Of a stretch of 64,000 nucleotides of DNA, positions 1 to 64,000 are shown in pieces. The DNA comes from an uncultured Gemmatimonadales bacterium. Lineage in GTDB: Bacteria; Gemmatimonadota; Gemmatimonadetes; Gemmatimonadales; GWC2-71-9. Below the pieces are notes generated by a model that worked only from the letters and a program-made list of their open reading frames with translations, was not told where the DNA came from and searched no databases. The position numbers and the translations under genes were made by a program. Each line of letters opens with the position of its first letter. Positions within the stretch are counted from its first letter, which is position 1. The DNA lies in assembly GCA_963761885.1 (NCBI GenBank), contig CAVXIN010000004.1:17994-81993 (forward strand). Reading direction: 5' to 3'.

Positions 1-815
1 CCGTGTGGGCCGACCACTCGGCCAGCCCGACCAGCTCGTCCAGCTTGTCCTGTTCCAGCAGCGTGCGCTGCGCCCCGACCGCCTGATGCAGCCGAGCGAG
101 GCAGAGGTAGTTCCGCCATCCCTTGAGCAGCGCGAAGCGTCGGCGAGTAGTCGTCCGTCGTCAGCGCCGCGCGAGGAGCGGCAGGTCCTTCCCGACCAGC
201 TGCTCCTGGAGGTTGATGGTATTGGTGCTGACGATGGTGCGCTCGCCGTTGGCGCGCGCCCACGCCAGCGCGGGCACCAGGTACGCGAACGACTTCCCCA
301 CTCCGGTGCCCGCCTCCATGCAGCTGCACGCCGCCGTCGTTGTAGCCGTCGGCGATGTACGCGGCCATGTCGCGCTGGCTGCGGCGGTCCTCGTAGTGCC
401 CGAGGTGGGACGCGATCGGGCCATGCTCGCCCAGGGTCTCGATCACCTCGAAGGGATCGATCCGGACGACCGGCGCGGTCGTGGGGGACTTCGACCACCA
501 CGTAGAGCTCGGTCGCGCCGTTGTCGATGATCCCGAACCCCACGCCCGCCGTCGTGCAGGCGCGCCGCCACGTTGAGGTCGGCCTGGGACGGCTCCAGGT
601 GACCGCTGGGGTGGTTGTGAAGCAGCATCTCCCCGCGCGCGACCGTGCCGGGAAGCGCCAGCACCATGTCCACCGTGCCCCGCGCGAGCGCGCGCGCGCC
701 CGTGACCACGCCGTCGCGGTCCACGGTGGCCACGAAGGACACTTCGCGTCCCCCCGCGGCGGCGATCTCGCTCCGCGAGGAATCCCCGGACCCCCGGGGC
801 GATCCGTTCGCTCAC
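1..815 (-). CDS. dinG: DinG/YoaA-family SF2 helicase with N-terminal RadC-like JAB domain (5' part only; runs off the window; indels)
   Basis: GTG at 815 overlaps the upstream TGA. Frame 443..742 has LLHNHPSGHLEPSQAD (RadC JAB HxH..S..D). Frame 161..424 has EAGTGVGKSFAYLVPA and IVSTNTINLQEQL (DinG motifs I/Ia). Confidence 0.85.
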   Translation of the reverse strand, partial: MSERIAPGVRGFLAERDRRRGGTRSVLRGHRGPRRRGHGRARARAGHGGHGAGASRHGRARGDAASQPPQRSPGAVPGRPQRGGAPARRRAWGSGSSTTARPSSTWWSKSPTTAPVVRIDPFEVIETLGEHGPIASHLGHYEDRRSQRDMAAYIADGYNDGGVQLHGGGHRSGEVVRVPGARAGVGARQRRAHHRQHQYHQPPGAAGREGPAAPRAALTTDDYSPTLRAAQGMAELPLPRSAASGGRGAAHAAGTGQAGRAGRAGRVVGPH

Positions 816-2106
816 GTCTTGAGTTCTTTCTTCTTCGCGGCCGGGAACAGCACGTTGTTGAGGATCAGGCGATAGCCCGGGGAATGGGGATGGAGCGACA
901 GGTCGGTCGGCGCGTCGCCGATCTGGTGCTGCGGGTCCTCGGGGTCGTGGCCGCCGAAGAAGGTCCAGGTGCCCTGCCCCCGCTCGCCGTGGATGTACTT
1001 GACCCAGGGCGCGCCGGTCTCCTCGGCCAGCACCGTGACGCTCGGGCTTGAGCGTCGGCGGGTGAAGCTGGTGGTGAGCCCGTAGAAGTCGGGGATCACC
1101 TGCCGGTGGTTCTGCACCAGCATGGTGGCGACCGGATCGATCTTGGCGCTGAAGTTGAAGAGACTGAACGATCCCAGCGGCTGGCGCCGGTCCGGGGAGT
1201 TGACCTGGTGTCCGTCGATGTCGGAGTAGACCGGCGTCGTCGGGCTCAGCTCCAGCCGCGCGTCCTGAAACGCGAGCGCGCGATCCCACCGCATCGCCGC
1301 CGTCGCGTTCACGTCCATCGGCGAGCCGTCCGCATAGGCCGCGGCGATATCCACGCCCTCCGCGGCGAGCGCGAGGTCGAGCGTCTCGGTGGCCGTGCAC
1401 ATCGCGAACAGGAACCCGCCCCGCTCGACGTACCGGCCGATCGGCCGCGGCAACCGCCTGCTTCTCGGCGGGGACGGACGGGTAGCCCGAGCGACCGGGC
1501 CATCGCGCGGTTCTGCTCGACCATCTCCGCCAGCCAGGGCGCGCCCGCGTAGTTGAGGAAGAACTTGGAGTACTGGCCGGTGAAGTCCTCGTGATGCAGA
1601 TGCAGCCAGTCGTAGCGCCGGAGCCCGTCGCCCATCACCTCGGCGTCCCAGATCTTCTCGAACCTGATCCCCGCGTAGTTGAGCGCCATGGTCACCGCAT
1701 CGTCCCACGGCGCGGCGTTCGGCGGCGCGTACACCGCCACCTTCGGCGCCTTCTCCAGCGGCACCGCGTCCATGTTGCCGTTCTGGATCTCACCGCGGAG
1801 TCTGCACCAGCCGGCCGTCATCGAGCGGCTCGGTGGTGATCCCGGCGAGTGCGGCGTCGCGGCTGGTGGCGCCGTCGGCGGGAGCAGGAACGCCCCGCCA
1901 CGATGGTTGAGAAACCACTCGGCCTTGCCTCCGCGCTCGAGCAGCCGGAAGGCGAGCCCGTAGGCCTTGAGATGGTCCGCCTGCGCGTCGTCCATGGGAA
2001 CCAGCAGCCAGGGGGCTGCGCGGCCCCGCACCGGAAGCCGCGGCATGCCGGGAGCGAGCGCGGCCACCGCCGCGCAGGTGCGGGTGAGGAACTGGCGGCG
2101 TCTCAT
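812..2106 (-). CDS. Tat-exported class-I GATase-like protein of the family often auto-labelled 'asparagine synthetase B' (indels)
   Basis: N-terminus MRRRQFL (twin-Arg). Motifs LLVPMDDAQADHLKAYG, WDDAVTMALNYA, LHHEDFTGQYSKF, GGFLFAMC, GGHDPED and SPGYRLILNNVLFPAAKKKELKT are spread over three frames. Confidence 0.75.
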
Positions 2107-3845
2107 GTTTCGGGCACCGCGCCACGAGCGACGTCCAGCGCGCGCCGGGCATGCGGCACCAGAGCGCTGGTGGGATAGGTCAGGATCAGGTGCTCCAGCA
2201 GCGCCACGGCCTCGGTGCCCCGGTGCGCCGCGATCAGCAGCTCGGCCAGCGCCAGCTCGGCGGCCGGCGCCGTCCCGGGGGCCGCTTTCGAGGCCGCTTC
2301 GCGGTAGAGCCGCTCGGCGGCGCCGGGATCACCCTTCGCAGCCGCGAGACGGCCGGCCAGCAGTCGCACCTCGGCGCCGCCCTTCGGCGCGGGCAGACCC
2401 TCGGCGACGGCCTCCAGCTCGGTCACTGCGCGCGCCCGTATCGCCCTGCTCCAGGCGCAGCAGCGCCGACCCGAGCGGGGCAGCGAGTCCGCTTCGATCG
2501 GTTGGAGCATGGCGAGCAGCAGCGTGCGCCGAGTGGATTCGGCACGGTCGCCGGCGTAGGGCCCGGCCTGCTTGAACGCCTCGACGGCTCCGCGGATATC
2601 CCCCCGATAGAGTCGGATGCTGCCCGCGAGCGCGAGACCCTCGACGGTGCTGTCCCGACCGAGGGCCGAGTCGGCCCGGTCGAGCTGACCCAATCCGATG
2701 TAGGAAGAGACCAGGGCGCGCGACAGCTCGGCGTACTCCTCGCCCGTCAACTGGGCGCGCGAGGCGGCAAGTCGCCGGCCGGCCTCCTCGACCTGGCCCT
2801 CGCCGATCAGCACCGTGATGAGCGTCGACGCAGCGCTCGAGGAGACGGTGCCGGTGGCGGACCGGTCGTCCGCCAGGCCCGAGAGCATGCGACGTGCTGC
2901 CTCCCTATCGCCCGCGGCGGAGTAGGCCTGGGCGGCCTCGAGGCGGGTGCGAGAGGCCAGCGGCCCCAGCTGCCGCTTGGCCAGGCTCTCCAGGGCTCGC
3001 CCCTGTGCGAGCAGTGCATCGTGAGTCCGCTGCAGGCGGAGCTGATCGACGAAGGTGCGGAGCGCGTCCGGGCCCTCGGTCCGTGACCGGGCGAGGCCGG
3101 ACTCCAGCGCGGCGAGCCCACCCAGAGGATCGCCCCATCTGACCCTCAGCTCGGATTCGAGACGGCGTCCGGTGAAACCGGAATCGGCCGCGAGAATTCG
3201 AAGCATCTCCGGCCGGTGAGCCAGCGGGCGCATGCCCCAGCGTGGCCACGGCGGTCACCCGGTACCCGGGAAGCCTGCGTACCGCGGGAAGCCACTCGCG
3301 CAGCGGCGGTTCCGATAGTCGCCGTCCGTGATCGCCAGCTGGGCCATCTCGGCGGCCAGAACATCGGGCCGGTCCAGGCGCTCGCGGCCGAGCCTATACG
3401 CCTGCACCGCGCCCGTCGCGGTCGCGCGCCGAGAGCGCGGCCGCTCCCCACTCCCGGTACGGCGCCTCGTCGCCCGGCGAGCGCGGGCCCACGCCTCGGC
3501 GACGGACCGCATGCTGTCGGGCTGGCCCGCCGCGCTCCACGCCCGCAGGGCCACTCCATAGACCGCGGGACTCACCGGGGTCGCCGCCAACGCCGCGCGG
3601 ACATCCGGCAGGATCTCCTCGCTCCGGTTGAGCGGTAGCAGCACGCGCTCCAGACCCAGCAGCGCGGAGACGTCACCCGGCTTGCGGGCCAGCAGCTCGC
3701 GGTAGGCGGCGGCGGCCGCGTCGTAGCTGCCCCGGCGCTCCAGCTCGAATGCCCGCGGCATGGTGGCCTGCTGCGCCTGCACCAGCGGAGAAGGGAGCGG
3801 CGATCAGGAGGGCCGACGCGAAGCGCGGTGAAGGACGCGGATCAT
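2103..3845 (-). CDS. Secreted TPR-repeat protein (indels)
   Basis: Helical TPR-like repeats (AFELERRGSYDAAAAAYRELL; LAELLIAAHRGTEAVALLEHLILTYPTS) in frames 3255..3782 and 2103..3233. ATG at 3845; stop overlaps the next start. Confidence 0.7.
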
Positions 3846-3847
3846 GG

Positions 3848-6800
3848 TCAGCCTACCTGCCCGCGACTCGGAGAGCCGGCGGAAGTAGTCCACCACGAGC
3901 CGGCGCTCCTCGGGCGAGAGCCGCTGGAGCTGCTCCCAGCTCGGCACGCGCAGCCGACCGTCGTCGCCGAGCAGCTGCGCCCGAAGCGCGGGCGGGAGAC
4001 GGACGGTGTCCTCGGCGGCGGTGGCGCTCTGCCGCTCCTTCTGCTCGTCTTCCTGCTCGCCCTGGAGGGTTCGTCCCGCGTCGAGCATCCGGCGGAAGAG
4101 CCGTTCCTGCCGCTCCACCACCTGCCGATCGAGGCGGCCCGCTTCGAGGCGCCGGGCGAGCTCCTTGGCCTCGTCCGCCAGCTCCCCGGCGCCCGGGCAT
4201 GTTGCCCTCGCCCCGCATGCGCTCCAGCTCCTGAGCCAGCGCCCGCTGCCGATGCCGCAGCTGCCGGAGCTGCTGCTGGATCGCGGACGACCCGGCCATC
4301 GGCAGAAGCCCGGCGCCCTGCTGGCCCAGCCCGCCCTGCTGCTTGGCCAGCTCGCCATCCTCTCCATCGCTTCGGCGAGCCCGGAGCCGGATGACGGCCC
4401 GGACACATCGCCGCGGGCGCGCAGCAGCTGGTGGGCCGCCGCATTCAGTGCGTCCACCGCACCGCCCGCCTGCTCCGCGCCTTCGCGCAGGTTCGGCGCA
4501 GCGGACGCGATGGCCTCGCGGGTCTTCTGCATCTGCTGCTGGGCTCCGCCCAGCGCCGCGCCGATCTGCGGCGGGACCAGCGCGTTCTTGCCGGCGGTCT
4601 TCCGCACCTGCTCGATGAGGCGCTGCACGCCCTCTTCGATGGCGCCCTGCTCGGCTCGCAACTCGCCCGCCGGCCTCCGCCCCGCCACGCAGCGCCTCCT
4701 GCACCGCCAGCTGTCGCTCCGCGAGCCGGCCGGTTTCGGCCAGCGCCTGGTCGATGGCCTGGACCACCTCCTCCCGCCATTGCTGCTGCATCGCCATGCC
4801 GTTCGCGCTGCAGCTGGTCGCCGAGCGGCTCCAGGGATTTGGCGGCCTGCTCACCGCGATCCTTGGCCTGGATGCCGCTTGCCCTGCTGCGCGGCCTGCG
4901 CGGCCTGGTCCATCTGGTGGGCGCCTGCCGCGCCTGTCGCGACGCGGAGTCGAGCCGCTCGCCACGCTGCGCCGTCTCCATGTCTTTGGCCAGGCGTTCG
5001 AGCCCCGCGCCGAGCGAATCCGCGCGGGAGGCGAGTTCGCGCTCCGCGGCCGCGGCCTTGGCGCGTGTCGGCGGCGGCGACGCGCTGGTTCCACTCCCGC
5101 TGCTCCCGGGCCAGGTCCTTCGATTCCTGCGCGAGGTTGGCCAGGTCGCCCTCCATTGCGGCGCGCTTGAACAGCTCGCGGCTCCGCTCCAGGGCCTCCC
5201 GCATCTCCTGCTGCGCCTCCGCCAGCCGCTCCAGCGCGTCCTTGGCCTGCTCGGCGTCGAGATCCTTGAGCGCGCGTTGCAGCGCGGCGAGCCGCTCCCG
5301 CAGCTCGGGCGAGAGGGCGCGGTCGAGCTGCTCCCGGATCTCCTGGAGCTGCCGCTGCCACGCCGAATCGCCCACGCCCGCGGCCTGCGCGCTCTGCCGG
5401 AGCGCCTCGATCGATCGCTTGAGCTCCTCGGCCTGACGGAGGAGCTCCTGCTGGCCTTTCGCCACGCCTCGGCCCGCTTGGACCGCTCGAACGACAGCGA
5501 CTCCTCGTTCCGCCGCCCGCTCGCGTCGGTGCGAGACCGCTCGCGCGCGAGATCCTCGGTCTGCCGCTCCAGCCGCCGGCTCCCGGCCGCGATGGAGTCG
5601 AGCTGTGCGCTCACGTCACGGGATGCGGCGCGCTGCGCCGCGCGCACCTCACTCATCGTGGGCAGGCGGAGCACGTACTCGCGCGAGCGGCCCGTCTGGC
5701 GCCGGGGAGTGTTGTCGGCCGCCACGGCGTAGTAGCGGACCGTGTCGCCCGGAAGCAGGCCGCGGCGGTTGAGATCGAGGGTGTGGGTAAGGATGGCGCG
5801 GTCGGGACGCTGGTCCGGTACGGTGAGGGTGTCTCGCCGCGCCGAGTCGGCGCCGCCGAGCCGGCTGATACGCCGGCTGATGATCGATGACCGCCGTGAT
5901 GCCGTAGTCGTCCCGAACATCCACCACGAGCGGCACGCGCAGACTCAGCGGCGCCAGGGTGTCCGCGCCGGGCACCGGAATCTCGACCGAGGGGGCGCTG
6001 TCGCGTCACGACCCGCAGCGCCAGGCGGACCGTGTCACCGGCCAGGGGAGCGCCATCCCCGGTGGCGAGCGCCAGGCGATACTCGCCGGAGCCGGCGGGC
6101 ACGAAGGCGCCGCTGAAGCTTCCCCCTTCACCGCCAAGATCGTGCGCTCGGGACCCGCTCCGCCACGCCGCACTTGCGAGAGGCGCCGTGGCCTCGCCCG
6201 TGGTCTCGAGCCTGGTGCCGGCGGGCACCAGCAGTGTGTCGCCGTCGGTGGGCACCGGCTCCGACTCGAGTCCCAGATAGTCCGGGTAGTGCGCGATGAC
6301 GTTGACGGCGCCCAGGAACACCGGCAGCCGAACCTGGACGAGGAGCGTGTCCGAGCCGCGGCTGCCGCTGGTGACGCGGGCGTAGACATCGCTCGCCAGG
6401 GGCCCGCTCCAGACGGCGGCCACGCCCGACGAGTCGAGCCGCACACCGAGCGGCCGCCACGCCTCGCCCGGCGCGCGGAGCCACAGCGTCGCGGTGGACC
6501 GGCCCAGGGCCTCCACCCGGAAGGCGACCGAATCCCCGCGGTCCACCGCATTTCGATCGGCGGTGAGCCGGACCGGCGCCACGAGCGCGCGCCATGCGGC
6601 AGCCGGATGCCAGAGCCCCGCGGCCGCGCCGCGCGCGGGACCCGCGGTGGCGAACGCACTCAGCCCCACGAGCAGCGCGGCGGCACCGAGCAGGCCGACA
6701 GCGCGCACCGGTCGGGCCAGGGGCGCGACTGCCGCGACGCCCCGCCGCTCGACTTCGCTCGCCTGGGCGGCATCGGCCCGCCGCAGCAGCGCGTCGCTGG

Positions 6801-7131
6801 TGCCCTGCGCGGGACGATCGAGCAGCGCCGTCAGCGCCCCATGGCGCCACTCGCCCAGGTCCTCGAGCCCGCGCGCGATTCGAGCTTGAGAGAGCGCTCC
6901 CAGGGAGCCCCGCGCGAGCCACGCCACGGCCCCGACCCCGAGCAGCACAGCGGTCCAGGCGATGAAGGCCCACTGAGGTCCGCTGATCCACTCGAGCCGA
7001 GCCGACCAGATCGCCGCGCCGAGGAGCGTCGCGGCGGATCCGAGCGCGAGGGCGAGCCACCCAGCGCCGGCGCGAACCCGGAGCGGGAGCGCGAGACGGT
7101 GGAGAGCGCGGCCGGTCGCCGAACCAGTCAT
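3848..7131 (-). CDS. DUF4175-like membrane-anchored Ig plus long coiled-coil protein (multiple indels)
   Basis: N-terminal TM helices, beta-rich middle (DDYG motif, LLPGDTVRYYAVAADN), Gln/Glu-rich coiled coil, and C-terminal RQERLFRRMLDAGRTL...VVDYFRRL. ATGA overlap with the DUF4159 stop. Confidence 0.7.
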
Positions 7132-7829
7132 TCGCCGTACCCTACCGCGTAGGCAAAGAGATTCACGCCCATGCGGAGCGCGGCTTCCCGTTTCTCCGGC
7201 GGATCCCGATGCACCTCGGGGTCCTCCCACCCGTCGCCGAGATCGGTCTGATAGGAGTAGAAGATCACGAGCCGCCGGTCGAGGAAGATGCCGTACCCCT
7301 GCGCCGGCTTCTTGTCGTGCTCATGGATCTTGGGAATGCCGCGCGGAAAGTCGTAGATCAGGTGATAGATCGGGTGGTCCAGCGGGACCTCGACGAGGTC
7401 CTCGCCCGGAAACAGCCGGGCCACCTCACGACGAAGGGACGGGTCCATTCCATAGTTGTCATCGGCGTGAAGAAATCCGCCCTGCCGGAGATAGCGGCGC
7501 AGCACGCCTAGGTCGTCGTCGCTGAAGCGGACGTTTCCGTGACCCGTCATATAGAGATAGGGAAGGTTCCAGAGATCGTCGTCCCGCAGCGTCACCACCC
7601 GCTCGGCCGGGGCGACGCGAAGACCGGTCCGGGTACGGATCGCGCCGAGGAGATTGGGCAGGCTCGAGGGATTGGCATACCAGTCGCCGCCGCCGTCGTA
7701 ATGCAGGCGCCCGATCGTCATCGAGGCCTCCCCGGCCGTCGGGGCAGGCGCAGCGGCCGCCGGCCCCTGTGCGGCGGCCGGCGCGATGATCACCACACTC
7801 CACAGGGCGACGGCGGCGGCACGCAGCAT
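7128..7829 (-). CDS. DUF4159 domain protein (secreted)
   Basis: Signal peptide; RLHYDGGGDWYANPSSLPNL, YLYMTGHG, GGFLHADDNYG, DLGDGWED, ALRMGVN. Confidence 0.88.
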   Translation of the reverse strand: MLRAAAVALWSVVIIAPAAAQGPAAAAPAPTAGEASMTIGRLHYDGGGDWYANPSSLPNLLGAIRTRTGLRVAPAERVVTLRDDDLWNLPYLYMTGHGNVRFSDDDLGVLRRYLRQGGFLHADDNYGMDPSLRREVARLFPGEDLVEVPLDHPIYHLIYDFPRGIPKIHEHDKKPAQGYGIFLDRRLVIFYSYQTDLGDGWEDPEVHRDPPEKREAALRMGVNLFAYAVGYGE

Positions 7830-8663
7830 TCAGGGCAATCCCATCACCAGTCGGTAGGCGTCGTTTCGAGAGATTCCCATGGTCTCGGTGAGCCGTCGGG
7901 CCACCTCGCGGCGAGACAGCCCGTCGGCCAGCAGGGCCGTGGCTTCCTCGGTGGCATCGGCGGTGCGGTCGGGCGGTGCCGGCGGCACCCCGGTTCCCTC
8001 CACCACGACCGTGATCTCGCCCCGTGGCTCCACGGTCGAATAATAATCCGCCAGCTGGGCGAGGCTTCCGGCCCGGAGCTCCTCGTGCATCTTGGTGAGC
8101 TCCCGGGCCACCAGGGCACGGCGATCCGGGCCGGCCGCGGCGACCAGGTCGCCCAGCAGGGCCGCGAGCCGCGGAGGGGCCTCGAACAGCACGACGCTCC
8201 ATTCCTCCGACGCCACACGAGCCAGCAGGCGGGTGCGTTCCCCTCCCTTTCGCGGCAGAAATCCGAGAAAGAGGTAGCGATCGGCTGGGAGACCGGCGGC
8301 TGAGAGCGCCGTCGCCACGGCCGATGGGCCCGGAATGGGCACCACCACGTATCCGGCCTCCAGCGCCGCCGCGACCAGGTCGACCCCGGGATCGCTGACC
8401 CCCGGGGTTCCCGCGTCCGTGACTAGTGCTACGTCGCGGCCATCGGCGAGTATGGCGAGCAGGGATTCAACCCGGCGATCGCCGGAGTGGGCATGAAAGC
8501 TGAGGAGTGTAGGGGAGGCGCCCAGGTGGCTCAGGAGTCCGCGCGTGCGCCGGGTGTCCTCGGCGGCCACGACGGCCGCCTGGCGGAGCGTCTCAGCCGC
8601 GCGGGGAGAGAGATCGCCCAGATTGCCAAGCGGCGTCGCAACGACGTAGAGAGTGCCGGGCAC
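7830..8663 (-). CDS. rsmI: 16S rRNA C1402 2'-O-methyltransferase
   Basis: LYVVATPLGNLGDLSPRA, AEDTR, DAGTPGVSDPG, ARELTKMHEE. Confidence 0.96.
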   Translation of the reverse strand: MPGTLYVVATPLGNLGDLSPRAAETLRQAAVVAAEDTRRTRGLLSHLGASPTLLSFHAHSGDRRVESLLAILADGRDVALVTDAGTPGVSDPGVDLVAAALEAGYVVVPIPGPSAVATALSAAGLPADRYLFLGFLPRKGGERTRLLARVASEEWSVVLFEAPPRLAALLGDLVAAAGPDRRALVARELTKMHEELRAGSLAQLADYYSTVEPRGEITVVVEGTGVPPAPPDRTADATEEATALLADGLSRREVARRLTETMGISRNDAYRLVMGLP

Positions 8664-9002
8664 TCAGGCGAGGTGCTGCTTGATCTTCCCTTCCAGGGTG
8701 GCCTTGGGCACCGCGCCGATCACGGTGTCCACGTGCTGCCCGTTCTTGAAGAACAGAATGCTCGGGATCGAGCGCACGTTGAACCGCATGGCGGTCCGCT
8801 GATTCGCGTCCACATCCACCTTGGTGACCTTGGCCCGGCCCACATATTCCCCGGCGAGCTGATCGAGGATCGGGGCCACGATCTGGCAGGGGCCGCACCA
8901 CGAGGCCCAGAAGTCCACGAGGACGAGCCCGTTCGCCTGTTCGATTTCGCTGGTGAATGAGGCGTCGGTGACGTGGACGGTCGTGTGGTTCGTCGCGGCC
9001 AT
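8664..9002 (-). CDS. trxA: Thioredoxin
   Basis: VDFWASWCGPC active site; 112 aa. Confidence 0.97.
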   Translation of the reverse strand: MAATNHTTVHVTDASFTSEIEQANGLVLVDFWASWCGPCQIVAPILDQLAGEYVGRAKVTKVDVDANQRTAMRFNVRSIPSILFFKNGQHVDTVIGAVPKATLEGKIKQHLA

Positions 9003-9056
9003 GATGTTATTCTCCTGAAGTTTGAATCACTTCGCTCAATCGTTCGGAGGGTCCGC

Positions 9057-9452
9057 GTGGCGGTCTTCCCTCGCATCGCTCATGTCGGAATCGCCGTGCC
9101 GGACATCGAGGCGGCGCTTCCCTTCTATCGTGACGTCCTGGGCCTTGCTCCCCACCCTCCGGAGACGGCCGACGGGGCGTCCATCGTCTCACTGACCCTC
9201 GGTGAATCCGAGGTGGAGCTTCTGGCTCCCCTCGACGCGGACGGCCCGATCGCCAGGTTTCTGGCGCGGCGGGGGCCGGGCATCCACCACATCTGCTACC
9301 GCGTCGCCGATCTCGACGCCGCCCTCAACGCCTGTCGAGCGGCCGGCTACCGTCTCATCGACGACACTCCGCGAACCGGCGCCGGTGGCCGGAGGATCGC
9401 CTTCGTGCATCCGAAGGCGACCGCCGGAATTCTGCTCGAGCTGACTGAGTAA
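9057..9452 (+). CDS. mce: Methylmalonyl-CoA epimerase (VOC fold)
   Basis: IAHVGIAV, VELLAP, GPGIHHICYRV, IAFVHPKATAGILLEL; GTG at 9057 after GGAGG. Confidence 0.9.
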   Translation: MAVFPRIAHVGIAVPDIEAALPFYRDVLGLAPHPPETADGASIVSLTLGESEVELLAPLDADGPIARFLARRGPGIHHICYRVADLDAALNACRAAGYRLIDDTPRTGAGGRRIAFVHPKATAGILLELTE

Positions 9453-9488
9453 GATAACAACGGGCGGGGCCCAGAGTTCCCCGGGCTA

Positions 9489-9956
9489 CTACGGAGTCTT
9501 GGTGCTGTCGCCTGGGGCGCCGGGCTCGCAGGGTCGTGCCGGATTTCCAGCCTGAGTGACATCCACCTGGCTCACGATCCAGCTGCCGTCGCCGAGACGA
9601 ATCGCGGTGAACGGGATGACCCAGGAGCAGAGCTGGCGGCGGATTTCGACCTGGATCGAGGTGCGGGCGTCGCCCGCCGGTGTTTCCGAAACGATTCGGT
9701 GGGATTCGTTCCGGAGATAGGCATGCATGATGGCGACTCTGCGTTCCCAGTCGGGCGGCGTCCCGGTGCGCGCGGCAGGTCCGGCCGCACTTCCCCAGAA
9801 ATTCCCCATCTGGGTCAGGTTGCTGTCCGCGACGCCCTGCATGAAGCTCTCGACGGCGCCCTTGGCGGTCTTGGTGGGCGCGACGGTGGCGGGCGTCATG
9901 GCCCCGCCGCACGCGACCACGAAGGCGGCGAGGATGCACCACTGCGGCTTGATCAC
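9489..9956 (-). CDS. Hypothetical lipoprotein, possibly NTF2-like
   Basis: Lipobox-like FVVAC; AVESFMQGVADSNLTQMGNFWG helix pattern; GSWIVSQVD terminal strand. Confidence 0.6.
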   Translation of the reverse strand: MIKPQWCILAAFVVACGGAMTPATVAPTKTAKGAVESFMQGVADSNLTQMGNFWGSAAGPAARTGTPPDWERRVAIMHAYLRNESHRIVSETPAGDARTSIQVEIRRQLCSWVIPFTAIRLGDGSWIVSQVDVTQAGNPARPCEPGAPGDSTKTP

Positions 9957-10015
9957 AAGTCTCTCATCTGGCATATGTTAGCAGGCGAAGTTAATCCCCT
10001 GCCAAAGCCTGGGCA

Positions 10016-10741
10016 ATGACGGCACCGATGCGGCTCTACATCAACGTGGACCATGTGGCCACGGTCCGGCAGGCCCGCCGCACCGACGAGCCCGATCCGG
10101 TCGAGGCCGCGCGTCTGTGCGAGGCCGCCGGTGCCGACGGCATCACTGCCCATCTCCGCGAGGACCGGCGCCACATCCAGGACGACGACCTGGATCGCCT
10201 CCGGCCCGCGGTGCGGGTGTTGAACGTGGAGCTCGCCACGAGCGCCGAGATCCTGGACATCACCTGCCGGCTCAGGCCGTATCAGGCGACGCTGGTCCCC
10301 GAGCGGCGAGAGGAGATCACGACCGAAGGGGGGCTCGACCTGGGACGGTCGGGCGGCCGATTGCGCGACACCATCCGGCGGCTCGACGAAGCGGGCATCC
10401 GCGTGAGTCTCTTCGTGGATCCCGATCGGGGCGTGCTCGACGCGGCGAAGGACCTGGGCGTCCCGGCGGTCGAGCTGCACACCGGCCGCTACGCCCACAC
10501 CTGGCGCCACGGCGATGCGGCGCTGGACGAGCTGCGGGCCGCCGCGCGCCACGCGGCCGACATGGGACTCTTCGTGCACGCGGGCCACGGCCTCACCTAC
10601 GTGAACGTGGAGCCGGTGGCGGCCATTCCGGAGATCGAGGAGCTCAACATCGGACACAGCGTGGTCAGCCGCGCCCTGATGGTCGGAATGACCCGGGCCG
10701 TCGCCGACATGGTGCGCTTGGTGAAGGGCGCCCGGCTCTGA
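10016..10741 (+). CDS. pdxJ: Pyridoxine 5'-phosphate synthase
   Basis: [45 protein letters not shown]. Confidence 0.97.
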
Positions 10742-10757
10742 TACCTTTGCTCCCACC

Positions 10758-12475
10758 ATGACCAATCCTCTCGCGGCCGCAGATTTCTTCGCGCTGGAAG
10801 CCGGCGAGTGTCTCGATCGCCTGGAGACGCTGACGGCCCGCGACACCGCGCCCCCCGCGGAGGATTTTCTGCGCGCGAGCCGCGTGCTGCGCGGGTCCGC
10901 GCTGATGGCTTCGCAGCAGGCCATCGCCCGCGCCGCAGGAGGACTGGAATCGATTGCGCGGGCACTGCGCGACGGTCATCTCACCTGGGACCTCGCCTGC
11001 CGGGAGCGGGTCGCCCAGAGCATCGAGGAGTTTCGCCGGCTGGTGCGCCGGGTCCGGGAGTGGGATGACGGCGATACCGTCCGCGCCGGTCAACTGGCCC
11101 TCTCGCTCGAGACCCTGGCCGGCGGAGCCGGGGGCCCGGCCGAGCGGCGTGCCGATCCAGGCGAGATGAATTCGGGCGTGCGGGCGTTCGTCGGCCGCGA
11201 GGGAGCGCTGATCGCGAGCGCGCTCGACCGGGCCGCCCGGGCGTTGCAGAGCGCGCCGGGCGACCGCGAGCCGCTCTACACCGTCATCCGTCGGATGCAG
11301 TCGCTGCGCGGCCTTGCCGAGCTGGGTGACCTGGTGCCTCTGCCGGAGATTCTCGACGGCATCGAGCTGGCGGTGGGCGACCTCACCCGGCTGTACGCAC
11401 CCCCGCCGGGCGTGCACGAAGTGATGGCGGCGGGTGCCGCCGCGCTCACCCGGCTGTCGCGCGACATCGCCGAGCACGGCCGGCCGGATCCCGACGCGGA
11501 AGAAGCGCGCACGTTCACCGACCTGCTGCTTCGCGCGTTCGCGGTGGAACGCGACGTCGTCCCCATCGAGTCGCTCTTTCACGAGGGCGATCCCCAGCCC
11601 TCCACCCCGCCCGCGGGCCAGCCGGAGTTCCACGCGCCGCCGCCGCTGGGTTCCCTGGAGCTGGTGAGTCACGGCGAGCATCTCTGCCAGAGCGCCGACC
11701 TCATTGCCGCCGCGCGCTCCGCGACCGAGCGGGACCTCCGGCTCTACCATCTCATCGGCGCCCTGCGGGCCGCCGGCACCCCGGGGCCCGATCCCGTCGC
11801 GGGGGCGCTGGCGGTGTTCGCCCGCTCGACCCGGGAAGCCCTGGCGGCCGGAATGGCGGGGCGATCCATCGAGCAGCTGATCGCGAGCCTCAAGTCCGCG
11901 GGGGAACTGCTGCGCTCGGTCGCTGATGCGGCCGACCGGATGCAGGTCTCCCGCCGAATTCTGGATGTCGCCCACCGGCTCGACCAGGCGCGCCCGTCCG
12001 ACGACTCGATGCGGGAGCCGGGAGGCGGCCCGGTCGGGAGCGGCGCGGTCGGGAGTGCGGTCAAGCGAGTCAGGAGCGATGGCGGTCGGCGCCGACGCCG
12101 ATGTGGTGCCCATCGAGTCTCTCCGATTCGACCCGGGCTCGGACCCCGCGGAGCGGATCGTTCCCATCGCGAGCCTGGCCCCTGCCGCAACGATGCCGTC
12201 CGCCGCGCCGTTGAGCTCGCTCGAGGCCAGCTTCCGGACGCTCGAGCGGCTGCAGCGGGAGCGCGGCGGCGCGGCGGCTGCGTCGGTGGCCATCGAAGCC
12301 GAGCCGGTCGCCATCGACTCCTTGTGTTACCGCGGGCGGCTCCGCCCTGGAGCGGGCCGCAATTGTCCGCCAGTCGCTGAAGGTGGAGCTCGCCTCGGTC
12401 GCCGACCTGGCCACGATCCAGCCCCTGCTGCAGGAGCTCCTCGACCTGGTGCCGCTCGCGCTTGACGAGTCCTGA
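10758..12475 (+). CDS. Multi-Hpt-like helical protein lacking the phosphoacceptor His (indels near 12070 and 12340)
   Basis: DFFALEAGECLDRLE...RASRVLRGSA Hpt-like pattern. The C-terminus continues in other frames to LLQELLDLVPLALDES* (TGA 12473-12475). Confidence 0.65.
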
Positions 12476-13500
12476 GCCGGCCTCCGCCCCGATCGCGCGC
12501 AAACAGGTGGTCGCCGGGGCGATCGGTGCCGCGGTCTCGCTCGCCTTGCTGCTCTGGGCGTTTCGCGGCGTTCACATCGGGGAGGTCTTCCGCCAGATCC
12601 GCGAGGCCGATCCCTGGCCCCTCGCACTCGGCGTGGTGCTCGCCTCGATCACCTTTCCCATCCGATTGATTCGCTGGCGGCTGCTGCTGCGCGAGGAGTC
12701 GGGCGCCGCGCTGAGGCCGTGGCCGCTCTGGCACGCCACGGCGATCGGCTTCATGGCCAACAACATCCTGCCCTTCCGCGCGGGCGAGCTGGTGCGCGTC
12801 TTCGCGGCCACCAAGCTTTCCGGCGTGCGCTTCACCGCCGCCATGTCCTCGGTCGCGGTGGAGCGGGTCTTCGACGGGCTCGCCGTCATCGGCCTGCTGG
12901 CTGCGGGATTGCTCATGTCCGACTTGCCCGCCGGCGTCGTCGTGGGCGGGGTGTCGCTGGCGCGCGGCGCCCAGATGGCCGGCCTGCTGTCACTCGCCGC
13001 ATTGATCGCCGCCGGCGCGGTCGTCGCGTTTCCACTGGCGGCGGAGCGAGCGGTGCGCGGCGTGCTCCCGGCCGGAGGGCTCACCGATCGACTGGTCGGC
13101 ATGATCGACGGCATCCGCCACGGCCTGGCATCGCTCCGGTCGCCCGCCCTCCTGCTCGGCGTGATCTTCTGGTCCGTCGACGCTGTGGGCCGTGAACGCG
13201 ATGGCGATGTGGGTGAGCTTTGCGGCGTTCGATATCCCGGTCAATTACGGTGGCGCGCTGGTGCTTCAGGGGGTGCTCGTAATCGGAATATCGGTCCAGC
13301 TGACTCCGGGATTCGTCGGCCAGTTCGAGGCGGCGGTGGTCGCCGCGCTGGCGCTGTACGGAATTCCCAACGATGTGGCCTCTTCCTATGCCGTCGCCTT
13401 TCACGGCGCCACGTTCATTCCGATCACCCTCGCCGGTGCCTGGTCCCTCGCCCGCACTCCCGTGGCCCTGAGCGACCTGCGCGGCATCCAGCGATCGTGA
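12462..13500 (+). CDS. UPF0104 / lysylphosphatidylglycerol-synthase TM-domain (flippase-like) protein (indel near 13180)
   Basis: IRLIRWRLLL, IGFMANNILPFRAGELVR, SVAVERVFD; C-terminal half in frame 13192..13500 (TPGFVGQFEA). Confidence 0.85.
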
Positions 13501-14390
13501 CCGACACCGCGGTCGCCGTCAGGGCGCACGCCAAGATCAACCTCCTGCTGCGCGTGCTGGGCCGCGAGACGGATGGCTACCACGGGCTGGAGACGCTCTT
13601 CTGCCTGGTGAGCCTGGCCGACGAGCTGCGAGCCGAGCGCCTCGAGGGGCGCGGCGTCGCGATCGAGGTGGAGGGGGCGGAGGTCGGACCCGCCGCGGAG
13701 AACCTCGCCGTGCGCGCGGCGACGGCGGTGCTCGCCGCAACCGGGGACCGGTTCGGCGTACAGCTGCGATTGACGAAGCGCATCCCGGTGCGCGCGGGCC
13801 TGGGCGGCGGCTCCAGCGATGCGGCGGCGGCGCTTCTCGCGGTCAATCGCCTCGCGGCCAACGCGGTTCCCCGCCATGAGCTGCTGCAGTTCGCCGCCCG
13901 GCTCGGCGCCGACGTCCCGTTCTTCCTCTCCGGCGCGAGCCTTGCACTCGGGTGGGGCCATGGCGACCGGCTGCTCCGGCTCCCCGCCCTGCCCTCCGCG
14001 CCGGCGCTCCTGCTCACCCCGCCCATCGCCATCGCCACGGCGGACGCGTACGCGTGGGTGGATGAGGCTCGGGTCTCGACGGGACGTCGCGGAGCGGTCG
14101 CGCTGGACCTCGACGCGCTCTCGACCTGGGGAGACATCGGCCGCATGGCCGGGAATGACTTCGAGTCGGTGGTGTTCGGGCGTCATCCGGCCGTGCGCGC
14201 GGCCTTCGAGGCATTGGCGGGCACACGGCCGCTGGTCTGTCGGATGAGTGGATCGGGCTCGACGCTGTTCGCCGTCTACCGCTCGGAGCGAGACCGGGAG
14301 GATGCCCGCATGATGCTCGGCCGGAAGCACGGGACCGTCACCGCCGTCGAGACCCTCGCGGGGCCGCCGGCCGGCGCGGAGCCGATATAG
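13497..14390 (+). CDS. ispE: 4-diphosphocytidyl-2-C-methyl-D-erythritol kinase
   Basis: AHAKINLLLRV, KRIPVRAGLGGGSSDAAA, LGADVPFF, MSGSGST; GTGA overlap with the upstream stop. Confidence 0.95.
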   Translation: MTDTAVAVRAHAKINLLLRVLGRETDGYHGLETLFCLVSLADELRAERLEGRGVAIEVEGAEVGPAAENLAVRAATAVLAATGDRFGVQLRLTKRIPVRAGLGGGSSDAAAALLAVNRLAANAVPRHELLQFAARLGADVPFFLSGASLALGWGHGDRLLRLPALPSAPALLLTPPIAIATADAYAWVDEARVSTGRRGAVALDLDALSTWGDIGRMAGNDFESVVFGRHPAVRAAFEALAGTRPLVCRMSGSGSTLFAVYRSERDREDARMMLGRKHGTVTAVETLAGPPAGAEPI

Positions 14391-14403
14391 ATTTTTGGCG
14401 CGG

Positions 14404-14474
14404 TGGCCCTTCGTCCAATGGCAGGACAGCGGACTTTGGATCCGTTAATGGAGGTTCGAATCCTCCAGGGCCAA
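14404..14474 (+). tRNA. tRNA-Gln(TTG); CCA not encoded
   Basis: Acceptor stem TGGCCCT/AGGGCCA, D arm GTCC-aatggca-GGAC, anticodon arm GCGGA-ctTTGga-TCCGT, T arm GGAGG-TTCGAAT-CCTCC. Confidence 0.97.
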
Positions 14475-14494
14475 TTCGACACCTCTGGACGGCT

Positions 14495-16909
14495 TCATCC
14501 AATCGCGCCCGGGGGCATGCCGATGCGCCGCAGGAGGTCCTTAAAGCGGGGGTCGGGCCGCAGCGCGTCGAAGCGCGGGTCTGTCGCCAGGAAAACCACC
14601 CCGTACGCACGCTCCGCAAAGCCCCTCTCGAGCCATTCAAAGGCTCGATTGCGTTCGCCCAGACCCGCATAGATCAGGGCAATGTCGACTGGGGAGATGT
14701 ACTCGCGTTGAGCGCGAGCCTCGAGCTCCGCGAGGATGCTGCGCGCCTGCCCACTGTGCCCGGCAACAGCGTACGCGTGGCCCAGCGCCGCTGAATAGAC
14801 CGGGATGGGCCCTGCTCGCCTGATGGTTTCCTCGAACTCCCGAATTGCCTCGGACAAGCGCGCCGTCTGCTCATAGGCCATGCCCAGCCAGTAATGCGCG
14901 CGGCTGAAGGTGGAGTCGATTTCGAGCGCCCGCTTCGCTTGCGTGATCGCCTCCGCGTATCGGCGGGCATTATAGTAGGGCCTCGCGGCGGCGGCCTGCC
15001 CGAGCAGAGATAGAGGGTCGAGCTCTGCCTGCAACCTGGCCTCGGCGATGGCCTCAGAGGGGCGATTCATCACCGCCAAAAAGTTGCCGTAGCCGCCGTG
15101 AGCCCCGGCGGAGCGGGGGTCGAGCGCAATGGCGCGACGGTAGTTCCGATCCGCGGCCGCAAAGTCCCATGAGTAGAACTGGTGGAATCTCCCGAGCACC
15201 GAATAGGCCACCGCCGAGGCGGAGTCGATCTCGAGCGCCTGGAGCGCCGCCGCCCGCGCCTTGGGAAAGGTCTCCTCCGGCGTCCCGAGGGTGTAGTAGC
15301 CAAGTTCGGCGTAGCAGTTTGCGAGCCCGGCATAGGCAGCGGCATAGAAGGGCTCCGCGTCGATCGCCTGCTGGAAATAGCCGATCGCCCTACGGAAGTC
15401 CGCCCCGCTGACCTTGCCCCGAAAGTAGACGCCCCGCACGTACGCCTCGTACGCCTCGGGATTGATCGGCCGCTTCGCCGCGCCGAGGCGAGCACTGTCC
15501 CGTGAGCTCATGGAGACCCGGAGCGTGTCCGCGACCGCGCGCACCACCGAATCCTGCAGGTTGAGGATGTCCAGGAGCTGGCCGGCGTAGCTCCTGGCCC
15601 AAATGGCCTGACCGGTGGTCGCGGAGTTGATCTGGGCCGCGATCCGCACTTCCTGTCCCACCCGTTGCAGCGAGCCCGCCAGGACAGCATCAATATCAAT
15701 CCCGCGGTCGCGGGCCAACTCGAGGTCTGCACGCTCGTCGCGCAGCCTGATCACCTTGAGCGCCCCAATCTGCGCCAGCCCCGTGATCACCTGGTCTGTG
15801 ATGCCCTGGGTCAGGTACAGCTGGGTCGAGTCGCCAGTGAGGTTGACGAACGGTGCTACCGCCAACGAACGGATCGACTGCTCGGCGACCGAAAATTCCA
15901 GGCGTTTCCTCGAGCTGACGGCAAGGACGGTCGTGATCAGTCCGATCCCAACGATTCCCGCCATAGCCCAGCCAATGAGCCTCCGCCGACGATGTACCCC
16001 CGACAGCGACGTGACAGTGGTGGTCGCGACGGTCGCCGGACCTGTGACTGCTTGGGTCAGGGCCAGCGCAAACTCGGCCGCGGTGGCGAACCGGTCGGCC
16101 GGACACTTCGCCAGGGCGCGGGTGATTGCCTGCTCCACTCCCGCCGGAACGGTCCCGCGGACCGTTCGCAGGCTCGGTACGGGGTCCACGGCATGACGTG
16201 CCAGAATGGATTGGCCGGTCGAGCCCTGGAAGGGCGGTGTCCCGGCCAACATCTCGTAGAGCACACAGCCCAGCGCGTACTGATCGGCCCGCCCGTCCAG
16301 GGAATCTCCGGTGGCCTGCTCCGGGCTCATGTAACAGGGTGTCCCAAGCGCGAGGCCGGTCTCCGTCAGCTTTTCACCGCCCACCGAGTTGAGCGCCTTG
16401 GCGATGCCGAAGTCCGCGACCATCGCGTGTCCGCCCGACAATAGGATGTTCTCCGGTTTGATATCCCGGTGCACCACGTTGTGGGTGTGGGCATAGCCCA
16501 GCGCATCTGCGACCTCACGCGCAATCGTTAGTGCCTGATCCAGTGGAAGCTGGCGCTCGCGGTCCAGCCGATCCCTGAGAGACTCCCCCTCCACGTAGGG
16601 CATGGCGTAGAAAAGCAGGCCCGGGCCTATACCATGTTCCGAGGGTATTTCACCCGAATCGAGCAAGCCGAGGATGTGGGGGTGCTGCAGGGTGGCGGAG
16701 GTCTTTATCTCCAATAGGAAACGCTCCCCGCCGAGGGCAGCCGAAACCTCGGGCCGCAGCACTTTCAGCGCAACGCGGCGCTGATGCCTGAGGTCCGTCG
16801 CGAGGTAGACCGTGGCCATCCCTCCCCGACCGAGCTCGCGCTCAATCAGGTAACGACTGCCCAACCCGGTCTGCAGACGATTGACCAGGCTCAAGAGTGG
16901 GCTCCCCAT
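14495..16909 (-). CDS. Hanks Ser/Thr kinase with TM, TolB-N-like and TPR domains
   Basis: LGRGGMATV, VALK, HRDIKPEN, ADFG, GTPCYMSPEQ; TM LIGWAMAGIVGIGLITTVLAV; SLAVAPFVNL; TPRs ending DPRFDALRPDPRF. Confidence 0.93.
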   Translation of the reverse strand: MGSPLLSLVNRLQTGLGSRYLIERELGRGGMATVYLATDLRHQRRVALKVLRPEVSAALGGERFLLEIKTSATLQHPHILGLLDSGEIPSEHGIGPGLLFYAMPYVEGESLRDRLDRERQLPLDQALTIAREVADALGYAHTHNVVHRDIKPENILLSGGHAMVADFGIAKALNSVGGEKLTETGLALGTPCYMSPEQATGDSLDGRADQYALGCVLYEMLAGTPPFQGSTGQSILARHAVDPVPSLRTVRGTVPAGVEQAITRALAKCPADRFATAAEFALALTQAVTGPATVATTTVTSLSGVHRRRRLIGWAMAGIVGIGLITTVLAVSSRKRLEFSVAEQSIRSLAVAPFVNLTGDSTQLYLTQGITDQVITGLAQIGALKVIRLRDERADLELARDRGIDIDAVLAGSLQRVGQEVRIAAQINSATTGQAIWARSYAGQLLDILNLQDSVVRAVADTLRVSMSSRDSARLGAAKRPINPEAYEAYVRGVYFRGKVSGADFRRAIGYFQQAIDAEPFYAAAYAGLANCYAELGYYTLGTPEETFPKARAAALQALEIDSASAVAYSVLGRFHQFYSWDFAAADRNYRRAIALDPRSAGAHGGYGNFLAVMNRPSEAIAEARLQAELDPLSLLGQAAAARPYYNARRYAEAITQAKRALEIDSTFSRAHYWLGMAYEQTARLSEAIREFEETIRRAGPIPVYSAALGHAYAVAGHSGQARSILAELEARAQREYISPVDIALIYAGLGERNRAFEWLERGFAERAYGVVFLATDPRFDALRPDPRFKDLLRRIGMPPGAIG

Positions 16910-17011
16910 GTCAATGCGAGCCGGCCCGGCAGGATAGCCGGAGATTCGGAATGGATATGTGTCAGGGAATGTAGCGTAGGCTGGTCGCCAAGTTCGGTCC
17001 GTCAACGCTGA

Positions 17012-17422
17012 CGAGGGCCGTCGGGGTCGCACGGTCTGCACTGGGTCCTAGACATCCCCCGCCAGGACCTGCTGCTCACGCTTCCGCCGAGCGCCTTCGA
17101 CGACGATCGGGCGAGCTGCGTGTTGCATGCGTGCCGAGGACTCGCCTTCGCACATCTCGGGCGGACAGCGGAAGCGATCGCGGAGGGCCGCCGTGGGTTG
17201 GAGCTCACCCCGCTCGGCCGCGATGCGTTGTCGCACGCGGCGGCGCAGCATCGGCTCGCGCGCATCTACCTGCTGGTCGGTGAGCCCGAACGGGCGCTGG
17301 ACGAACTGGAGGCGTTACTCAAGCTGTCCTACAATTTCACCCCTCCCTGGCTGCGGATCGATCCCACCGTCGCCCCGCTCAAGGGGAATCCACGGCTCGA
17401 GAAGATGATCGCGGGGCGATAA
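17012..17422 (+). pseudogene. C-terminal TPR remnant of a kinase/TolB-TPR protein
   Basis: The frame after TGA 17009-17011 reads LHWVLDIPRQDLLLTLPPSAFDDDR...GLAFAHLGRTAEAIAEG...WLRIDPTVAPLKGNPRLE, the typical tail of this kinase family, with no kinase domain. Family-like sequence begins upstream of the first start codon (GTG 17120). Confidence 0.65.
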
Positions 17423-17584
17423 CCGCCGCGCTCCCCCTGTACTCCAGGCTCCAACCATCCTTGCCGTGCCCCGTTTCGGGCCCTAGACTAGACGGCCATC
17501 CCCAGTGTGGCCCTGGTCCTCAGCCAATCGAGTGTGACTCCCAATCCCGACCGAGCCCCCCAACGCTCACCGGAGGCCTTCCTC

Positions 17585-18775
17585 ATGAAGCGGAAGCTCT
17601 TTCTCGGTTCGTGCCTGCTCTTCGTCCTCGCCACAGTCGCGTGTCAGGACCAGCGGACCGAGCCCTCGTCCCCGGCATCCACGGCGCTCGCCGAGCTCAG
17701 CAAGCGGTCGTCGCCGGTCGCCCACCTGAAGCAGCGGAAGGGAACGCTCAGGCTTCCCTCATCGGCGTGGGCGGCGGACCTGCGGGTCCCGAGAGCGACT
17801 CGCAACGTCATTGATCCAGGCGATCACGTCTGTGACCCCAATCCTTCGCCGGTCGTCAGCATTTTCGTCAATGAGTTCGTGGAATTCGCCACGGAAGAGC
17901 CGGCGATCTTCGACCTGCTCTATAACCAGGTCTGGGCCGACCTTATCCCGGGGTGGGAAGCCCAGTTTCTCCTCACCGATGACTCGAATCAGTCGTTCGG
18001 CTACACCGGGGAGTTCACCCATGTTCTCCTGAAGACCGAGCGGGATACCAAGCGGTTCTGGGACATTCCCTCGGACGACATCCTGTTGCTGGCGATGAAG
18101 GGCACCATGCTGAACGACCCCGAGCGGGTCGCGACGACGTATCAGCTTCCCTTCATCCCTCCGTTCTTCGGGCTTTCCGAGGCGGACGCGAATTTCGTCG
18201 CCTCGCTGGTGCGGCAGGCGATGCTCGATTCCGAGGTCCTCGACGGCGGCAACCACACGCTGTTCAGCTTCAACGCGTTCGCGTTCGGCTCATCGGACGG
18301 CTCGATCCAGGATCGGATCGTCATGGGCGACGGCATCATGGAGGCGTACCGGGCGGTGGGATTCGGCGATGTGGCGCCCCAGGCGATCTACGCCCACGAG
18401 TTCGCGCATCACATCCAGTTCGAGAACGAGTACTTCAACGATCCGGTCGAGGGCGCCACTACCGAGGCGGAGCTGACCCGGTACACCGAGCTGATGGCCG
18501 ACGCGATGTCCGCCTACTACCTCACGCACAAGCGGGGCGCGACCATGAACAGGAAGCGCGTCGCCCAGTTCCTGCGGGTGTTCTTCGAGATCGGTGACTG
18601 TGCCTTCGACAATCCCGGGCACCACGGCACGCCGAACCAGCGGATGCGCGCGGCCCAGTTCGGCTTCGACGTGGCCGACCAGGCGCAGAAGCAGGGACAC
18701 ATCCTGACGTCCGAGCAGTTCCACGATCTCTTCGTGGCGGCCTACGGCAGCCTCATCGCTCCCGACGCCACCTGA
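17585..18775 (+). CDS. Zincin metallopeptidase lipoprotein (YpfJ-like neutral zinc peptidase motifs)
   Basis: Lipobox ATVAC; AHEFAHH (HExxH), ELMADAMS (third ligand E), HHGTPNQRMRA; GGAGG upstream of ATG 17585. Confidence 0.8.
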   Translation: MKRKLFLGSCLLFVLATVACQDQRTEPSSPASTALAELSKRSSPVAHLKQRKGTLRLPSSAWAADLRVPRATRNVIDPGDHVCDPNPSPVVSIFVNEFVEFATEEPAIFDLLYNQVWADLIPGWEAQFLLTDDSNQSFGYTGEFTHVLLKTERDTKRFWDIPSDDILLLAMKGTMLNDPERVATTYQLPFIPPFFGLSEADANFVASLVRQAMLDSEVLDGGNHTLFSFNAFAFGSSDGSIQDRIVMGDGIMEAYRAVGFGDVAPQAIYAHEFAHHIQFENEYFNDPVEGATTEAELTRYTELMADAMSAYYLTHKRGATMNRKRVAQFLRVFFEIGDCAFDNPGHHGTPNQRMRAAQFGFDVADQAQKQGHILTSEQFHDLFVAAYGSLIAPDAT

Positions 18776-18790
18776 GTCCGAGGCACCAGA

Positions 18791-18816
18791 GGCGCGGTTC
18801 CACCCGGAACCGCGCC
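18791..18816. terminator. Perfect 11-bp hairpin between convergent genes
   Basis: GGCGCGGTTCC-accc-GGAACCGCGCC; no U-tract. Confidence 0.55.
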
Positions 18817-18835
18817 CGTCCAGGACCCTCCCGCC

Positions 18836-21800
18836 TCAGTTCGACAGCGTGATGGACCGCTCCGGCGAGCAGGCCGTCGTGCTCCCGACCTGACAGATCT
18901 TCACCCGCCATGTTGCCGTGCCGACGAAATTCGTCGTGGTGGTGTGCCGGCCGTCATTCGGCGTGCTGTTGATCCGCACGCCGTTGCGGTAGAAGTCCAC
19001 GTTGGTTCCCGTGGCCCCCGACCAGAGGTGGGTGATGTAGTGCTTGGTGGCGTCGGTCTTCCCGGTGATCGACAGGGTGATCGAGCCCGACGGCGCCGAG
19101 GTGACCGTCACCGAACTCGTGCGCTGATGCTGCGCCGCCGAGATTGTCGGTCACGGTGAGAACCACCGTGTAGGTCCCCGCCGCGGCGTAGGTACGGCTC
19201 GGGTTCTGCGCCGTGGAGGTGGCGCCGTCGCCGAACGTCCAGCTCCAGGCCGTGACGGACCCGTCCTGATCCGTGCTCTGGTCCGTGAAGGCGCAGGCGA
19301 GGTTGGTGCAGCTCACGGCGAAGTTGGCGACCGGATTCATGTTGGGTGGAGGGCCGCCAGGGGTGATCTGCTTGCTGAGCGTGGCCTGCAGCCCGTCGTC
19401 GTCGGTCACCGTGAGGGCGACGAGATACAGACCTTCGCTGGCGTAGGTGTGCGACGGATTCTGCTCATCGGCCGAGGTCTGATCCCCGAAGTCCCAGTGC
19501 CATGCGGCCACGTTGCCGTCCGGATCCTGACTCCCATCCGTGAAGCTGCAGTCCAGCCCGTCGCACACGCTGGTGAATGCGGCACTGGGCGGCTGGTCTT
19601 CCGGCTCGCCGAGCGTCACCTTGCGCGTGGCCGAGCCGCGGGCGCCGAGATTATCGGTGACCGACAGAGTGACCGAGAACTCCCCGCCCGCGCCGTAGGT
19701 GTGCGATGGATTCCGCAGTGTCGAGGTGGAGCCGTCCCCGAAATCCCATTGCCATCCGGTCACGGTGCCGTCCGGATCCGCGCTTCCATCGGCGAACCGG
19801 CAGGTGCTGCCGGCGCAGGTCGGCGTGAACGCCGCGTTGGGCGACGAGTTGTCAGGAGGCGCGCCCCCGGCGAACGTCGCCGTCGCCGGGTTGGAGCAGA
19901 TGGTGGTCCCCGCCTCGCAGACCTTGAAGATGTAGGTAGCCGGCCCGGTGAAGTTCCTGGAGATGGATTGCTTGCCGTCGTTCGGGGTGCTCTGCAGCAC
20001 CAGCCCGTTCCGATAGATGTAGACCGACTGTCCCAGCGCTCTCGACCAGGTCAGCGCGGTGACTTGCTTGTCCCCCTGGGTCTTCGTGGTCAGCGTGAGG
20101 CCCAGCGGGTACTGCGGTCCCGGCACCGTCACCTGTCGTGAGAGCGTCGCGGACGCGTCGTCGCCGTCCTTGGCGGTCAAGGTGACCGTGTAGGTACCGC
20201 CCGCCGTGTACGCGTGGTGCGGATCGCGCGCCGACGTGCCGTCGCCATCGCCGAAGGTCCATTGCCAGCCGCTGAGATTCCCGTCCGGATCGCTGCTCTT
20301 GTCCGCGAAGGTGCAGTTCATCCCACCGCACCCGACGAGAAACGCGGGCACCGGTGGCGCGTTGGGCCCCGGACCCGGGTCGGAGGTGGCGCTGACTTTC
20401 ACGATCCTGCCGACGGACGGCACGCCGGACTGATTGACCAGAAACAGCATGTAGTGTCCCGGGGGCGCGCGAGTCCCCCCGCCGGCGCCGAGATCGTGAG
20501 ACCGCCGGCATCCCGCGTGAACGTCAGCCACACCAGGCGCGTGTTCATGTCGAAGGCATGAGTCACCGAGCCCAGTCGGATGAGACTTACCTTCGCGATG
20601 TCCGCGGCATCGGGAGTCTCCACCCGGAAGTCGGTGCCGTAGCCGAGCTGGGTCGGCGCGTCCGTCACGGTCGGACGCAGTCCGCGCGAGAGATACGGCG
20701 GAGAGAACAGCTCGGCGCTGAACTCGTTCACCTGCCCCGCCGCGTCCCCGCTGCCCGCGTGAAGCACACGGCCGTCCGGCAGGAGCAGTGAGGTCGAGTG
20801 ATATGCGCGGCTGACCGCGTTGCTCGCCAGCGTGGTCCAGATGCCGGTCAGCGGGTTCCAGATCTCCGCCGCCCGGACGGCCTGCGAGACGTCGTTCTGG
20901 ATGGCGGATCTGGTTCCCCCCGTGACCAGCACCTCACCCGTCGGCAACAGCGTGGCGTTGTGGTTCCTCCGTGGGAAAGCCATGGAGCCGGTCCACCGCC
21001 AGGTCGGCCCGGCGGTGTTGAGGTCGATGACCTCGGCCGTGTTGGTGGTGCGCCCGCCGCCGGCGTAGAGGATCTTCCCCGCCTCGTACATCACCGCGGT
21101 GCCGTAGGATCGCGCTCCATACAGGCGCTCCCCGACCGTAGTCCACGACCCGTTGCCCGACGTGTTCAGATAGCGTGTAGTCTGCTGCTCCCCCGCGTAG
21201 AACACCTGTCCGTTGGGCGCGACGAACGTGCGGGGGTAATACGGAAGAACCAGGCTTGCGCTGTTGAGCTGGCGGATCCCGCTGGGAGACCACACCTCGG
21301 GTTCCGCTACCTCATCCCCCACTTCGTCGCGGCCGGCGAGAATGACGACCGAGCCGTTCGCCAGAGTGGTGTTGGTGGGATACCAGCGACCGCGCCGCAT
21401 CGGCGCGGACTGGGTCCAGCCGCCCGTAGCGGGCGAAAAGATGCTGATGTCAGGGATCCCGTGGTCAGCGGAGATGTGCCCTCCCGAGACCATCAGGCGG
21501 CCGTCCGAGAGGAGCGAGTGACCCGAGCAGAAGAGCTTGGCCTGGCTGGGAACCTGGGTGAACTCGCCGGTGCCGGGATCCCAGATCTGCGGCACGCCGG
21601 TGAGTCCCCACGCGAGGATTCGCCCGTCGGGCATCAGGCTCGCGTGAAGGGCGACGATAGGCCAGGAAAACGGTGCGGACCATTCGCCCGACTCGGCCGC
21701 CGTCGCCGATGCGAGATTCGCCGCCGCATGGGCACCACACGGTCGCTTGAGGTTGCGGCGAAAGGCGACCCGCTGGTCGTCCCGGTACAGCTCCACCGTT

Positions 21801-22128
21801 CCCTGCTTGCCGGTTTCCAGCTCGGTTTCGCTGTGACCCGGATCCTCGGCGGGTCCGGGGGTAGGGTGATCCCGCCGGTCTCGGAGCTGCCGACGACCCG
21901 GTACGTGATATGCACGGTGCTTCGGGTCGAGTTAGTCGCCAGGAACTTGTTGCCGCAGACGTAGATCAGGTCCAGCGGCGCGAGATTGCCCGCCTCCAGC
22001 GTCTGGAGGTCCTGGGGGGGCACCTCCGGCCGGCCGGCGGGCGCTTGCGATCCGTCTTCGGAACAGGCGGCAGCCATGAGGGCGATGCCGAGGCAGGCCA
22101 AGGAGAGCGAACGCCGATCTGAGGGCAT
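18836..22128 (-). CDS. Copper radical oxidase (AA5/galactose oxidase-like) lipoprotein with Kelch propeller, DUF1929, 4 PKD and 2 FN3-like domains (indels)
   Basis: Lipobox MAAAC; LFCSGH (Cys of the Cys-Tyr cofactor), RGRWYPT (Tyr), RAYHS (Tyr/His), GSVTHAFDMN (His); PKD motifs WxFGDG x4. Confidence 0.88.
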
Positions 22129-22488
22129 GAAAATCTCCATCACAACGTCCGACCCTGGGTCGGGACTGCCGGATTTTTGAAGGGGATCACCCGAGGGGGC
22201 GGGCCGCCGTCGCGGATGGACTGCGGCGGGGGTCGTCGAGAACAGTCGGGCGGTCGGTCCTGTCGTAGCATGGGATGTGCCGACGCGCAAAGGATTTGGC
22301 CCCTGCAACACCGGGGTGTTGCAGCGAGCGATTGGCGATCGAGGCACCGTTACGCATACCCAAGCTTAACAACCGCTTACCGTGTGGATGTGATGTGATA
22401 CCTGAAGGAGTCAATACTTCCTCCAATTGCGTCCGCCAGAGGCGGGCCCCAATATTCGCTGCGGCCATGCTACGACACCCGGTGTGAC

Positions 22489-25293
22489 ATGATGGCAACG
22501 ACGCTCGCCTGTCCGACCTGCGCCGAGCCGGTACGACTCGCCGACCGCTTCTGCTCGCGGTGCGGCGACGAGTTGTCGTTGACCTCTCATCCCACCGCGC
22601 TGCTGGAGCGACAGCCACCCCGAGGACGATCCCACCTCGCCGTGGGCCGAAGTGGTCCAGCGGCTTCGGCGTGCCACCGCCGGCGAGTTCGAGGTCGGGC
22701 GCGAGCTCGGCCGCGGCGGAATGGCGGCCGTCTTCCTCGCCCATGAGATCTCGCTCGATCGCAAGGTCGCGATCAAGGTGATGTCGCCGGGCCTGCTGAT
22801 GGGCGACGGAATGATCGATCGCTTCAAGCGCGAGGCGATCACCATCGCGCACCTCAATCACCCCAACATCGTGTCCTGCTATTCGGTGCGCCAGGCGGGC
22901 GGGCTGCACTTCTTCGTGATGCGCTACATCCGCGGCCGCTCGCTCGATCAGCTGATTCAGGATTCCGGGCGCCTCCCGCTCCCGATCGTCCGCTCGATCC
23001 TCTGCCAGGTCGGCTCGGCCCTCACCTACGCCCACCGCTCGCGGGTGGTCCACCGCGACATCAAGCCGGCGAACATCCTGATCGACGAGGACGGCAACGC
23101 CGTCGTCACCGACTTCGGGATCGCCAAGGTGGCGGAGCTGCCGGGCCACACCCATACCGGGGCCCTGGTCGGAACGCCGGCCTACATGAGTCCCGAGCAG
23201 TGCAGCGGCGAGGACGTGTCGGGCGCGTCCGACCAGTACTCGCTGGGCGCCGTCGCCTACGAGATGGTGACCGGGACCGCTCCGTTCACCGGCTCGACAC
23301 TGACAGTGATGCAGTCCCAGGTGGAGCATGCACCGCCTGCCATCCGGGATCGTTGCCCGGAGTGCCCCGCCGATCTCGAGGCCGCCATTCTGCGCATGCT
23401 GGCCAAGGATCCGGCGGAGCGGTTCCCGAACATGGCGGAGGCCAAGGCCGCGCTCGGCGCCGTTCCCCTGATGGAGGACGATCCGCTGCTCGCCGAGCTC
23501 TCCCGGCTGGCCGCCGGCCGCCTCGTCGGCGACGCCGGCCGAGGCTCGGCCATCGGGGCGCACCTCGCCCGTCCCCGCCTCGCCGCCTTCGAGCACCCGG
23601 TCGCGGGATCGGCGGGCGCGCCCGCAGCATCACCATCCTTCCGCCGCCCGCCGAGCTCGTGCACCGGCGACGGCTTCGCCCTCGTCGCGCTGGTCCGCGG
23701 GGACCGCGGGGTCCCCGCTCCCCGGCCGGACGATCGAGTGGACGACCGATGCGCCCGACGTGCTGCATATCGACCGCAATCGAGGAGTGGCCACGGCCGT
23801 CGCCGCGGGGACCGCGCTCCTGTCCGCGAGCTGCGAAGGCGTCCAGGCCCGGGTGCCGGTCTTCGTCCCGGCGGTGGGCCTCGAGGCGCTGGATTCGGCG
23901 ACCGACCGCCGCGCCGCGAGCATCCAGATCTCCGCGCCACCGAAGTCGCTGCGCGCGGGGGACTCCTTCGTCCTGACCGCCACCCCGCTGGACGCCTCCG
24001 GCACGCCGCTCTCCGAGGGGAGCGTGCTCTGGAGCAGCAGTGACGTAGGCGTGGCCGTCGTCGCCGTCGGGGGCTGGGTGGCCGCCCTCGGGCGCGGCCA
24101 GGTGGTGCTCACGGCGACCCGCGACGAGGCCTCCGCCTCGGTGACGGTCGAGGTCGGCCACGCGATCCCCGCCACCCGGCCGCAGCGGCAGCAGAAGCCT
24201 GCGATCGAGGCGGAGGACGCGGAGCCCACGCGGCGAGCGCGCTGGCGTCGGAAGGGCTCCCGGCTCCGGACGGCGGTGTTGCAGGGGGGCGCCGCGACCA
24301 TCGCGGTGATTGGCGGCCTCTACTTGTTCGGCGGCCTGCGCGACTTCAGTTGGCATCGGGGGGGACGATCGGCGATTCCGGCCGATACCGTCGCCGGCAT
24401 CGCCCCGGCGGGCGCAAGCGTGAAGGCCGACTCGATCCCATCCATCGGTCGCGACTCGACGCCGAGTCGCGCTCCGCGACGAATCCGGCGTGTTCCCCAC
24501 GCGGCTCCCGTGGAGCCGGCCTCGGTGAGCATCGCGCCTCACGATGCGGTTGAAGCGGGCGATACCGTCACCCTCACCGCGGAGGTCCTCGACGCTCAGG
24601 GGGCACCGATCGCAGGCGCGGGCGTCATCTGGAGATCGAGCCAACCGAACCTGGCCGCGGTGGACAGCGTTACCGGCCGGGTGAGCGCGAAGGCCCCAGG
24701 CACCGCGTTGATCACGGTGCTCAGCGGCGAAGAGTTCGCGACCTCGTATCTCCGGGTGCTGCCCGATGCCGAGGCGCCTCGCCGACACTCAGGGTTACTC
24801 GCCGATTTCCCCCGAGGCCTCGAGCGAAGCCGAGCCACAGGAGATCGCGATGGCTCCGACCACTCCCCCTCGCGCCTCCGCTCCCCCCAGGAAGACTGCT
24901 CCCGCGCGAGCCCCGGAGCCCTTCGACCGCCGCGCGCTGGAGTCGAGAATGCGACAGGGCGTGGAGGAGTGTTACGGCGCTATTCGGTCGAAGGACGTGG
25001 AGCGCGTGACCCGCATGTACAGTCCGAAGAGCTACGCGGATGAGGACAAGCTGACGCGACTGGTCCGGATTCTCCGGACCGAGCCGTGGAAGGCCAGCGT
25101 CGGGAAGCGGGTGGATGGCGCCCGGGAGATGAACGCCGCGGCGCCGGCGGCGGAATTCAGCTTCCGGCTCGCGTGGACCGGAATGCATGGGGGGCGCCTC
25201 AGCAGTCAGCCGATATTCCGCGCCGAGTTCTCACGCAGCGCTGACGACTGGACGATGTCCAGCTGCCGCATCGTAGGCTCTCCGAAGCTCTGA
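22489..25293 (+). CDS. Hanks Ser/Thr kinase with N-terminal zinc ribbon, three BIG2 Ig-like domains, TM and C-terminal NTF2-like domain (indels)
   Basis: CPTC..FCSRC; LGRGGMAAV, VAIK, HRDIKPAN, TDFG, GTPAYMSPEQ; BIG2 motifs VLWSSSD..VAVV, VIWRSSQPNLAAVDS. Confidence 0.82.
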
Positions 25294-25682
25294 CAGGGCG
25301 TGGCGAGCAGCTCGATGATGCCGGTCCGCTCATAGACCGTCAGCTGGAACGCGGTCCGGAGCACGCCGGGCTCGACGAATGAGACGATCAGCCGCCGTCG
25401 GGGGGCGTGGCCCCGCACCTCATAGGCGACTCGCCCTCCTCCCCAGGGGCTCGGTGTCTCGGAGAGCGGCAGGCACTCCCGCCTAGCGGCGTGGCCCGCG
25501 CCTCGCCCGAACGTGATGAAGCCATCAGTAGACAGATCGAAATGATCGTACCGCGCCCCGAAGCGTTCGAACTCGAATCCGACCGGTAGCGGCCCGGTCG
25601 TCTCGTGTTCCCGTAGCACCATGGTGGTGGCGGTGGTGTCGGATTCGGCCGGGGTAGATATCGAACCGGCTAGCGTTACCAT
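25206..25682 (-). CDS. Hypothetical protein resembling a degenerate nidogen-like beta domain
   Basis: LPVGFEFERFGARY..LSTDGFITF, RVAYEVRGHAPRRRLIVSF, FQLTVYERTGIIE; 3' end overlaps the kinase on the other strand. Confidence 0.5.
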   Translation of the reverse strand: MVTLAGSISTPAESDTTATTMVLREHETTGPLPVGFEFERFGARYDHFDLSTDGFITFGRGAGHAARRECLPLSETPSPWGGGRVAYEVRGHAPRRRLIVSFVEPGVLRTAFQLTVYERTGIIELLATPCQSFGEPTMRQLDIVQSSALRENSARNIG

Positions 25683-25802
25683 TTGGCGTCACTCCTTCGG
25701 CTGAGCAGAGCATCGAGTTCGCCGGAAGCCTCGCCCCCGGCGGTCAAGCCGACGTCAAGTTGCTGTGATCCCGTAGCCTACGACCCCCACACTGAGGTCC
25801 GT

Positions 25803-27707
25803 GTGATCCTCTGCCGTACGCTCGGTCCGATCGAAGTGACCGTGGACGGCGGTCCTGCCCCAGCCGAGCTGCTGTGGCGAAAGCACCTCGCGCTGCTGAT
25901 CTACCTGGCGCGGTCTCCGCGCCGGCTTCGAAGCCGCGATCACCTGGTCGGGTTGCTCTGGGGCGACCGGGGAGAAACGGCTGCGCGTCACTCCCTGAGC
26001 GAAGCGCTGCGGGTCATTCGCCGCCATGTGGGCGACGCTTCCGTGGATACCACCGCCGGTCAGGTGCGGCTCGCCGAAGGCGCCGTCGAGGTGGATGTCG
26101 ACGAGCTTGAGGTGCTGGCGGACGCGGGCCAATGGCAAGCGGCATCCGAGCTGGTGGCGGGAGAATTTCTGGAGGGTTTCTCGGTACCGGGCGCGTCGGA
26201 GTTCGAGGACTGGCTCGCCGCCGAGCGGGCGGGGTGGCGACGCCGCGGGGTCGAGGTGCTGGTGCGCTGCAGCGATGCCCTGGCTCAGGGTGGCAGCACT
26301 CACGAGGCCTCGGCACTGGCCGCGCGCGCCATCGCGCTGGAGCCGACCTCGGAGCTGGCCCTCGGCGCGGCGCTGCGCTGTCTCTCGCTGGCCGGCGACC
26401 GGGCCGGCGCGCTCGACCTCTTCGACCGGTTCCGGGGTCGTCTGTCGGAGGAGCTGGGCACCTCCCCCAGCCCCGACACCGATGCCCTGGTGGAGCGCAT
26501 CCGGAGTGAGCGCGGGCCCCGAGCCGGCGGGGCCGCGGGCTGGGGGGAGGGAGAGCCGGTCGTGCGCGCGCCGCTGGAGGGCCGAGCCACTGAGCTGGGC
26601 CGGCTGCTGGCGGCGGCGCAGGCCGCCGCGCGAGACAGCCGCGCCACGATCGTCGTGGTGGAGGGGGAGTCCGGCGTCGGCAAGACTCGGCTCCTGCAGG
26701 AAGTGACCGCACGCCTGAGGCTGGACGGCTTTTCCGTGGCGGCGTCCCGGGCGGTCGAGGCAGACCGGTCCGAGTCGTGGAGCGGATTGCTGGCTCTCGC
26801 GCGGGGGGGCCTGGTCGGTGCCGCCGGCGTCGGTGGCGCCCCACCTCAGGCGCTGGCCGCCTTCGCGGGCGCGCTGCCCGAGTGGCGCGAGCGATATCCG
26901 GGCGTCGCCCTGGCGGACGCCCAGCCGGTTGCTCGGGCCATGGCGGGGACGCTTCGGGCGGCCGCCGACGAGCGGCCCGTGGTGGTGGCGATCGACGACG
27001 CGCAGTGGCTCGATCCCGAATCCGCATCGGCCCTCGGCGGCCTTCTGCGCGACCTCGCAGACGCGCGGATACACCTTCTGCTCGCGGTCGTTCCCCACCC
27101 CGCTCGACCCGAGCTGGACGAGCTCCGCTCCCGGATCGGCCGCGACCTGCCGGGCGAGGTGATTCGCCTCCGGCCGCTCGATCGCGCCGCCCTGCGGCGC
27201 CTGGCGGAGCGCATGCTGCCCGGGTACGAGTCCATGGCGGTGGATCGCGTCACTCGGCGCGTGGCCACCGATTCAGCGGGGATGCCGCTGCTCGCGGTCG
27301 AGCTCCTCCGTGCCGTCGCGCTCGGCCTCGACCTCGGCACCATCTCCGAAGCCTGGCCGGAACCGCTCCGTACCCTGGACCAGACCTTGCCGGGCGAGCT
27401 GCCCGACGCGGTCGTCGCCGCGATTCGGATCGGGTTTCGCCGCCTGAGTCCCACGGCGCAGCGGGTGCTGGCCGCGGCATCGGCATTGGGAGATCTGGTG
27501 CCGGCTCCCGAGCTCGAGCGAGCCCTCGGGCTCGGTCCCGAGGAAACCGCGCTGGCGCTCGACGAGCTGGAGTGGCACCGGTGGGTGGTGGCGGAACCGC
27601 GCGGGTATTCGTTCGTCGCGCGGCTGGTGCGGCGGGTGATCGAACGCGACATGCTCACGCCCGGCCAGAGGCAGCGCGTGTTGGCGGCCGTCGGGCGTAC
27701 GGAATAG
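25803..27707 (+). CDS. SARP/BTAD transcriptional regulator fused to a STAND AAA ATPase, with no C-terminal sensor
   Basis: RTLGPIEVTVDG, ALLIYLA, RDHLVGLLWG, ARHSLSEAL (wHTH); EFEDWLAAER, EELGTSPSPDT (BTAD); GESGVGKTRL, IDDAQWLD. Confidence 0.9.
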   Translation: MILCRTLGPIEVTVDGGPAPAELLWRKHLALLIYLARSPRRLRSRDHLVGLLWGDRGETAARHSLSEALRVIRRHVGDASVDTTAGQVRLAEGAVEVDVDELEVLADAGQWQAASELVAGEFLEGFSVPGASEFEDWLAAERAGWRRRGVEVLVRCSDALAQGGSTHEASALAARAIALEPTSELALGAALRCLSLAGDRAGALDLFDRFRGRLSEELGTSPSPDTDALVERIRSERGPRAGGAAGWGEGEPVVRAPLEGRATELGRLLAAAQAAARDSRATIVVVEGESGVGKTRLLQEVTARLRLDGFSVAASRAVEADRSESWSGLLALARGGLVGAAGVGGAPPQALAAFAGALPEWRERYPGVALADAQPVARAMAGTLRAAADERPVVVAIDDAQWLDPESASALGGLLRDLADARIHLLLAVVPHPARPELDELRSRIGRDLPGEVIRLRPLDRAALRRLAERMLPGYESMAVDRVTRRVATDSAGMPLLAVELLRAVALGLDLGTISEAWPEPLRTLDQTLPGELPDAVVAAIRIGFRRLSPTAQRVLAAASALGDLVPAPELERALGLGPEETALALDELEWHRWVVAEPRGYSFVARLVRRVIERDMLTPGQRQRVLAAVGRTE

Positions 27708-29447
27708 TTACTTGACCTGGACGATCCTGGCGATGGACGGCACCCCGGAGCCATTCAGGATGAACAGCATGTAATGACCCGGCGGCGTCACCCTGCGATC
27801 GGTCGGAGCGGTCACCGTGAGCCCGGTCGCGTCGCTCGTGAATCCGAGCGCCTGGTAGCGCTGATTCATATCGAAGGCGTGCGTGACGCTCCCCAAACGG
27901 ATGAGGCTGACCTTGGCGATGGCCGCCGCGTTGGGGGTGAGCACGCGGAACCCCACGGTGTAACGGACGACGCCCGGCGCCTTCGTGATCGTCGGCCGCG
28001 CCCCGAGGAACAGGTAGGGCGGCGAGAAAAGCTCGGCGTTGCGCTCGGGCGGCAGACCGGCCCCGTCACCGCTCCCGGTATTGAGCACTCGTCCGTCCGG
28101 CATGAGGATGGACGTGCCGTGATAGCCCCGCACCACCGCATTGCTCGCCAGCGTCTTCCAGGTACCGCTCGAAGGCGACCAGAACTCCGCGGCATGTACC
28201 GGTTTGGTCAGGTCATTGAAGGTGGTGCCCGCTACCCCGCTCGTCGCCAGCACATCACCGGTTGGCAAGACGGTCAGATTGTGGTGCCGTCGCGCGAACG
28301 CCATCGACCCGGTCCACTGCCATGCCGGCTTGGCCAGGTTCAGGTCGATGATCTCGGCCGTGTTCGTGGTGCGGCCGCCCCCGGCGTAGAGCACCTTGCC
28401 AGGCTGGTACATCACCGCGCTGCCGTATTCGCGATTGGCGAACAGGCGCTGGCCCACCGTGGTCCACTTCCCGGGGCTCGCCAGATTGAGATAGCGCGTC
28501 GTCCGATCCTCACCGGCGTAGAACAGCTTGCCGTTGGGGGCCAGGAAGGCGCGGGGATAGTACGGGAGGTTGAGGCTGGCGCCGGTCAGAACCCGGATCG
28601 TGCCGTTGGTCCAGACCTCCGGCAGCGGCACATTCACGCCCGCCTCGTCACGACCCGCGATGATCACCACTTCGCCCTTCGCCATGGTGGTGTTGGTCGG
28701 ATACCACCTGCCCCGCTGCATCGGGGCCGCCGAGGTCCAGCCGGTCGGCCCGAACAGGTTGATGTCGGGAAGGCCGTGGTCATCATCGATGTGGCCCCCA
28801 GCCACGTGCAGCCTGCCGTCGGCCAGGAACGCATGGCCGCTGCAGAACAGCAGGTCGGCGCTGGGAGACGGAGTGAACGAGTTATTGGCCGGATTCCAGA
28901 TCTGGGGATCGCCGAATTTGCCCCACGACAGTACCCGCCCGTCCTTCAGCAAGTGCAGATGGACGGCCACCACTGGCCAGGCCATGGGGGCGCCCCAGGC
29001 TCCCGCATCGGCGACCGCCGCGGCCGTGAGCGACGCGCCCGGTGCCGCAGGCGTGCAGGGCACACCACCGTTCTCTCGCGTCCGGACCCGCGTGCGGTTG
29101 AAGAACAGCTCCACGGTCCCGCGCTGTCGGGTCTCGATCAGTGATTCGCTGAAGGCCGGGTCGTCAGCCGGTGCCGCCGCGATGGTGACCGTGCCCTCCT
29201 CCTCGGTCCCCACGACTCGATAGGTGACGCTCACCGGCACCGAGTAGGCATTGGAGACCAGGAATCGGTTCCCGCACACGTAGGTCAATCGAATCGGCTG
29301 ATCGCTGTCGTCCTGGCCCACCGGCGTGAGCGGGGGATCGGTCCGGGGTCCGGCGCCCGGCTCCGGACCGCCGACGCACGACGGGAGAGCCGCGACGAGG
29401 GCGGCGAGCACCACTCCACCTACCCATCGAAACCGGCGACCCCGCAT
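27708..29447 (-). CDS. Copper radical oxidase (AA5/galactose oxidase-like) lipoprotein, paralogue 2 (intact ORF, no PKD tail)
   Basis: MRGRRF.. plus lipobox LPSC; LFCSGH, RGRWYPT, RGYHG, GSVTHAFDMNQR, PPGHYMLFIL..GVPS (DUF1929). Confidence 0.92.
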   Translation of the reverse strand: MRGRRFRWVGGVVLAALVAALPSCVGGPEPGAGPRTDPPLTPVGQDDSDQPIRLTYVCGNRFLVSNAYSVPVSVTYRVVGTEEEGTVTIAAAPADDPAFSESLIETRQRGTVELFFNRTRVRTRENGGVPCTPAAPGASLTAAAVADAGAWGAPMAWPVVAVHLHLLKDGRVLSWGKFGDPQIWNPANNSFTPSPSADLLFCSGHAFLADGRLHVAGGHIDDDHGLPDINLFGPTGWTSAAPMQRGRWYPTNTTMAKGEVVIIAGRDEAGVNVPLPEVWTNGTIRVLTGASLNLPYYPRAFLAPNGKLFYAGEDRTTRYLNLASPGKWTTVGQRLFANREYGSAVMYQPGKVLYAGGGRTTNTAEIIDLNLAKPAWQWTGSMAFARRHHNLTVLPTGDVLATSGVAGTTFNDLTKPVHAAEFWSPSSGTWKTLASNAVVRGYHGTSILMPDGRVLNTGSGDGAGLPPERNAELFSPPYLFLGARPTITKAPGVVRYTVGFRVLTPNAAAIAKVSLIRLGSVTHAFDMNQRYQALGFTSDATGLTVTAPTDRRVTPPGHYMLFILNGSGVPSIARIVQVK

Positions 29448-29517
29448 ACGGCACTCCGGGCTGAGGCGAATCCGAACCTGACCTATCCTACCCCGCGCCT
29501 GTCAGGAGAGAAAGCAC

Positions 29518-29547
29518 TCGGCCCCGCCGGTGAACCGGCGAGGCCGA
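29518..29547 (-). terminator. Intrinsic terminator-like hairpin after the PKD lipoprotein gene
   Basis: TCGGCC-c-CGCCGG-tgaa-CCGGCG-a-GGCCGA, followed on the minus strand by GTGCTTTCTCT. Confidence 0.6.
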
Positions 29548-29568
29548 TGTGTTGCTGAGCGTGGAGCG

Positions 29569-30563
29569 TTACGGCACGGGGGTGGCCCGGATGGTCAGGA
29601 CCAGGTCGTTGAAGTCCGGCTCGGGCGGGGTGGCATCTTCGCCGTCATCGAACTCCAGCGTCCACTCGGGATACGAGCCGACCACGCGGAGCGCGGGCGC
29701 CACTTCCTGCTTCAGCGACCCCGAGATGACCTCGGCGTTGAGCTCGGTGCCGGCGGCGTACGCATTCCCGTTGTTCAGGTCCCACGACGTCCCCACCGCG
29801 GGCGTGTAGCAGCCGTCGGTGATGAGCACTTCCTCGGCCGGCTGGGTGATTCGGAACGTGTTGTTCCGGGCGGTGCACTCCCGGCTCTCGAGCGTCACCG
29901 TGACGATGGCGTCGTCCTCGAGGAGCAGCGTGCAGTCCACTCCGTCACAGGTCAGGTGCGCCGACGGCGACACCGTGAAGCTCGCGGTCTTGGTGCTGGG
30001 CGCCCCACCGGCGTCGGTCACCGTCAGAGTCGCCACGAACTGGGTGAGCTCGTCCACGTCGTACGCATGCGCCGGCGGATTCTGCACCGTGCTGGTCGTC
30101 CCGTCGCCGAAGGTCCAGGCCCAGGAGGTCACCGGTCCGGTGCTCTCGTCGGTGAAGGTGCATTCGAGCGAGAAGCAGGTGACGGTGAAATCGGCCACGG
30201 CCGCGCTGGCGGCCGGCTCGGTCACGACGACCGTCTCGGTGACCGTCGCCGCGTCGTCCCCGTCGTCGTCGGTGACGGTCAGGGTGACGTCGTAGCTGCC
30301 CGTCGGCCGTGAAGGCGATCTCGCGGGTTCCGGCCGGCAGAGGTCTGACCGTCCCCGAACTCCCAGCTGAACGACTCCACCTGGCCGTCGCTGTCGCTCG
30401 ACAGGTCGGTGAAGGTGCAGTCGAGGTCCACGCACTCGTACGTGAAGCTGGCCGTCGGGGCAACGTTATCCGGATCGGGGTCCGGATCGTTCGAGTCGCT
30501 GCAGCCGGCGGCGGCAAGGCCGAGCACCAGCAGTCCAGCATGCTTCCAGCGCGTCGCGATCAT
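29569..30563 (-). CDS. PKD-domain lipoprotein A with acidic C-terminal domain (indels near 30310-30345)
   Basis: MIATRWKHAGLLVLGLAAAGC lipobox; two PKD repeats (FTYECVDLDCTFTD..WEFGDG); ends WTLEFDDGEDATPPEPDFNDLVLTI. Confidence 0.82.
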
Positions 30564-30622
30564 AGGCTCCTGCCACGGGTTTCGAGGTGATCCACCGGCC
30601 TGCGGTCCTGCACCGGGGGTGT

Positions 30623-30648
30623 CCGCCGGGCCCATTCGGGCCCGGCGG
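30623..30648. terminator. Perfect 11-bp GC hairpin between the two PKD lipoprotein genes
   Basis: CCGCCGGGCCC-attc-GGGCCCGGCGG. Confidence 0.5.
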
Positions 30649-30676
30649 CGGGGGTACTTCCCCAGGTTGTACGGCG

Positions 30677-31701
30677 TTATTCGGTCGCGGTAACCGTCAT
30701 GATGATGTCGTTGAAGTCCGGCTCGCCGGGCCCGGTCGGGTCTTCACCGTCATCGAACTCGAGCGTCCACTGCGGATAGGCGCCGCGTCACGCGCAAGGC
30801 AGGCGCGATGCGGTCCGGATCGTCCGACCCGGAGATCATCTGGGCACGCAGCTCGGTGCCGGCGGCATACGCCGCCCCACCGTTCAGGTTGAAGACGTCG
30901 CCGGCGGCCTGGCTGCAGCCGTCGGTGAACACCGTCTCGTCCGGGTCCGGCGCGGTGATGACCAGCGTGTTGCCGTCCGCGGTGCAGTCCAGGCTGGTGA
31001 TGGTCACCGTGACGGTCGCCGCGTTGGTGAGCGTCAGACCGCATTCCACGAAGGTGCCGCTGCCGTTGTCGCAGACCGTCTGCGCCGGCGGGGCGACGGC
31101 CACCGTCTTGGTGATCGTCGTCGGTGGCGCCGTCATCGTCGGTCACCGTCAAGGCGACGTCGAAATCGGTCAGCTGCGGTGACGCCGGTGTAGGTGTGCA
31201 CCGGGTTGGCCTCGGTGGACGTATTGCCGTCGCCGAAGTTCCACGCATAGGTGGCGATGGTGCCGTCGGCGTCGCGTGCTGGCGTCGGTGAACGTGCACT
31301 CTTCCGCGCTGCAGATGAAGGTCGTAGTCCGCGGTCGGAGGCAGGTTGGTGGCCGAGGTGGAGACGGTCGACGGTCTGGGTCGAGGTGCTGGTCTCGCCC
31401 GCGGCGTCGGTCACCGTCAGGGCGACGTCGTAGGCGCCCGCCGCGGCGAAGGTATGGGCCGGGTTCTGCTCTGCCGACGTGGCGGCGTCGCCGAAGTCCC
31501 AGGCGTAGGTGTCGATGTCGTCCGCCCCATCAGGGTCGGTGCTGGCATCGGTGAAGGTGCAGGCGAGGGCGGTACAGGTGAACGTGAAGTCGGCCGTCGG
31601 GGCCTCGTTGGTCGGCGGGTCGCCGCCGTTGTCGTCACCGCACGCGCCGCCCGCCAGGCCAGCGCAACCGTGAACAGCAGATTCCGATGGAACGATCGCA
31701 T
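30677..31701 (-). CDS. PKD-domain lipoprotein B, paralogue of A (several indels)
   Basis: MRSFHRNLLFTVALA..ACGDD; PKD repeats (YAWDFGD, YAWNFGDG); ends YPQWTLEFDDGEDPTGPGEPDFNDIIMTVTATE* (TAA at 30679-30677). Confidence 0.78.
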
Positions 31702-31854
31702 AGGTTGGTCGAGCCTCGTTGAGAGTCAGGAATGTGGGACGGCCGCACAGCCGACCCTGGGGCGCCGAGGGTGCGAGAGATGTGCCACCCGACAGTTGTC
31801 AATGTTCGAACAGTGCTGAAAATTGCAATGACCTGCGTCACAATATCATAGACG

Positions 31855-31879
31855 TCTGACTGTATTGAGAACAGTCAGA
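31855..31879. promoter_or_regulatory. 9-bp inverted repeat, candidate operator
   Basis: TCTGACTGT-attgaga-ACAGTCAGA in an AT-richer divergent intergenic region. Confidence 0.45.
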
Positions 31880-31962
31880 AGGGCGCGCCGGTCCACAGTT
31901 GTGGCGAACTGACCATAGTGCAAGGATCTGTGACGGTCGTCGCCTGGAAGCGGGGGCGACCG

Positions 31963-31992
31963 TTGACGTAACCCCGTGGTGGTGGCTAGGTT
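31963..31992 (+). promoter_or_regulatory. Sigma70-like promoter for prs
   Basis: TTGACG-18 bp-TAGGTT, ending 13 bp before ATG 32006. Confidence 0.5.
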
Positions 31993-32005
31993 TGCGGGCT
32001 CGAAT

Positions 32006-32963
32006 ATGACGGACCTGTCGCTGTCGCGCAGCCAGATGCTGCTCCTGAGCGGGTCGGCCAACCGCCCCCTAGCCGAAGAGGTGGCCGCTCATCTAGGGCA
32101 GCCTCTGTGCCAGGTCACGCTCCGGCGCTTCGCCGACGGCGAGATGTTCGTCAAGATCGACGAGAACGTGCGCGGGCGGGACGTCTACATCATCCAGCCC
32201 ACCAATCCCGCCGGCCGAGAACATGATCGAGCTGCTGCTCCTCATGGACGCGGCGCGAGCGGGCCAGCGCCGCCCGGGTCACGCCGGTCATCCCGTATTT
32301 CGGCTACGCGCGGCAGGACCGGAAGGACCAGCCGCGGGTGGCGATCAGCGCCAAGCTGATGGCGAACATGGTGTCGATGGCCGGGCGCGGACCGGGTGCT
32401 GGCGATGGATTTCCACCAGCACCAGCTGCAGGGGTTCTTCGACCTGCCGGTGGACCACCTGTACGCGGCGCCGGTGTTCGTGAGCCACTACCGGCAGAAG
32501 GCGCTGCGGGATCTGGTCATCGTGGCGCCGGATGTCGGCTCCGCGAAGATGGCCCGCGGGCTTCGCCAAGCGGCTCAACGCGTCGCTCGCGATCATCGAC
32601 AAGCGGCGTCCCTCCGCCAACGTCGCGGAGGTGCTGAACGTGGTCGGCGAGGTGACGGGGAAGGACTGCCTCATCCCCGACGACATGATCGACACCGCCG
32701 GGACGATGGCCGAAGCGGTGACGGCGCTCAAGCGGCTGGGGGCCGAGGACGTGTACTGCTGCGCCACCCACGCCCTGCTGTCGGGGCCGGCGGTGGACCG
32801 GCTGATGGCGTCGCCGGTGAAGGAAGTGGCCGTCACCAACACCATCGCCATCCCGCGCGAGCGCACCTTCGACCGGCTCAAGGTGCTGTCCATCGCGGGG
32901 CTGTTGTCGAAAGCGATCGGCTACACGCACAGCGATCAGTCCGTCAGCTCGCTGTTCGATTAA
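32006..32963 (+). CDS. prs: Ribose-phosphate pyrophosphokinase (indels)
   Basis: [67 protein letters not shown]. Confidence 0.95.
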
Positions 32964-32984
32964 CCCAATACTCAGGACCGGACC

Positions 32985-33666
32985 ATGGCCCAGCAAGCGA
33001 ATCTCCAGGCCGCCACCCGCAGCGCGACCGGCAAAGGCGCGGCGCGTACCCTGCGGCGTGAAGGCAAGGTGCCCGGCGTCATCTACGGACACGGCCGCAC
33101 GCCCGAAGCGGTCACCGTGGAGACCGCCGCGCTCAACAAGATGCTCGTCGGCATCAGCGCCGGCGACCACCATCGTGGACGTGGCCGTGGACGGCCGGCG
33201 CGCCGGTGAAGGCGCTGATCCGCGAGATCCAGCGCGACGCGCTTCGGCCCGCCCAGATCCTGCACCTCGACCTGTACGAGGTGCAGGCCGACGAGGCGAT
33301 CACCCTCGAAGTGCCGGTGCACCTGGTCGGCATCCCCGACGGCGTGCGCAACTTCGGCGGCGTGCTCGACCACTCGCTGCGCGAGCTGGAGATCGAGGTG
33401 TCTGCCGGCGGACATCCCCGAGCACGTGGAGCTCGACGTCACCGCGCTCACGATCGGCCACTCGCTCTTCGTCCGCGACATCACGATCCCGAAGGCCCGG
33501 ATCCTCAACGATCCCGACACGCCGGTCTGCAGCGTCGTCGCGCCCCGGACCGAGGAGGCCCCGGCCGCCGACGGAAGAGGCGGCGACGGCCGAGCCGGAG
33601 CTCATCCGGAAGCCGAAGGCCGAGGGTGAAGACGAGGGCGAGGGCGAGGCCAAGCCGAAGGCCTAG
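32985..33666 (+). CDS. rplY: 50S ribosomal protein L25/Ctc (long form; indels)
   Basis: [47 protein letters not shown]. Confidence 0.93.
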
Positions 33667-33669
33667 CCC

Positions 33670-34240
33670 CTGCGCGCCATCGTGGGGCTGGGCAATCCCG
33701 GCCCGGAGTACGTCGAGAACCCGGCACAACGCCGGGTTTCGCCTGGCCGACCATCTGGTCTCCCGGTGGCGGTTCGGCGCGCTGCGCCGGGGCGATCGCG
33801 CCCGTGTCGCCGAGGGCGACCGCAACGGGCGGCCGGTCCGCATCCTGGAGCCGCAGACCTACATGAACCGCAGCGGTGCCGCGGTGGCGCCGCTGCTCGC
33901 CCTCCCTGACTTCGACCCCAGCCGCGACCTGCTGATTCTGGTGGACGACGTGGCGCTCGCCATGGGCCGCTTCCGGCTCCGTGGCGCCGGGTCCGCAGGC
34001 GGGCACAACGGGCTCAAGAGCGTCGAGGGGGTGCTGCGCCGGCAGGACTACGCCCGGCTCCGCATCGGGGTGGGTCCGGTTCCCGCCGGTCTGGACGAGC
34101 TGAGCGACTTCGTCCTCGACCCGTTCCCGCGCGAGGACCGCGAGGCGCTCGATGCCCTGCTGGACCCGATGGCCGATGCCGTCGAAACCTGGCTCGACGA
34201 AGGCATCGAGCAGGCGATGGCCAAACACAACCGCGGTTGA
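33670..34240 (+). CDS. pth: Peptidyl-tRNA hydrolase (apparent CTG start; indel near 33720)
   Basis: LRAIVGLGNPG, TRHNAGF, PQTYMNRSG, GSAGGHNGLKS, RLRIGVG. Confidence 0.93.
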
Positions 34241-34257
34241 GTCCGCCCAATCCCATC

Positions 34258-35355
34258 ATGCTGCGACTCGGTATCGTCGGCCTCCCCAACGTCGGCAAGA
34301 GCACCCTCTTCAACGCGCTCACGTCCGCCGGCGCGCTGGTGGCGAACTATCCGTTCGCGACCATCGAGCCGAATACCGGCATCGTGCAGGTTCCCGACCC
34401 GCGGCTCGACGTCCTCGCCGGAATCGTCACGCCGGAACGCACGGTCCCGGCGGTGGTCGAGTTCGTGGACATCGCGGGCCTGGTGAAGGGCGCCAGCGAA
34501 GGCGAGGGGCTGGGCAATCAGTTTCTCGCCAACATCCGTGAGGTGGACGCGATCGTCCACGTCGTCCGCTGCTTCGAGGACTCCGACGTGCAACACGTGG
34601 TCGGCCCGGTGGATCCCGCGCGCGATCGCGAGATCATCAACATCGAGCTCGGCCTCGCGGACCTGGCCAGCGTCGAGAAGCGTCTCGACAAGACCACCCG
34701 CACCGCGCGCTCCGGTGACGCCCAGGCCAAGGTGGAGCAGCGGCTCCTCGAGTCGCTGCGGGATGCGCTCGCGGCCGGCCGGCCCGCCCGCACCGTGGTA
34801 CCCACCGAGGAGGAGGCCCCCTCCTACCAGTCGTTCAACCTCCTCACCGCCAAGCCGGTGGTCTACGCGGCCAATGTCGGCGAAGACGAGATCACCACGG
34901 GGAACGCCTCGGTCGAAGCCCTGCGCGGCACCATCGTCAAGGACGGCGAGGACGCCGAGGTGGTCATCTTCTCCGCCAAGGTCGAGGCGGAGCTCGCCGA
35001 GCTGGCGCCGGCCGACCGGAAGGACTTCCTCGACTCGCTGGGGGTCGCCGAATCCGGGCTCGATCGGCTGGCCCACGCCGCCTATCACCTGCTTGGCCTG
35101 CAGAGCTATTTCACCGCGGGCGAGAAGGAAGTCCGCGCCTGGACCATCCATCGCGGAGACAAGGCGCCGGTGGCGGCGGGTGTGATCCACTCGGACTTCG
35201 AGAAGGGATTCATCCGCGCGGAGACGGTGGGGTACGAAGACTTCGTCCGGGTCGGCGGCTGGAAGCCCGCGCGGGAGCAGGGGCTGTCCCGCGCCGAGGG
35301 CAAGGAGTACGTCGTGCGGGATGGCGACGTGCTCCTCTTCCGGTTCAGCTCATGA
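34258..35355 (+). CDS. ychF: Ribosome-binding ATPase YchF
   Basis: GIVGLPNVGKSTLFNALT, ANYPFATIEPN, DIAGLVKGASEGEGLGNQFL, IHSDFEKGFIRAE. Confidence 0.97.
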   Translation: MLRLGIVGLPNVGKSTLFNALTSAGALVANYPFATIEPNTGIVQVPDPRLDVLAGIVTPERTVPAVVEFVDIAGLVKGASEGEGLGNQFLANIREVDAIVHVVRCFEDSDVQHVVGPVDPARDREIINIELGLADLASVEKRLDKTTRTARSGDAQAKVEQRLLESLRDALAAGRPARTVVPTEEEAPSYQSFNLLTAKPVVYAANVGEDEITTGNASVEALRGTIVKDGEDAEVVIFSAKVEAELAELAPADRKDFLDSLGVAESGLDRLAHAAYHLLGLQSYFTAGEKEVRAWTIHRGDKAPVAAGVIHSDFEKGFIRAETVGYEDFVRVGGWKPAREQGLSRAEGKEYVVRDGDVLLFRFSS

Positions 35356-36011
35356 TCCGTATCGTCGCCGTCCTCGCGGGCAGGCCGCGCACGGTCGGCA
35401 CGGCGGGCGCGGCGGATCCCATGGATCGCGCCTTCACCAGCGCCATCTGGAAGACGCCGGTCGGCGGGCCGGTGTTCGCCGGGGCGCTCGGGCTGGCAGG
35501 TGACGCCGTCGCCAACACCAAGGTCCACGGTGGCGTGGACCAGGCGCTGCTCATGTACGCCGTCTCGCACTACCCGGTGTGGGAGGCGGAGCTGGGCCGC
35601 CCGATGACGCCCGGCTCGTTCGGCGAGAACCTCGCCGTGGAAGGGATGGATGAGGACCTGGCCTGCGTCGGCGACGTACTGGAGATCGGATCGGCCCGGT
35701 TCGAGATCTCCCAGCCGCGTCAGCCCTGCGCCACCCTGGCGCGGCGCCACCAGGTGCGCGACATGATCGCCCTCGTGCGCAGGAACGGCCGCAGCGGCTG
35801 GTACCTCCGGGTACTGAACGAAGGGAACGTGGAGGCCGGCCAGGAGGTGCGGGTGGTGGAGCATCCCAATCCGGACTGGACTATCCGGCGCGCCGCCCAG
35901 GCCATGCTGAGCCGGGCCCGGGACCCCGAGGGTGCGGCCGCCCTGTCGAGGGCCCGGGGACTCTCCGAGGGCTGGCGAAGCCGATTGTCCCCCGAGACGG
36001 CGGCCGGCTGA
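35352..36011 (+). CDS. MOSC domain protein (YiiM-like)
   Basis: HGGVDQA, PGSFGENL, SQPRQPC, RSGWYLRV, C-terminal 3-alpha segment. Confidence 0.88.
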   Translation: MIRIVAVLAGRPRTVGTAGAADPMDRAFTSAIWKTPVGGPVFAGALGLAGDAVANTKVHGGVDQALLMYAVSHYPVWEAELGRPMTPGSFGENLAVEGMDEDLACVGDVLEIGSARFEISQPRQPCATLARRHQVRDMIALVRRNGRSGWYLRVLNEGNVEAGQEVRVVEHPNPDWTIRRAAQAMLSRARDPEGAAALSRARGLSEGWRSRLSPETAAG

Positions 36012-36017
36012 TCGCCC

Positions 36018-36117
36018 TTCCGCCTCCCGAGCGGCCCACCTATACTACCCCCCTCACAAACCATCCTCCCCGACGCCCGCACCAGGCCCGGGGCGACTCA
36101 GACCGAAGGAAGGTGTC
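36018..36117 (+). promoter_or_regulatory. rpsF promoter and candidate S6:S18 autoregulatory leader
   Basis: TTCCGC-17 bp-TATACT (36041-36046); hairpin CGCCC/GGGCG with a CCG bulge; CATCCTCC partly complementary to the SD GGAAGGTG. Confidence 0.45.
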
Positions 36118-36459
36118 ATGACCCGTCAGTACGAGGTCGTCTATATCTTCGATAGTGCTCTCGAAGAGACGGCCATCAATGAGCGCCTCGCGCGTTTCCA
36201 CACCCTCATTCAGAAGGCGGACGTCGAGCCTCCCCAGGTCAGTCACTGGGGCAAGCGGACTCTTGCCTACCCCATCAAGAAGCACGAGACCGGCTATTAC
36301 GTCGTCGCCAAGTTCGACGCCGACGCGGTCGCCTTGCCCGAGTTCGAGCGCGCGATCAAGCTCGACGAGGGCGTGCTCCGGTTTCTGGTGGTGGTGAGCG
36401 AAGGGGCGCAGCCCGTGCCGGTCACGGCGGGCAAGAGCGACGAGGAGGACGACGAATGA
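36118..36459 (+). CDS. rpsF: 30S ribosomal protein S6
   Basis: [30 protein letters not shown]. Confidence 0.96.
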
Positions 36460-36677
36460 GGCGGCCACAGAAGACCTGCGCCATCTGTGAGTCCGGCGTC
36501 CGTGTCGTCGACTTCAAGGATGAGCGTACCCTGTCGCGCTTCCTGACCGAGCGCGGCAAAATCCTGCCGAGCCGGCTTTCGGGCACCTGCGCCAGGCACC
36601 AGCGCCAGCTCAGCACGGCCATCAAGCGTGCGCGCCAACTGGCCCTGTTGCCCTACATCAAGGGCTTTACCGGCTGA
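36456..36677 (+). CDS. rpsR: 30S ribosomal protein S18 (Zn-ligand type)
   Basis: [36 protein letters not shown]. Confidence 0.97.
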
Positions 36678-37606
36678 GTGATCCCGGGCGCCCGGGCGGT
36701 CCGGGGAGCGGGCGATGGGGTCAGGTGCTGGCCCTGGCCGGCTTTCTTCCGCTGGCTCCCTCGATGTTTCTGATTCCGCTCGCGGCATTGCTGCTGGTGT
36801 CGCGCCCCGCGACCGTCCGCGAATGGGTGTGGTTGGGGGGCGCGTTGGGCTGGTCGGTCCTCTGGCTGGCGCATGCCGGCGGGCTGGGAGAGCAGTTCGC
36901 CCGGGCGGCGGCGGTGCTGGTGGCCGGAGGGTTCCTGGCGCTGACGCTGTGGCGTCCCTCGAACCGGGTGTCGCACGCCCTGGCCGCGACCGGCGGAGCG
37001 GCGGTGGGACTGGCTGTGTGGATGTACGGGCTGGGTGTGCCGTGGAGCGCGCTTCGCTCCGCGGTCGAAGGTGAGCTGGCCGCGTTTCAATCCGGAATGC
37101 GGGGCCGGTGGACCGGCGTCGCGGGCGGGGAGGAGCTGTCCTCCCAGATGTCCATGATGGCGGACACGGTGTCCACCCTCTACCCCGCCCTCTTGGCCCT
37201 GACGGCCATCGCGGGGCTTCGTCTGACGTGGGTGTGGTATCACCGGATCGCCGGCCGACCGGTGGGCCCGCCGCCGGCGCCGTTCAGCGCCTTCGGGTTC
37301 AGCGATCAGATGGTGTGGGGGTGGGTTGTCGGGCTCGGCATGGCCCTGGTACCGGAGCCCGAGGCGTTGCGTCTGTTGGGCGCCAACCTCCTGCTGGTCT
37401 GGGGCGCGCTCTACGCCGCCCGGGGTTTGGCGGTGGTCGCCGCCGGGGCCTCGCGAACGCCGAAGGTGGTGCTCGCGACCCTGGCACTGGTCACCGTGGT
37501 CCTGCTTCCATTCGTTCTGTGCGGGCTGACGTTCGTCGGCTTCGCCGATACATGGGTAGATTTCCGGCGCCGCATGGCGCCGTCCACCGGAGGGTACGAC
37601 CGATGA
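36678..37606 (+). CDS. DUF2232/YybS-family membrane protein (start uncertain, probable indel)
   Basis: Multiple TM helices; ends GFADTWVDFRRR; usual position between rpsR and rplI. Confidence 0.78.
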
Positions 37607-38049
37607 TGGAAGTGATCCTGCGCGAGGACATCAAGACCCTCGGCAAAGCGGGCGAAATGGTGCGGGTCAAGCCGGGGTACGCCAGGAATTATCTGCTCCC
37701 ACATGGCCTGGCGTTCGAGGCCACCGAAGGCAACAAGAAGCGGATCGCGGCCGAAACCAGGGCGCGGGGAGCTCGGAACGCTGCGGAGAAGACCGAGGCG
37801 GAGAAGGCGGCCTCCCGGCTGTCCGCGGTGAGTCTGACGATTCCCGGCAAGGCGGGCGAGGAGGGCAAGCTCTTCGGGTCCATCACCGCGCAGGACATTG
37901 CCGACGCCCTCGGACGGCAGGGCCATACCGTGGATCGCCGGCGCATCGAGCTGGACCACCCCATCAAGTCGCTGGGCGAGCACGTGGTAAGCATCCGTCT
38001 CCATCCAGAGGTCCACGCGGAGGTCCACGTCGCGGTCGTGGCGGAGTGA
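37603..38049 (+). CDS. rplI: 50S ribosomal protein L9
   Basis: MEVILREDIKTLGKAGEMVRVKPGYARNYLLP, GKLFGSIT, PIKSLG. Confidence 0.97.
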   Translation: MMEVILREDIKTLGKAGEMVRVKPGYARNYLLPHGLAFEATEGNKKRIAAETRARGARNAAEKTEAEKAASRLSAVSLTIPGKAGEEGKLFGSITAQDIADALGRQGHTVDRRRIELDHPIKSLGEHVVSIRLHPEVHAEVHVAVVAE

Positions 38050-38059
38050 CCTTCCGGAC

Positions 38060-39907
38060 ATGACCATTGGGATCGCGTACCTCGACGGTCCCCGCCTGGC
38101 GCGATCGCTGTTCGCCGCTGCTGATTGGGTCGCCGCCGGACGTGACGAGATCAACCGCATCAACGTCTTTCCCGTCCCCGACGGGGATACGGGTACCAAC
38201 TTCAGCCTCACGCTCCGATCCGTCGCCGACGCCCTCCGGGCGCTCGGCGACGCGTCGCTCCCGGAGACCGGGCGCACCATGGCTCGGGCCGCCGTCCTGG
38301 GTGCCAGGGGCAACTCCGGGATGATGCTGGCGCACTTTCTCCTCGGCTTCAGCGATGCTCTCGGCGACCGCCCCACGGCCGATGCCCGGCAAGTCGCGGC
38401 TGCCGTGCGTGCCGGATCCGACCGACTCTCCACCTCGCTCGACGATCCCCGCGAAGGCACCATCCTCACCGTGGCTCGTGAAGCCGCCGCCGCCGCCGAG
38501 CGCGCCGCGGCCGACTCTCCCGACATCGCGGACTTCATGCACCGCCTGCTCGACGAAGGCGAAGCCGCGCTCGCCCGGACGCCCGAGCTGATGGCCGTGC
38601 TGCGGGAGGCCGGAGTGGTGGACGCGGGAGGCAAGGGCTTCGTGCGGATGCTCGAGGGGGTGGTCCGTTACATCGAGGGGGATCCGATCCTCGCGGTAAC
38701 CGACACCGGCTCCGGGGCAGCCGAGGTCCCCGCCGCCCTGGTGGACGTGGCCGCGGAGCGGGACTTCCAGTACTGCACCGAAGTGCTGATCCGCGGTGAG
38801 CAGTTGCCGCCGTCGAACGAGGTGCGGGCCGCGATGCACGGCTTCGGCGGGTCGGTCGTGGTCGCGCAGGCCGAGGACATCCTGAAGATCCATGTGCACA
38901 CCGATAGCCCCGAGGCCGTCTTTAGCTATGCGGCGCGCTGGGGGAGGGTCGAGGCCAGCAAGGCCGACGACATGCGGGCCCAGCACCGGCGGCTTGCCCA
39001 CCCCGAGCGGCGGGCGGTCGCGGTGGTCACCGACAGTTCGGCCGATCTCGCGGACACGATCCTGGATCGGCATCGCATCGCGCTGGTGCCGCTGCAGGTG
39101 GTCTTCGGAACGGAAACCTTCCGCGACCGGGTCGAGCTCAAGGCCGAGGACTTCTACCGGCGGCTGCGCGGGGCCAAGGAGTTGCCGACGACGTCGCAGC
39201 CCACGCCCGCCGATTTCGTGCGGGTGCTCAGGGACGCTCGCGCCGAGGCGGACGAGGTGGTCGCGGTGCTGTTGTCGGGAGCGCTGTCCGGCACGCTGGC
39301 CTCGGCACAGGCGGCCGTTCGGGCGGCGGGGATCAGCGGAGTCCACCTGGTGGACAGCCGCAGCGCCTCCCTGGGTCTCGGCATGCTCGCCCTCAAGGGC
39401 GCGGAGCTGGCGGAAGCGGGGTGGCGAGCGGCGCCGATCGCCGCAGAGTTGGAGCGCATCCGGGGGCAGGCCGGCATGCTGCTCACGGTGGACACCTACG
39501 ACAACCTGCTCCGCTCGGGCCGGGTCTCCCGCGGCAAGGCGTGGCTGGCCGGCATGCTCGACGTCAAGCCGATTCTGTCACTGGACGGCGCGGGACGGGT
39601 CATTCCGGTAGATCGGGTGCGGGGACGGGACCAGGTGGTGCCCCGCGTGCTGTCGCTCCTGGAGAAACGTCTCACCCCGCGGCCGACCGTGGTACGATTC
39701 GGGGTGGCGCATGCCGAGGCCCCGGAGGTCGCTGAGCGGCTACGGAATGCCCTCGTGGCGGCCTATCAGCCGCGCGAGTGTTTCGTCGCGCCGGCCACCG
39801 GCGTGCTGGGCACGCACGTGGGGCCGGGAGCCTGGGCCGTCTTCTATCAGGTCGAGGACGGGTCCGCAGGTGGCTCTGACCGCCGGAACGCAGAGATGAC
39901 GCAATGA
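38060..39907 (+). CDS. DAK2 (FakA-like)-DegV (FakB-like) fusion, putative single-chain fatty acid kinase
   Basis: INRINVFPVPDGDTGTN, GARGNSG, EGTILTV, GVVDAGGKG, KIHVHT; then VVTDSSADL, PTTSQP, LSGALSGT, GRVSR, GTHVGPG. Confidence 0.92.
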   Translation: MTIGIAYLDGPRLARSLFAAADWVAAGRDEINRINVFPVPDGDTGTNFSLTLRSVADALRALGDASLPETGRTMARAAVLGARGNSGMMLAHFLLGFSDALGDRPTADARQVAAAVRAGSDRLSTSLDDPREGTILTVAREAAAAAERAAADSPDIADFMHRLLDEGEAALARTPELMAVLREAGVVDAGGKGFVRMLEGVVRYIEGDPILAVTDTGSGAAEVPAALVDVAAERDFQYCTEVLIRGEQLPPSNEVRAAMHGFGGSVVVAQAEDILKIHVHTDSPEAVFSYAARWGRVEASKADDMRAQHRRLAHPERRAVAVVTDSSADLADTILDRHRIALVPLQVVFGTETFRDRVELKAEDFYRRLRGAKELPTTSQPTPADFVRVLRDARAEADEVVAVLLSGALSGTLASAQAAVRAAGISGVHLVDSRSASLGLGMLALKGAELAEAGWRAAPIAAELERIRGQAGMLLTVDTYDNLLRSGRVSRGKAWLAGMLDVKPILSLDGAGRVIPVDRVRGRDQVVPRVLSLLEKRLTPRPTVVRFGVAHAEAPEVAERLRNALVAAYQPRECFVAPATGVLGTHVGPGAWAVFYQVEDGSAGGSDRRNAEMTQ

Positions 39908-40254
39908 CAAGTGCACCCGAGGCCCTGCGCCTCGCGTTGGACGCCATACAGGATCTGAAGGGTCGCGAACTCGTGGTACTCGATTTGCGAGGGCTCACTG
40001 ATGCCACCGACTATTTCGTGATCGCGTCGGGCACTTCGGACGCACACGTACGAGGCATCGCGGAATCGGTCATCGACAAGCTGGGACGGCGGGGACACCG
40101 CACCCACCATGTCGAAGGGCTGACCGGCGGTCGGTGGGTGCTCCTCGATTTCGTGGACTTCGTGATCCACCTCTTCCATCCCGAGACGCGCTCGTTCTAC
40201 CAGCTCGAGCGTCTGTGGGACGATGCCCCGGAGCTGTTGATCAGCTCCACCTAG
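39904..40254 (+). CDS. rsfS: Ribosome silencing factor
   Basis: DYFVIASGTS, WVLLDFVDFVIHLF, RSFYQLERLW. Confidence 0.95.
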   Translation: MTSAPEALRLALDAIQDLKGRELVVLDLRGLTDATDYFVIASGTSDAHVRGIAESVIDKLGRRGHRTHHVEGLTGGRWVLLDFVDFVIHLFHPETRSFYQLERLWDDAPELLISST

Positions 40255-40265
40255 CCGAGGTCTTC

Positions 40266-43200
40266 ATGTTGCGACGCACCGTGCCGTTCATTCTCCTGCT
40301 CCTGCTCGGCCTGCCCGGGCTCGGGGCCGCGCAGTATTTCGGCCGGAACAAGGTGCAGTACGAGAATTTCGATTTCAAGGTCATCCAGACCGAGCATTTC
40401 GACGTCTATTTCTACGAGCGCGAACGGGTGGCGGCGATGGACGCCGCCCGCATGGCGGAGCGCTCGTACGCCCGCCTCTCCAAGGTGCTGAACCACGAGT
40501 TCCGGGAGCGGAAGCCCATCATCCTGTACGCCTCGCACTCCGACTTCATGCAGACCAATGCGACCCAGGTCGGTGGCGAGGGAACCGGCGGCGTCACCGA
40601 CTTCGCCCGGAACCGGGCGGTCATGCCGTTCACCGGATCGTACTCCGACTTCGAGCACGTGCTGATGCACGAGATGGTGCACCAGTTCCAGTACGATGTC
40701 TGGTCGCGAGGGCGGGCGGGCGCGGGGATCGCGACGCTGGTCGCGATCGCCCCGCCGCTCTGGTTCGCCGAGGGCATGGCCGAGTTCCTGTCGATCGGCC
40801 CCATCAACGCCGAGACGGCGATGTGGCTCCGCGATGCCTCGCTGGAGGGGAAGCTCCCCACCATCGATCAGATGACCGTGGATCCCTACGAGTACTTCCC
40901 CTACCGGTTCGGGCACGCGCTCTGGTCGTACGTGGCCGAGCGGTGGGGTGACGAGGCGGTCGGCGCCATCCTCAAGGCCACCCTCTCGGGGGGCGTCGAG
41001 CCGGCCTTCCGCCGGACGATTGGCCTCACCATCGAGCAGCTCTCCGAGCAGTGGCGCGACGCGGTGCAGAAGCGCTACCTCCCCGAGATCGGCGCGCGGG
41101 CCCGGGCCCGCGCGGTCGCCGACGAGCTGCTCACCGAGAAGCGCTCGGACGGGATCTACCATCTGGCGCCGTCGCTATCCCCCGACGGCTCCCAGGTCGT
41201 CTATTTCAGCGAGAAGGATTTCTACTCGGTGGACATGTACCTCGCCGACGGCGTCACCGGCAAGGTCAAGCGTCGGGTCCTCAAGTCCGGCATCAGCAGC
41301 AACTACGAGACCTACCGCTTCATCAACTCGCAGGCGAACTGGTCGCCGGACGGGAAGTTCCTCGCCATCGCCGCCAAGCGGGGGCCCCGCGACGACATCC
41401 TGATCGTGGACGTGGATCGGAACAAGGAGGTCAAGCGGATCGAGCTCAAGCTGAGCGGGGTCACGACGCCGTCGTGGAGCCCCGACGGCAAGCAGCTCGT
41501 GTTCACCGGGTACGAAGGGGGTCTGAGCGACCTCTACGTCGTGAACCGCGATGGCAGCGGCCTCCGCCAGCTGACCGAGGACAAGTACGCGGATCTGCAT
41601 CCGGTCTGGTCGCCCGATGGGGGCACCATCGCGTTCGCGACCGACCGTGGCGCGGACACCGACTTCCGCACGCTGGCCGTCGGCAACTTCGGTATCGCCG
41701 TCTACGATCTCGCGACCGGGTCCGTTCGAGTGCTCGACCGCATGGAGCACGGCAAGAACGTGAGCCCCCAATGGAGCCCCGACGGCCGGTCGCTGGCCTT
41801 CGTGTCCGACCGCGACGGGGTGAGCAACATCTTCCTGTACGACATGGAAGCAAACGACGTCTTCCAGCTCACCGACTTCTACACCGGGGCGCAGGGTATC
41901 ACACCGCTCTCGCCCGTGATCTCGTGGGCCCGCGGAGCCGACCGGTTGGCCTTCGTGTACTTCGAGGCCAGCCAGTACGACGTCTACAGCATCACCAACC
42001 CGCGCGGCCTCAAGCGCCAGCCCTTCCGCGACATGGTGCAGGACAGCGTGGGCATCCTGGCCCGGGCGGTCACCCCGCCGCTGGACACCGCCCGCTCGCT
42101 TCAGGTAACCGAGGAGGTCCGTCCCCAGGTGGGAGAGGGCGGCTCCATCTATCGGACGCCGTCGGGCTTCCGCTCGTCGAACCAGGTCGTCCAGTCGGGT
42201 GACACGACCCGGCCGACCGAGCCGGTGTCCATCGTGGCGCTCCTGGACTCGGCCAACTTCAGCCTACCGGACACCAGTGAGTTCACGCTCAAGGAGTACC
42301 GGACCAAGTTCACACCCGACTATGTGGCCCGCCCCTCCATCGGGTATGCCCGCGACAACTTCGGCCGGGGCTTCTTCGGCGGGTCGGCCATTTCGCTGAG
42401 CGACATCCTGGGCAACCAGCAGCTCATCTTCGCCGGGTACGTGAACGGCCGGATCAGCGAGGCCCAGATCCTGGCGGCGTACGCCAACCTCAGCCGCCGG
42501 ATCAACTGGGCGGTGGGCATCTCGCAGGACCCCTACTATTTCCTGGAGCCGAGCGAAATCGTCGCGGGCGACCAGGTGGGCGAGAACATCTTCATCACCA
42601 ACATCCGCCGGCTGGTGGTGCGCTCGGCCTTCGGCTCGGCGTACTACCCGCTGAGCCGCTTCCAGCGGGTCGAGGCGGGGATGCGCTTCGCCAACGTGGA
42701 TGACGCGATCCTGAAGATCAACGAGCCCTACAACCCCGCGACCGGCTTCGCCACCGACGATCCGTTCCTGGAAACCGACAACCTCCCGGGCGTGACCTAC
42801 GCGCAGCCGTCCGCCGCCCTGGTGTTCGACAATTCGCTCTTCGGGTACGTGGGACCGTTCTACGGACAGCGGTATCGCTTCGAGCTGGCGCAGACGATCG
42901 GCAACTGGCGGTTCTCCCAGGTGACGGCGGACTACCGCCGGTACGACCAGATCATCGGCCCGATCGTGTTCGCGACCCGACTGCTCTACTTCGGCCGCAT
43001 CGGCCGGGACGCCCGCGAGTTCCGGATCTACGCGGGCAGCACCGACCTGATCCGCGGTAATACGTCCGGGTCGTACCGGCGAAACGAGTGCCTCAATGCC
43101 AACGACCCCGACTCCGAGACGGGATGCTCCGCCCTGGATCGCCTCGTGGGCACCCAGATCGGTGTCGCGTCGGCCGAGATCCGGTTCCCGATCCTGAATC

Positions 43201-43469
43201 CCTCGTTCGGCGTACCGGCCGCGTTTCCGCCACTCGAGGGCGCGATCTTCTACGATATCGGACTCGCGTGGGACAACACCAGCACCATCCGGTGGCAGCG
43301 CCGCGCGGGGGACGACCCGGTGCGGGTGCGCAGCCCGCTTCGTACCCTGGGCGTCTCGGTCCGCGCCAACCTGTTCGGCTTCGCGGTCGCTCGGCTCGAC
43401 TACTCGATCCCGCAGGAGCGCCGTCAGGTCGGCGGCCTCTGGACCTTCAGCCTCGGCCCCACCTTCTAA
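40266..43469 (+). CDS. Secreted zincin + PD40/TolB beta-propeller + Omp85 barrel protein
   Basis: QYFGRNKVQY, HEMVH (HExxH), PLWFAEGMAE; repeated WSPDG; C-terminal barrel (ADYRRY, SAEIRFP) ending in F. Confidence 0.88.
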   Translation: MLRRTVPFILLLLLGLPGLGAAQYFGRNKVQYENFDFKVIQTEHFDVYFYERERVAAMDAARMAERSYARLSKVLNHEFRERKPIILYASHSDFMQTNATQVGGEGTGGVTDFARNRAVMPFTGSYSDFEHVLMHEMVHQFQYDVWSRGRAGAGIATLVAIAPPLWFAEGMAEFLSIGPINAETAMWLRDASLEGKLPTIDQMTVDPYEYFPYRFGHALWSYVAERWGDEAVGAILKATLSGGVEPAFRRTIGLTIEQLSEQWRDAVQKRYLPEIGARARARAVADELLTEKRSDGIYHLAPSLSPDGSQVVYFSEKDFYSVDMYLADGVTGKVKRRVLKSGISSNYETYRFINSQANWSPDGKFLAIAAKRGPRDDILIVDVDRNKEVKRIELKLSGVTTPSWSPDGKQLVFTGYEGGLSDLYVVNRDGSGLRQLTEDKYADLHPVWSPDGGTIAFATDRGADTDFRTLAVGNFGIAVYDLATGSVRVLDRMEHGKNVSPQWSPDGRSLAFVSDRDGVSNIFLYDMEANDVFQLTDFYTGAQGITPLSPVISWARGADRLAFVYFEASQYDVYSITNPRGLKRQPFRDMVQDSVGILARAVTPPLDTARSLQVTEEVRPQVGEGGSIYRTPSGFRSSNQVVQSGDTTRPTEPVSIVALLDSANFSLPDTSEFTLKEYRTKFTPDYVARPSIGYARDNFGRGFFGGSAISLSDILGNQQLIFAGYVNGRISEAQILAAYANLSRRINWAVGISQDPYYFLEPSEIVAGDQVGENIFITNIRRLVVRSAFGSAYYPLSRFQRVEAGMRFANVDDAILKINEPYNPATGFATDDPFLETDNLPGVTYAQPSAALVFDNSLFGYVGPFYGQRYRFELAQTIGNWRFSQVTADYRRYDQIIGPIVFATRLLYFGRIGRDAREFRIYAGSTDLIRGNTSGSYRRNECLNANDPDSETGCSALDRLVGTQIGVASAEIRFPILNPSFGVPAAFPPLEGAIFYDIGLAWDNTSTIRWQRRAGDDPVRVRSPLRTLGVSVRANLFGFAVARLDYSIPQERRQVGGLWTFSLGPTF

Positions 43470-43497
43470 CGTCGGAGGGGCGGTCCGGGTCGGTGCG

Positions 43498-43529
43498 AGG
43501 CGGCGTCGCGGAGCTCCGCGGCGCCGCCT
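43498..43529 (+). terminator. Long GC hairpin after the Omp85-family gene
   Basis: AGGCGGCGtCGCGGA-gc-TCCGCGgCGCCGCCT. Confidence 0.5.
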
Positions 43530-43574
43530 TGACGCGTGGGCCTTCCCCGCTGCCCTCGCGACGCCTGTCACACT

Positions 43575-44987
43575 ATGTTTCCGAACGTGCAACTACGAGA
43601 CGTGATCGTGGCGGGCCTTCTCGGCGCTTCGCTCGCCGCCTGCGGGGGTGATCCCGACCTGGCGCAGAGCCTCCCCGCCGTCGGACGCGGACCCGAGCTC
43701 ACCACCGCGCTGCGCGTCCCGCGCGAGGGCGGCGCCGCGCGACTCTACCGTATTCCCTCGCTCGAGCCGTCCTCATGGAAGCTCGACGACAAGCTCCCTC
43801 CCCTCCAGCAGACTATCGGCGCCGACCCGGAACAGGGCTTCGTCTTCCTGCTCGACAAGAAACGCAACATCGTCGCACTGGATCTCGAGACCCGGCGCAT
43901 CCGCCCCTCGCTGGAGCAGGTCCGCACGGCCACGGTCGGTCCGGACGGGGCGCTCTACGCGGTGGACACGGCGAGGTCGGTCATCCGCCTCGTCCGACGC
44001 ACCCCGGTGCGCTTCCGCTCCAAGCTCCAGGGCACACCGAGGACCCTCCACGCCACCATGGGCGGGGTGCTGGTGGCCGACCTCGCGGGCGACAAGCCGC
44101 AGGTCGAGATCCTCGGATCGGACCGTCCACCGGCCACCTTCCCGGTCCCCGCAGGCGCGCAGGTCCTGAGCTTCTGGGGTGACCTGGTCGCGGTCGCCGC
44201 CGACAGTGCCGTGGTGATCTACGAGACCGAGGGCGACAGCGACGGGGACCGGGATCACATCACCATTCCGGTCTCTGGAGATGCCAAGGCGGTCATGTTC
44301 AGTCCGTCGGGCCATCGCATCTACGTGGCCCGGGCCTCCGATGGGCTGCTCGTGCTCGACCGGGTGAGCGGTCAGGAGCTGCATGAGATCGATCTGCCCG
44401 GTCCCGCCATCGGCCTCCGGGGTGATTTGTTCGGCCAGTGGGTGCTCGTCCGTCCCTCCTCCGGCGATTCCGCCTGGGTGGTGGATATCGGCAACAATGG
44501 GTTCACCGGGACGGTCGACGTCGAGTGGGATGACGATCTGCCCGCCATCGTGTCGCCCAACACGCTGCTGACGCGCCGGGGCAAGGACGTGGTGGCCGTG
44601 GACCTGGCGACCAAGGGATTTCCGGTGCGGGGCAAGGTGGAAGCGGGCGCGGCCGAGTCCTGGTTGCCCCTCACGTGGCACCCGACTCAGGACGAAGCCG
44701 TACCCGCGAGCGCCGACTCCGCGGCGCTCGCGGCCGCCGATTCCGGCGCCAAGGCCAAAGTGTTCCTCCAGGTCAGCAGCTCGCAGAACCCGACCTGGGC
44801 CGACGAGCTGTCGCAGAAGCTGCGAGCCGCCGGCCTGCCGGCCTCGGTGCTCAAGCCCGCGCGTCGTGATGAGGCCTATCGGGTGGTCCTGGGACCGTAC
44901 GCCACGCGCGAGCAGGCCGAAGAAACGGGGCGCGGCATCGGCATGCCCTCGTTCGTCGTCACGACGCAGGACTCTCCTTCCGAATAG
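43575..44987 (+). CDS. Beta-propeller lipoprotein with C-terminal SPOR domain
   Basis: Lipobox LAAC; C-terminal FLQVSSSQN..YRVVLGPYATREQAE. Confidence 0.82.
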   Translation: MFPNVQLRDVIVAGLLGASLAACGGDPDLAQSLPAVGRGPELTTALRVPREGGAARLYRIPSLEPSSWKLDDKLPPLQQTIGADPEQGFVFLLDKKRNIVALDLETRRIRPSLEQVRTATVGPDGALYAVDTARSVIRLVRRTPVRFRSKLQGTPRTLHATMGGVLVADLAGDKPQVEILGSDRPPATFPVPAGAQVLSFWGDLVAVAADSAVVIYETEGDSDGDRDHITIPVSGDAKAVMFSPSGHRIYVARASDGLLVLDRVSGQELHEIDLPGPAIGLRGDLFGQWVLVRPSSGDSAWVVDIGNNGFTGTVDVEWDDDLPAIVSPNTLLTRRGKDVVAVDLATKGFPVRGKVEAGAAESWLPLTWHPTQDEAVPASADSAALAAADSGAKAKVFLQVSSSQNPTWADELSQKLRAAGLPASVLKPARRDEAYRVVLGPYATREQAEETGRGIGMPSFVVTTQDSPSE

Positions 44988-45037
44988 GGTGCGAGGCCTC
45001 CGGGCTTCGAGTCACGGTCCACCACAGGAACGCGCAC

Positions 45038-48000
45038 ATGAGGCTCACCAAGCTCGAACTCTCCGGATTCAAGTCCTTCGCGGACACCGTCACGCTGACC
45101 TTCGAGGACGGCGTCACCGCCATCGTCGGGCCCAACGGCTGCGGGAAGAGCAACGTGTCCGACGCGGTCCGCTGGGTGCTGGGCGAGCAGTCGGCGCGGC
45201 TCCTCCGCGGCGGCAAGATGGAAGACGTGATCTTCCAGGGGTCTACCGCCCGACGGCCGGTCAACCTCACCGAGGTCTCGTTGTACCTCGACAACAGTGA
45301 CGGCGACCTACCCATCGCCTACCGCGAGGTCGTCATCACCCGCCGACTCTCCCGGTCGGGGCAGAGCGATTACCTGCTCAACGGCGCGCCCGTCCGCCTG
45401 CGCGACATTCAGGACCTGCTGCGCGGCACCGGCCTGGGCAGCGACGCCGGGGTGGTGATCGAGGCCAAGATGATCGACCTCCTTCTGTCCGATCGCGCGG
45501 ACGAGCGGCGGTCGCTGTTCGAGGAGGCGGCGGGGATCGGGTTGTACCGCGATCGCAAGCACAGCACCGAGCGAAGGCTGGAAGAGACCGCGGTGGACCT
45601 TCAGCGGGTCGAGGATCTCATCGCCGAGGTCCAGTCACAGATCCGCAGCCTGGCGCGGCAGCGCGGCAAGGCGGAGCGGCACGCCAAACTCACCGAAGAG
45701 CGCTTCGCGGTGCAGATCAGCCTCGCCCGGCGTCTCCTCGAGCGGTTGAACAATGACGTGGCCGGGATGGAGGCGCGGTTCGCGGAGCTGAGCCAGGTGC
45801 TTCCCGGTGCCCGAGCCCGGGTGGGCGACGCCGAGCAGCGGCGGGAGGAGATCGCGAGGGCGCGCTCGGCGGCGGAGGGACAGCGGGCCGAGGTCGCCCG
45901 GAGACTCGCCGGCGTCCGCGTGGAGCTGGGCAAGCTCGACGGCGATCTGGCCGTCGCCGTCGGAGCGGCTCGGCAACGCGCAATCCCGGCGGCACCGCGC
46001 GGAGGACGAACGGGCGCAGGCGGCGCTCCGGGCGCAGCAGGCGACCGTCGAGCAGGAAGCCGCCACCGCCGACCGCGGCGCGGCCGGGGGCGAGCACGAG
46101 CGCATCAGAGCCGAGCTCGCTGGGCAGGGCCAGCGCCGAGGAGCAGGTGCGCCGCCGCCTGACGGAGCAGCGGGACGAGGTTCGCCGCCGAGAGCAGGAG
46201 CTGCAGCAGCAGGCGCAGAGCCTGCGCTCCCTCGAGGGTGAGCGGGTGGCGATCGAGGGGGAGCTCGCCTCGCTCCGCGAGCGCGTCACCCAGGCCGCGA
46301 CCCACCGTGCGGGACTGCAGATCGAGCTGGCCAACGCGGAGCGCCGCCGCGATCACGCGATCGAGCGCGCCGGGTTCCTCGGCCACGAGGCCAAGCGCAC
46401 GGCCGCCGATGCCGAGCACGCGCGGCACGCGGTGGCGGAGACTCGCGAGCGCGAGGCCATGCACCGCGCCGACCGGCGCCGGGCCGAGGAAACCCTCGCG
46501 CAGATGGCGGCACGGAGGAACGCGCTGGAGGAGCTCGAGCGCGACCGCGTCGGGCTCGCCCCGGCGGCCGCGGCGTTGCTGGCCGCCCGCGGCGGAGTTC
46601 GGGGATGGGGTCCTCGGCCCGCTGAGCGACTACGTGACCACCGGCCGCGAGGATGCCGAGCTCGCGGAGCGGCTGCTGGGCGACTGGATGCACGCCGTTC
46701 TGGTACGCAACACCGCCACCGTGCAGCGCGATCGAAGCCTGGCACGCGATCCATCAACCCGGCGCGCTGGTGCTGTTGCCGCTCGATCCAGGCCCCCAGA
46801 GCTCCGGCGCCGCCCAGCCGCTCGACGACCGCCTCCGGGCCTCCGAGCCGGCCAGCGGCTGGGTCCAGGCTGCTCTCGCAGGCTCCGAGGTGCTCGACGA
46901 CGCCGGCCGGGTCCTGCGCCGGGCGAGCGGGGCCATTTTCCTGAGCGGCGCCGGCGCGCCGAGCGGGCCGCTGCGGCGGCGCGCCGAGATCGCGACGCTG
47001 GTCAGCGACGTAGCGGCCGCGACGGCGGCGGTGGCCGGTGCCGCAGCCGCGCTCGACGCCACGGTCGGGTATCTCGCCGACCGCGAGCGCGAGCTGGCCG
47101 AGGCGACCACCGCCGCCGAGCAGGCTCGCGAGGCCGAGCGCCAGGCCGGCGCCGCCCGGGAGGACACGGTCCGGCTGGCGGGAATCTCGACCCGCGAATC
47201 GGCCGACGCGGACGCCCAGCTCGCGCGGCTCACCGACCGCGTGGCTCGCTCCGAGGAACGGCTCACCGAGATCGACGCCGCGCTGGTCGAGGGCGATCTG
47301 TCTCGCGGGCGGCTCGATCAGGAGCTGGGGTCGGCGCGCGCAGGCTTGGCCGAGCTGGAGAGCGAGCAGGAGGCGGCCCGGGAACAACGGGTGCACTGGC
47401 AGGTGCAGGAGGCGCACGTCGCGGGCGGCCTCCGCTCCGCGGAAGAGCGGCTGGCGCGCGCCGAGGCAATGCGGACCGAAGCCGAGACCGCGGGCCAGGC
47501 GCTCGCAGGCGAGCTTGCCCATCTCGACGCCGACATGATCGCGCTCACCCGCCAGCAGGGCGAATGGCAGGAAGCCCGCGCCGATCGGGAGATCGCGCTC
47601 CACCGGCTCGAGAGCGCGAGCAGTGAGGCGGAGTCCGCACTGGCACTGGCGGAAGCGAGCCTGGCCGCAGCCGAGCGGGAGGTGGTCGGATCGCGAGAGG
47701 CATTGGAAGCCGGAAACGAGGAAAGCCACGTGCTTCAGGTCCGCTTGACCGAGGCCTCGGGCACCCGGCGGAGCATCGTCGAGCGGGTCGAGGCCGAGTG
47801 GCACCGCCCCTTCGATCAGCTGCTGGAGGTGGCCCCACAGCTGGATCTCGATCTCGAGACCCTGCAGGCCGAGTCGTCTCGCATCACGGAAGGACTCGAG
47901 GCCATCGGCCCGGTGAACGCGCTGGCGGTGGAAGAGCACGCCGAAGAAGTGAAGCGGCTCCAGTTCCTCACATCACAGCGGGACGATCTCGTCGGCGCGC

Positions 48001-48512
48001 GCCAGTCGCTCATCCAGGCGATCCGGGAGATCGACGGCACCGCGCGCACCATGTTCCTGGAGACCTTCACGGCGGTCCAGGGCAACTTCCTCCACGTGTT
48101 CCAGACCCTGTTCGGCGGCGGCGAGTGCGAGCTTCGGCTGGCCAACCCGGACGACCCACTCGAGAGCGAGATCGACATCCACGCGGCCCCGCGCGGCAAG
48201 CGCACGCAGCGCATCCACCTGCTGTCGAGCGGCGAGCGGACGCTGGTCGCGGTCTCACTGCTGTTCAGCATCTACCTCACGAAGCCGAGTCCCTTCTGCC
48301 TCATGGACGAGGTGGACGCGCCGCTCGACGACGCCAACGTGGGCCGGTTCACCCGGCTCCTGGACGAGTTCAAGACCGGCACCCAATTCCTGGTCATTAC
48401 TCACAATCCTCGGACCATGCAGGCCGCCGACGCCGTCTACGGTGTCACCATGCAGGAGCCCGGGGTGTCCACGATCGTGGGCGTGCGCCTGGGAGAGCGG
48501 GAGCACGCCTAG
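45038..48512 (+). CDS. smc: Chromosome partition protein SMC (indels)
   Basis: GFKSFAD, GPNGCGKSNVSDAVRWVLGEQS, FEEAAGI, IGPVNALAVEE, LLSSGE, MDEVDAPLDDANV, ITHN. Confidence 0.94.
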
Positions 48513-48614
48513 GGCAACGCCTCGGCGGGGAGCTTGCCGCCTGGCTCAGGAGCTTGCGTTGGTTGCTCGGCTTCGCGGCAGCATCCGTGCTCACGGATCG
48601 AACCGGAGACCCGA

Positions 48615-49654
48615 ATGCTCGTCGTGATGCGCCACAGCGCTCCGCAGGAGGACATCGACCGTGTCGTCGCCACCATCGAGGAGATGGGCTACACGGCGCG
48701 GCCGATGCCCGGCAAGCAGCGCACGACGGTCGGGCTGGTCGGAAACGACGGCCGGGTGGACGGCTCGCGTCTGGCGGCGCTCCCGGGCGTCCAGGAAATC
48801 CTCCACGTCACCAAGCCCTACAAGCAGGTGTCGCGGGAGTGGAAGGCCGAGTCCACCGTGGTCCGGCTGCCCGGCGGGCTCACTATCGGTGGCGACGAGG
48901 TGGTGGTGATGGCCGGCCCCTGCTCCGTCGAAAGCGAGCGACAGATCCTCGAAGCCGCCCACGCGGTGCGGGAGGCGGGCGCCACCGTCCTCCGAGCCGG
49001 GGCCTTCAAGCCGCGGAGCTCGCCCTACTCGTTCCAGGGCCTGGGCCGTGCCGGCCTGCAGCTGCTGGCCCGGGCCCGCGAGGAGACGGGGCTCCTGATC
49101 GTGACCGAGGCGATGGACGCGGACGGCCTCGATCAGGTGCTCGAGGTGGCCGACATCGTCCAGATCGGCGCCCGCAACATGCAGAACTACTCCCTGCTCA
49201 AGCTCGCCGGCCGCGCCCGCAAGCCGGTGCTCCTCAAGCGCGGCCTCTCGGCGACGATCCAGGAGCTGCTGCTCTCGGCCGAGTACATCCTCGCCGAGGG
49301 CAACCCCGACGTCATCCTGTGCGAGCGCGGCGTCCGCGGCTTCGACACCGTCACCCGCAATCTCTTCGACTTGAGCGCCATCGCCGTGGTGCACGGGCTC
49401 TCGCACCTGCCCATCGTGGCCGACCCGAGCCACGGCACCGGGCACCGCGACATGGTGATTCCGATGGCCCGCGCGGCGGTGGCCGCCGGCGCCGACGGAC
49501 TGCTCATCGAGGTCCATCCCACCCCGATCGCGCGCTGTCCGACGGAGCCCAGAGCCTCTACCCCGCCCAGTTCGACCGGCTGATGCGGGAGACCCGCCTC
49601 ATCGTCGAGGCGATCGGTCGCCGGCTGGCCGAACCCGTCGGAGCCCGCACATGA
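48615..49654 (+). CDS. aroF: DAHP synthase, class I-beta with N-terminal regulatory domain (indel near 49525)
   Basis: [49 protein letters not shown]. Confidence 0.94.
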
Positions 49655-50313
49655 TCCGTCGTCTCGTCGCCGGCATCTGCCTCATACTGGTCGCCCTCGG
49701 GGCGGCGTCATCCGCGCAGGCCCAGGATGCCCAGGCCATCGTGGGCCGGTCCTCGCGGGTGTACCGCTCGCTCGCCAGCCTCAGCGCCGACTTCGTGCAG
49801 GTGATCGACAACCCGATGATCGACAGCGCGGAGAGCCGCGGCACGCTGATCCAGGCGGGCCCGTCCAAGCTCTCCATGCGGTTCAGCGATCCGCCGGGCG
49901 AGGCGGTGATCGTGGACGGCTCGCACGTGTGGGTCTATACGCCGAGCACGGTGCCGGGCCAGGTGCTCCGGCTCGCCGGTGCCGAGCGGCGGACCGGTAT
50001 ACGGCTACAACCTGCTCGCCTGGCTGCTGGACGGCCCGCCGACCGCTACACGGCGAAGTATCTCGAGCAGACCAAGATCGGGAGCCGTTCAGTGGACGTC
50101 ATCGAGCTGACGCCGGCGGTTCCCGACCTGCCGTTCGACCGAGCGGTGCTCTGGCTCGATCGGCAGGACGGCCTGCCCCGACAACTGGAAATCACCGAGA
50201 AGAGTGGCGCGGTCCGCTCTCTGGCACTCTCGAATCTGCGAGTGAATCGGAAGGTGCCCGACGCCACCTTCACCTTCGCGGTGCCGTCGGGCGTGCGCGT
50301 CGTGGATCAGTGA
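49651..50313 (+). CDS. lolA: Outer-membrane lipoprotein carrier (compensating indels near 49980-50040)
   Basis: Signal peptide; SLSADFVQ, IVDGSHVWVY, FTFAVPSGVRVVDQ. Confidence 0.85.
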   Translation: MIRRLVAGICLILVALGAASSAQAQDAQAIVGRSSRVYRSLASLSADFVQVIDNPMIDSAESRGTLIQAGPSKLSMRFSDPPGEAVIVDGSHVWVYTPSTVPGQVLRLAGAERRTGIRLQPARLAAGRPADRYTAKYLEQTKIGSRSVDVIELTPAVPDLPFDRAVLWLDRQDGLPRQLEITEKSGAVRSLALSNLRVNRKVPDATFTFAVPSGVRVVDQ

Positions 50314-51881
50314 GCCTGCCGCGTTGCTCCCTCCGCGAGGCCGAGGAGCGCCTGGGGTGAGGTAGTCCCCCGCACCAGCTCGACCGCTCGCTGCACCTGC
50401 GGGTCGGTACTCGCACGCCGGCGTCGCTCGGCCACCGGGCCGAAGGTATACCGGGCGATCTCGAATCCCAGCTGCTGCTCCACGATGCGTGTCCCACCCT
50501 CGAACACGCTGTCCGCCACGGCGACGCCCCGCCCCGCCAGCCGTCGCTGCACTTCGGCGCGCATCTCGGGCGTCACCTCGAAATCCTCGCTCCCCACCTT
50601 CCCTGCCTTCTTGAGCTCGAGCGCGTAGGCGGTGAGAACGTCGCGGAACACGGGGATGCGGGTGCCCAGTGACTGCGCGAAGATCGCCTCCGGGGACGTG
50701 AGCGTGTCGGCGCCCAGGACCACGTCCGGCACCAAACCGCCGCTCGATAACAGGCGCCGCCCGCCGCTCGAATAGGTGGCAGCCGACGGAGGACTCGCCT
50801 CGTGGCCCATGACGGAGTCGAGTGCCGGCGCCTGAATCGAGCGTCCACTCGGCGTGAACCAGCGAGCGGTGGTGAGCCGGAGCGCGACCTCGTTCGAGAG
50901 CGTGAAAACGGTCTGTACGATTCCCTTGCCGTAGGTCGTGTCGCCGGCGATCAATGCCCGGTCGTGGTCTTGAAGCGCACCCGCGATGATCTCGGCCGCG
51001 CTCGCGGTGCCGCCGCTCACCAGCACGACCACCGGCAGCCCGGGCCAGCGCTGGGGACGATAGTCGCTCCAGCGATGGTTGTCCCCGGGCGCCCGGCCAC
51101 GACTGACCAGGATCTCCTCGCGGGGATCGAGAAACATGTCCGCGATGTCCACCGCCTCGTCCCGAAGACCGCCGGGGTTGGCGCGCAGATCGAGGAGCAG
51201 GACCCGCATTCCGAGGTCCACGAGCCGTTCCACCTCGCTCTCCAGCTCCTTGGCCGCGTGCTCCCGCACCATCGTCATGCTGAGGTAGCCGATGCTGTCC
51301 GACAGGAGGAGACCGGTCGGCACGGCGCGCTGGTGGATCCGCTCGCGCACGAGGCGGTAGCGGAGCGGCTCGGCGGCTGCTTCACGCTGGATGGCGATAT
51401 CGATCGGTGACCCCAGCGTGCCCCGCATCGCCTGCACCGCGCGGTCGAGCGTCCAGTCCGCCGCCGACATGCCGTCCACCTCGAAGAGCCGGTCTCCCGG
51501 ACGAATGCCGGCGCGCTCCGCCGGTGAATCGGCCATCGGCGTCACTACCGTGACCCACCCGTTCCGCGCATCCACCAGCAACCCGATACCCGCATAGTCC
51601 CCGGTCGTTCGCTCGACGTGCTTCTCGAGATCCTTGCCGGAGAGGAGGGCGGCATATGGGTCCCGCAGCTGGGTGAGCATCCCATCGGTCGCCTTCCGGT
51701 AGAGCTCCGCCTCCCCGATCGAATCCACATGGTAGTCGCGGACATGTGCCAGGACGTTCTCGAACAGCCGCGCCTGCTGGTACACATCGCCGCCGAGCCC
51801 GATTTCTCGCTGCAGGAACCAGCCACCGGTGATACAGGCGACCGCCAGGGCGGCCGCGAGCACCGTCAACCGTCGAAGCAT
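50307..51881 (-). CDS. S41 C-terminal processing peptidase (PDZ), paralogue 1
   Basis: DPY, YAGIG, LDLRANPGGL, TASAAEI, TYGKGIVQ, LTTARWFTPSGRSIQ. Confidence 0.93.
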   Translation of the reverse strand: MLRRLTVLAAALAVACITGGWFLQREIGLGGDVYQQARLFENVLAHVRDYHVDSIGEAELYRKATDGMLTQLRDPYAALLSGKDLEKHVERTTGDYAGIGLLVDARNGWVTVVTPMADSPAERAGIRPGDRLFEVDGMSAADWTLDRAVQAMRGTLGSPIDIAIQREAAAEPLRYRLVRERIHQRAVPTGLLLSDSIGYLSMTMVREHAAKELESEVERLVDLGMRVLLLDLRANPGGLRDEAVDIADMFLDPREEILVSRGRAPGDNHRWSDYRPQRWPGLPVVVLVSGGTASAAEIIAGALQDHDRALIAGDTTYGKGIVQTVFTLSNEVALRLTTARWFTPSGRSIQAPALDSVMGHEASPPSAATYSSGGRRLLSSGGLVPDVVLGADTLTSPEAIFAQSLGTRIPVFRDVLTAYALELKKAGKVGSEDFEVTPEMRAEVQRRLAGRGVAVADSVFEGGTRIVEQQLGFEIARYTFGPVAERRRRASTDPQVQRAVELVRGTTSPQALLGLAEGATRQAH

Positions 51882-51900
51882 GGGAACCTCGGTGAGGGGA

Positions 51901-52788
51901 CTACTGCGGAGGATATCTGTCCGTAAGGATGTCCGAGCCCGAAAGTTTCGACCCGAGGACCTGGGCGACTCGCTCCACGGCCGCGGGGTCCAGCCCGGCC
52001 TCGGCGGCGAGGCGAAGAGCCTCGCGGGCCAGCAGGACATAGAGCAGGCGATCGTCGTGACCGAGCGCCTCGAGGTGGGCCGCCACGGTCGCGGCATCAC
52101 CCCGGCGCACCGGGCCCGTCAGGGCCGCTGCGGGCCCCGCCTCCAGGTTGGCGGCCGCACCGCGAATCAGCGGGAGGTACAGCTTTCCCGCAACCTCGGC
52201 CGGGATGCCCGCCGAACGAGCCAGACGCTCTGCCACGGCCACCAGGGCGGTAGTGTAGTTGGCCGCAAACGCGGCTCCGGCATGGTAGGCCGCCTTCGCG
52301 CCGGACGGCAGCACCACCGCCACCATCCGGAGTGCGCGCGCGAGCTCGCCCGCCGCCACCAGAGCTCGGTCGTCCCCTTCGATGCCCGCGTAGGCCCCAA
52401 CCAAGCGCTCGGCGGCCGTTGCGGGATCTGAGATCGTCTGCAGAGGATGAAAGGAGCCGAGCCCCGCGCCGGTGCCCGCCAGGGGAGCCAGCGCGGTTCG
52501 ATCCCGAAGCCCTGAGAGGTGGAGGACCACGTGGCCCGCTCCCACCGACGCATCGCTCGCCAGCTCCGCGGCGAGCGGCGTGATCGCGCCGTCCGGCACG
52601 GCAACTAGCACCGTCGCCGCTTCGCGCAGGGCGAGCGGTCTGGGGCCATCGAAACGACGCAGTGGTGGGGTGAGCTGATGAAGGGAGCGGGACACGAGCC
52701 GAACCTCAAGGCCCGCCGCGACGAGCGCGAGGGCGAGCCCCTGGCCCATGCGGCCGGCCCCCAGGATGGTCACGCGGAATCCGGCCAT
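51901..52788 (-). CDS. Rossmann-like + DUF2520 oxidoreductase
   Basis: GAGRMG, VPDGAI, HLSG, FHPLQT, YHAGAAFAAN, ALTGPVRRGD. Confidence 0.9.
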   Translation of the reverse strand: MAGFRVTILGAGRMGQGLALALVAAGLEVRLVSRSLHQLTPPLRRFDGPRPLALREAATVLVAVPDGAITPLAAELASDASVGAGHVVLHLSGLRDRTALAPLAGTGAGLGSFHPLQTISDPATAAERLVGAYAGIEGDDRALVAAGELARALRMVAVVLPSGAKAAYHAGAAFAANYTTALVAVAERLARSAGIPAEVAGKLYLPLIRGAAANLEAGPAAALTGPVRRGDAATVAAHLEALGHDDRLLYVLLAREALRLAAEAGLDPAAVERVAQVLGSKLSGSDILTDRYPPQ

Positions 52789-52825
52789 CCGCACTCCGGA
52801 GAGAGTGGTTGCCTGCCGAAGCCGG

Positions 52826-52859
52826 CGAGCCCGGCGCGCTTTGCTGGCGGCCGGGCTCG
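52826..52859. terminator. 10-bp stem-loop downstream of S41 paralogue 2
   Basis: CGAGCCCGGC-14 nt-GCCGGGCTCG. Confidence 0.4.
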
Positions 52860-52883
52860 GAGAGGCTCAGGTCCAGGTGTGAG

Positions 52884-54524
52884 CTAGTTGGCCGGTTGCG
52901 ACCGCTTGCCGGCCACCGCGAGACCCAGCAGTTCCTTGGGGCTCTGGGCATGCCGGAGCAGGTCGAGCGCCGTCTGAACCTGATCGTCGTCCGCCGCCCG
53001 CCGCCGGAACTCAGCGGGCCGGCCGAAGACGTACCGCGCGATCTCGTAGCCCAGCGCCTCGTCGATCAAGCGACCGCCCTGAGCAAACTCGGCGGGCGTC
53101 AGCTCCACGCCCTTCTGCTTGAGGCGCTGGAAGACGCGCTGCCGCATGTCCGGGGTCACGGTGAAGGTCTCCGAGGTGACCTTCTTCGTGCTCTTCTGCT
53201 CCAGCGCGAAGGAGGTGAGCACGTCACGGTACTGCGGCACGTTGCTGCCCAGCGCCTTGGCGAACTCCCGCTCGGCGTTGCTGAGGGAATCGAGCCGGAC
53301 GACCATGTCGGGCACGATTCCGCCGCCTCCGCGCACCACGCGACCCGCCGTCGTGCGGTAGACCGGCCGCTCCCGAATGGCGGAGTCGGTGGCCGCAGGC
53401 TCCGCGCCCGGTACGGTATCGGCCGCCTCGAGCGCGGCCACTTCGGCCTGCTCCTCTTCGCTACCCACGGTGCGCTGGATGGTGCGCCCGCTCGGCGTGA
53501 ACCATCGCGCAGTCGTGAGCTTGAGCGCGACGCCTTCGCCCAGGGGGAACAGGGTCTGAACCAGGCCCTTGCCGAAGGTCGGCGTGCCGACGACCACGGC
53601 CCGGTCGTGATCCTGCAGCGCCCCGGCGATGATCTCGGCGGCGCTCGCGGTGCCCTCGTTCACCAGCACCACGATCGGCAGCTCGGGCCAGGTCTGGCGC
53701 GCGTCGTCATAGAACTGCTTCGTGGCCCCCCGTGCCCGACCGCGAGTGGAGACGATCTCCTGCTTCGCGTCGAGGAACAGGTCCGACACCTCGACCCCTT
53801 GATCGAGCAGGCCGCCGGGGTTGAAGCGAAGGTCGAGCACCATCGACTTCATGCCACGCCGCTTCATCGAAGCGATCTCCTGCCGGAGCTCGCCGGCGGA
53901 GGTCTCGCTGACGGGATTGAGCTGGATGTAGCCGATGCCGCCGTCGAACATGGTGCCGGCGGGAACGGACCGGATGTGAATCTGGGCGCGAGTGAGCGGA
54001 TACTTGATCGGCGCCGGAATGCCGGTCCGGCGAACGGTGATCGCGATCTTGCTCCCCGCCTCGCCACGGAGCGCCTTTACCGCCTCGTCGTTCTTCCAGC
54101 CCTCGGTGGACTTCCCGTCCACTTCGATGATCTGGTCGCCGGTGAGAATGCCGGCGCGCTCGGCGGGCGTCTCGGGGAGGGGGGCCACCACCGTGATCCA
54201 GCCTTCGCGCACGTCGATCTGGATGCCGAGGCCGGCGTAGTTGCCCGACGTCTGCTCGGTGAGCGCCTTGTAGTCGTCACCGGTGAGCAATACCGAGTAG
54301 GGGTCCTTGAGCTGCTCCAGCATCCCCTGTGTGGCCTTGTCGTACAGGTCGGTTTCGCCGAGCGAGTCGACGTAGTAGGCGCTGACATGGCCGAGGACGT
54401 CGTCGAACAGGCGGGCCTGCTGGTAGACGTTGCCGCCCGCGGCCGTGCCGCGCTGCAGCAGCCAGCCGCCGCTCAGGAACGAGATCACGGACACGGTCGT
54501 GATGATGCCCCAGCGCTGCCTCAT
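52884..54524 (-). CDS. S41 C-terminal processing peptidase (PDZ), paralogue 2
   Basis: DPYS, YAGLGI, LDLRFNPGGLL, TASAAEI, TFGKGLVQ, LTTARWFTPSGRTIQ. Confidence 0.94.
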   Translation of the reverse strand: MRQRWGIITTVSVISFLSGGWLLQRGTAAGGNVYQQARLFDDVLGHVSAYYVDSLGETDLYDKATQGMLEQLKDPYSVLLTGDDYKALTEQTSGNYAGLGIQIDVREGWITVVAPLPETPAERAGILTGDQIIEVDGKSTEGWKNDEAVKALRGEAGSKIAITVRRTGIPAPIKYPLTRAQIHIRSVPAGTMFDGGIGYIQLNPVSETSAGELRQEIASMKRRGMKSMVLDLRFNPGGLLDQGVEVSDLFLDAKQEIVSTRGRARGATKQFYDDARQTWPELPIVVLVNEGTASAAEIIAGALQDHDRAVVVGTPTFGKGLVQTLFPLGEGVALKLTTARWFTPSGRTIQRTVGSEEEQAEVAALEAADTVPGAEPAATDSAIRERPVYRTTAGRVVRGGGGIVPDMVVRLDSLSNAEREFAKALGSNVPQYRDVLTSFALEQKSTKKVTSETFTVTPDMRQRVFQRLKQKGVELTPAEFAQGGRLIDEALGYEIARYVFGRPAEFRRRAADDDQVQTALDLLRHAQSPKELLGLAVAGKRSQPAN

Positions 54525-54587
54525 ACCTGCCTCCACTCCCGGCGGAAAAGACCCGAGCCGGCCCGTCGCCGACCCCTTGGGTGCAAA

Positions 54588-55229
54588 TTAACCCGTTACC
54601 GCGCCGACTCTCCCGGGCGCCAGCTGGGCGATCTCGGCCCAGGCGGCTTGCAAGAGCTGGTCCGGTGAGAGCCGCGCGTCCAAATGTCGCACGCCGTCAC
54701 CCCGAACCGCCAGATAGAAGGCCTCCACCCTGCGGTGGAAGTCGACGCTTTCCTGCTCCATCCTATCCAGTGGCTTACCGCCCCCAACTTGCCGCGCCTG
54801 AGCGACTTCCGGAGGAAGATCGAGAATCAGGGTGAGGTCGGGTACCAGGTCGTGCGCGGCGAGGCGGTTGGCCGGGACGACCACCGCCGGCGGGAGACCC
54901 CGACCGGCCATCTGGTAGGCCTCTGTAGTGAGCGCGAAACGGTCCGAAAGCACCAACCTGCCCTGGGCGAGGGCCGGTTGGATCACGGACTGCACCAGGT
55001 CGGCACGGGCCGCGAGGTAGAAGAACAGCTCCGAGACGGACCCGATCGGATGGGCCGGGTCGAGCAGGGCGCGCCGGGCGATCTCCGCCGCGTGAGTGCC
55101 GCCCGGCTCGCGCACCACCACCGGATCCAGGCCGCCCTGCCTCAAGCGGTCGGCGAGGGCGGCGGCAAGGGTGGACTTCCCCGCCCCGTCGGGTCCCTCG
55201 AGGACGACGAACAGCCCCGGCAGGGTCAT
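54588..55229 (-). CDS. tmk: Thymidylate kinase
   Basis: LEGPDGAGKST, REPGGT, SDRF, AYQ, PDLTLILD, DRME. Confidence 0.96.
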   Translation of the reverse strand: MTLPGLFVVLEGPDGAGKSTLAAALADRLRQGGLDPVVVREPGGTHAAEIARRALLDPAHPIGSVSELFFYLAARADLVQSVIQPALAQGRLVLSDRFALTTEAYQMAGRGLPPAVVVPANRLAAHDLVPDLTLILDLPPEVAQARQVGGGKPLDRMEQESVDFHRRVEAFYLAVRGDGVRHLDARLSPDQLLQAAWAEIAQLAPGRVGAVTG

Positions 55230-55579
55230 CCCAGCGTGATGATGCTGCTGGTCACGCCCTTCTCCATGCCTTCGCTGATCTGCTGGTTCACCCTCGCCAT
55301 CAGCTTCTCGAAGTTGGCACGCGCGACGACGTACGCCTGGCCGACCGAACTGGTCTCCAGGTCCCGCACGGCGGCTTCGTAGGCATCCGACGTCGGCTGG
55401 TCCGGCATCTGCCCCTGGGCGATCGCCTGATCGACCTTGCGTGCCAGCGTCTGGATCAGATCCAGCTTGGTGACCGTCTCCTTGTCCTCGCGGAGACTCG
55501 ACTCGGCGCGACGAAGCGCCTGATACTCCGCGGACTGGCCGATCTGACGGCCGAGGTCTTGTGCCTTATCCCAGATCAC
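55226..55579 (-). CDS. YlbF/RicA-family (com_ylbF) protein
   Basis: GTG at 55579 after GGAG; IWDKAQDLGRQIGQSAEYQAL..YVVARANFEKLMARVNQQI. Confidence 0.75.
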   Translation of the reverse strand: MIWDKAQDLGRQIGQSAEYQALRRAESSLREDKETVTKLDLIQTLARKVDQAIAQGQMPDQPTSDAYEAAVRDLETSSVGQAYVVARANFEKLMARVNQQISEGMEKGVTSSIITLG

Positions 55580-56433
55580 GGTGATGCACTCCTCCGAGCG
55601 AGCAGGTAGCGCTCGCGTCCGAATAGGTCGGCATGGATGGCGACGTCCATCCAGCCCAGTGCGCCCGCGGCAGCGGCCACCCGCGCCGCCCGCGTGCAAT
55701 CCACTTCCATCGCGAGCCAACCGCCGGGGCGCAGCACACGCCGCGCCTCCCGCAACAGCCGGGTCGTCGCGTCCAGACCATCGAGCCCGCTCAGCAGTGC
55801 GGCGGCCGGTTCCCACTGCCGCACCGAGGGGTCGAGGGACGCGTACTCCGCGGCGGAAAGATAGGGGGGATTGGAGACCATCGCGTCGAGCGAGGCCGTG
55901 CGAAAGGGCTCGCACAGGTCGGCGCGGATCAGCCCGACCGAGGCCCCCACGGCGGCGACGTTCTCCGCGGCCAGCGCCAAGGCACCGGCGGAGAGATCCA
56001 CCGCGCAGACTTCGCTGTAGTCACCTTCCATCGCAAGACTGAGCGCCAGACAGCCGCTCCCGGTACCGATGTCCGCAACGCTGCCGGTGCGGACCCGCGG
56101 GAGCAGCAGATCCACCAGACCTTCCGTCTCGGGCCGTGGAATCAATGCGCGGCGGTCGGAGGCCAGCACCAGAGTCCGGAATCCCACCGACCTCGCCACG
56201 TAGGCGAGGGGCTCGCCGCCGGCCCGGCGACGCGCGGCCCGTCGAAGCACCTCCGTCGAGCCGGCCGCATTGGGGAGGTGGCCATCCACCAGCACGTCGG
56301 CCGCCGAGGTCCCGTGGAGCGCGGTCCAGAGCCGGAGAGCCTCGCGTCTCGGCTCGGCGATCCCACCTGCCGCCAGCACCGCGGCAACCTCGGCGAGCAG
56401 GACCCGGCGCGTCGGGGGAGCGTCAGACAGCAT
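55576..56433 (-). CDS. prmC: Release factor glutamine methyltransferase
   Basis: GEPLAY, LIPRPETE, DIGTGSG, SNPPY. Confidence 0.95.
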   Translation of the reverse strand: MLSDAPPTRRVLLAEVAAVLAAGGIAEPRREALRLWTALHGTSAADVLVDGHLPNAAGSTEVLRRAARRRAGGEPLAYVARSVGFRTLVLASDRRALIPRPETEGLVDLLLPRVRTGSVADIGTGSGCLALSLAMEGDYSEVCAVDLSAGALALAAENVAAVGASVGLIRADLCEPFRTASLDAMVSNPPYLSAAEYASLDPSVRQWEPAAALLSGLDGLDATTRLLREARRVLRPGGWLAMEVDCTRAARVAAAAGALGWMDVAIHADLFGRERYLLARRSASP

Positions 56434-57481
56434 CGCGCTCCTGGCGGCTCGCCATGCGGAGCGCATCCACCAGCTCGTCGAGACGACCGTCAACCACGTC
56501 CGCCAGGTTGTGGACGGAGAGGTTGATGCGATGGTCGGTGACTCGACTCTGGGGATAGTTGTAGGTCCTGATCTTCGCGGAGCGGTCGCCGGTGCCCACC
56601 ATGGCCCGGCGATCCCGCGAGCGCGCCGCCTCCTGCTCCGCGATCATCCGGTCGAGCAGCCGGGCGCGCAGCACCTCCATCGCCTTGAGCTTGTTCTGCT
56701 GTTGCGACTTCTGGTCCTGCTGGCTGACCACCAGCCCCGAGGGCAAGTGCGTGATTCGTACCGCGCTGTCGGTCGTGTTCACACTCTGGCCGCCCGGACC
56801 CGAGGAGCGAAAGACGTCCACCCGGAGGTCCTTTTCCTCGATCTTCATGTCGACCTCTTCCGCCTCCGGCAGGACCGCCACCGTCGCGGCAGAAGTGTGA
56901 ATGCGACCCTGGGTCTCGGTGGCCGGCACGCGCTGCACCCGGTGGACTCCGGACTCGAGCCGCAGCAGCCCGAACGCCCCGTCGCCCCGCACGGCGATGA
57001 TCGCCTCCTTGAGTCCGCCGAGGGTGCCGTCGCTGAGCGACATCGGCTCCCAGGAGAGCCCGTGGCGCTCGCTGAAGCGCTGATACATGCGGTACAGATC
57101 GGCGGCGAAAAGGGCGGCCTCATCGCCACCGGTGCCGGCACGGATCTCGACGATGGCGTCGCGGGCGTCGTGGGGGTCCTGAGGAAGGAGGAGTGCGTGG
57201 AGCTCCTCGGTGAGCGCGTCCACTTCGGGCGCCAGGCGCGTCACGTCGGCGCGCGCCATGGCGGCGAGCTCCAGGTCCGATTCGTCCGACAGCTCCCGCG
57301 CATCCGCCAGCTCGCGCTGTAGCCGGACCAGACGGTCGGCCAGACGCACGACGGGCGCGAGCCGTGTGTGCTCGCGCCCGAGCGTCTTGAGCTGGGCCGG
57401 GTCGCGGGCGACGAGCGGGTCGGCGAGTGCCTTGCCGACTTCCTCCGCCCGCTGCAGCGCCTGGCGGAGCCTGCCCTCCAC
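56423..57481 (-). CDS. prfA: Peptide chain release factor 1
   Basis: EIRAGTGGDEA, HRVQRVPATE (PxT), SSGPGGQSVN, IRTYNYPQSRVTDHR. Confidence 0.97.
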   Translation of the reverse strand: MEGRLRQALQRAEEVGKALADPLVARDPAQLKTLGREHTRLAPVVRLADRLVRLQRELADARELSDESDLELAAMARADVTRLAPEVDALTEELHALLLPQDPHDARDAIVEIRAGTGGDEAALFAADLYRMYQRFSERHGLSWEPMSLSDGTLGGLKEAIIAVRGDGAFGLLRLESGVHRVQRVPATETQGRIHTSAATVAVLPEAEEVDMKIEEKDLRVDVFRSSGPGGQSVNTTDSAVRITHLPSGLVVSQQDQKSQQQNKLKAMEVLRARLLDRMIAEQEAARSRDRRAMVGTGDRSAKIRTYNYPQSRVTDHRINLSVHNLADVVDGRLDELVDALRMASRQERDAV

Positions 57482-57484
57482 CGC

Positions 57485-57706
57485 CTACGCCTTGGGGGCG
57501 GCGGCCGGTTCGCTCTGGTATCTCCGGCGGAAACGATCCACGCGGCCCGCGGTGTCCATCAGGCGCTGCTTGCCCGTGAAGTACGGGTGGCACTGGGCGC
57601 ACACTTCGACGTGAATGGAATTCGACGTCGAGCGGGTTTCGAACGAGTTGCCGCACGCACAGATGGCGGTCAGCTTCTTATACACCGGATGAAGATCGGC
57701 CTTCAC
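57485..57706 (-). CDS. rpmE: 50S ribosomal protein L31 (Zn-binding type A)
   Basis: [28 protein letters not shown]. Confidence 0.96.
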
Positions 57707-57812
57707 TGCGAACTCCTGTTCCAAGTTAGCCGGGGAATCTATCGGCTAACCCCCTCAGACGGTAGGGCATCCCCGGTAACCAGACGACCTGGGAACGCCC
57801 CCGGGGCACGGG

Positions 57813-59141
57813 TCAGGAATCGCGCGATGAAGTTGCGTCGACCATCGAATCGGCCAGTGGGACGATGGTCTGCAGCTTGCCGGTGGGGGCCAGCGGGATG
57901 TCGTCAACCGGGATGACCTGGAAGCGGAGTCCGGGACCGAACTGCTCGTCGAGTCGACGGCGGATCTGATCCGACACCTCATGCCGCCAAGCGGGCGATG
58001 GCATGACGAGCAGGTCGAGCGTGTCCGGGCCGGTTTGCCGGAGCTGCCACCGCCGGACCTCCTGGAACGGCTTGACCACCGTCGACACCATCATGCCATA
58101 GAGGATGCGGCCATCCGGAGTTCGGATCACGTGGCGGGTCCTTCCCTGCACCGGACTCAGACGCGCGAGACCGCGCCCGCAGCCGCAGGCACCGGGAAGC
58201 CGTGCCGCCAGGTCCCCCAGTCGATAGCGCAGAAGCGGCTGCGCCAGGCAGCCGAGCTGGGTGACGACTACCTCGCCGGTCTCGCCGTCAGCTACCGTCT
58301 CCCCCAGGTCGTTCACGATCTCCACGATCTGCATGTCGTCATTGAGATGCAGCGTGCCGCGTTCCACCGGACACTCCCAGCCGACCGTGCCCAGCTCGGC
58401 GGCGACGTACACGTCGAGTGGTGTCACGCCGAAGGCCTCCGTCGCCAGCCTTCGCCCGCGGTCGCTCAGGGACATGGCCGCGCTGAACACCAGCTTCGGG
58501 CGGATGTCGGTGATCCCTCGCTCGACCAACGCTTCGGCGATCGCCTCCAGGCTGACTGCGTACGCGCTGAAGGTGTGCGGCTGCCGGTCGCGGAGAATCT
58601 CGATCTGATAGTCAACTGACTCGAAGCTCGAGACGTGGCGGATATCGGGGAGCAGGCCGATGCGGCGAAGCATGGCCACCGGTCCGCTGCGGGCCACCGC
58701 TCGACCCGTGTTGATGTTGACCTGGCGGTCCCGGAGGCGGTGTCCGTACGCGTGCAGCACCCGGGACCACAGCGCGGAGACCTCCGCCTGATCCTGGAGG
58801 CTGCGGTACACCCGGAGCGGTTGGCCGGTCGAGCCGGACGTGGTGACGGGAAAGAGCCGGTCGATCGGCTGGGACAGCATGCCGTTGTCCTCCGCCGCGT
58901 GAAGACTCGCCTTGTCGAGCAACGGCAGCCGGCGAAGCGCCACCTCGTCGAAGGCGTCACCAGGCGCCAGACCCGCATCGCGGAACAGCTTGCCGTAGTA
59001 CGCGGTGTTCGCGGCCACACGGGCGAGACGCCCGAGGCGCGCGCCGCGCACCGACGCGAGTTGTGCCGGCGACATCCATTGCTCGCGCCTTCGCGCACGG
59101 GCGGCGGAGAGCAGGGTGACCACTGGGGGCGGGATATGCAC
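57813..59141 (-). CDS. PaaK/CapK-like adenylate-forming enzyme
   Basis: LPLLDK, TTSGSTGQP, YVAAELG, PLLRYRLGD, CGCGR, TGK near the C-terminus. Confidence 0.85.
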   Translation of the reverse strand: MHIPPPVVTLLSAARARRREQWMSPAQLASVRGARLGRLARVAANTAYYGKLFRDAGLAPGDAFDEVALRRLPLLDKASLHAAEDNGMLSQPIDRLFPVTTSGSTGQPLRVYRSLQDQAEVSALWSRVLHAYGHRLRDRQVNINTGRAVARSGPVAMLRRIGLLPDIRHVSSFESVDYQIEILRDRQPHTFSAYAVSLEAIAEALVERGITDIRPKLVFSAAMSLSDRGRRLATEAFGVTPLDVYVAAELGTVGWECPVERGTLHLNDDMQIVEIVNDLGETVADGETGEVVVTQLGCLAQPLLRYRLGDLAARLPGACGCGRGLARLSPVQGRTRHVIRTPDGRILYGMMVSTVVKPFQEVRRWQLRQTGPDTLDLLVMPSPAWRHEVSDQIRRRLDEQFGPGLRFQVIPVDDIPLAPTGKLQTIVPLADSMVDATSSRDS

Positions 59142-59225
59142 GGCGCGTAAGGTACCCAGGACCCATTGGCCCGGCAGTGCGGCCTGACACGTCCGGACCA
59201 GCGCAGGGGCGACCGATTCCTGAAG

Positions 59226-59254
59226 TTGACACGCTTACGCACCGCAAGTATGCT
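59226..59254 (+). promoter_or_regulatory. Sigma70 promoter of crp
   Basis: TTGACA-17 bp-TATGCT. Confidence 0.75.
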
Positions 59255-59289
59255 ATCCCCAACCACTTCCGCGACCCCGCGAGGCTCCC

Positions 59290-59967
59290 GTGCCGCTGTC
59301 CCCGTCCGAGGTTCTTCGTAAAGTCCCCCTCTTCTCCGGCCTCGGTGACGCCGATCTGGCTGCCTTTGCCGACCTGACCCGGGAGCGCAGCTATCCCAAG
59401 GGCAGCGTCATCGTCTTCGAGGACGATCCCGGCGACGCGCTGTTCCTCGTGGCGGCCGGCCAGGTCAAGGTCGTGCTGATCGCCGAGGACGGGCGCGAGG
59501 TCATCCTCTCGGTGCTGGGCGAGGGGAGCTTCTTCGGCGAGATGGCGGTGATCGATGAGGAGCCAAGGTCCGCCCACGTGATCGCGATGGAGGACTCGAG
59601 CCTGCTGGTCCTCAGGCGTGAGGACTTTCACGCCCGGCTCCGTCACTCACCCGAAGTCGCCATCGCGCTGCTGAAGGAGATCTCGCGCCGGCTCCGACGG
59701 GCGGACGAGAAGATCGGGAGCCTGGTCCTGCTGGACGTCAACGGACGGGTGGCCCACCTCCTGCTTCGGATGGCCGACGACGAAGGGGGCGACCGCATCA
59801 CCCGGAAGCTCACCCACCATACCATCGCCCAGATGATCGGCTCCAGCCGCGAGACCGTCTCGCGCACCATGCGGAATCTGGTGGAGCGCGGCATCATCGC
59901 GGTGACCCGCAAGGACATAACGCTGCAGGACAGACACTCGCTCATGCTGGCTGCCCGCCGGGCGTGA
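59290..59967 (+). CDS. Crp-family cyclic-nucleotide-binding regulator
   Basis: FFGEMAV..PRSA phosphate-binding cassette; HTH IAQMIGSSRETVSR. Confidence 0.94.
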   Translation: MPLSPSEVLRKVPLFSGLGDADLAAFADLTRERSYPKGSVIVFEDDPGDALFLVAAGQVKVVLIAEDGREVILSVLGEGSFFGEMAVIDEEPRSAHVIAMEDSSLLVLRREDFHARLRHSPEVAIALLKEISRRLRRADEKIGSLVLLDVNGRVAHLLLRMADDEGGDRITRKLTHHTIAQMIGSSRETVSRTMRNLVERGIIAVTRKDITLQDRHSLMLAARRA

Positions 59968-59978
59968 CGGCAGTCACG
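59963..59978. promoter_or_regulatory. CRP-type palindromic site upstream of the MBL hydrolase
   Basis: CGTGA-cggcag-TCACG overlapping the crp stop codon. Confidence 0.45.
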
Positions 59979-60063
59979 GCCGGAAGGTGATTTCGGCCGT
60001 AGCCGCTACCGACCCGGTCGGACGACGTTCGATCATGTCCCCACGCGTGCCGGGGCGCCCCAC

Positions 60064-60931
60064 GTGAACTTTACTTTGAAGTTCTGGGGTACTCGCGGCT
60101 CCATTCCCACGCCAGGACCGAACACCGCGCGCTACGGCGGCAACACCGCCTGCGTGAGCGTTTCGGGGCCGGACGGCCGTCTCGTCATCCTCGACGCGGG
60201 CAGCGGCCTTCGGCCGCTCGGGCACGAGCTGATGGCCGGCGCGTCCACTGCCGTCTCGGCCGACATTCTGCTCTCCCATACCCACTGGGATCACATTCAG
60301 GGGCTGCCGTTCTTCAAGCCGTTGAGCGCGCCCGGAAATGCGTTCTGCATCTTCGGGGCGGCCCAGGAGGGTGTGGCGCTGGAGGAGATCCTTCGGCGGC
60401 AGATGGATCCCATGGTGTTTCCGGTCCCGCTGCGTGCCCTGGCTGCCTCGATCAAGGTGAAGGAGGTCACCGAAGGGGACATCGAGCTCCCCGACTTCGA
60501 GGTCCGCGCCTTCAGACTCCGGCATCCCGGCACCACGCTCGGATACCGTCTCGCTCCCGCCGCGCGGCGGACGCCACGTCGCGTATCTGACCGACAACGA
60601 GCTGGGGGAAGAGGCTGGATACCCGGTGCGGCCGCAGTGGCGCAAGCGCCTGGTCGCGTTTCTCGCCGGGACCGACACGCTGATTCACGACGCGATGTAC
60701 GCCGAGCAGATCATCCAGGCCCGCTGCGGTTGGGGACACTCGACGCCATGGCAAGCGGTGGCGCTGGCCGCAGAAGCCGGGTGCCGCCGCCTGATCCTGT
60801 TTCACCACGAGCCGGAGCACAACGACGAGGCGCTGGACCGACTGCTCGACGACACGCGGGCCTACGCCGCGCGTACCGCGCAGGGTCTCGAGGTGGATGC
60901 CGCGTTCGAAGGAATGGAGCTGCCACTGTGA
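60064..60931 (+). CDS. MBL-fold metallohydrolase, RNase Z/phosphodiesterase-like (indel near 60565)
   Basis: WGTRGSIPTPG..YGGNTAC, SHTHWDHIQG, HPG, then LIHDAMY, GWGHS, LFHHEP in frame 60626..60931. Confidence 0.9.
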
Positions 60932-60942
60932 GGAGGCGGGCG

Positions 60943-61629
60943 ATGCGGATCAAGTTGCTGGCGGCGACCGTGACGGCGCTGTGCGGCGTCTCCTCCGCGC
61001 GAGCGCAGGACGGCGCGGGACGTTTCGCGCTACTGCCGTTCGAGAACACCGGATCCTACGGCCAGGACAAGGAGGTGTTCGAGGCGCTCGAGTTGGGATT
61101 GCCGGCCATGCTCGCCCGGGCTATCGACCGCCACCCGGCCGCCGAGGCGGTCGAAGGCCAGCGCCTGGATCGCGCCATGCGCGCCGCGAACCTTGGGCCC
61201 TCACAGCGGGTGGACGCCGCCGGTGCGGCCCAGATGGGGAAGGCGACCGGCGCGCGCTACGCTGTCACCGGCAGCTTCGCGGACTTCTACGGGAAGTTCC
61301 GGGTGAACGCGCGGGTGGTGGACGCGCGGAGCGGCGAGATCATCAAGGTGCTGTCGAACGACGACGCCAAGTTGCAGGACCGGGCTCAGCTCGCGGCGAT
61401 CGTGCAATTCGTGGCCGAGCGGATCGTCGCGGCCGCGGGGCTCGGGTCCTACCCGGCGGACGCCGCGCCCGCGGCACTGCCCACCGACGCGATCACCGCC
61501 TACAGCCGCGGTCTCCTGCACGAGAGCCGGGGCGATCGCGCGAAGGCTCGCGAGTTCTATCAGGCCGCGGTGACGGCCTTCCCCCAGTTCGACGAGGCCC
61601 GGTCGGCCGTCGCCAGAGTCGGCGGCTAG
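60943..61629 (+). CDS. Secreted TolB-N/CsgG-like + TPR protein
   Basis: AGGAGG SD; signal peptide; FALLPFEN, YAVTGSF, RVVDARSGEI, terminal TPR. Confidence 0.78.
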   Translation: MRIKLLAATVTALCGVSSARAQDGAGRFALLPFENTGSYGQDKEVFEALELGLPAMLARAIDRHPAAEAVEGQRLDRAMRAANLGPSQRVDAAGAAQMGKATGARYAVTGSFADFYGKFRVNARVVDARSGEIIKVLSNDDAKLQDRAQLAAIVQFVAERIVAAAGLGSYPADAAPAALPTDAITAYSRGLLHESRGDRAKAREFYQAAVTAFPQFDEARSAVARVGG

Positions 61630-62900
61630 CGGTCCTCGGCGGCCAGTGACCGCCGTAACCCGACTGCGATCCCCAGGTGGATCGGCAGCGCGAGCGCGAC
61701 CACCGGCCCGTTCACCTGATCCAACCCCGGCAGCGCCTGGATCACCAAACCAAGCACCGAAAGCAGGGCGACCACGTTGGCGAGAGCCAACGCCATCCCC
61801 CGCGGCCATCGGGCCCCCCCAAGAGCCAGCGGCCCCAGGATGCCGAGCGCGAGAACCAGGGGATTGAGCTGCAGGACATTCTCGTTGCGGTAGGCCATGG
61901 CGTGGTCGGTCAGGGCCCAGAGCCCCGTCAGGACCACTCCGCCCAGGCCCGCGATCAGTCCCCAGCTGGCGATCACGACGCCCAAACCCCGTCTTCCGGA
62001 CCGGCGTTGCCGCGCCCTCGAGCCCAGGATCACAGCGAGCATGCCGATCGCGATCCCGAGCATCAAGTACCAGTACAGCCACCTCGGGGCGGCAGCCGGT
62101 GGGAGCGGCGCGCTGGACTCGAACAACGTCCGCTCCCCCGCCACCAGCGGCACGCGCGCGCCGCCCTCGCCCGCGATCGTCACCTGGCGGACGTGTTCCC
62201 GCATCGCCATCGGCAGGAACATCTCCTCCCACGCCGAGATCGGGCGGTCGACGCCCTCGCCCGAGCGCGAGCAGCAGGCCGGTGAAGATGAGCGGGATCG
62301 TTGGCGGTGAGCCGCTGGGTGTGGAACCGGTAGGTGGTGCCCGACGGTAGCGATCGGGTCTGCGCGCCTGATCGCCCCGCCGATCACCCGGTCGAGCGCA
62401 TCGCGAACCCGGGTGGAGCAGTTGTCCCGGTAGTAGTCGTAGTGGTAGAACCGATGCTGTGGAAGCTCGTTCCAGCGGAGGAAGTCGCGCAGCTCGAGGC
62501 GCGCGGCGGTACGGGAGGTTGAGCTCCTGGAGCCAGACCGAGCGGTTGTCGCGCACGTAGGTCTGGAGGTACGGCTCGCGCGGGAAATCCGGCCATCCAG
62601 TACCACATCTCCCCTCGGATGAACCGGAGCAGGAAGTTCTCCTGCCCGAAGTCGAACAGGCCGTAGTTGTAGGCGGTGTCGGTCCGCTTCCGATGGATCG
62701 TCAATCCAGATCGCGTTGTGGCCGAACCGCTCCCACACCTGCCTGCCGGGGCCCATGGTCATCAGATAGACGCGGAGCTCGGACCCATCGGGTCGGGGCT
62801 GGGACGCCTGGGCTGCGGCCGGCGCCGGTCGCCCGAGCGCCAGCGCCATGACCACCAATACCCGCCACCGCCGCCGTATCGGCCGGCGAAGGTCGCTCAC
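61626..62900 (-). CDS. DUF4105 / Lnb-like lipoprotein N-acyltransferase (indels)
   Basis: TMGPG..WERFGHNAI, YNYGLFDF..FLLRF, YDYYRDNCSTRVRD, MFLP, four C-terminal TM helices. Confidence 0.8.
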   Translation of the reverse strand: MSDLRRPIRRRWRVLVVMALALGRPAPAAAQASQPRPDGSELRVYLMTMGPGRQVWERFGHNAIWIDDPSEADRHRLQLRPVRLRAGELPAPVHPRGDVVLDGRISRASRTSRPTCATTARSGSRSSTSRTAARLELRDFLRWNELPQHRFYHYDYYRDNCSTRVRDALDRVIGGAIRRADPIATVGHHLPVPHPAAHRQRSRSSSPACCSRSGEGVDRPISAWEEMFLPMAMREHVRQVTIAGEGGARVPLVAGERTLFESSAPLPPAAAPRWLYWYLMLGIAIGMLAVILGSRARQRRSGRRGLGVVIASWGLIAGLGGVVLTGLWALTDHAMAYRNENVLQLNPLVLALGILGPLALGGARWPRGMALALANVVALLSVLGLVIQALPGLDQVNGPVVALALPIHLGIAVGLRRSLAAEDR

Positions 62901-63926
62901 AGCTCCACGTCTCGGCCATCCTGCGCCGAGCGATAGATGGCGTCGACGACCTTGTGCAGGACGAGATGGTCCTGCAGCGTCGGCACCTTGGCCTCGCCGG
63001 CGATCGCGGCCTCGAAGTGGGCCCACTCGGCGCGGTACGACGCGGTGAATGCGTTCTCTCGGCTGCCGGAGCCGGTCGGCGACACATCCACCGGAACCCC
63101 GTGCAGCTCCTTCCACACGGTGAGCGGATTGATCGCCGCGCTTCCCTTGCTGCCCCGGAGGCCGACGCCGAACCGCTCGCCTTCACCGAGGTGGTGCCAG
63201 GTCACGTCCACGAACAGCGACATGCCGTTCTCGCAGACCACGAACGCGCTGCCGCACTGCTCTACCGCTCGATCCTTGCCCGGCACGTCGAGGCAGGCGC
63301 TCACCCGGACCGGCGCCGGATTGCCGCCCAGCCAGAGGCCCGAGATCGAGAATCGAGAGGCCGAGATCGAGCATGGCGCCGCCGCCGGCCTGGTCTCGCT
63401 TCTGCCGCCAGCCGAGCTGCGCGCGGCTGGGACGGAACACGTGCCAGCTGCCCCGCACGCTCTCGATCGTGCCGAGCTCGCCGCTCTGGACGAAGCTGCG
63501 CACGATCTGCACGTCGGGCCGGTAGCGATGGTTCATCCCGACCATGACGACCCGATTGCGCTTTTCCGCCGCCCGGATGATGCGCTGCGCGCTGGCGGCG
63601 GACATGGCGAGCGGCTTCTCGACCAGCACGTGGAGGTTGGCGGAGAGGGCGGCGAGGATGTGGGACTCGTGCAGGTGGTTGGGCGAGCAGATCACCACGG
63701 CATCGAGCGCCTCGAAGCGCAGCAGATCCTCGATGTCGTCGAACGCGTCCTTCACGCCGAAGCGGTCGGCCAGGGCGCGCGCCTTGGGCAGATCGGTGTC
63801 GCAGATCGCCTGGACCTCGATGGTCTTGAGCTTCTTGAGGACCGGCAGATGGGCGACCTGGGTGATCGCGCCGCCGCCGATGATCCCGACCTTGAGCCGC
63901 TCGTTGCCGGACCGACTCGCCGTCAT
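62897..63926 (-). CDS. Gfo/Idh/MocA oxidoreductase (indel near 63340)
   Basis: VGIIGGG, SPNHLH, HVLVEKP, GGGAMLDLG, C-terminal AIYRSA. Confidence 0.92.
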
Positions 63927-64000
63927 GCGCTCCTCCTGGGATGGAGCCTCAATAGAGCCGCTGAACCGAGGCCCCGGGATAGTAGGCCGCGAGGATGCGC

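Follow-up and report, generated by a model that had tools for sequence, protein, structure and literature searches.

To our knowledge, bacterial copper-radical oxidases outside two fungal subfamilies are barely characterized, and what they oxidize in the cell is an open question. In an uncultured Gemmatimonadales bacterium, two genes for such enzymes lie beside two genes for PKD-domain lipoproteins, with a regulator and a kinase gene interleaved. Do these genes form one module, and is its substrate external or the cell's own? A first-pass annotation of the window (the whole analyzed stretch of DNA, 64,000 nucleotides) had proposed a candidate single module, inferred to oxidize external glycans or alcohols or to make H2O2. 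The reading preferred here, with a probability of about 0.45, is that prs and ispE/tRNA-Gln bound a gene-cargo slot with three separately inherited parts. Surface lectins, predicted to have the LecB fold and to depend on calcium, and an expanded oxidase family, co-resident but separately transcribed, would act on the cell's own surface glycan, the oxidases probably at its sugar hydroxyls, and the regulator-kinase cassette would be separate. Seven genes were confirmed from the open reading frames (ORFs) of the window and by family scan; they are given below with the slot boundaries and two hairpins.

About 13497-14390: ispE, adjoining tRNA-Gln at the left slot edge
14404..14474, plus strand: tRNA-Gln(TTG), just downstream of ispE; left slot boundary
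18836..22128 (start may be 22140), minus strand: oxidase 1, an AA5-type lipoprotein, broken over several frames
22489..25293, plus strand: Ser/Thr kinase with N-terminal CxxC..CxxC, Pkinase and Big_2 domains and one hydrophobic segment; frameshifted
25206..25682, minus strand: small gene (158 aa) between kinase and regulator, traveling with that cassette
25803..27707, plus strand: SARP-type regulator; BTAD and AAA_16 above cut-off, Trans_reg_C weak and below it
27708..29447, minus strand: oxidase 2, an intact 579-aa lipoprotein ORF with lipobox Cys24
29518..29547, minus strand: terminator-like hairpin in the gap between lectin B and oxidase 2; 13 pairs, 11 of them G-C, and a T-rich tail
29569..30563, minus strand: lectin-like lipoprotein B, with a signal, two PKD domains of the Cys-paired type and a C-terminal domain (29572-29970)
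30623..30648, minus strand: GC-rich hairpin lacking a T tail, in the interval between lectins A and B
30677..31701, minus strand: lectin-like lipoprotein A; layout as in B, several single-base indels
31976..32963, plus strand: prs, divergent from lectin A; right slot boundary (from its sequence we take it to be the gene for ribose-phosphate pyrophosphokinase)

This layout agrees with the earlier description of four lipoprotein genes on one strand (both oxidases and both PKD lipoproteins, minus) and of a SARP-type regulator and an Ig-domain kinase opposite them (the BTAD/AAA_16 gene and the Big_2 kinase, plus). The intact protein reported at 27708..29447 is indeed there. Three genes are broken, probably through errors of assembly, since the breaks are mostly single-base indels relative to the related genome L001, one of them is contradicted by a short-read contig differing at 2 letters in 684, and the housekeeping gene prs is likewise split over two frames. 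Oxidase 1 is broken near 21852, 20477, and 19134, each time by single-base indels, and lipoprotein B has two single-base insertions near 30320 and 30303. In L001, oxidase 1 is a single ORF of 1104 aa, the kinase an intact ORF of 949 aa, and lipoproteins A and B are intact at 339 and 329 aa. These intact orthologs, with the single-base indels and the contradicting contig, argue against true pseudogenes.

Oxidase 2 contains the motifs LFC (C202), RWYP (W248, Y249), YH (Y442, H443), and TH (H523), and oxidase 1 carries the same motifs. Residues C202, Y249, Y442, H443, and H523 align with GlxA and 9G8H and correspond to the axial Tyr, both His, and the Cys and Tyr that form the radical cofactor, a feature that a review states for AA5 enzymes (PMC11611005). 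The claim that both oxidases keep all five catalytic positions was therefore confirmed; it also holds for 81/81 near-complete aligned relatives (107 matches minus 26 fragments or duplicates), and the four motifs are present in 117/117 members of a larger homolog set. Matches above cut-off to Pfam Glyoxal_oxid_N, Kelch_6, and GO-like_E_set predict a propeller followed by a C-terminal E-set domain. In oxidase 2, an unnamed N-terminal domain (Cys58, Cys131) precedes the copper-radical domain. Oxidase 1 consists of a lipoprotein signal, an unnamed N-terminal domain, the copper-radical propeller with its E-set domain, and then a stalk with four PKD repeats of the Cys-paired type plus two copies of an unnamed domain of ~90 aa. 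N-terminal domains and stalks vary among the homologs. A local profile of the N-terminal domain matched only oxidase genes among the loci examined, and an Atlas search gave no usable match to it.

Both oxidases had been called lipoproteins with RR in the leader. The lipoprotein part holds, with a lipobox-like motif (own pattern) in 101/120 oxidase homologs among the matches listed, but RR does not stand as a conserved Tat motif: RRxF[LI], sought as a simple pattern and not with a signal-peptide predictor, occurs in 0/120 of the homologs among the matches listed, which rules out Tat export as a family trait. The two oxidases are 57.6% identical and fall into different subclades of an oxidase tree comprising the loci fetched in this analysis only, without characterized AA5_1/AA5_2 references; a recent tandem duplication is thus ruled out. 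Oxidase 1 does share the Cys-paired PKD type of the lipoproteins, as had been noticed, but this type recurs at two further sites of this genome (5 of 12 matches to the pattern) and is thereby ruled out as a private partner signal.

The PKD lipoproteins' C-terminal domain, previously unassigned, is predicted to have the LecB/PA-IIL fold. A single-sequence model reached a pLDDT of 36, and a model from a 75-row alignment, with a pLDDT of 95.5, was used instead. With this model, the top eight Foldseek rows were all LecB-type lectins (E 0.003-0.006, prob 1.0), and VIA-align gave Z 9.2 for thrombocorticin and 9.0 for LecB, the next, unrelated row scoring 5.2. The LecB alignment covers 107 residues at rmsd 3.3 (model 11-132 on LecB 1-114). 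The C-termini of model and LecB align, the last residue varying among homologs, and a D-x-N-D motif lies 9-12 residues before the C-terminus in 120/120 homologs listed. We take the acidic two-calcium hairpin of LecB to read E-D-G-x-D-x-D-[YF]-N-D. Its exact register was found in 22/70 slot domains and in 10/12 domains of other genera; the window lectins have D-D-G-E-D, an insertion, and then D-F-N-D, that is, a longer acidic loop with Asp at the LecB Glu position. By sequence, the similarity to LecB does not reach significance (E about 0.9). Pfam PF07472 matched none of 29 lectin domains at the cut-off (1/29 at E 0.12), and DUF4114 (PF13448) matched 16/29 at E up to 1 (best 1.7e-5), the window's own domain not among them. 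The predicted fold supports the earlier term "lectin-like". The two lectins are 53% identical to each other in their L001 copies. Some 275 database proteins (198 + 77) contain the domain under the labels "PKD repeat" or "hypothetical" only; for these, the model would predict a lipid-anchored LecB-type lectin. Atlas rows for the domain scored 0.86 and are a lead only. Third lectin copies occur outside the slot.

How stable the locus is was seen in 40 slots anchored on the lectins; these, like the 40 Wzc loci described below, were chosen for long contigs and include kin genomes that are not independent. The complete seven-gene order is retained in the relatives L001 and L002 and, with two inserted GT4 genes, in L124 and L149. 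The stop of the regulator gene abuts that of oxidase 2, and L162 has a similar convergent oxidase-regulator pair at another locus. These observations favor the module as first proposed, in which lectins and oxidases bind in one outer-surface complex and the embedded regulator and kinase switch the genes. Nevertheless, this reading appears very improbable. The regulator-kinase pair was found in only 6/40 slots, two of these six without oxidase 1 and one without any oxidase, and in 13/40 the slot carries a PAS hybrid kinase in its place. Of 20 regulator loci lying outside the slot, 16 keep the kinase and 2 have an oxidase. No oxidase-lectin fusion was found among the 120 listed of 198 longer lectin-domain homologs, and the shared PKD type is used elsewhere. 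The regulators are therefore not supported as part of the proposed module, and their cassette is probably unrelated to the lectins and oxidases. The regulator has orthologs in 87/103 genomes of the genus. Family scans detected no TPR sensor in it and matched no known family to the 158-aa small gene.

Nor is a single transcription unit supported, because 31/40 slots have a terminator-like hairpin after the last lectin gene (0/40 in five shuffles). The intervals between lectin genes contain a hairpin in 30/30 cases, with a T tail in 2. A sigma-70 promoter scan stayed at chance level (2 found, 0.9 expected).

Of 103 genomes of the genus, 101 have oxidases (1-12 matches per genome) and 91 have the lectin domain. 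At the lectin-anchored slots, the oxidase is the commonest cargo (28/40), nearly always on the lectin strand, and in two other genera an oxidase is directly adjacent to a lectin. Lectins and oxidases might nonetheless have no functional link: the lectin pair would be an old resident beside prs, and oxidases, glycan genes, and regulators would accumulate at a tRNA-Gln hotspot. Other ORFs in the slots, which we take to encode a formate dehydrogenase, a sulfate transporter, and metal efflux, point the same way, since unrelated cargo also enters the slot and the co-residence of oxidase and lectin may thus be a hotspot effect. The lectin stands alone between prs and ispE in L050, L051, and L054 (other genera); most oxidases from beyond the genus are single genes with unrelated surroundings. 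In the first 120 genomes of the family, the lectin domain occurs without the oxidase in 6 (four of them inferred from absence in the match list), the oxidase without the lectin domain in 9, and both in 5. Mapped on the oxidase tree, the slot label requires 13 changes, and the hairpin that follows the lectin genes fits this account as well. It leaves aside, however, the prevalence and common strand of the oxidases, the expansion of both families in the same genus, and G005 (another genus), where the second lectin gene abuts an oxidase with no strong hairpin between them; we consider it unlikely. From the single-module reading and the co-occurrence expected with it, the co-location of oxidase and lectin survives, whereas the BTAD regulator, the one transcript, and an obligate partnership are not supported, the last because lectins occur alone at prs/ispE elsewhere and oxidases are mostly lone genes outside the genus. 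The supposed seven-gene module thus becomes an insertion hotspot with three parts.

The glycan context bears on the substrate. GT4, Wzx, or sulfotransferase genes were found in 26/40 slots. Two of the genome's seven oxidase locus matches lie inside a sulfated-exopolysaccharide cluster, flanked by a GT4 gene and by Wza, Wzc, cysNC/cysD, sulfotransferases, Wzx, and Wzy_C; a conserved lipoprotein of this cluster has no Pfam or PDB match. In stretches fetched around the Wzc ortholog, an oxidase was found near it in 7/40 genomes, where chance would give roughly 2-3 in 100 (from about 4.7 matches per 3.6-Mb genome), and on the tree the oxidases that reside in the cluster occupy three separate positions. 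At the other 33/40 Wzc loci, the oxidase is absent from the stretch read, and that polymer therefore does not require it. The window's own slot contains no glycan gene, the nearest marker being >30 kb away, and no CslA-like gene is present among the ORFs of the region, as the remark that no glycan synthase is present here had it. Among the 29 slots that were read as far as ispE, there is no positive association between oxidase and glycan genes (both in 15, oxidase only in 6, glycan only in 7, neither in 1).

An external substrate is nevertheless no longer the default, because glycosyltransferase, flippase, and sulfotransferase genes fill so many slots and oxidases also reside in the exopolysaccharide cluster. 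The preferred own-glycan reading is also supported by the known bacterial relatives, which work with self-made glycans: GlxA is described as working with the cellulose synthase CslA on such a glycan (bioRxiv 2023.11.20.567928), and fbfB as adjoining a glycosyltransferase gene in Stigmatella aurantiaca (PMC3543389). Less probable, but the strongest competitor, is a set of diversified surface oxidases that act on substrates from outside the cell (glycans of plants or microbes, alcohols, aldehydes) or produce H2O2, with the lectins as adhesins on such material. The 1-12 matches per genome with varied N-terminal domains and stalks are what a family diversified by substrate would show, the majority of copies have no glycan-synthesis gene next to them, and fungal AA5 enzymes are described as supplying extracellular H2O2 (PMC11611005). 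On the other side, the repeated arrival of oxidases in the exopolysaccharide cluster is left unexplained, and no recurrent hydrolase, importer, or peroxidase was found in 141 unassigned slot ORFs by clustering and by eye, without a family scan; DyP peroxidase was found in 0/5 genomes searched. The copper chaperone PCuAC is present in 2/5 genomes, far from the oxidase genes.

Under the preferred own-glycan reading, and by analogy with the known families, the oxidases and lectins would be exported as Sec lipoproteins. Copper loading would be followed by self-formation of the Cys202-Tyr249 radical cofactor. A primary alcohol would then undergo two-electron oxidation to the aldehyde, with O2 reduced to H2O2, and lectin dimers would complete each two-calcium site with the partner's C-terminus. 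The gene neighborhood suggests that the substrate may be the cell's own, often sulfated, polysaccharide, that this polymer may be tethered or cross-linked by the aldehydes, and that the short and the stalked enzymes may reach different depths of the layer. A bolder version is genus-wide capsule processing, with membrane-anchored LecB-fold lectin dimers holding the cell's sulfated Wzx/Wzy exopolysaccharide at the surface and up to a dozen lipid-anchored oxidases, on stalks that differ in length, converting its primary alcohols into the cross-linking or tethering aldehydes. It is speculative and improbable as a whole; if true, a copper-radical oxidase system would for the first time be tied to a Wzx/Wzy polymer, and LecB-type lectins would have their first lipoprotein branch. 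With a large oxidase set in 101 of its 103 genomes, a small member that is intact and expressible, and a substrate candidate that can be named, the genus makes the question of the in-cell oxidase substrate testable.

No paper describing this system was found, and none joining Gemmatimonadales and galactose oxidase, in a search with thin coverage of subscription journals. Galactose oxidases of AA5_2 (1GOF, 9G8H/9G43) match the window oxidases over the full propeller and E-set (E 1e-33 to 6e-45) and have the same copper ligands. They differ at the cross-linked Tyr, with RGYQS in 9G8H and RWYP in the window oxidases, which are lipoproteins and in which no galactose-binding module was detected at the N terminus; specificity for galactose should not be taken for granted. 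The best PDB sequence match to oxidase 2 is GlxA of Streptomyces lividans/coelicolor (4UNM, E 4.6e-46). GlxA has the same five copper/radical residues and the Trp beside the cross-linked Tyr (RWYP), is attached to the cell envelope, and resembles many of the oxidase relatives here in its link to glycan genes. Membership is ruled out by the GlxA profile NF052501: its curated cut-off is 800 bits, and the window oxidases score 210.3 and 234.9. The window oxidases also differ in their lipobox and in having a PKD stalk or an unnamed N-terminal domain, the window contains no CslA-like neighbor, the neighbors of their relatives are Wzx/Wzy-type and GT4 genes, and genomes of the genus hold 1-12 oxidase matches each. 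Oxidase 2 also lacks the ~120-residue insert of GlxA (4unm 108-232 vs query 219-224). A review states that the extra domain of GlxA shields its copper site (PMC11611005), so a more open site is plausible here. FbfB of Stigmatella aurantiaca, likened by description only, is also galactose-oxidase-like, from a Gram-negative bacterium, and has a glycosyltransferase neighbor; it differs in that the account of its neighborhood describes no lectins (PMC3543389). The LecB/PA-IIL family (LecB, RS-IIL, BclA, BC2L-C, thrombocorticin) has the fold predicted for the window domain. At the calcium site, thrombocorticin is described with D117-N119-D120 and the partner's C-terminus (PMC9700728), and LecB with its acidic hairpin and Gly114 (PMC1903359). 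In the window lectins, the acidic hairpin ends in D-x-N-D about ten residues before the C-terminus and may correspond to these sites. Domains of the window type differ in being 14-20% identical to this family, with four invariant Cys and a C-terminal residue other than Gly, and in having a lipoprotein signal, 0-2 PKD spacers, often a longer loop, and a tandem gene pair.

The positions that the first-pass annotation gave for the seven genes were confirmed. These genes, encoding oxidase 1, a kinase, a small 158-aa protein, a SARP-type regulator, oxidase 2, and the lectin-like PKD lipoproteins B and A, are located in a cargo slot between prs and ispE/tRNA-Gln. The window is part of contig C4, in an assembly of 3.2 Mb and 57% completeness whose named relatives belong to the Gemmatimonadales. 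Of the seven genes, oxidase 2, the regulator, and the small gene alone are free of breaks. The breaks are read as probable assembly errors because all genes are intact and in identical order in the related locus L001, the differences are mostly single-base indels, a near-identical short-read contig disagrees with one of these indels, and prs is likewise split. The extra cargo at 14495-18775 is missing from L001; it is listed with the hairpin discussed below.

Features of the slot in the window
Within 14495-18775, minus strand: kinase-TPR gene, extra cargo compared with L001
Within 14495-18775: TPR fragment, extra cargo compared with L001
17507-18775: lipoprotein with an HExxH zinc-peptidase-like motif, weak NCBIfam match, extra cargo compared with L001
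29518-29547: hairpin after the last lectin gene, with a T-rich tail

Starting at the first lectin gene, up to 20 kb of the slot was surveyed in 40 genomes, picked for long contigs among the 91 genus genomes that have the lectin domain. Of these 40 slots, 28 contain an oxidase, 26 contain GT4/Wzx/sulfotransferase genes, and 6 contain the regulator-kinase pair. In 31 slots, the last lectin gene is followed by a strong hairpin with a T-rich tail, versus 0/40 in each of five shuffles. The proposed seven-gene module does not hold as a single unit: the frequent company of oxidase and lectin genes stands, the rare regulator-kinase pair and the hairpin speak against it, and a tight regulated module is improbable. 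Among the 29 slots read through to ispE, both gene types occur together in 15, an oxidase without glycan genes in 6, glycan genes without an oxidase in 7, and neither type in 1, so a positive association between the two is absent. The slot also carries unrelated cargo, and a collection of parts with no functional link, set beside the 28 oxidase-bearing slots, is an unlikely explanation. Outside the genus, prs and ispE may enclose nothing but a lectin lipoprotein without PKD (L050, L051, L054), or a pair of lectin genes has an oxidase immediately after it (G021 and G005), in G005 with no strong hairpin between lectin gene and oxidase. In the latter genome (L071:8413-9820), tRNA-Gln separates the lectin genes, beginning immediately past the stop codon of the first, and the second directly adjoins the oxidase gene. 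A strong hairpin lacking the T tail was found 3' of the first lectin gene in 30/30 cases (L110-L149; window 30623-30648), often sharing a CCCGCCGG...CCGGCGGG core; it is possibly an mRNA-stabilising or processing element.

The kinase, small gene, and SARP-type regulator (window 22489-27707) form their own cassette, conserved by itself, since the kinase adjoins the regulator in 16 of 20 loci outside the slot (L150-L169), whereas an oxidase adjoins the regulator in 2. The regulator was found in 87 of 103 genus genomes. No family match was found for the small 158-aa gene; its 'F.FERFG..Y....LSTDGFITFG' stretch may resemble NIDO domains. A PAS-domain hybrid histidine kinase, found in 13/40 slots (L112, L122, L123, L126, L130-L132, L140-L142, L145, L146, L148), lies mostly just after tRNA-Gln and directly upstream of oxidase genes in 10 slots; it is a better candidate oxidase regulator in those lineages.

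Oxidase 2 matches Glyoxal_oxid_N, Kelch, and GO-like_E_set. In an alignment of 81 near-complete relatives (26 of 107 matches were dropped as fragments or duplicates), C202, Y249, Y442, H443, and H523 are conserved in 81/81 and W248 in 80/81. By family analogy, these enzymes would use copper and a Cys-Tyr radical to convert alcohol to aldehyde with release of H2O2 (PMC11611005). Among the 120 homologues listed, 101 have lipoprotein-like leaders, in agreement with the annotation of the oxidases as lipoproteins, and none has RRxF[LI], so the RR leader is not a conserved twin-arginine signal. Oxidases 1 and 2 (57.6% identity between the L001 copies) fall into separate subclades. The window's genome has seven oxidase genes. 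The family was found in 101/103 genus genomes (a tally that takes in the unpublished genome G210, used for such tallies alone), in 46/46 high-quality ones, with 1-12 matches per genome, fragments counted, and in only 26/201 genomes of the taxonomic family. By pattern search, an unnamed N-terminal domain is present in 65 and a PKD tail in 21 of 117 distinct copies. In oxidase 2 this domain spans residues ~50-135 (window 29031-29300) with an invariant Cys58/Cys131 pair, and it is confined to oxidase genes among the sequences compared. One oxidase whose contig carries the label Amaricoccus (L024:9875-11680) nests within the Gemmatimonadales clade of oxidase 2, which may reflect transfer or mis-binning.

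The C-terminal 133-residue domain of the window's PKD lipoproteins has no Pfam match. Its alignment shows four invariant Cys and a terminal W-x5-DG...D-x-x-D, and it was found in 91/103 genus and 30/301 phylum genomes. The fold predicted by AlphaFold2 (pLDDT 95.5, 75-row alignment) gave eight best Foldseek rows that are all LecB-type lectins, none reaching E 0.001; VIA-align against 48,161 chains ranked thrombocorticin (Z 9.2) and LecB (Z 9.0) before the next hit (5.2). In LecB-type lectins, an acidic hairpin holds two calcium ions and the partner's C-terminus completes the site (PMC1903359 and PMC9700728). The chain ends 9-12 residues past D-x-N-D in 120/120 matches listed. The exact LecB register occurs in 22/70 slot domains, and both window domains have a longer loop. 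A DUF4114 profile matches the family weakly; calcium-mediated exopolysaccharide binding was proposed for DUF4114 in Myxococcus PilY1.1 (PMC9109919). Given these comparisons and the conserved chain end, the domain likely works like LecB and is a candidate member of the LecB family with a putative ligand. No oxidase-lectin fusion was found among the best 120 of 198 longer homologues. The Cys-paired PKD is not private to the locus and recurs at two further places in the window's genome.

Two other oxidases of this genome are flanked by a GT4 gene on one side and by Wza, Wzc, cysNC, cysD, sulfotransferases, Wzx, and Wzy_C on the other. The Wzc orthologue was found in 59/65 genomes, and 40 loci around it were surveyed, a selection independent of oxidase. 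An oxidase is present at 7/40 loci, or 5/31 with at least 8 kb upstream, above a rough chance figure of 2-3%; cluster-resident oxidases occupy three places on the tree. The link is thus partial, above chance yet in a minority of loci, and kin are not independent. The Wza-Wzc-cysNC-cysD-sulfotransferase cluster (G000:C6:92000-122000; L064, L066) is common in the genus (L170-L209), with cysN directly behind Wzc in 31/40 loci, pointing to a putative sulfated exopolysaccharide. A lipoprotein of ~620-650 aa (L009:6990-8891; L064:15227-17117), with Ig-like repeats and a ~290-aa C-terminal domain bearing an invariant DEP motif, matches 36/40 of these loci, usually just upstream of Wza. It has no match in Pfam or PDB, may represent an unnamed family, and could be the cluster's true core partner; we take its DEP motif to resemble the clan-A glycoside hydrolase acid/base motif.

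From the neighbouring genes, the GlxA-CslA pair (bioRxiv 2023.11.20.567928), and fbfB (PMC3543389), we suggest, with a probability of about 0.45, that the oxidases act on the cell's own surface glycan while the lectins hold it. Against this reading, no glycan gene was found within 30 kb of the window's own oxidase pair. Outside substrates or H2O2 supply as the oxidase role would be unlikely.

The genus-wide oxidase expansion with its partial exopolysaccharide link is a solid finding, as is the lipoprotein branch of predicted LecB-fold domains. No published account of either was found in a search mostly of titles and abstract openings, with subscription journals poorly covered. Bacterial AA5 enzymes beyond the two subfamilies are already known (PMC11267884). 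The solved structures closest to oxidase 2 are GlxA of Streptomyces (4UNM; E 4.6e-46), then galactose oxidases. Oxidase 2 is not GlxA proper, because its score of 210 bits falls below the cut-off of 800 and because it lacks the GlxA insert of ~120 residues. It shares RWYP with GlxA, whereas galactose oxidase 9G8H has RGYQS.
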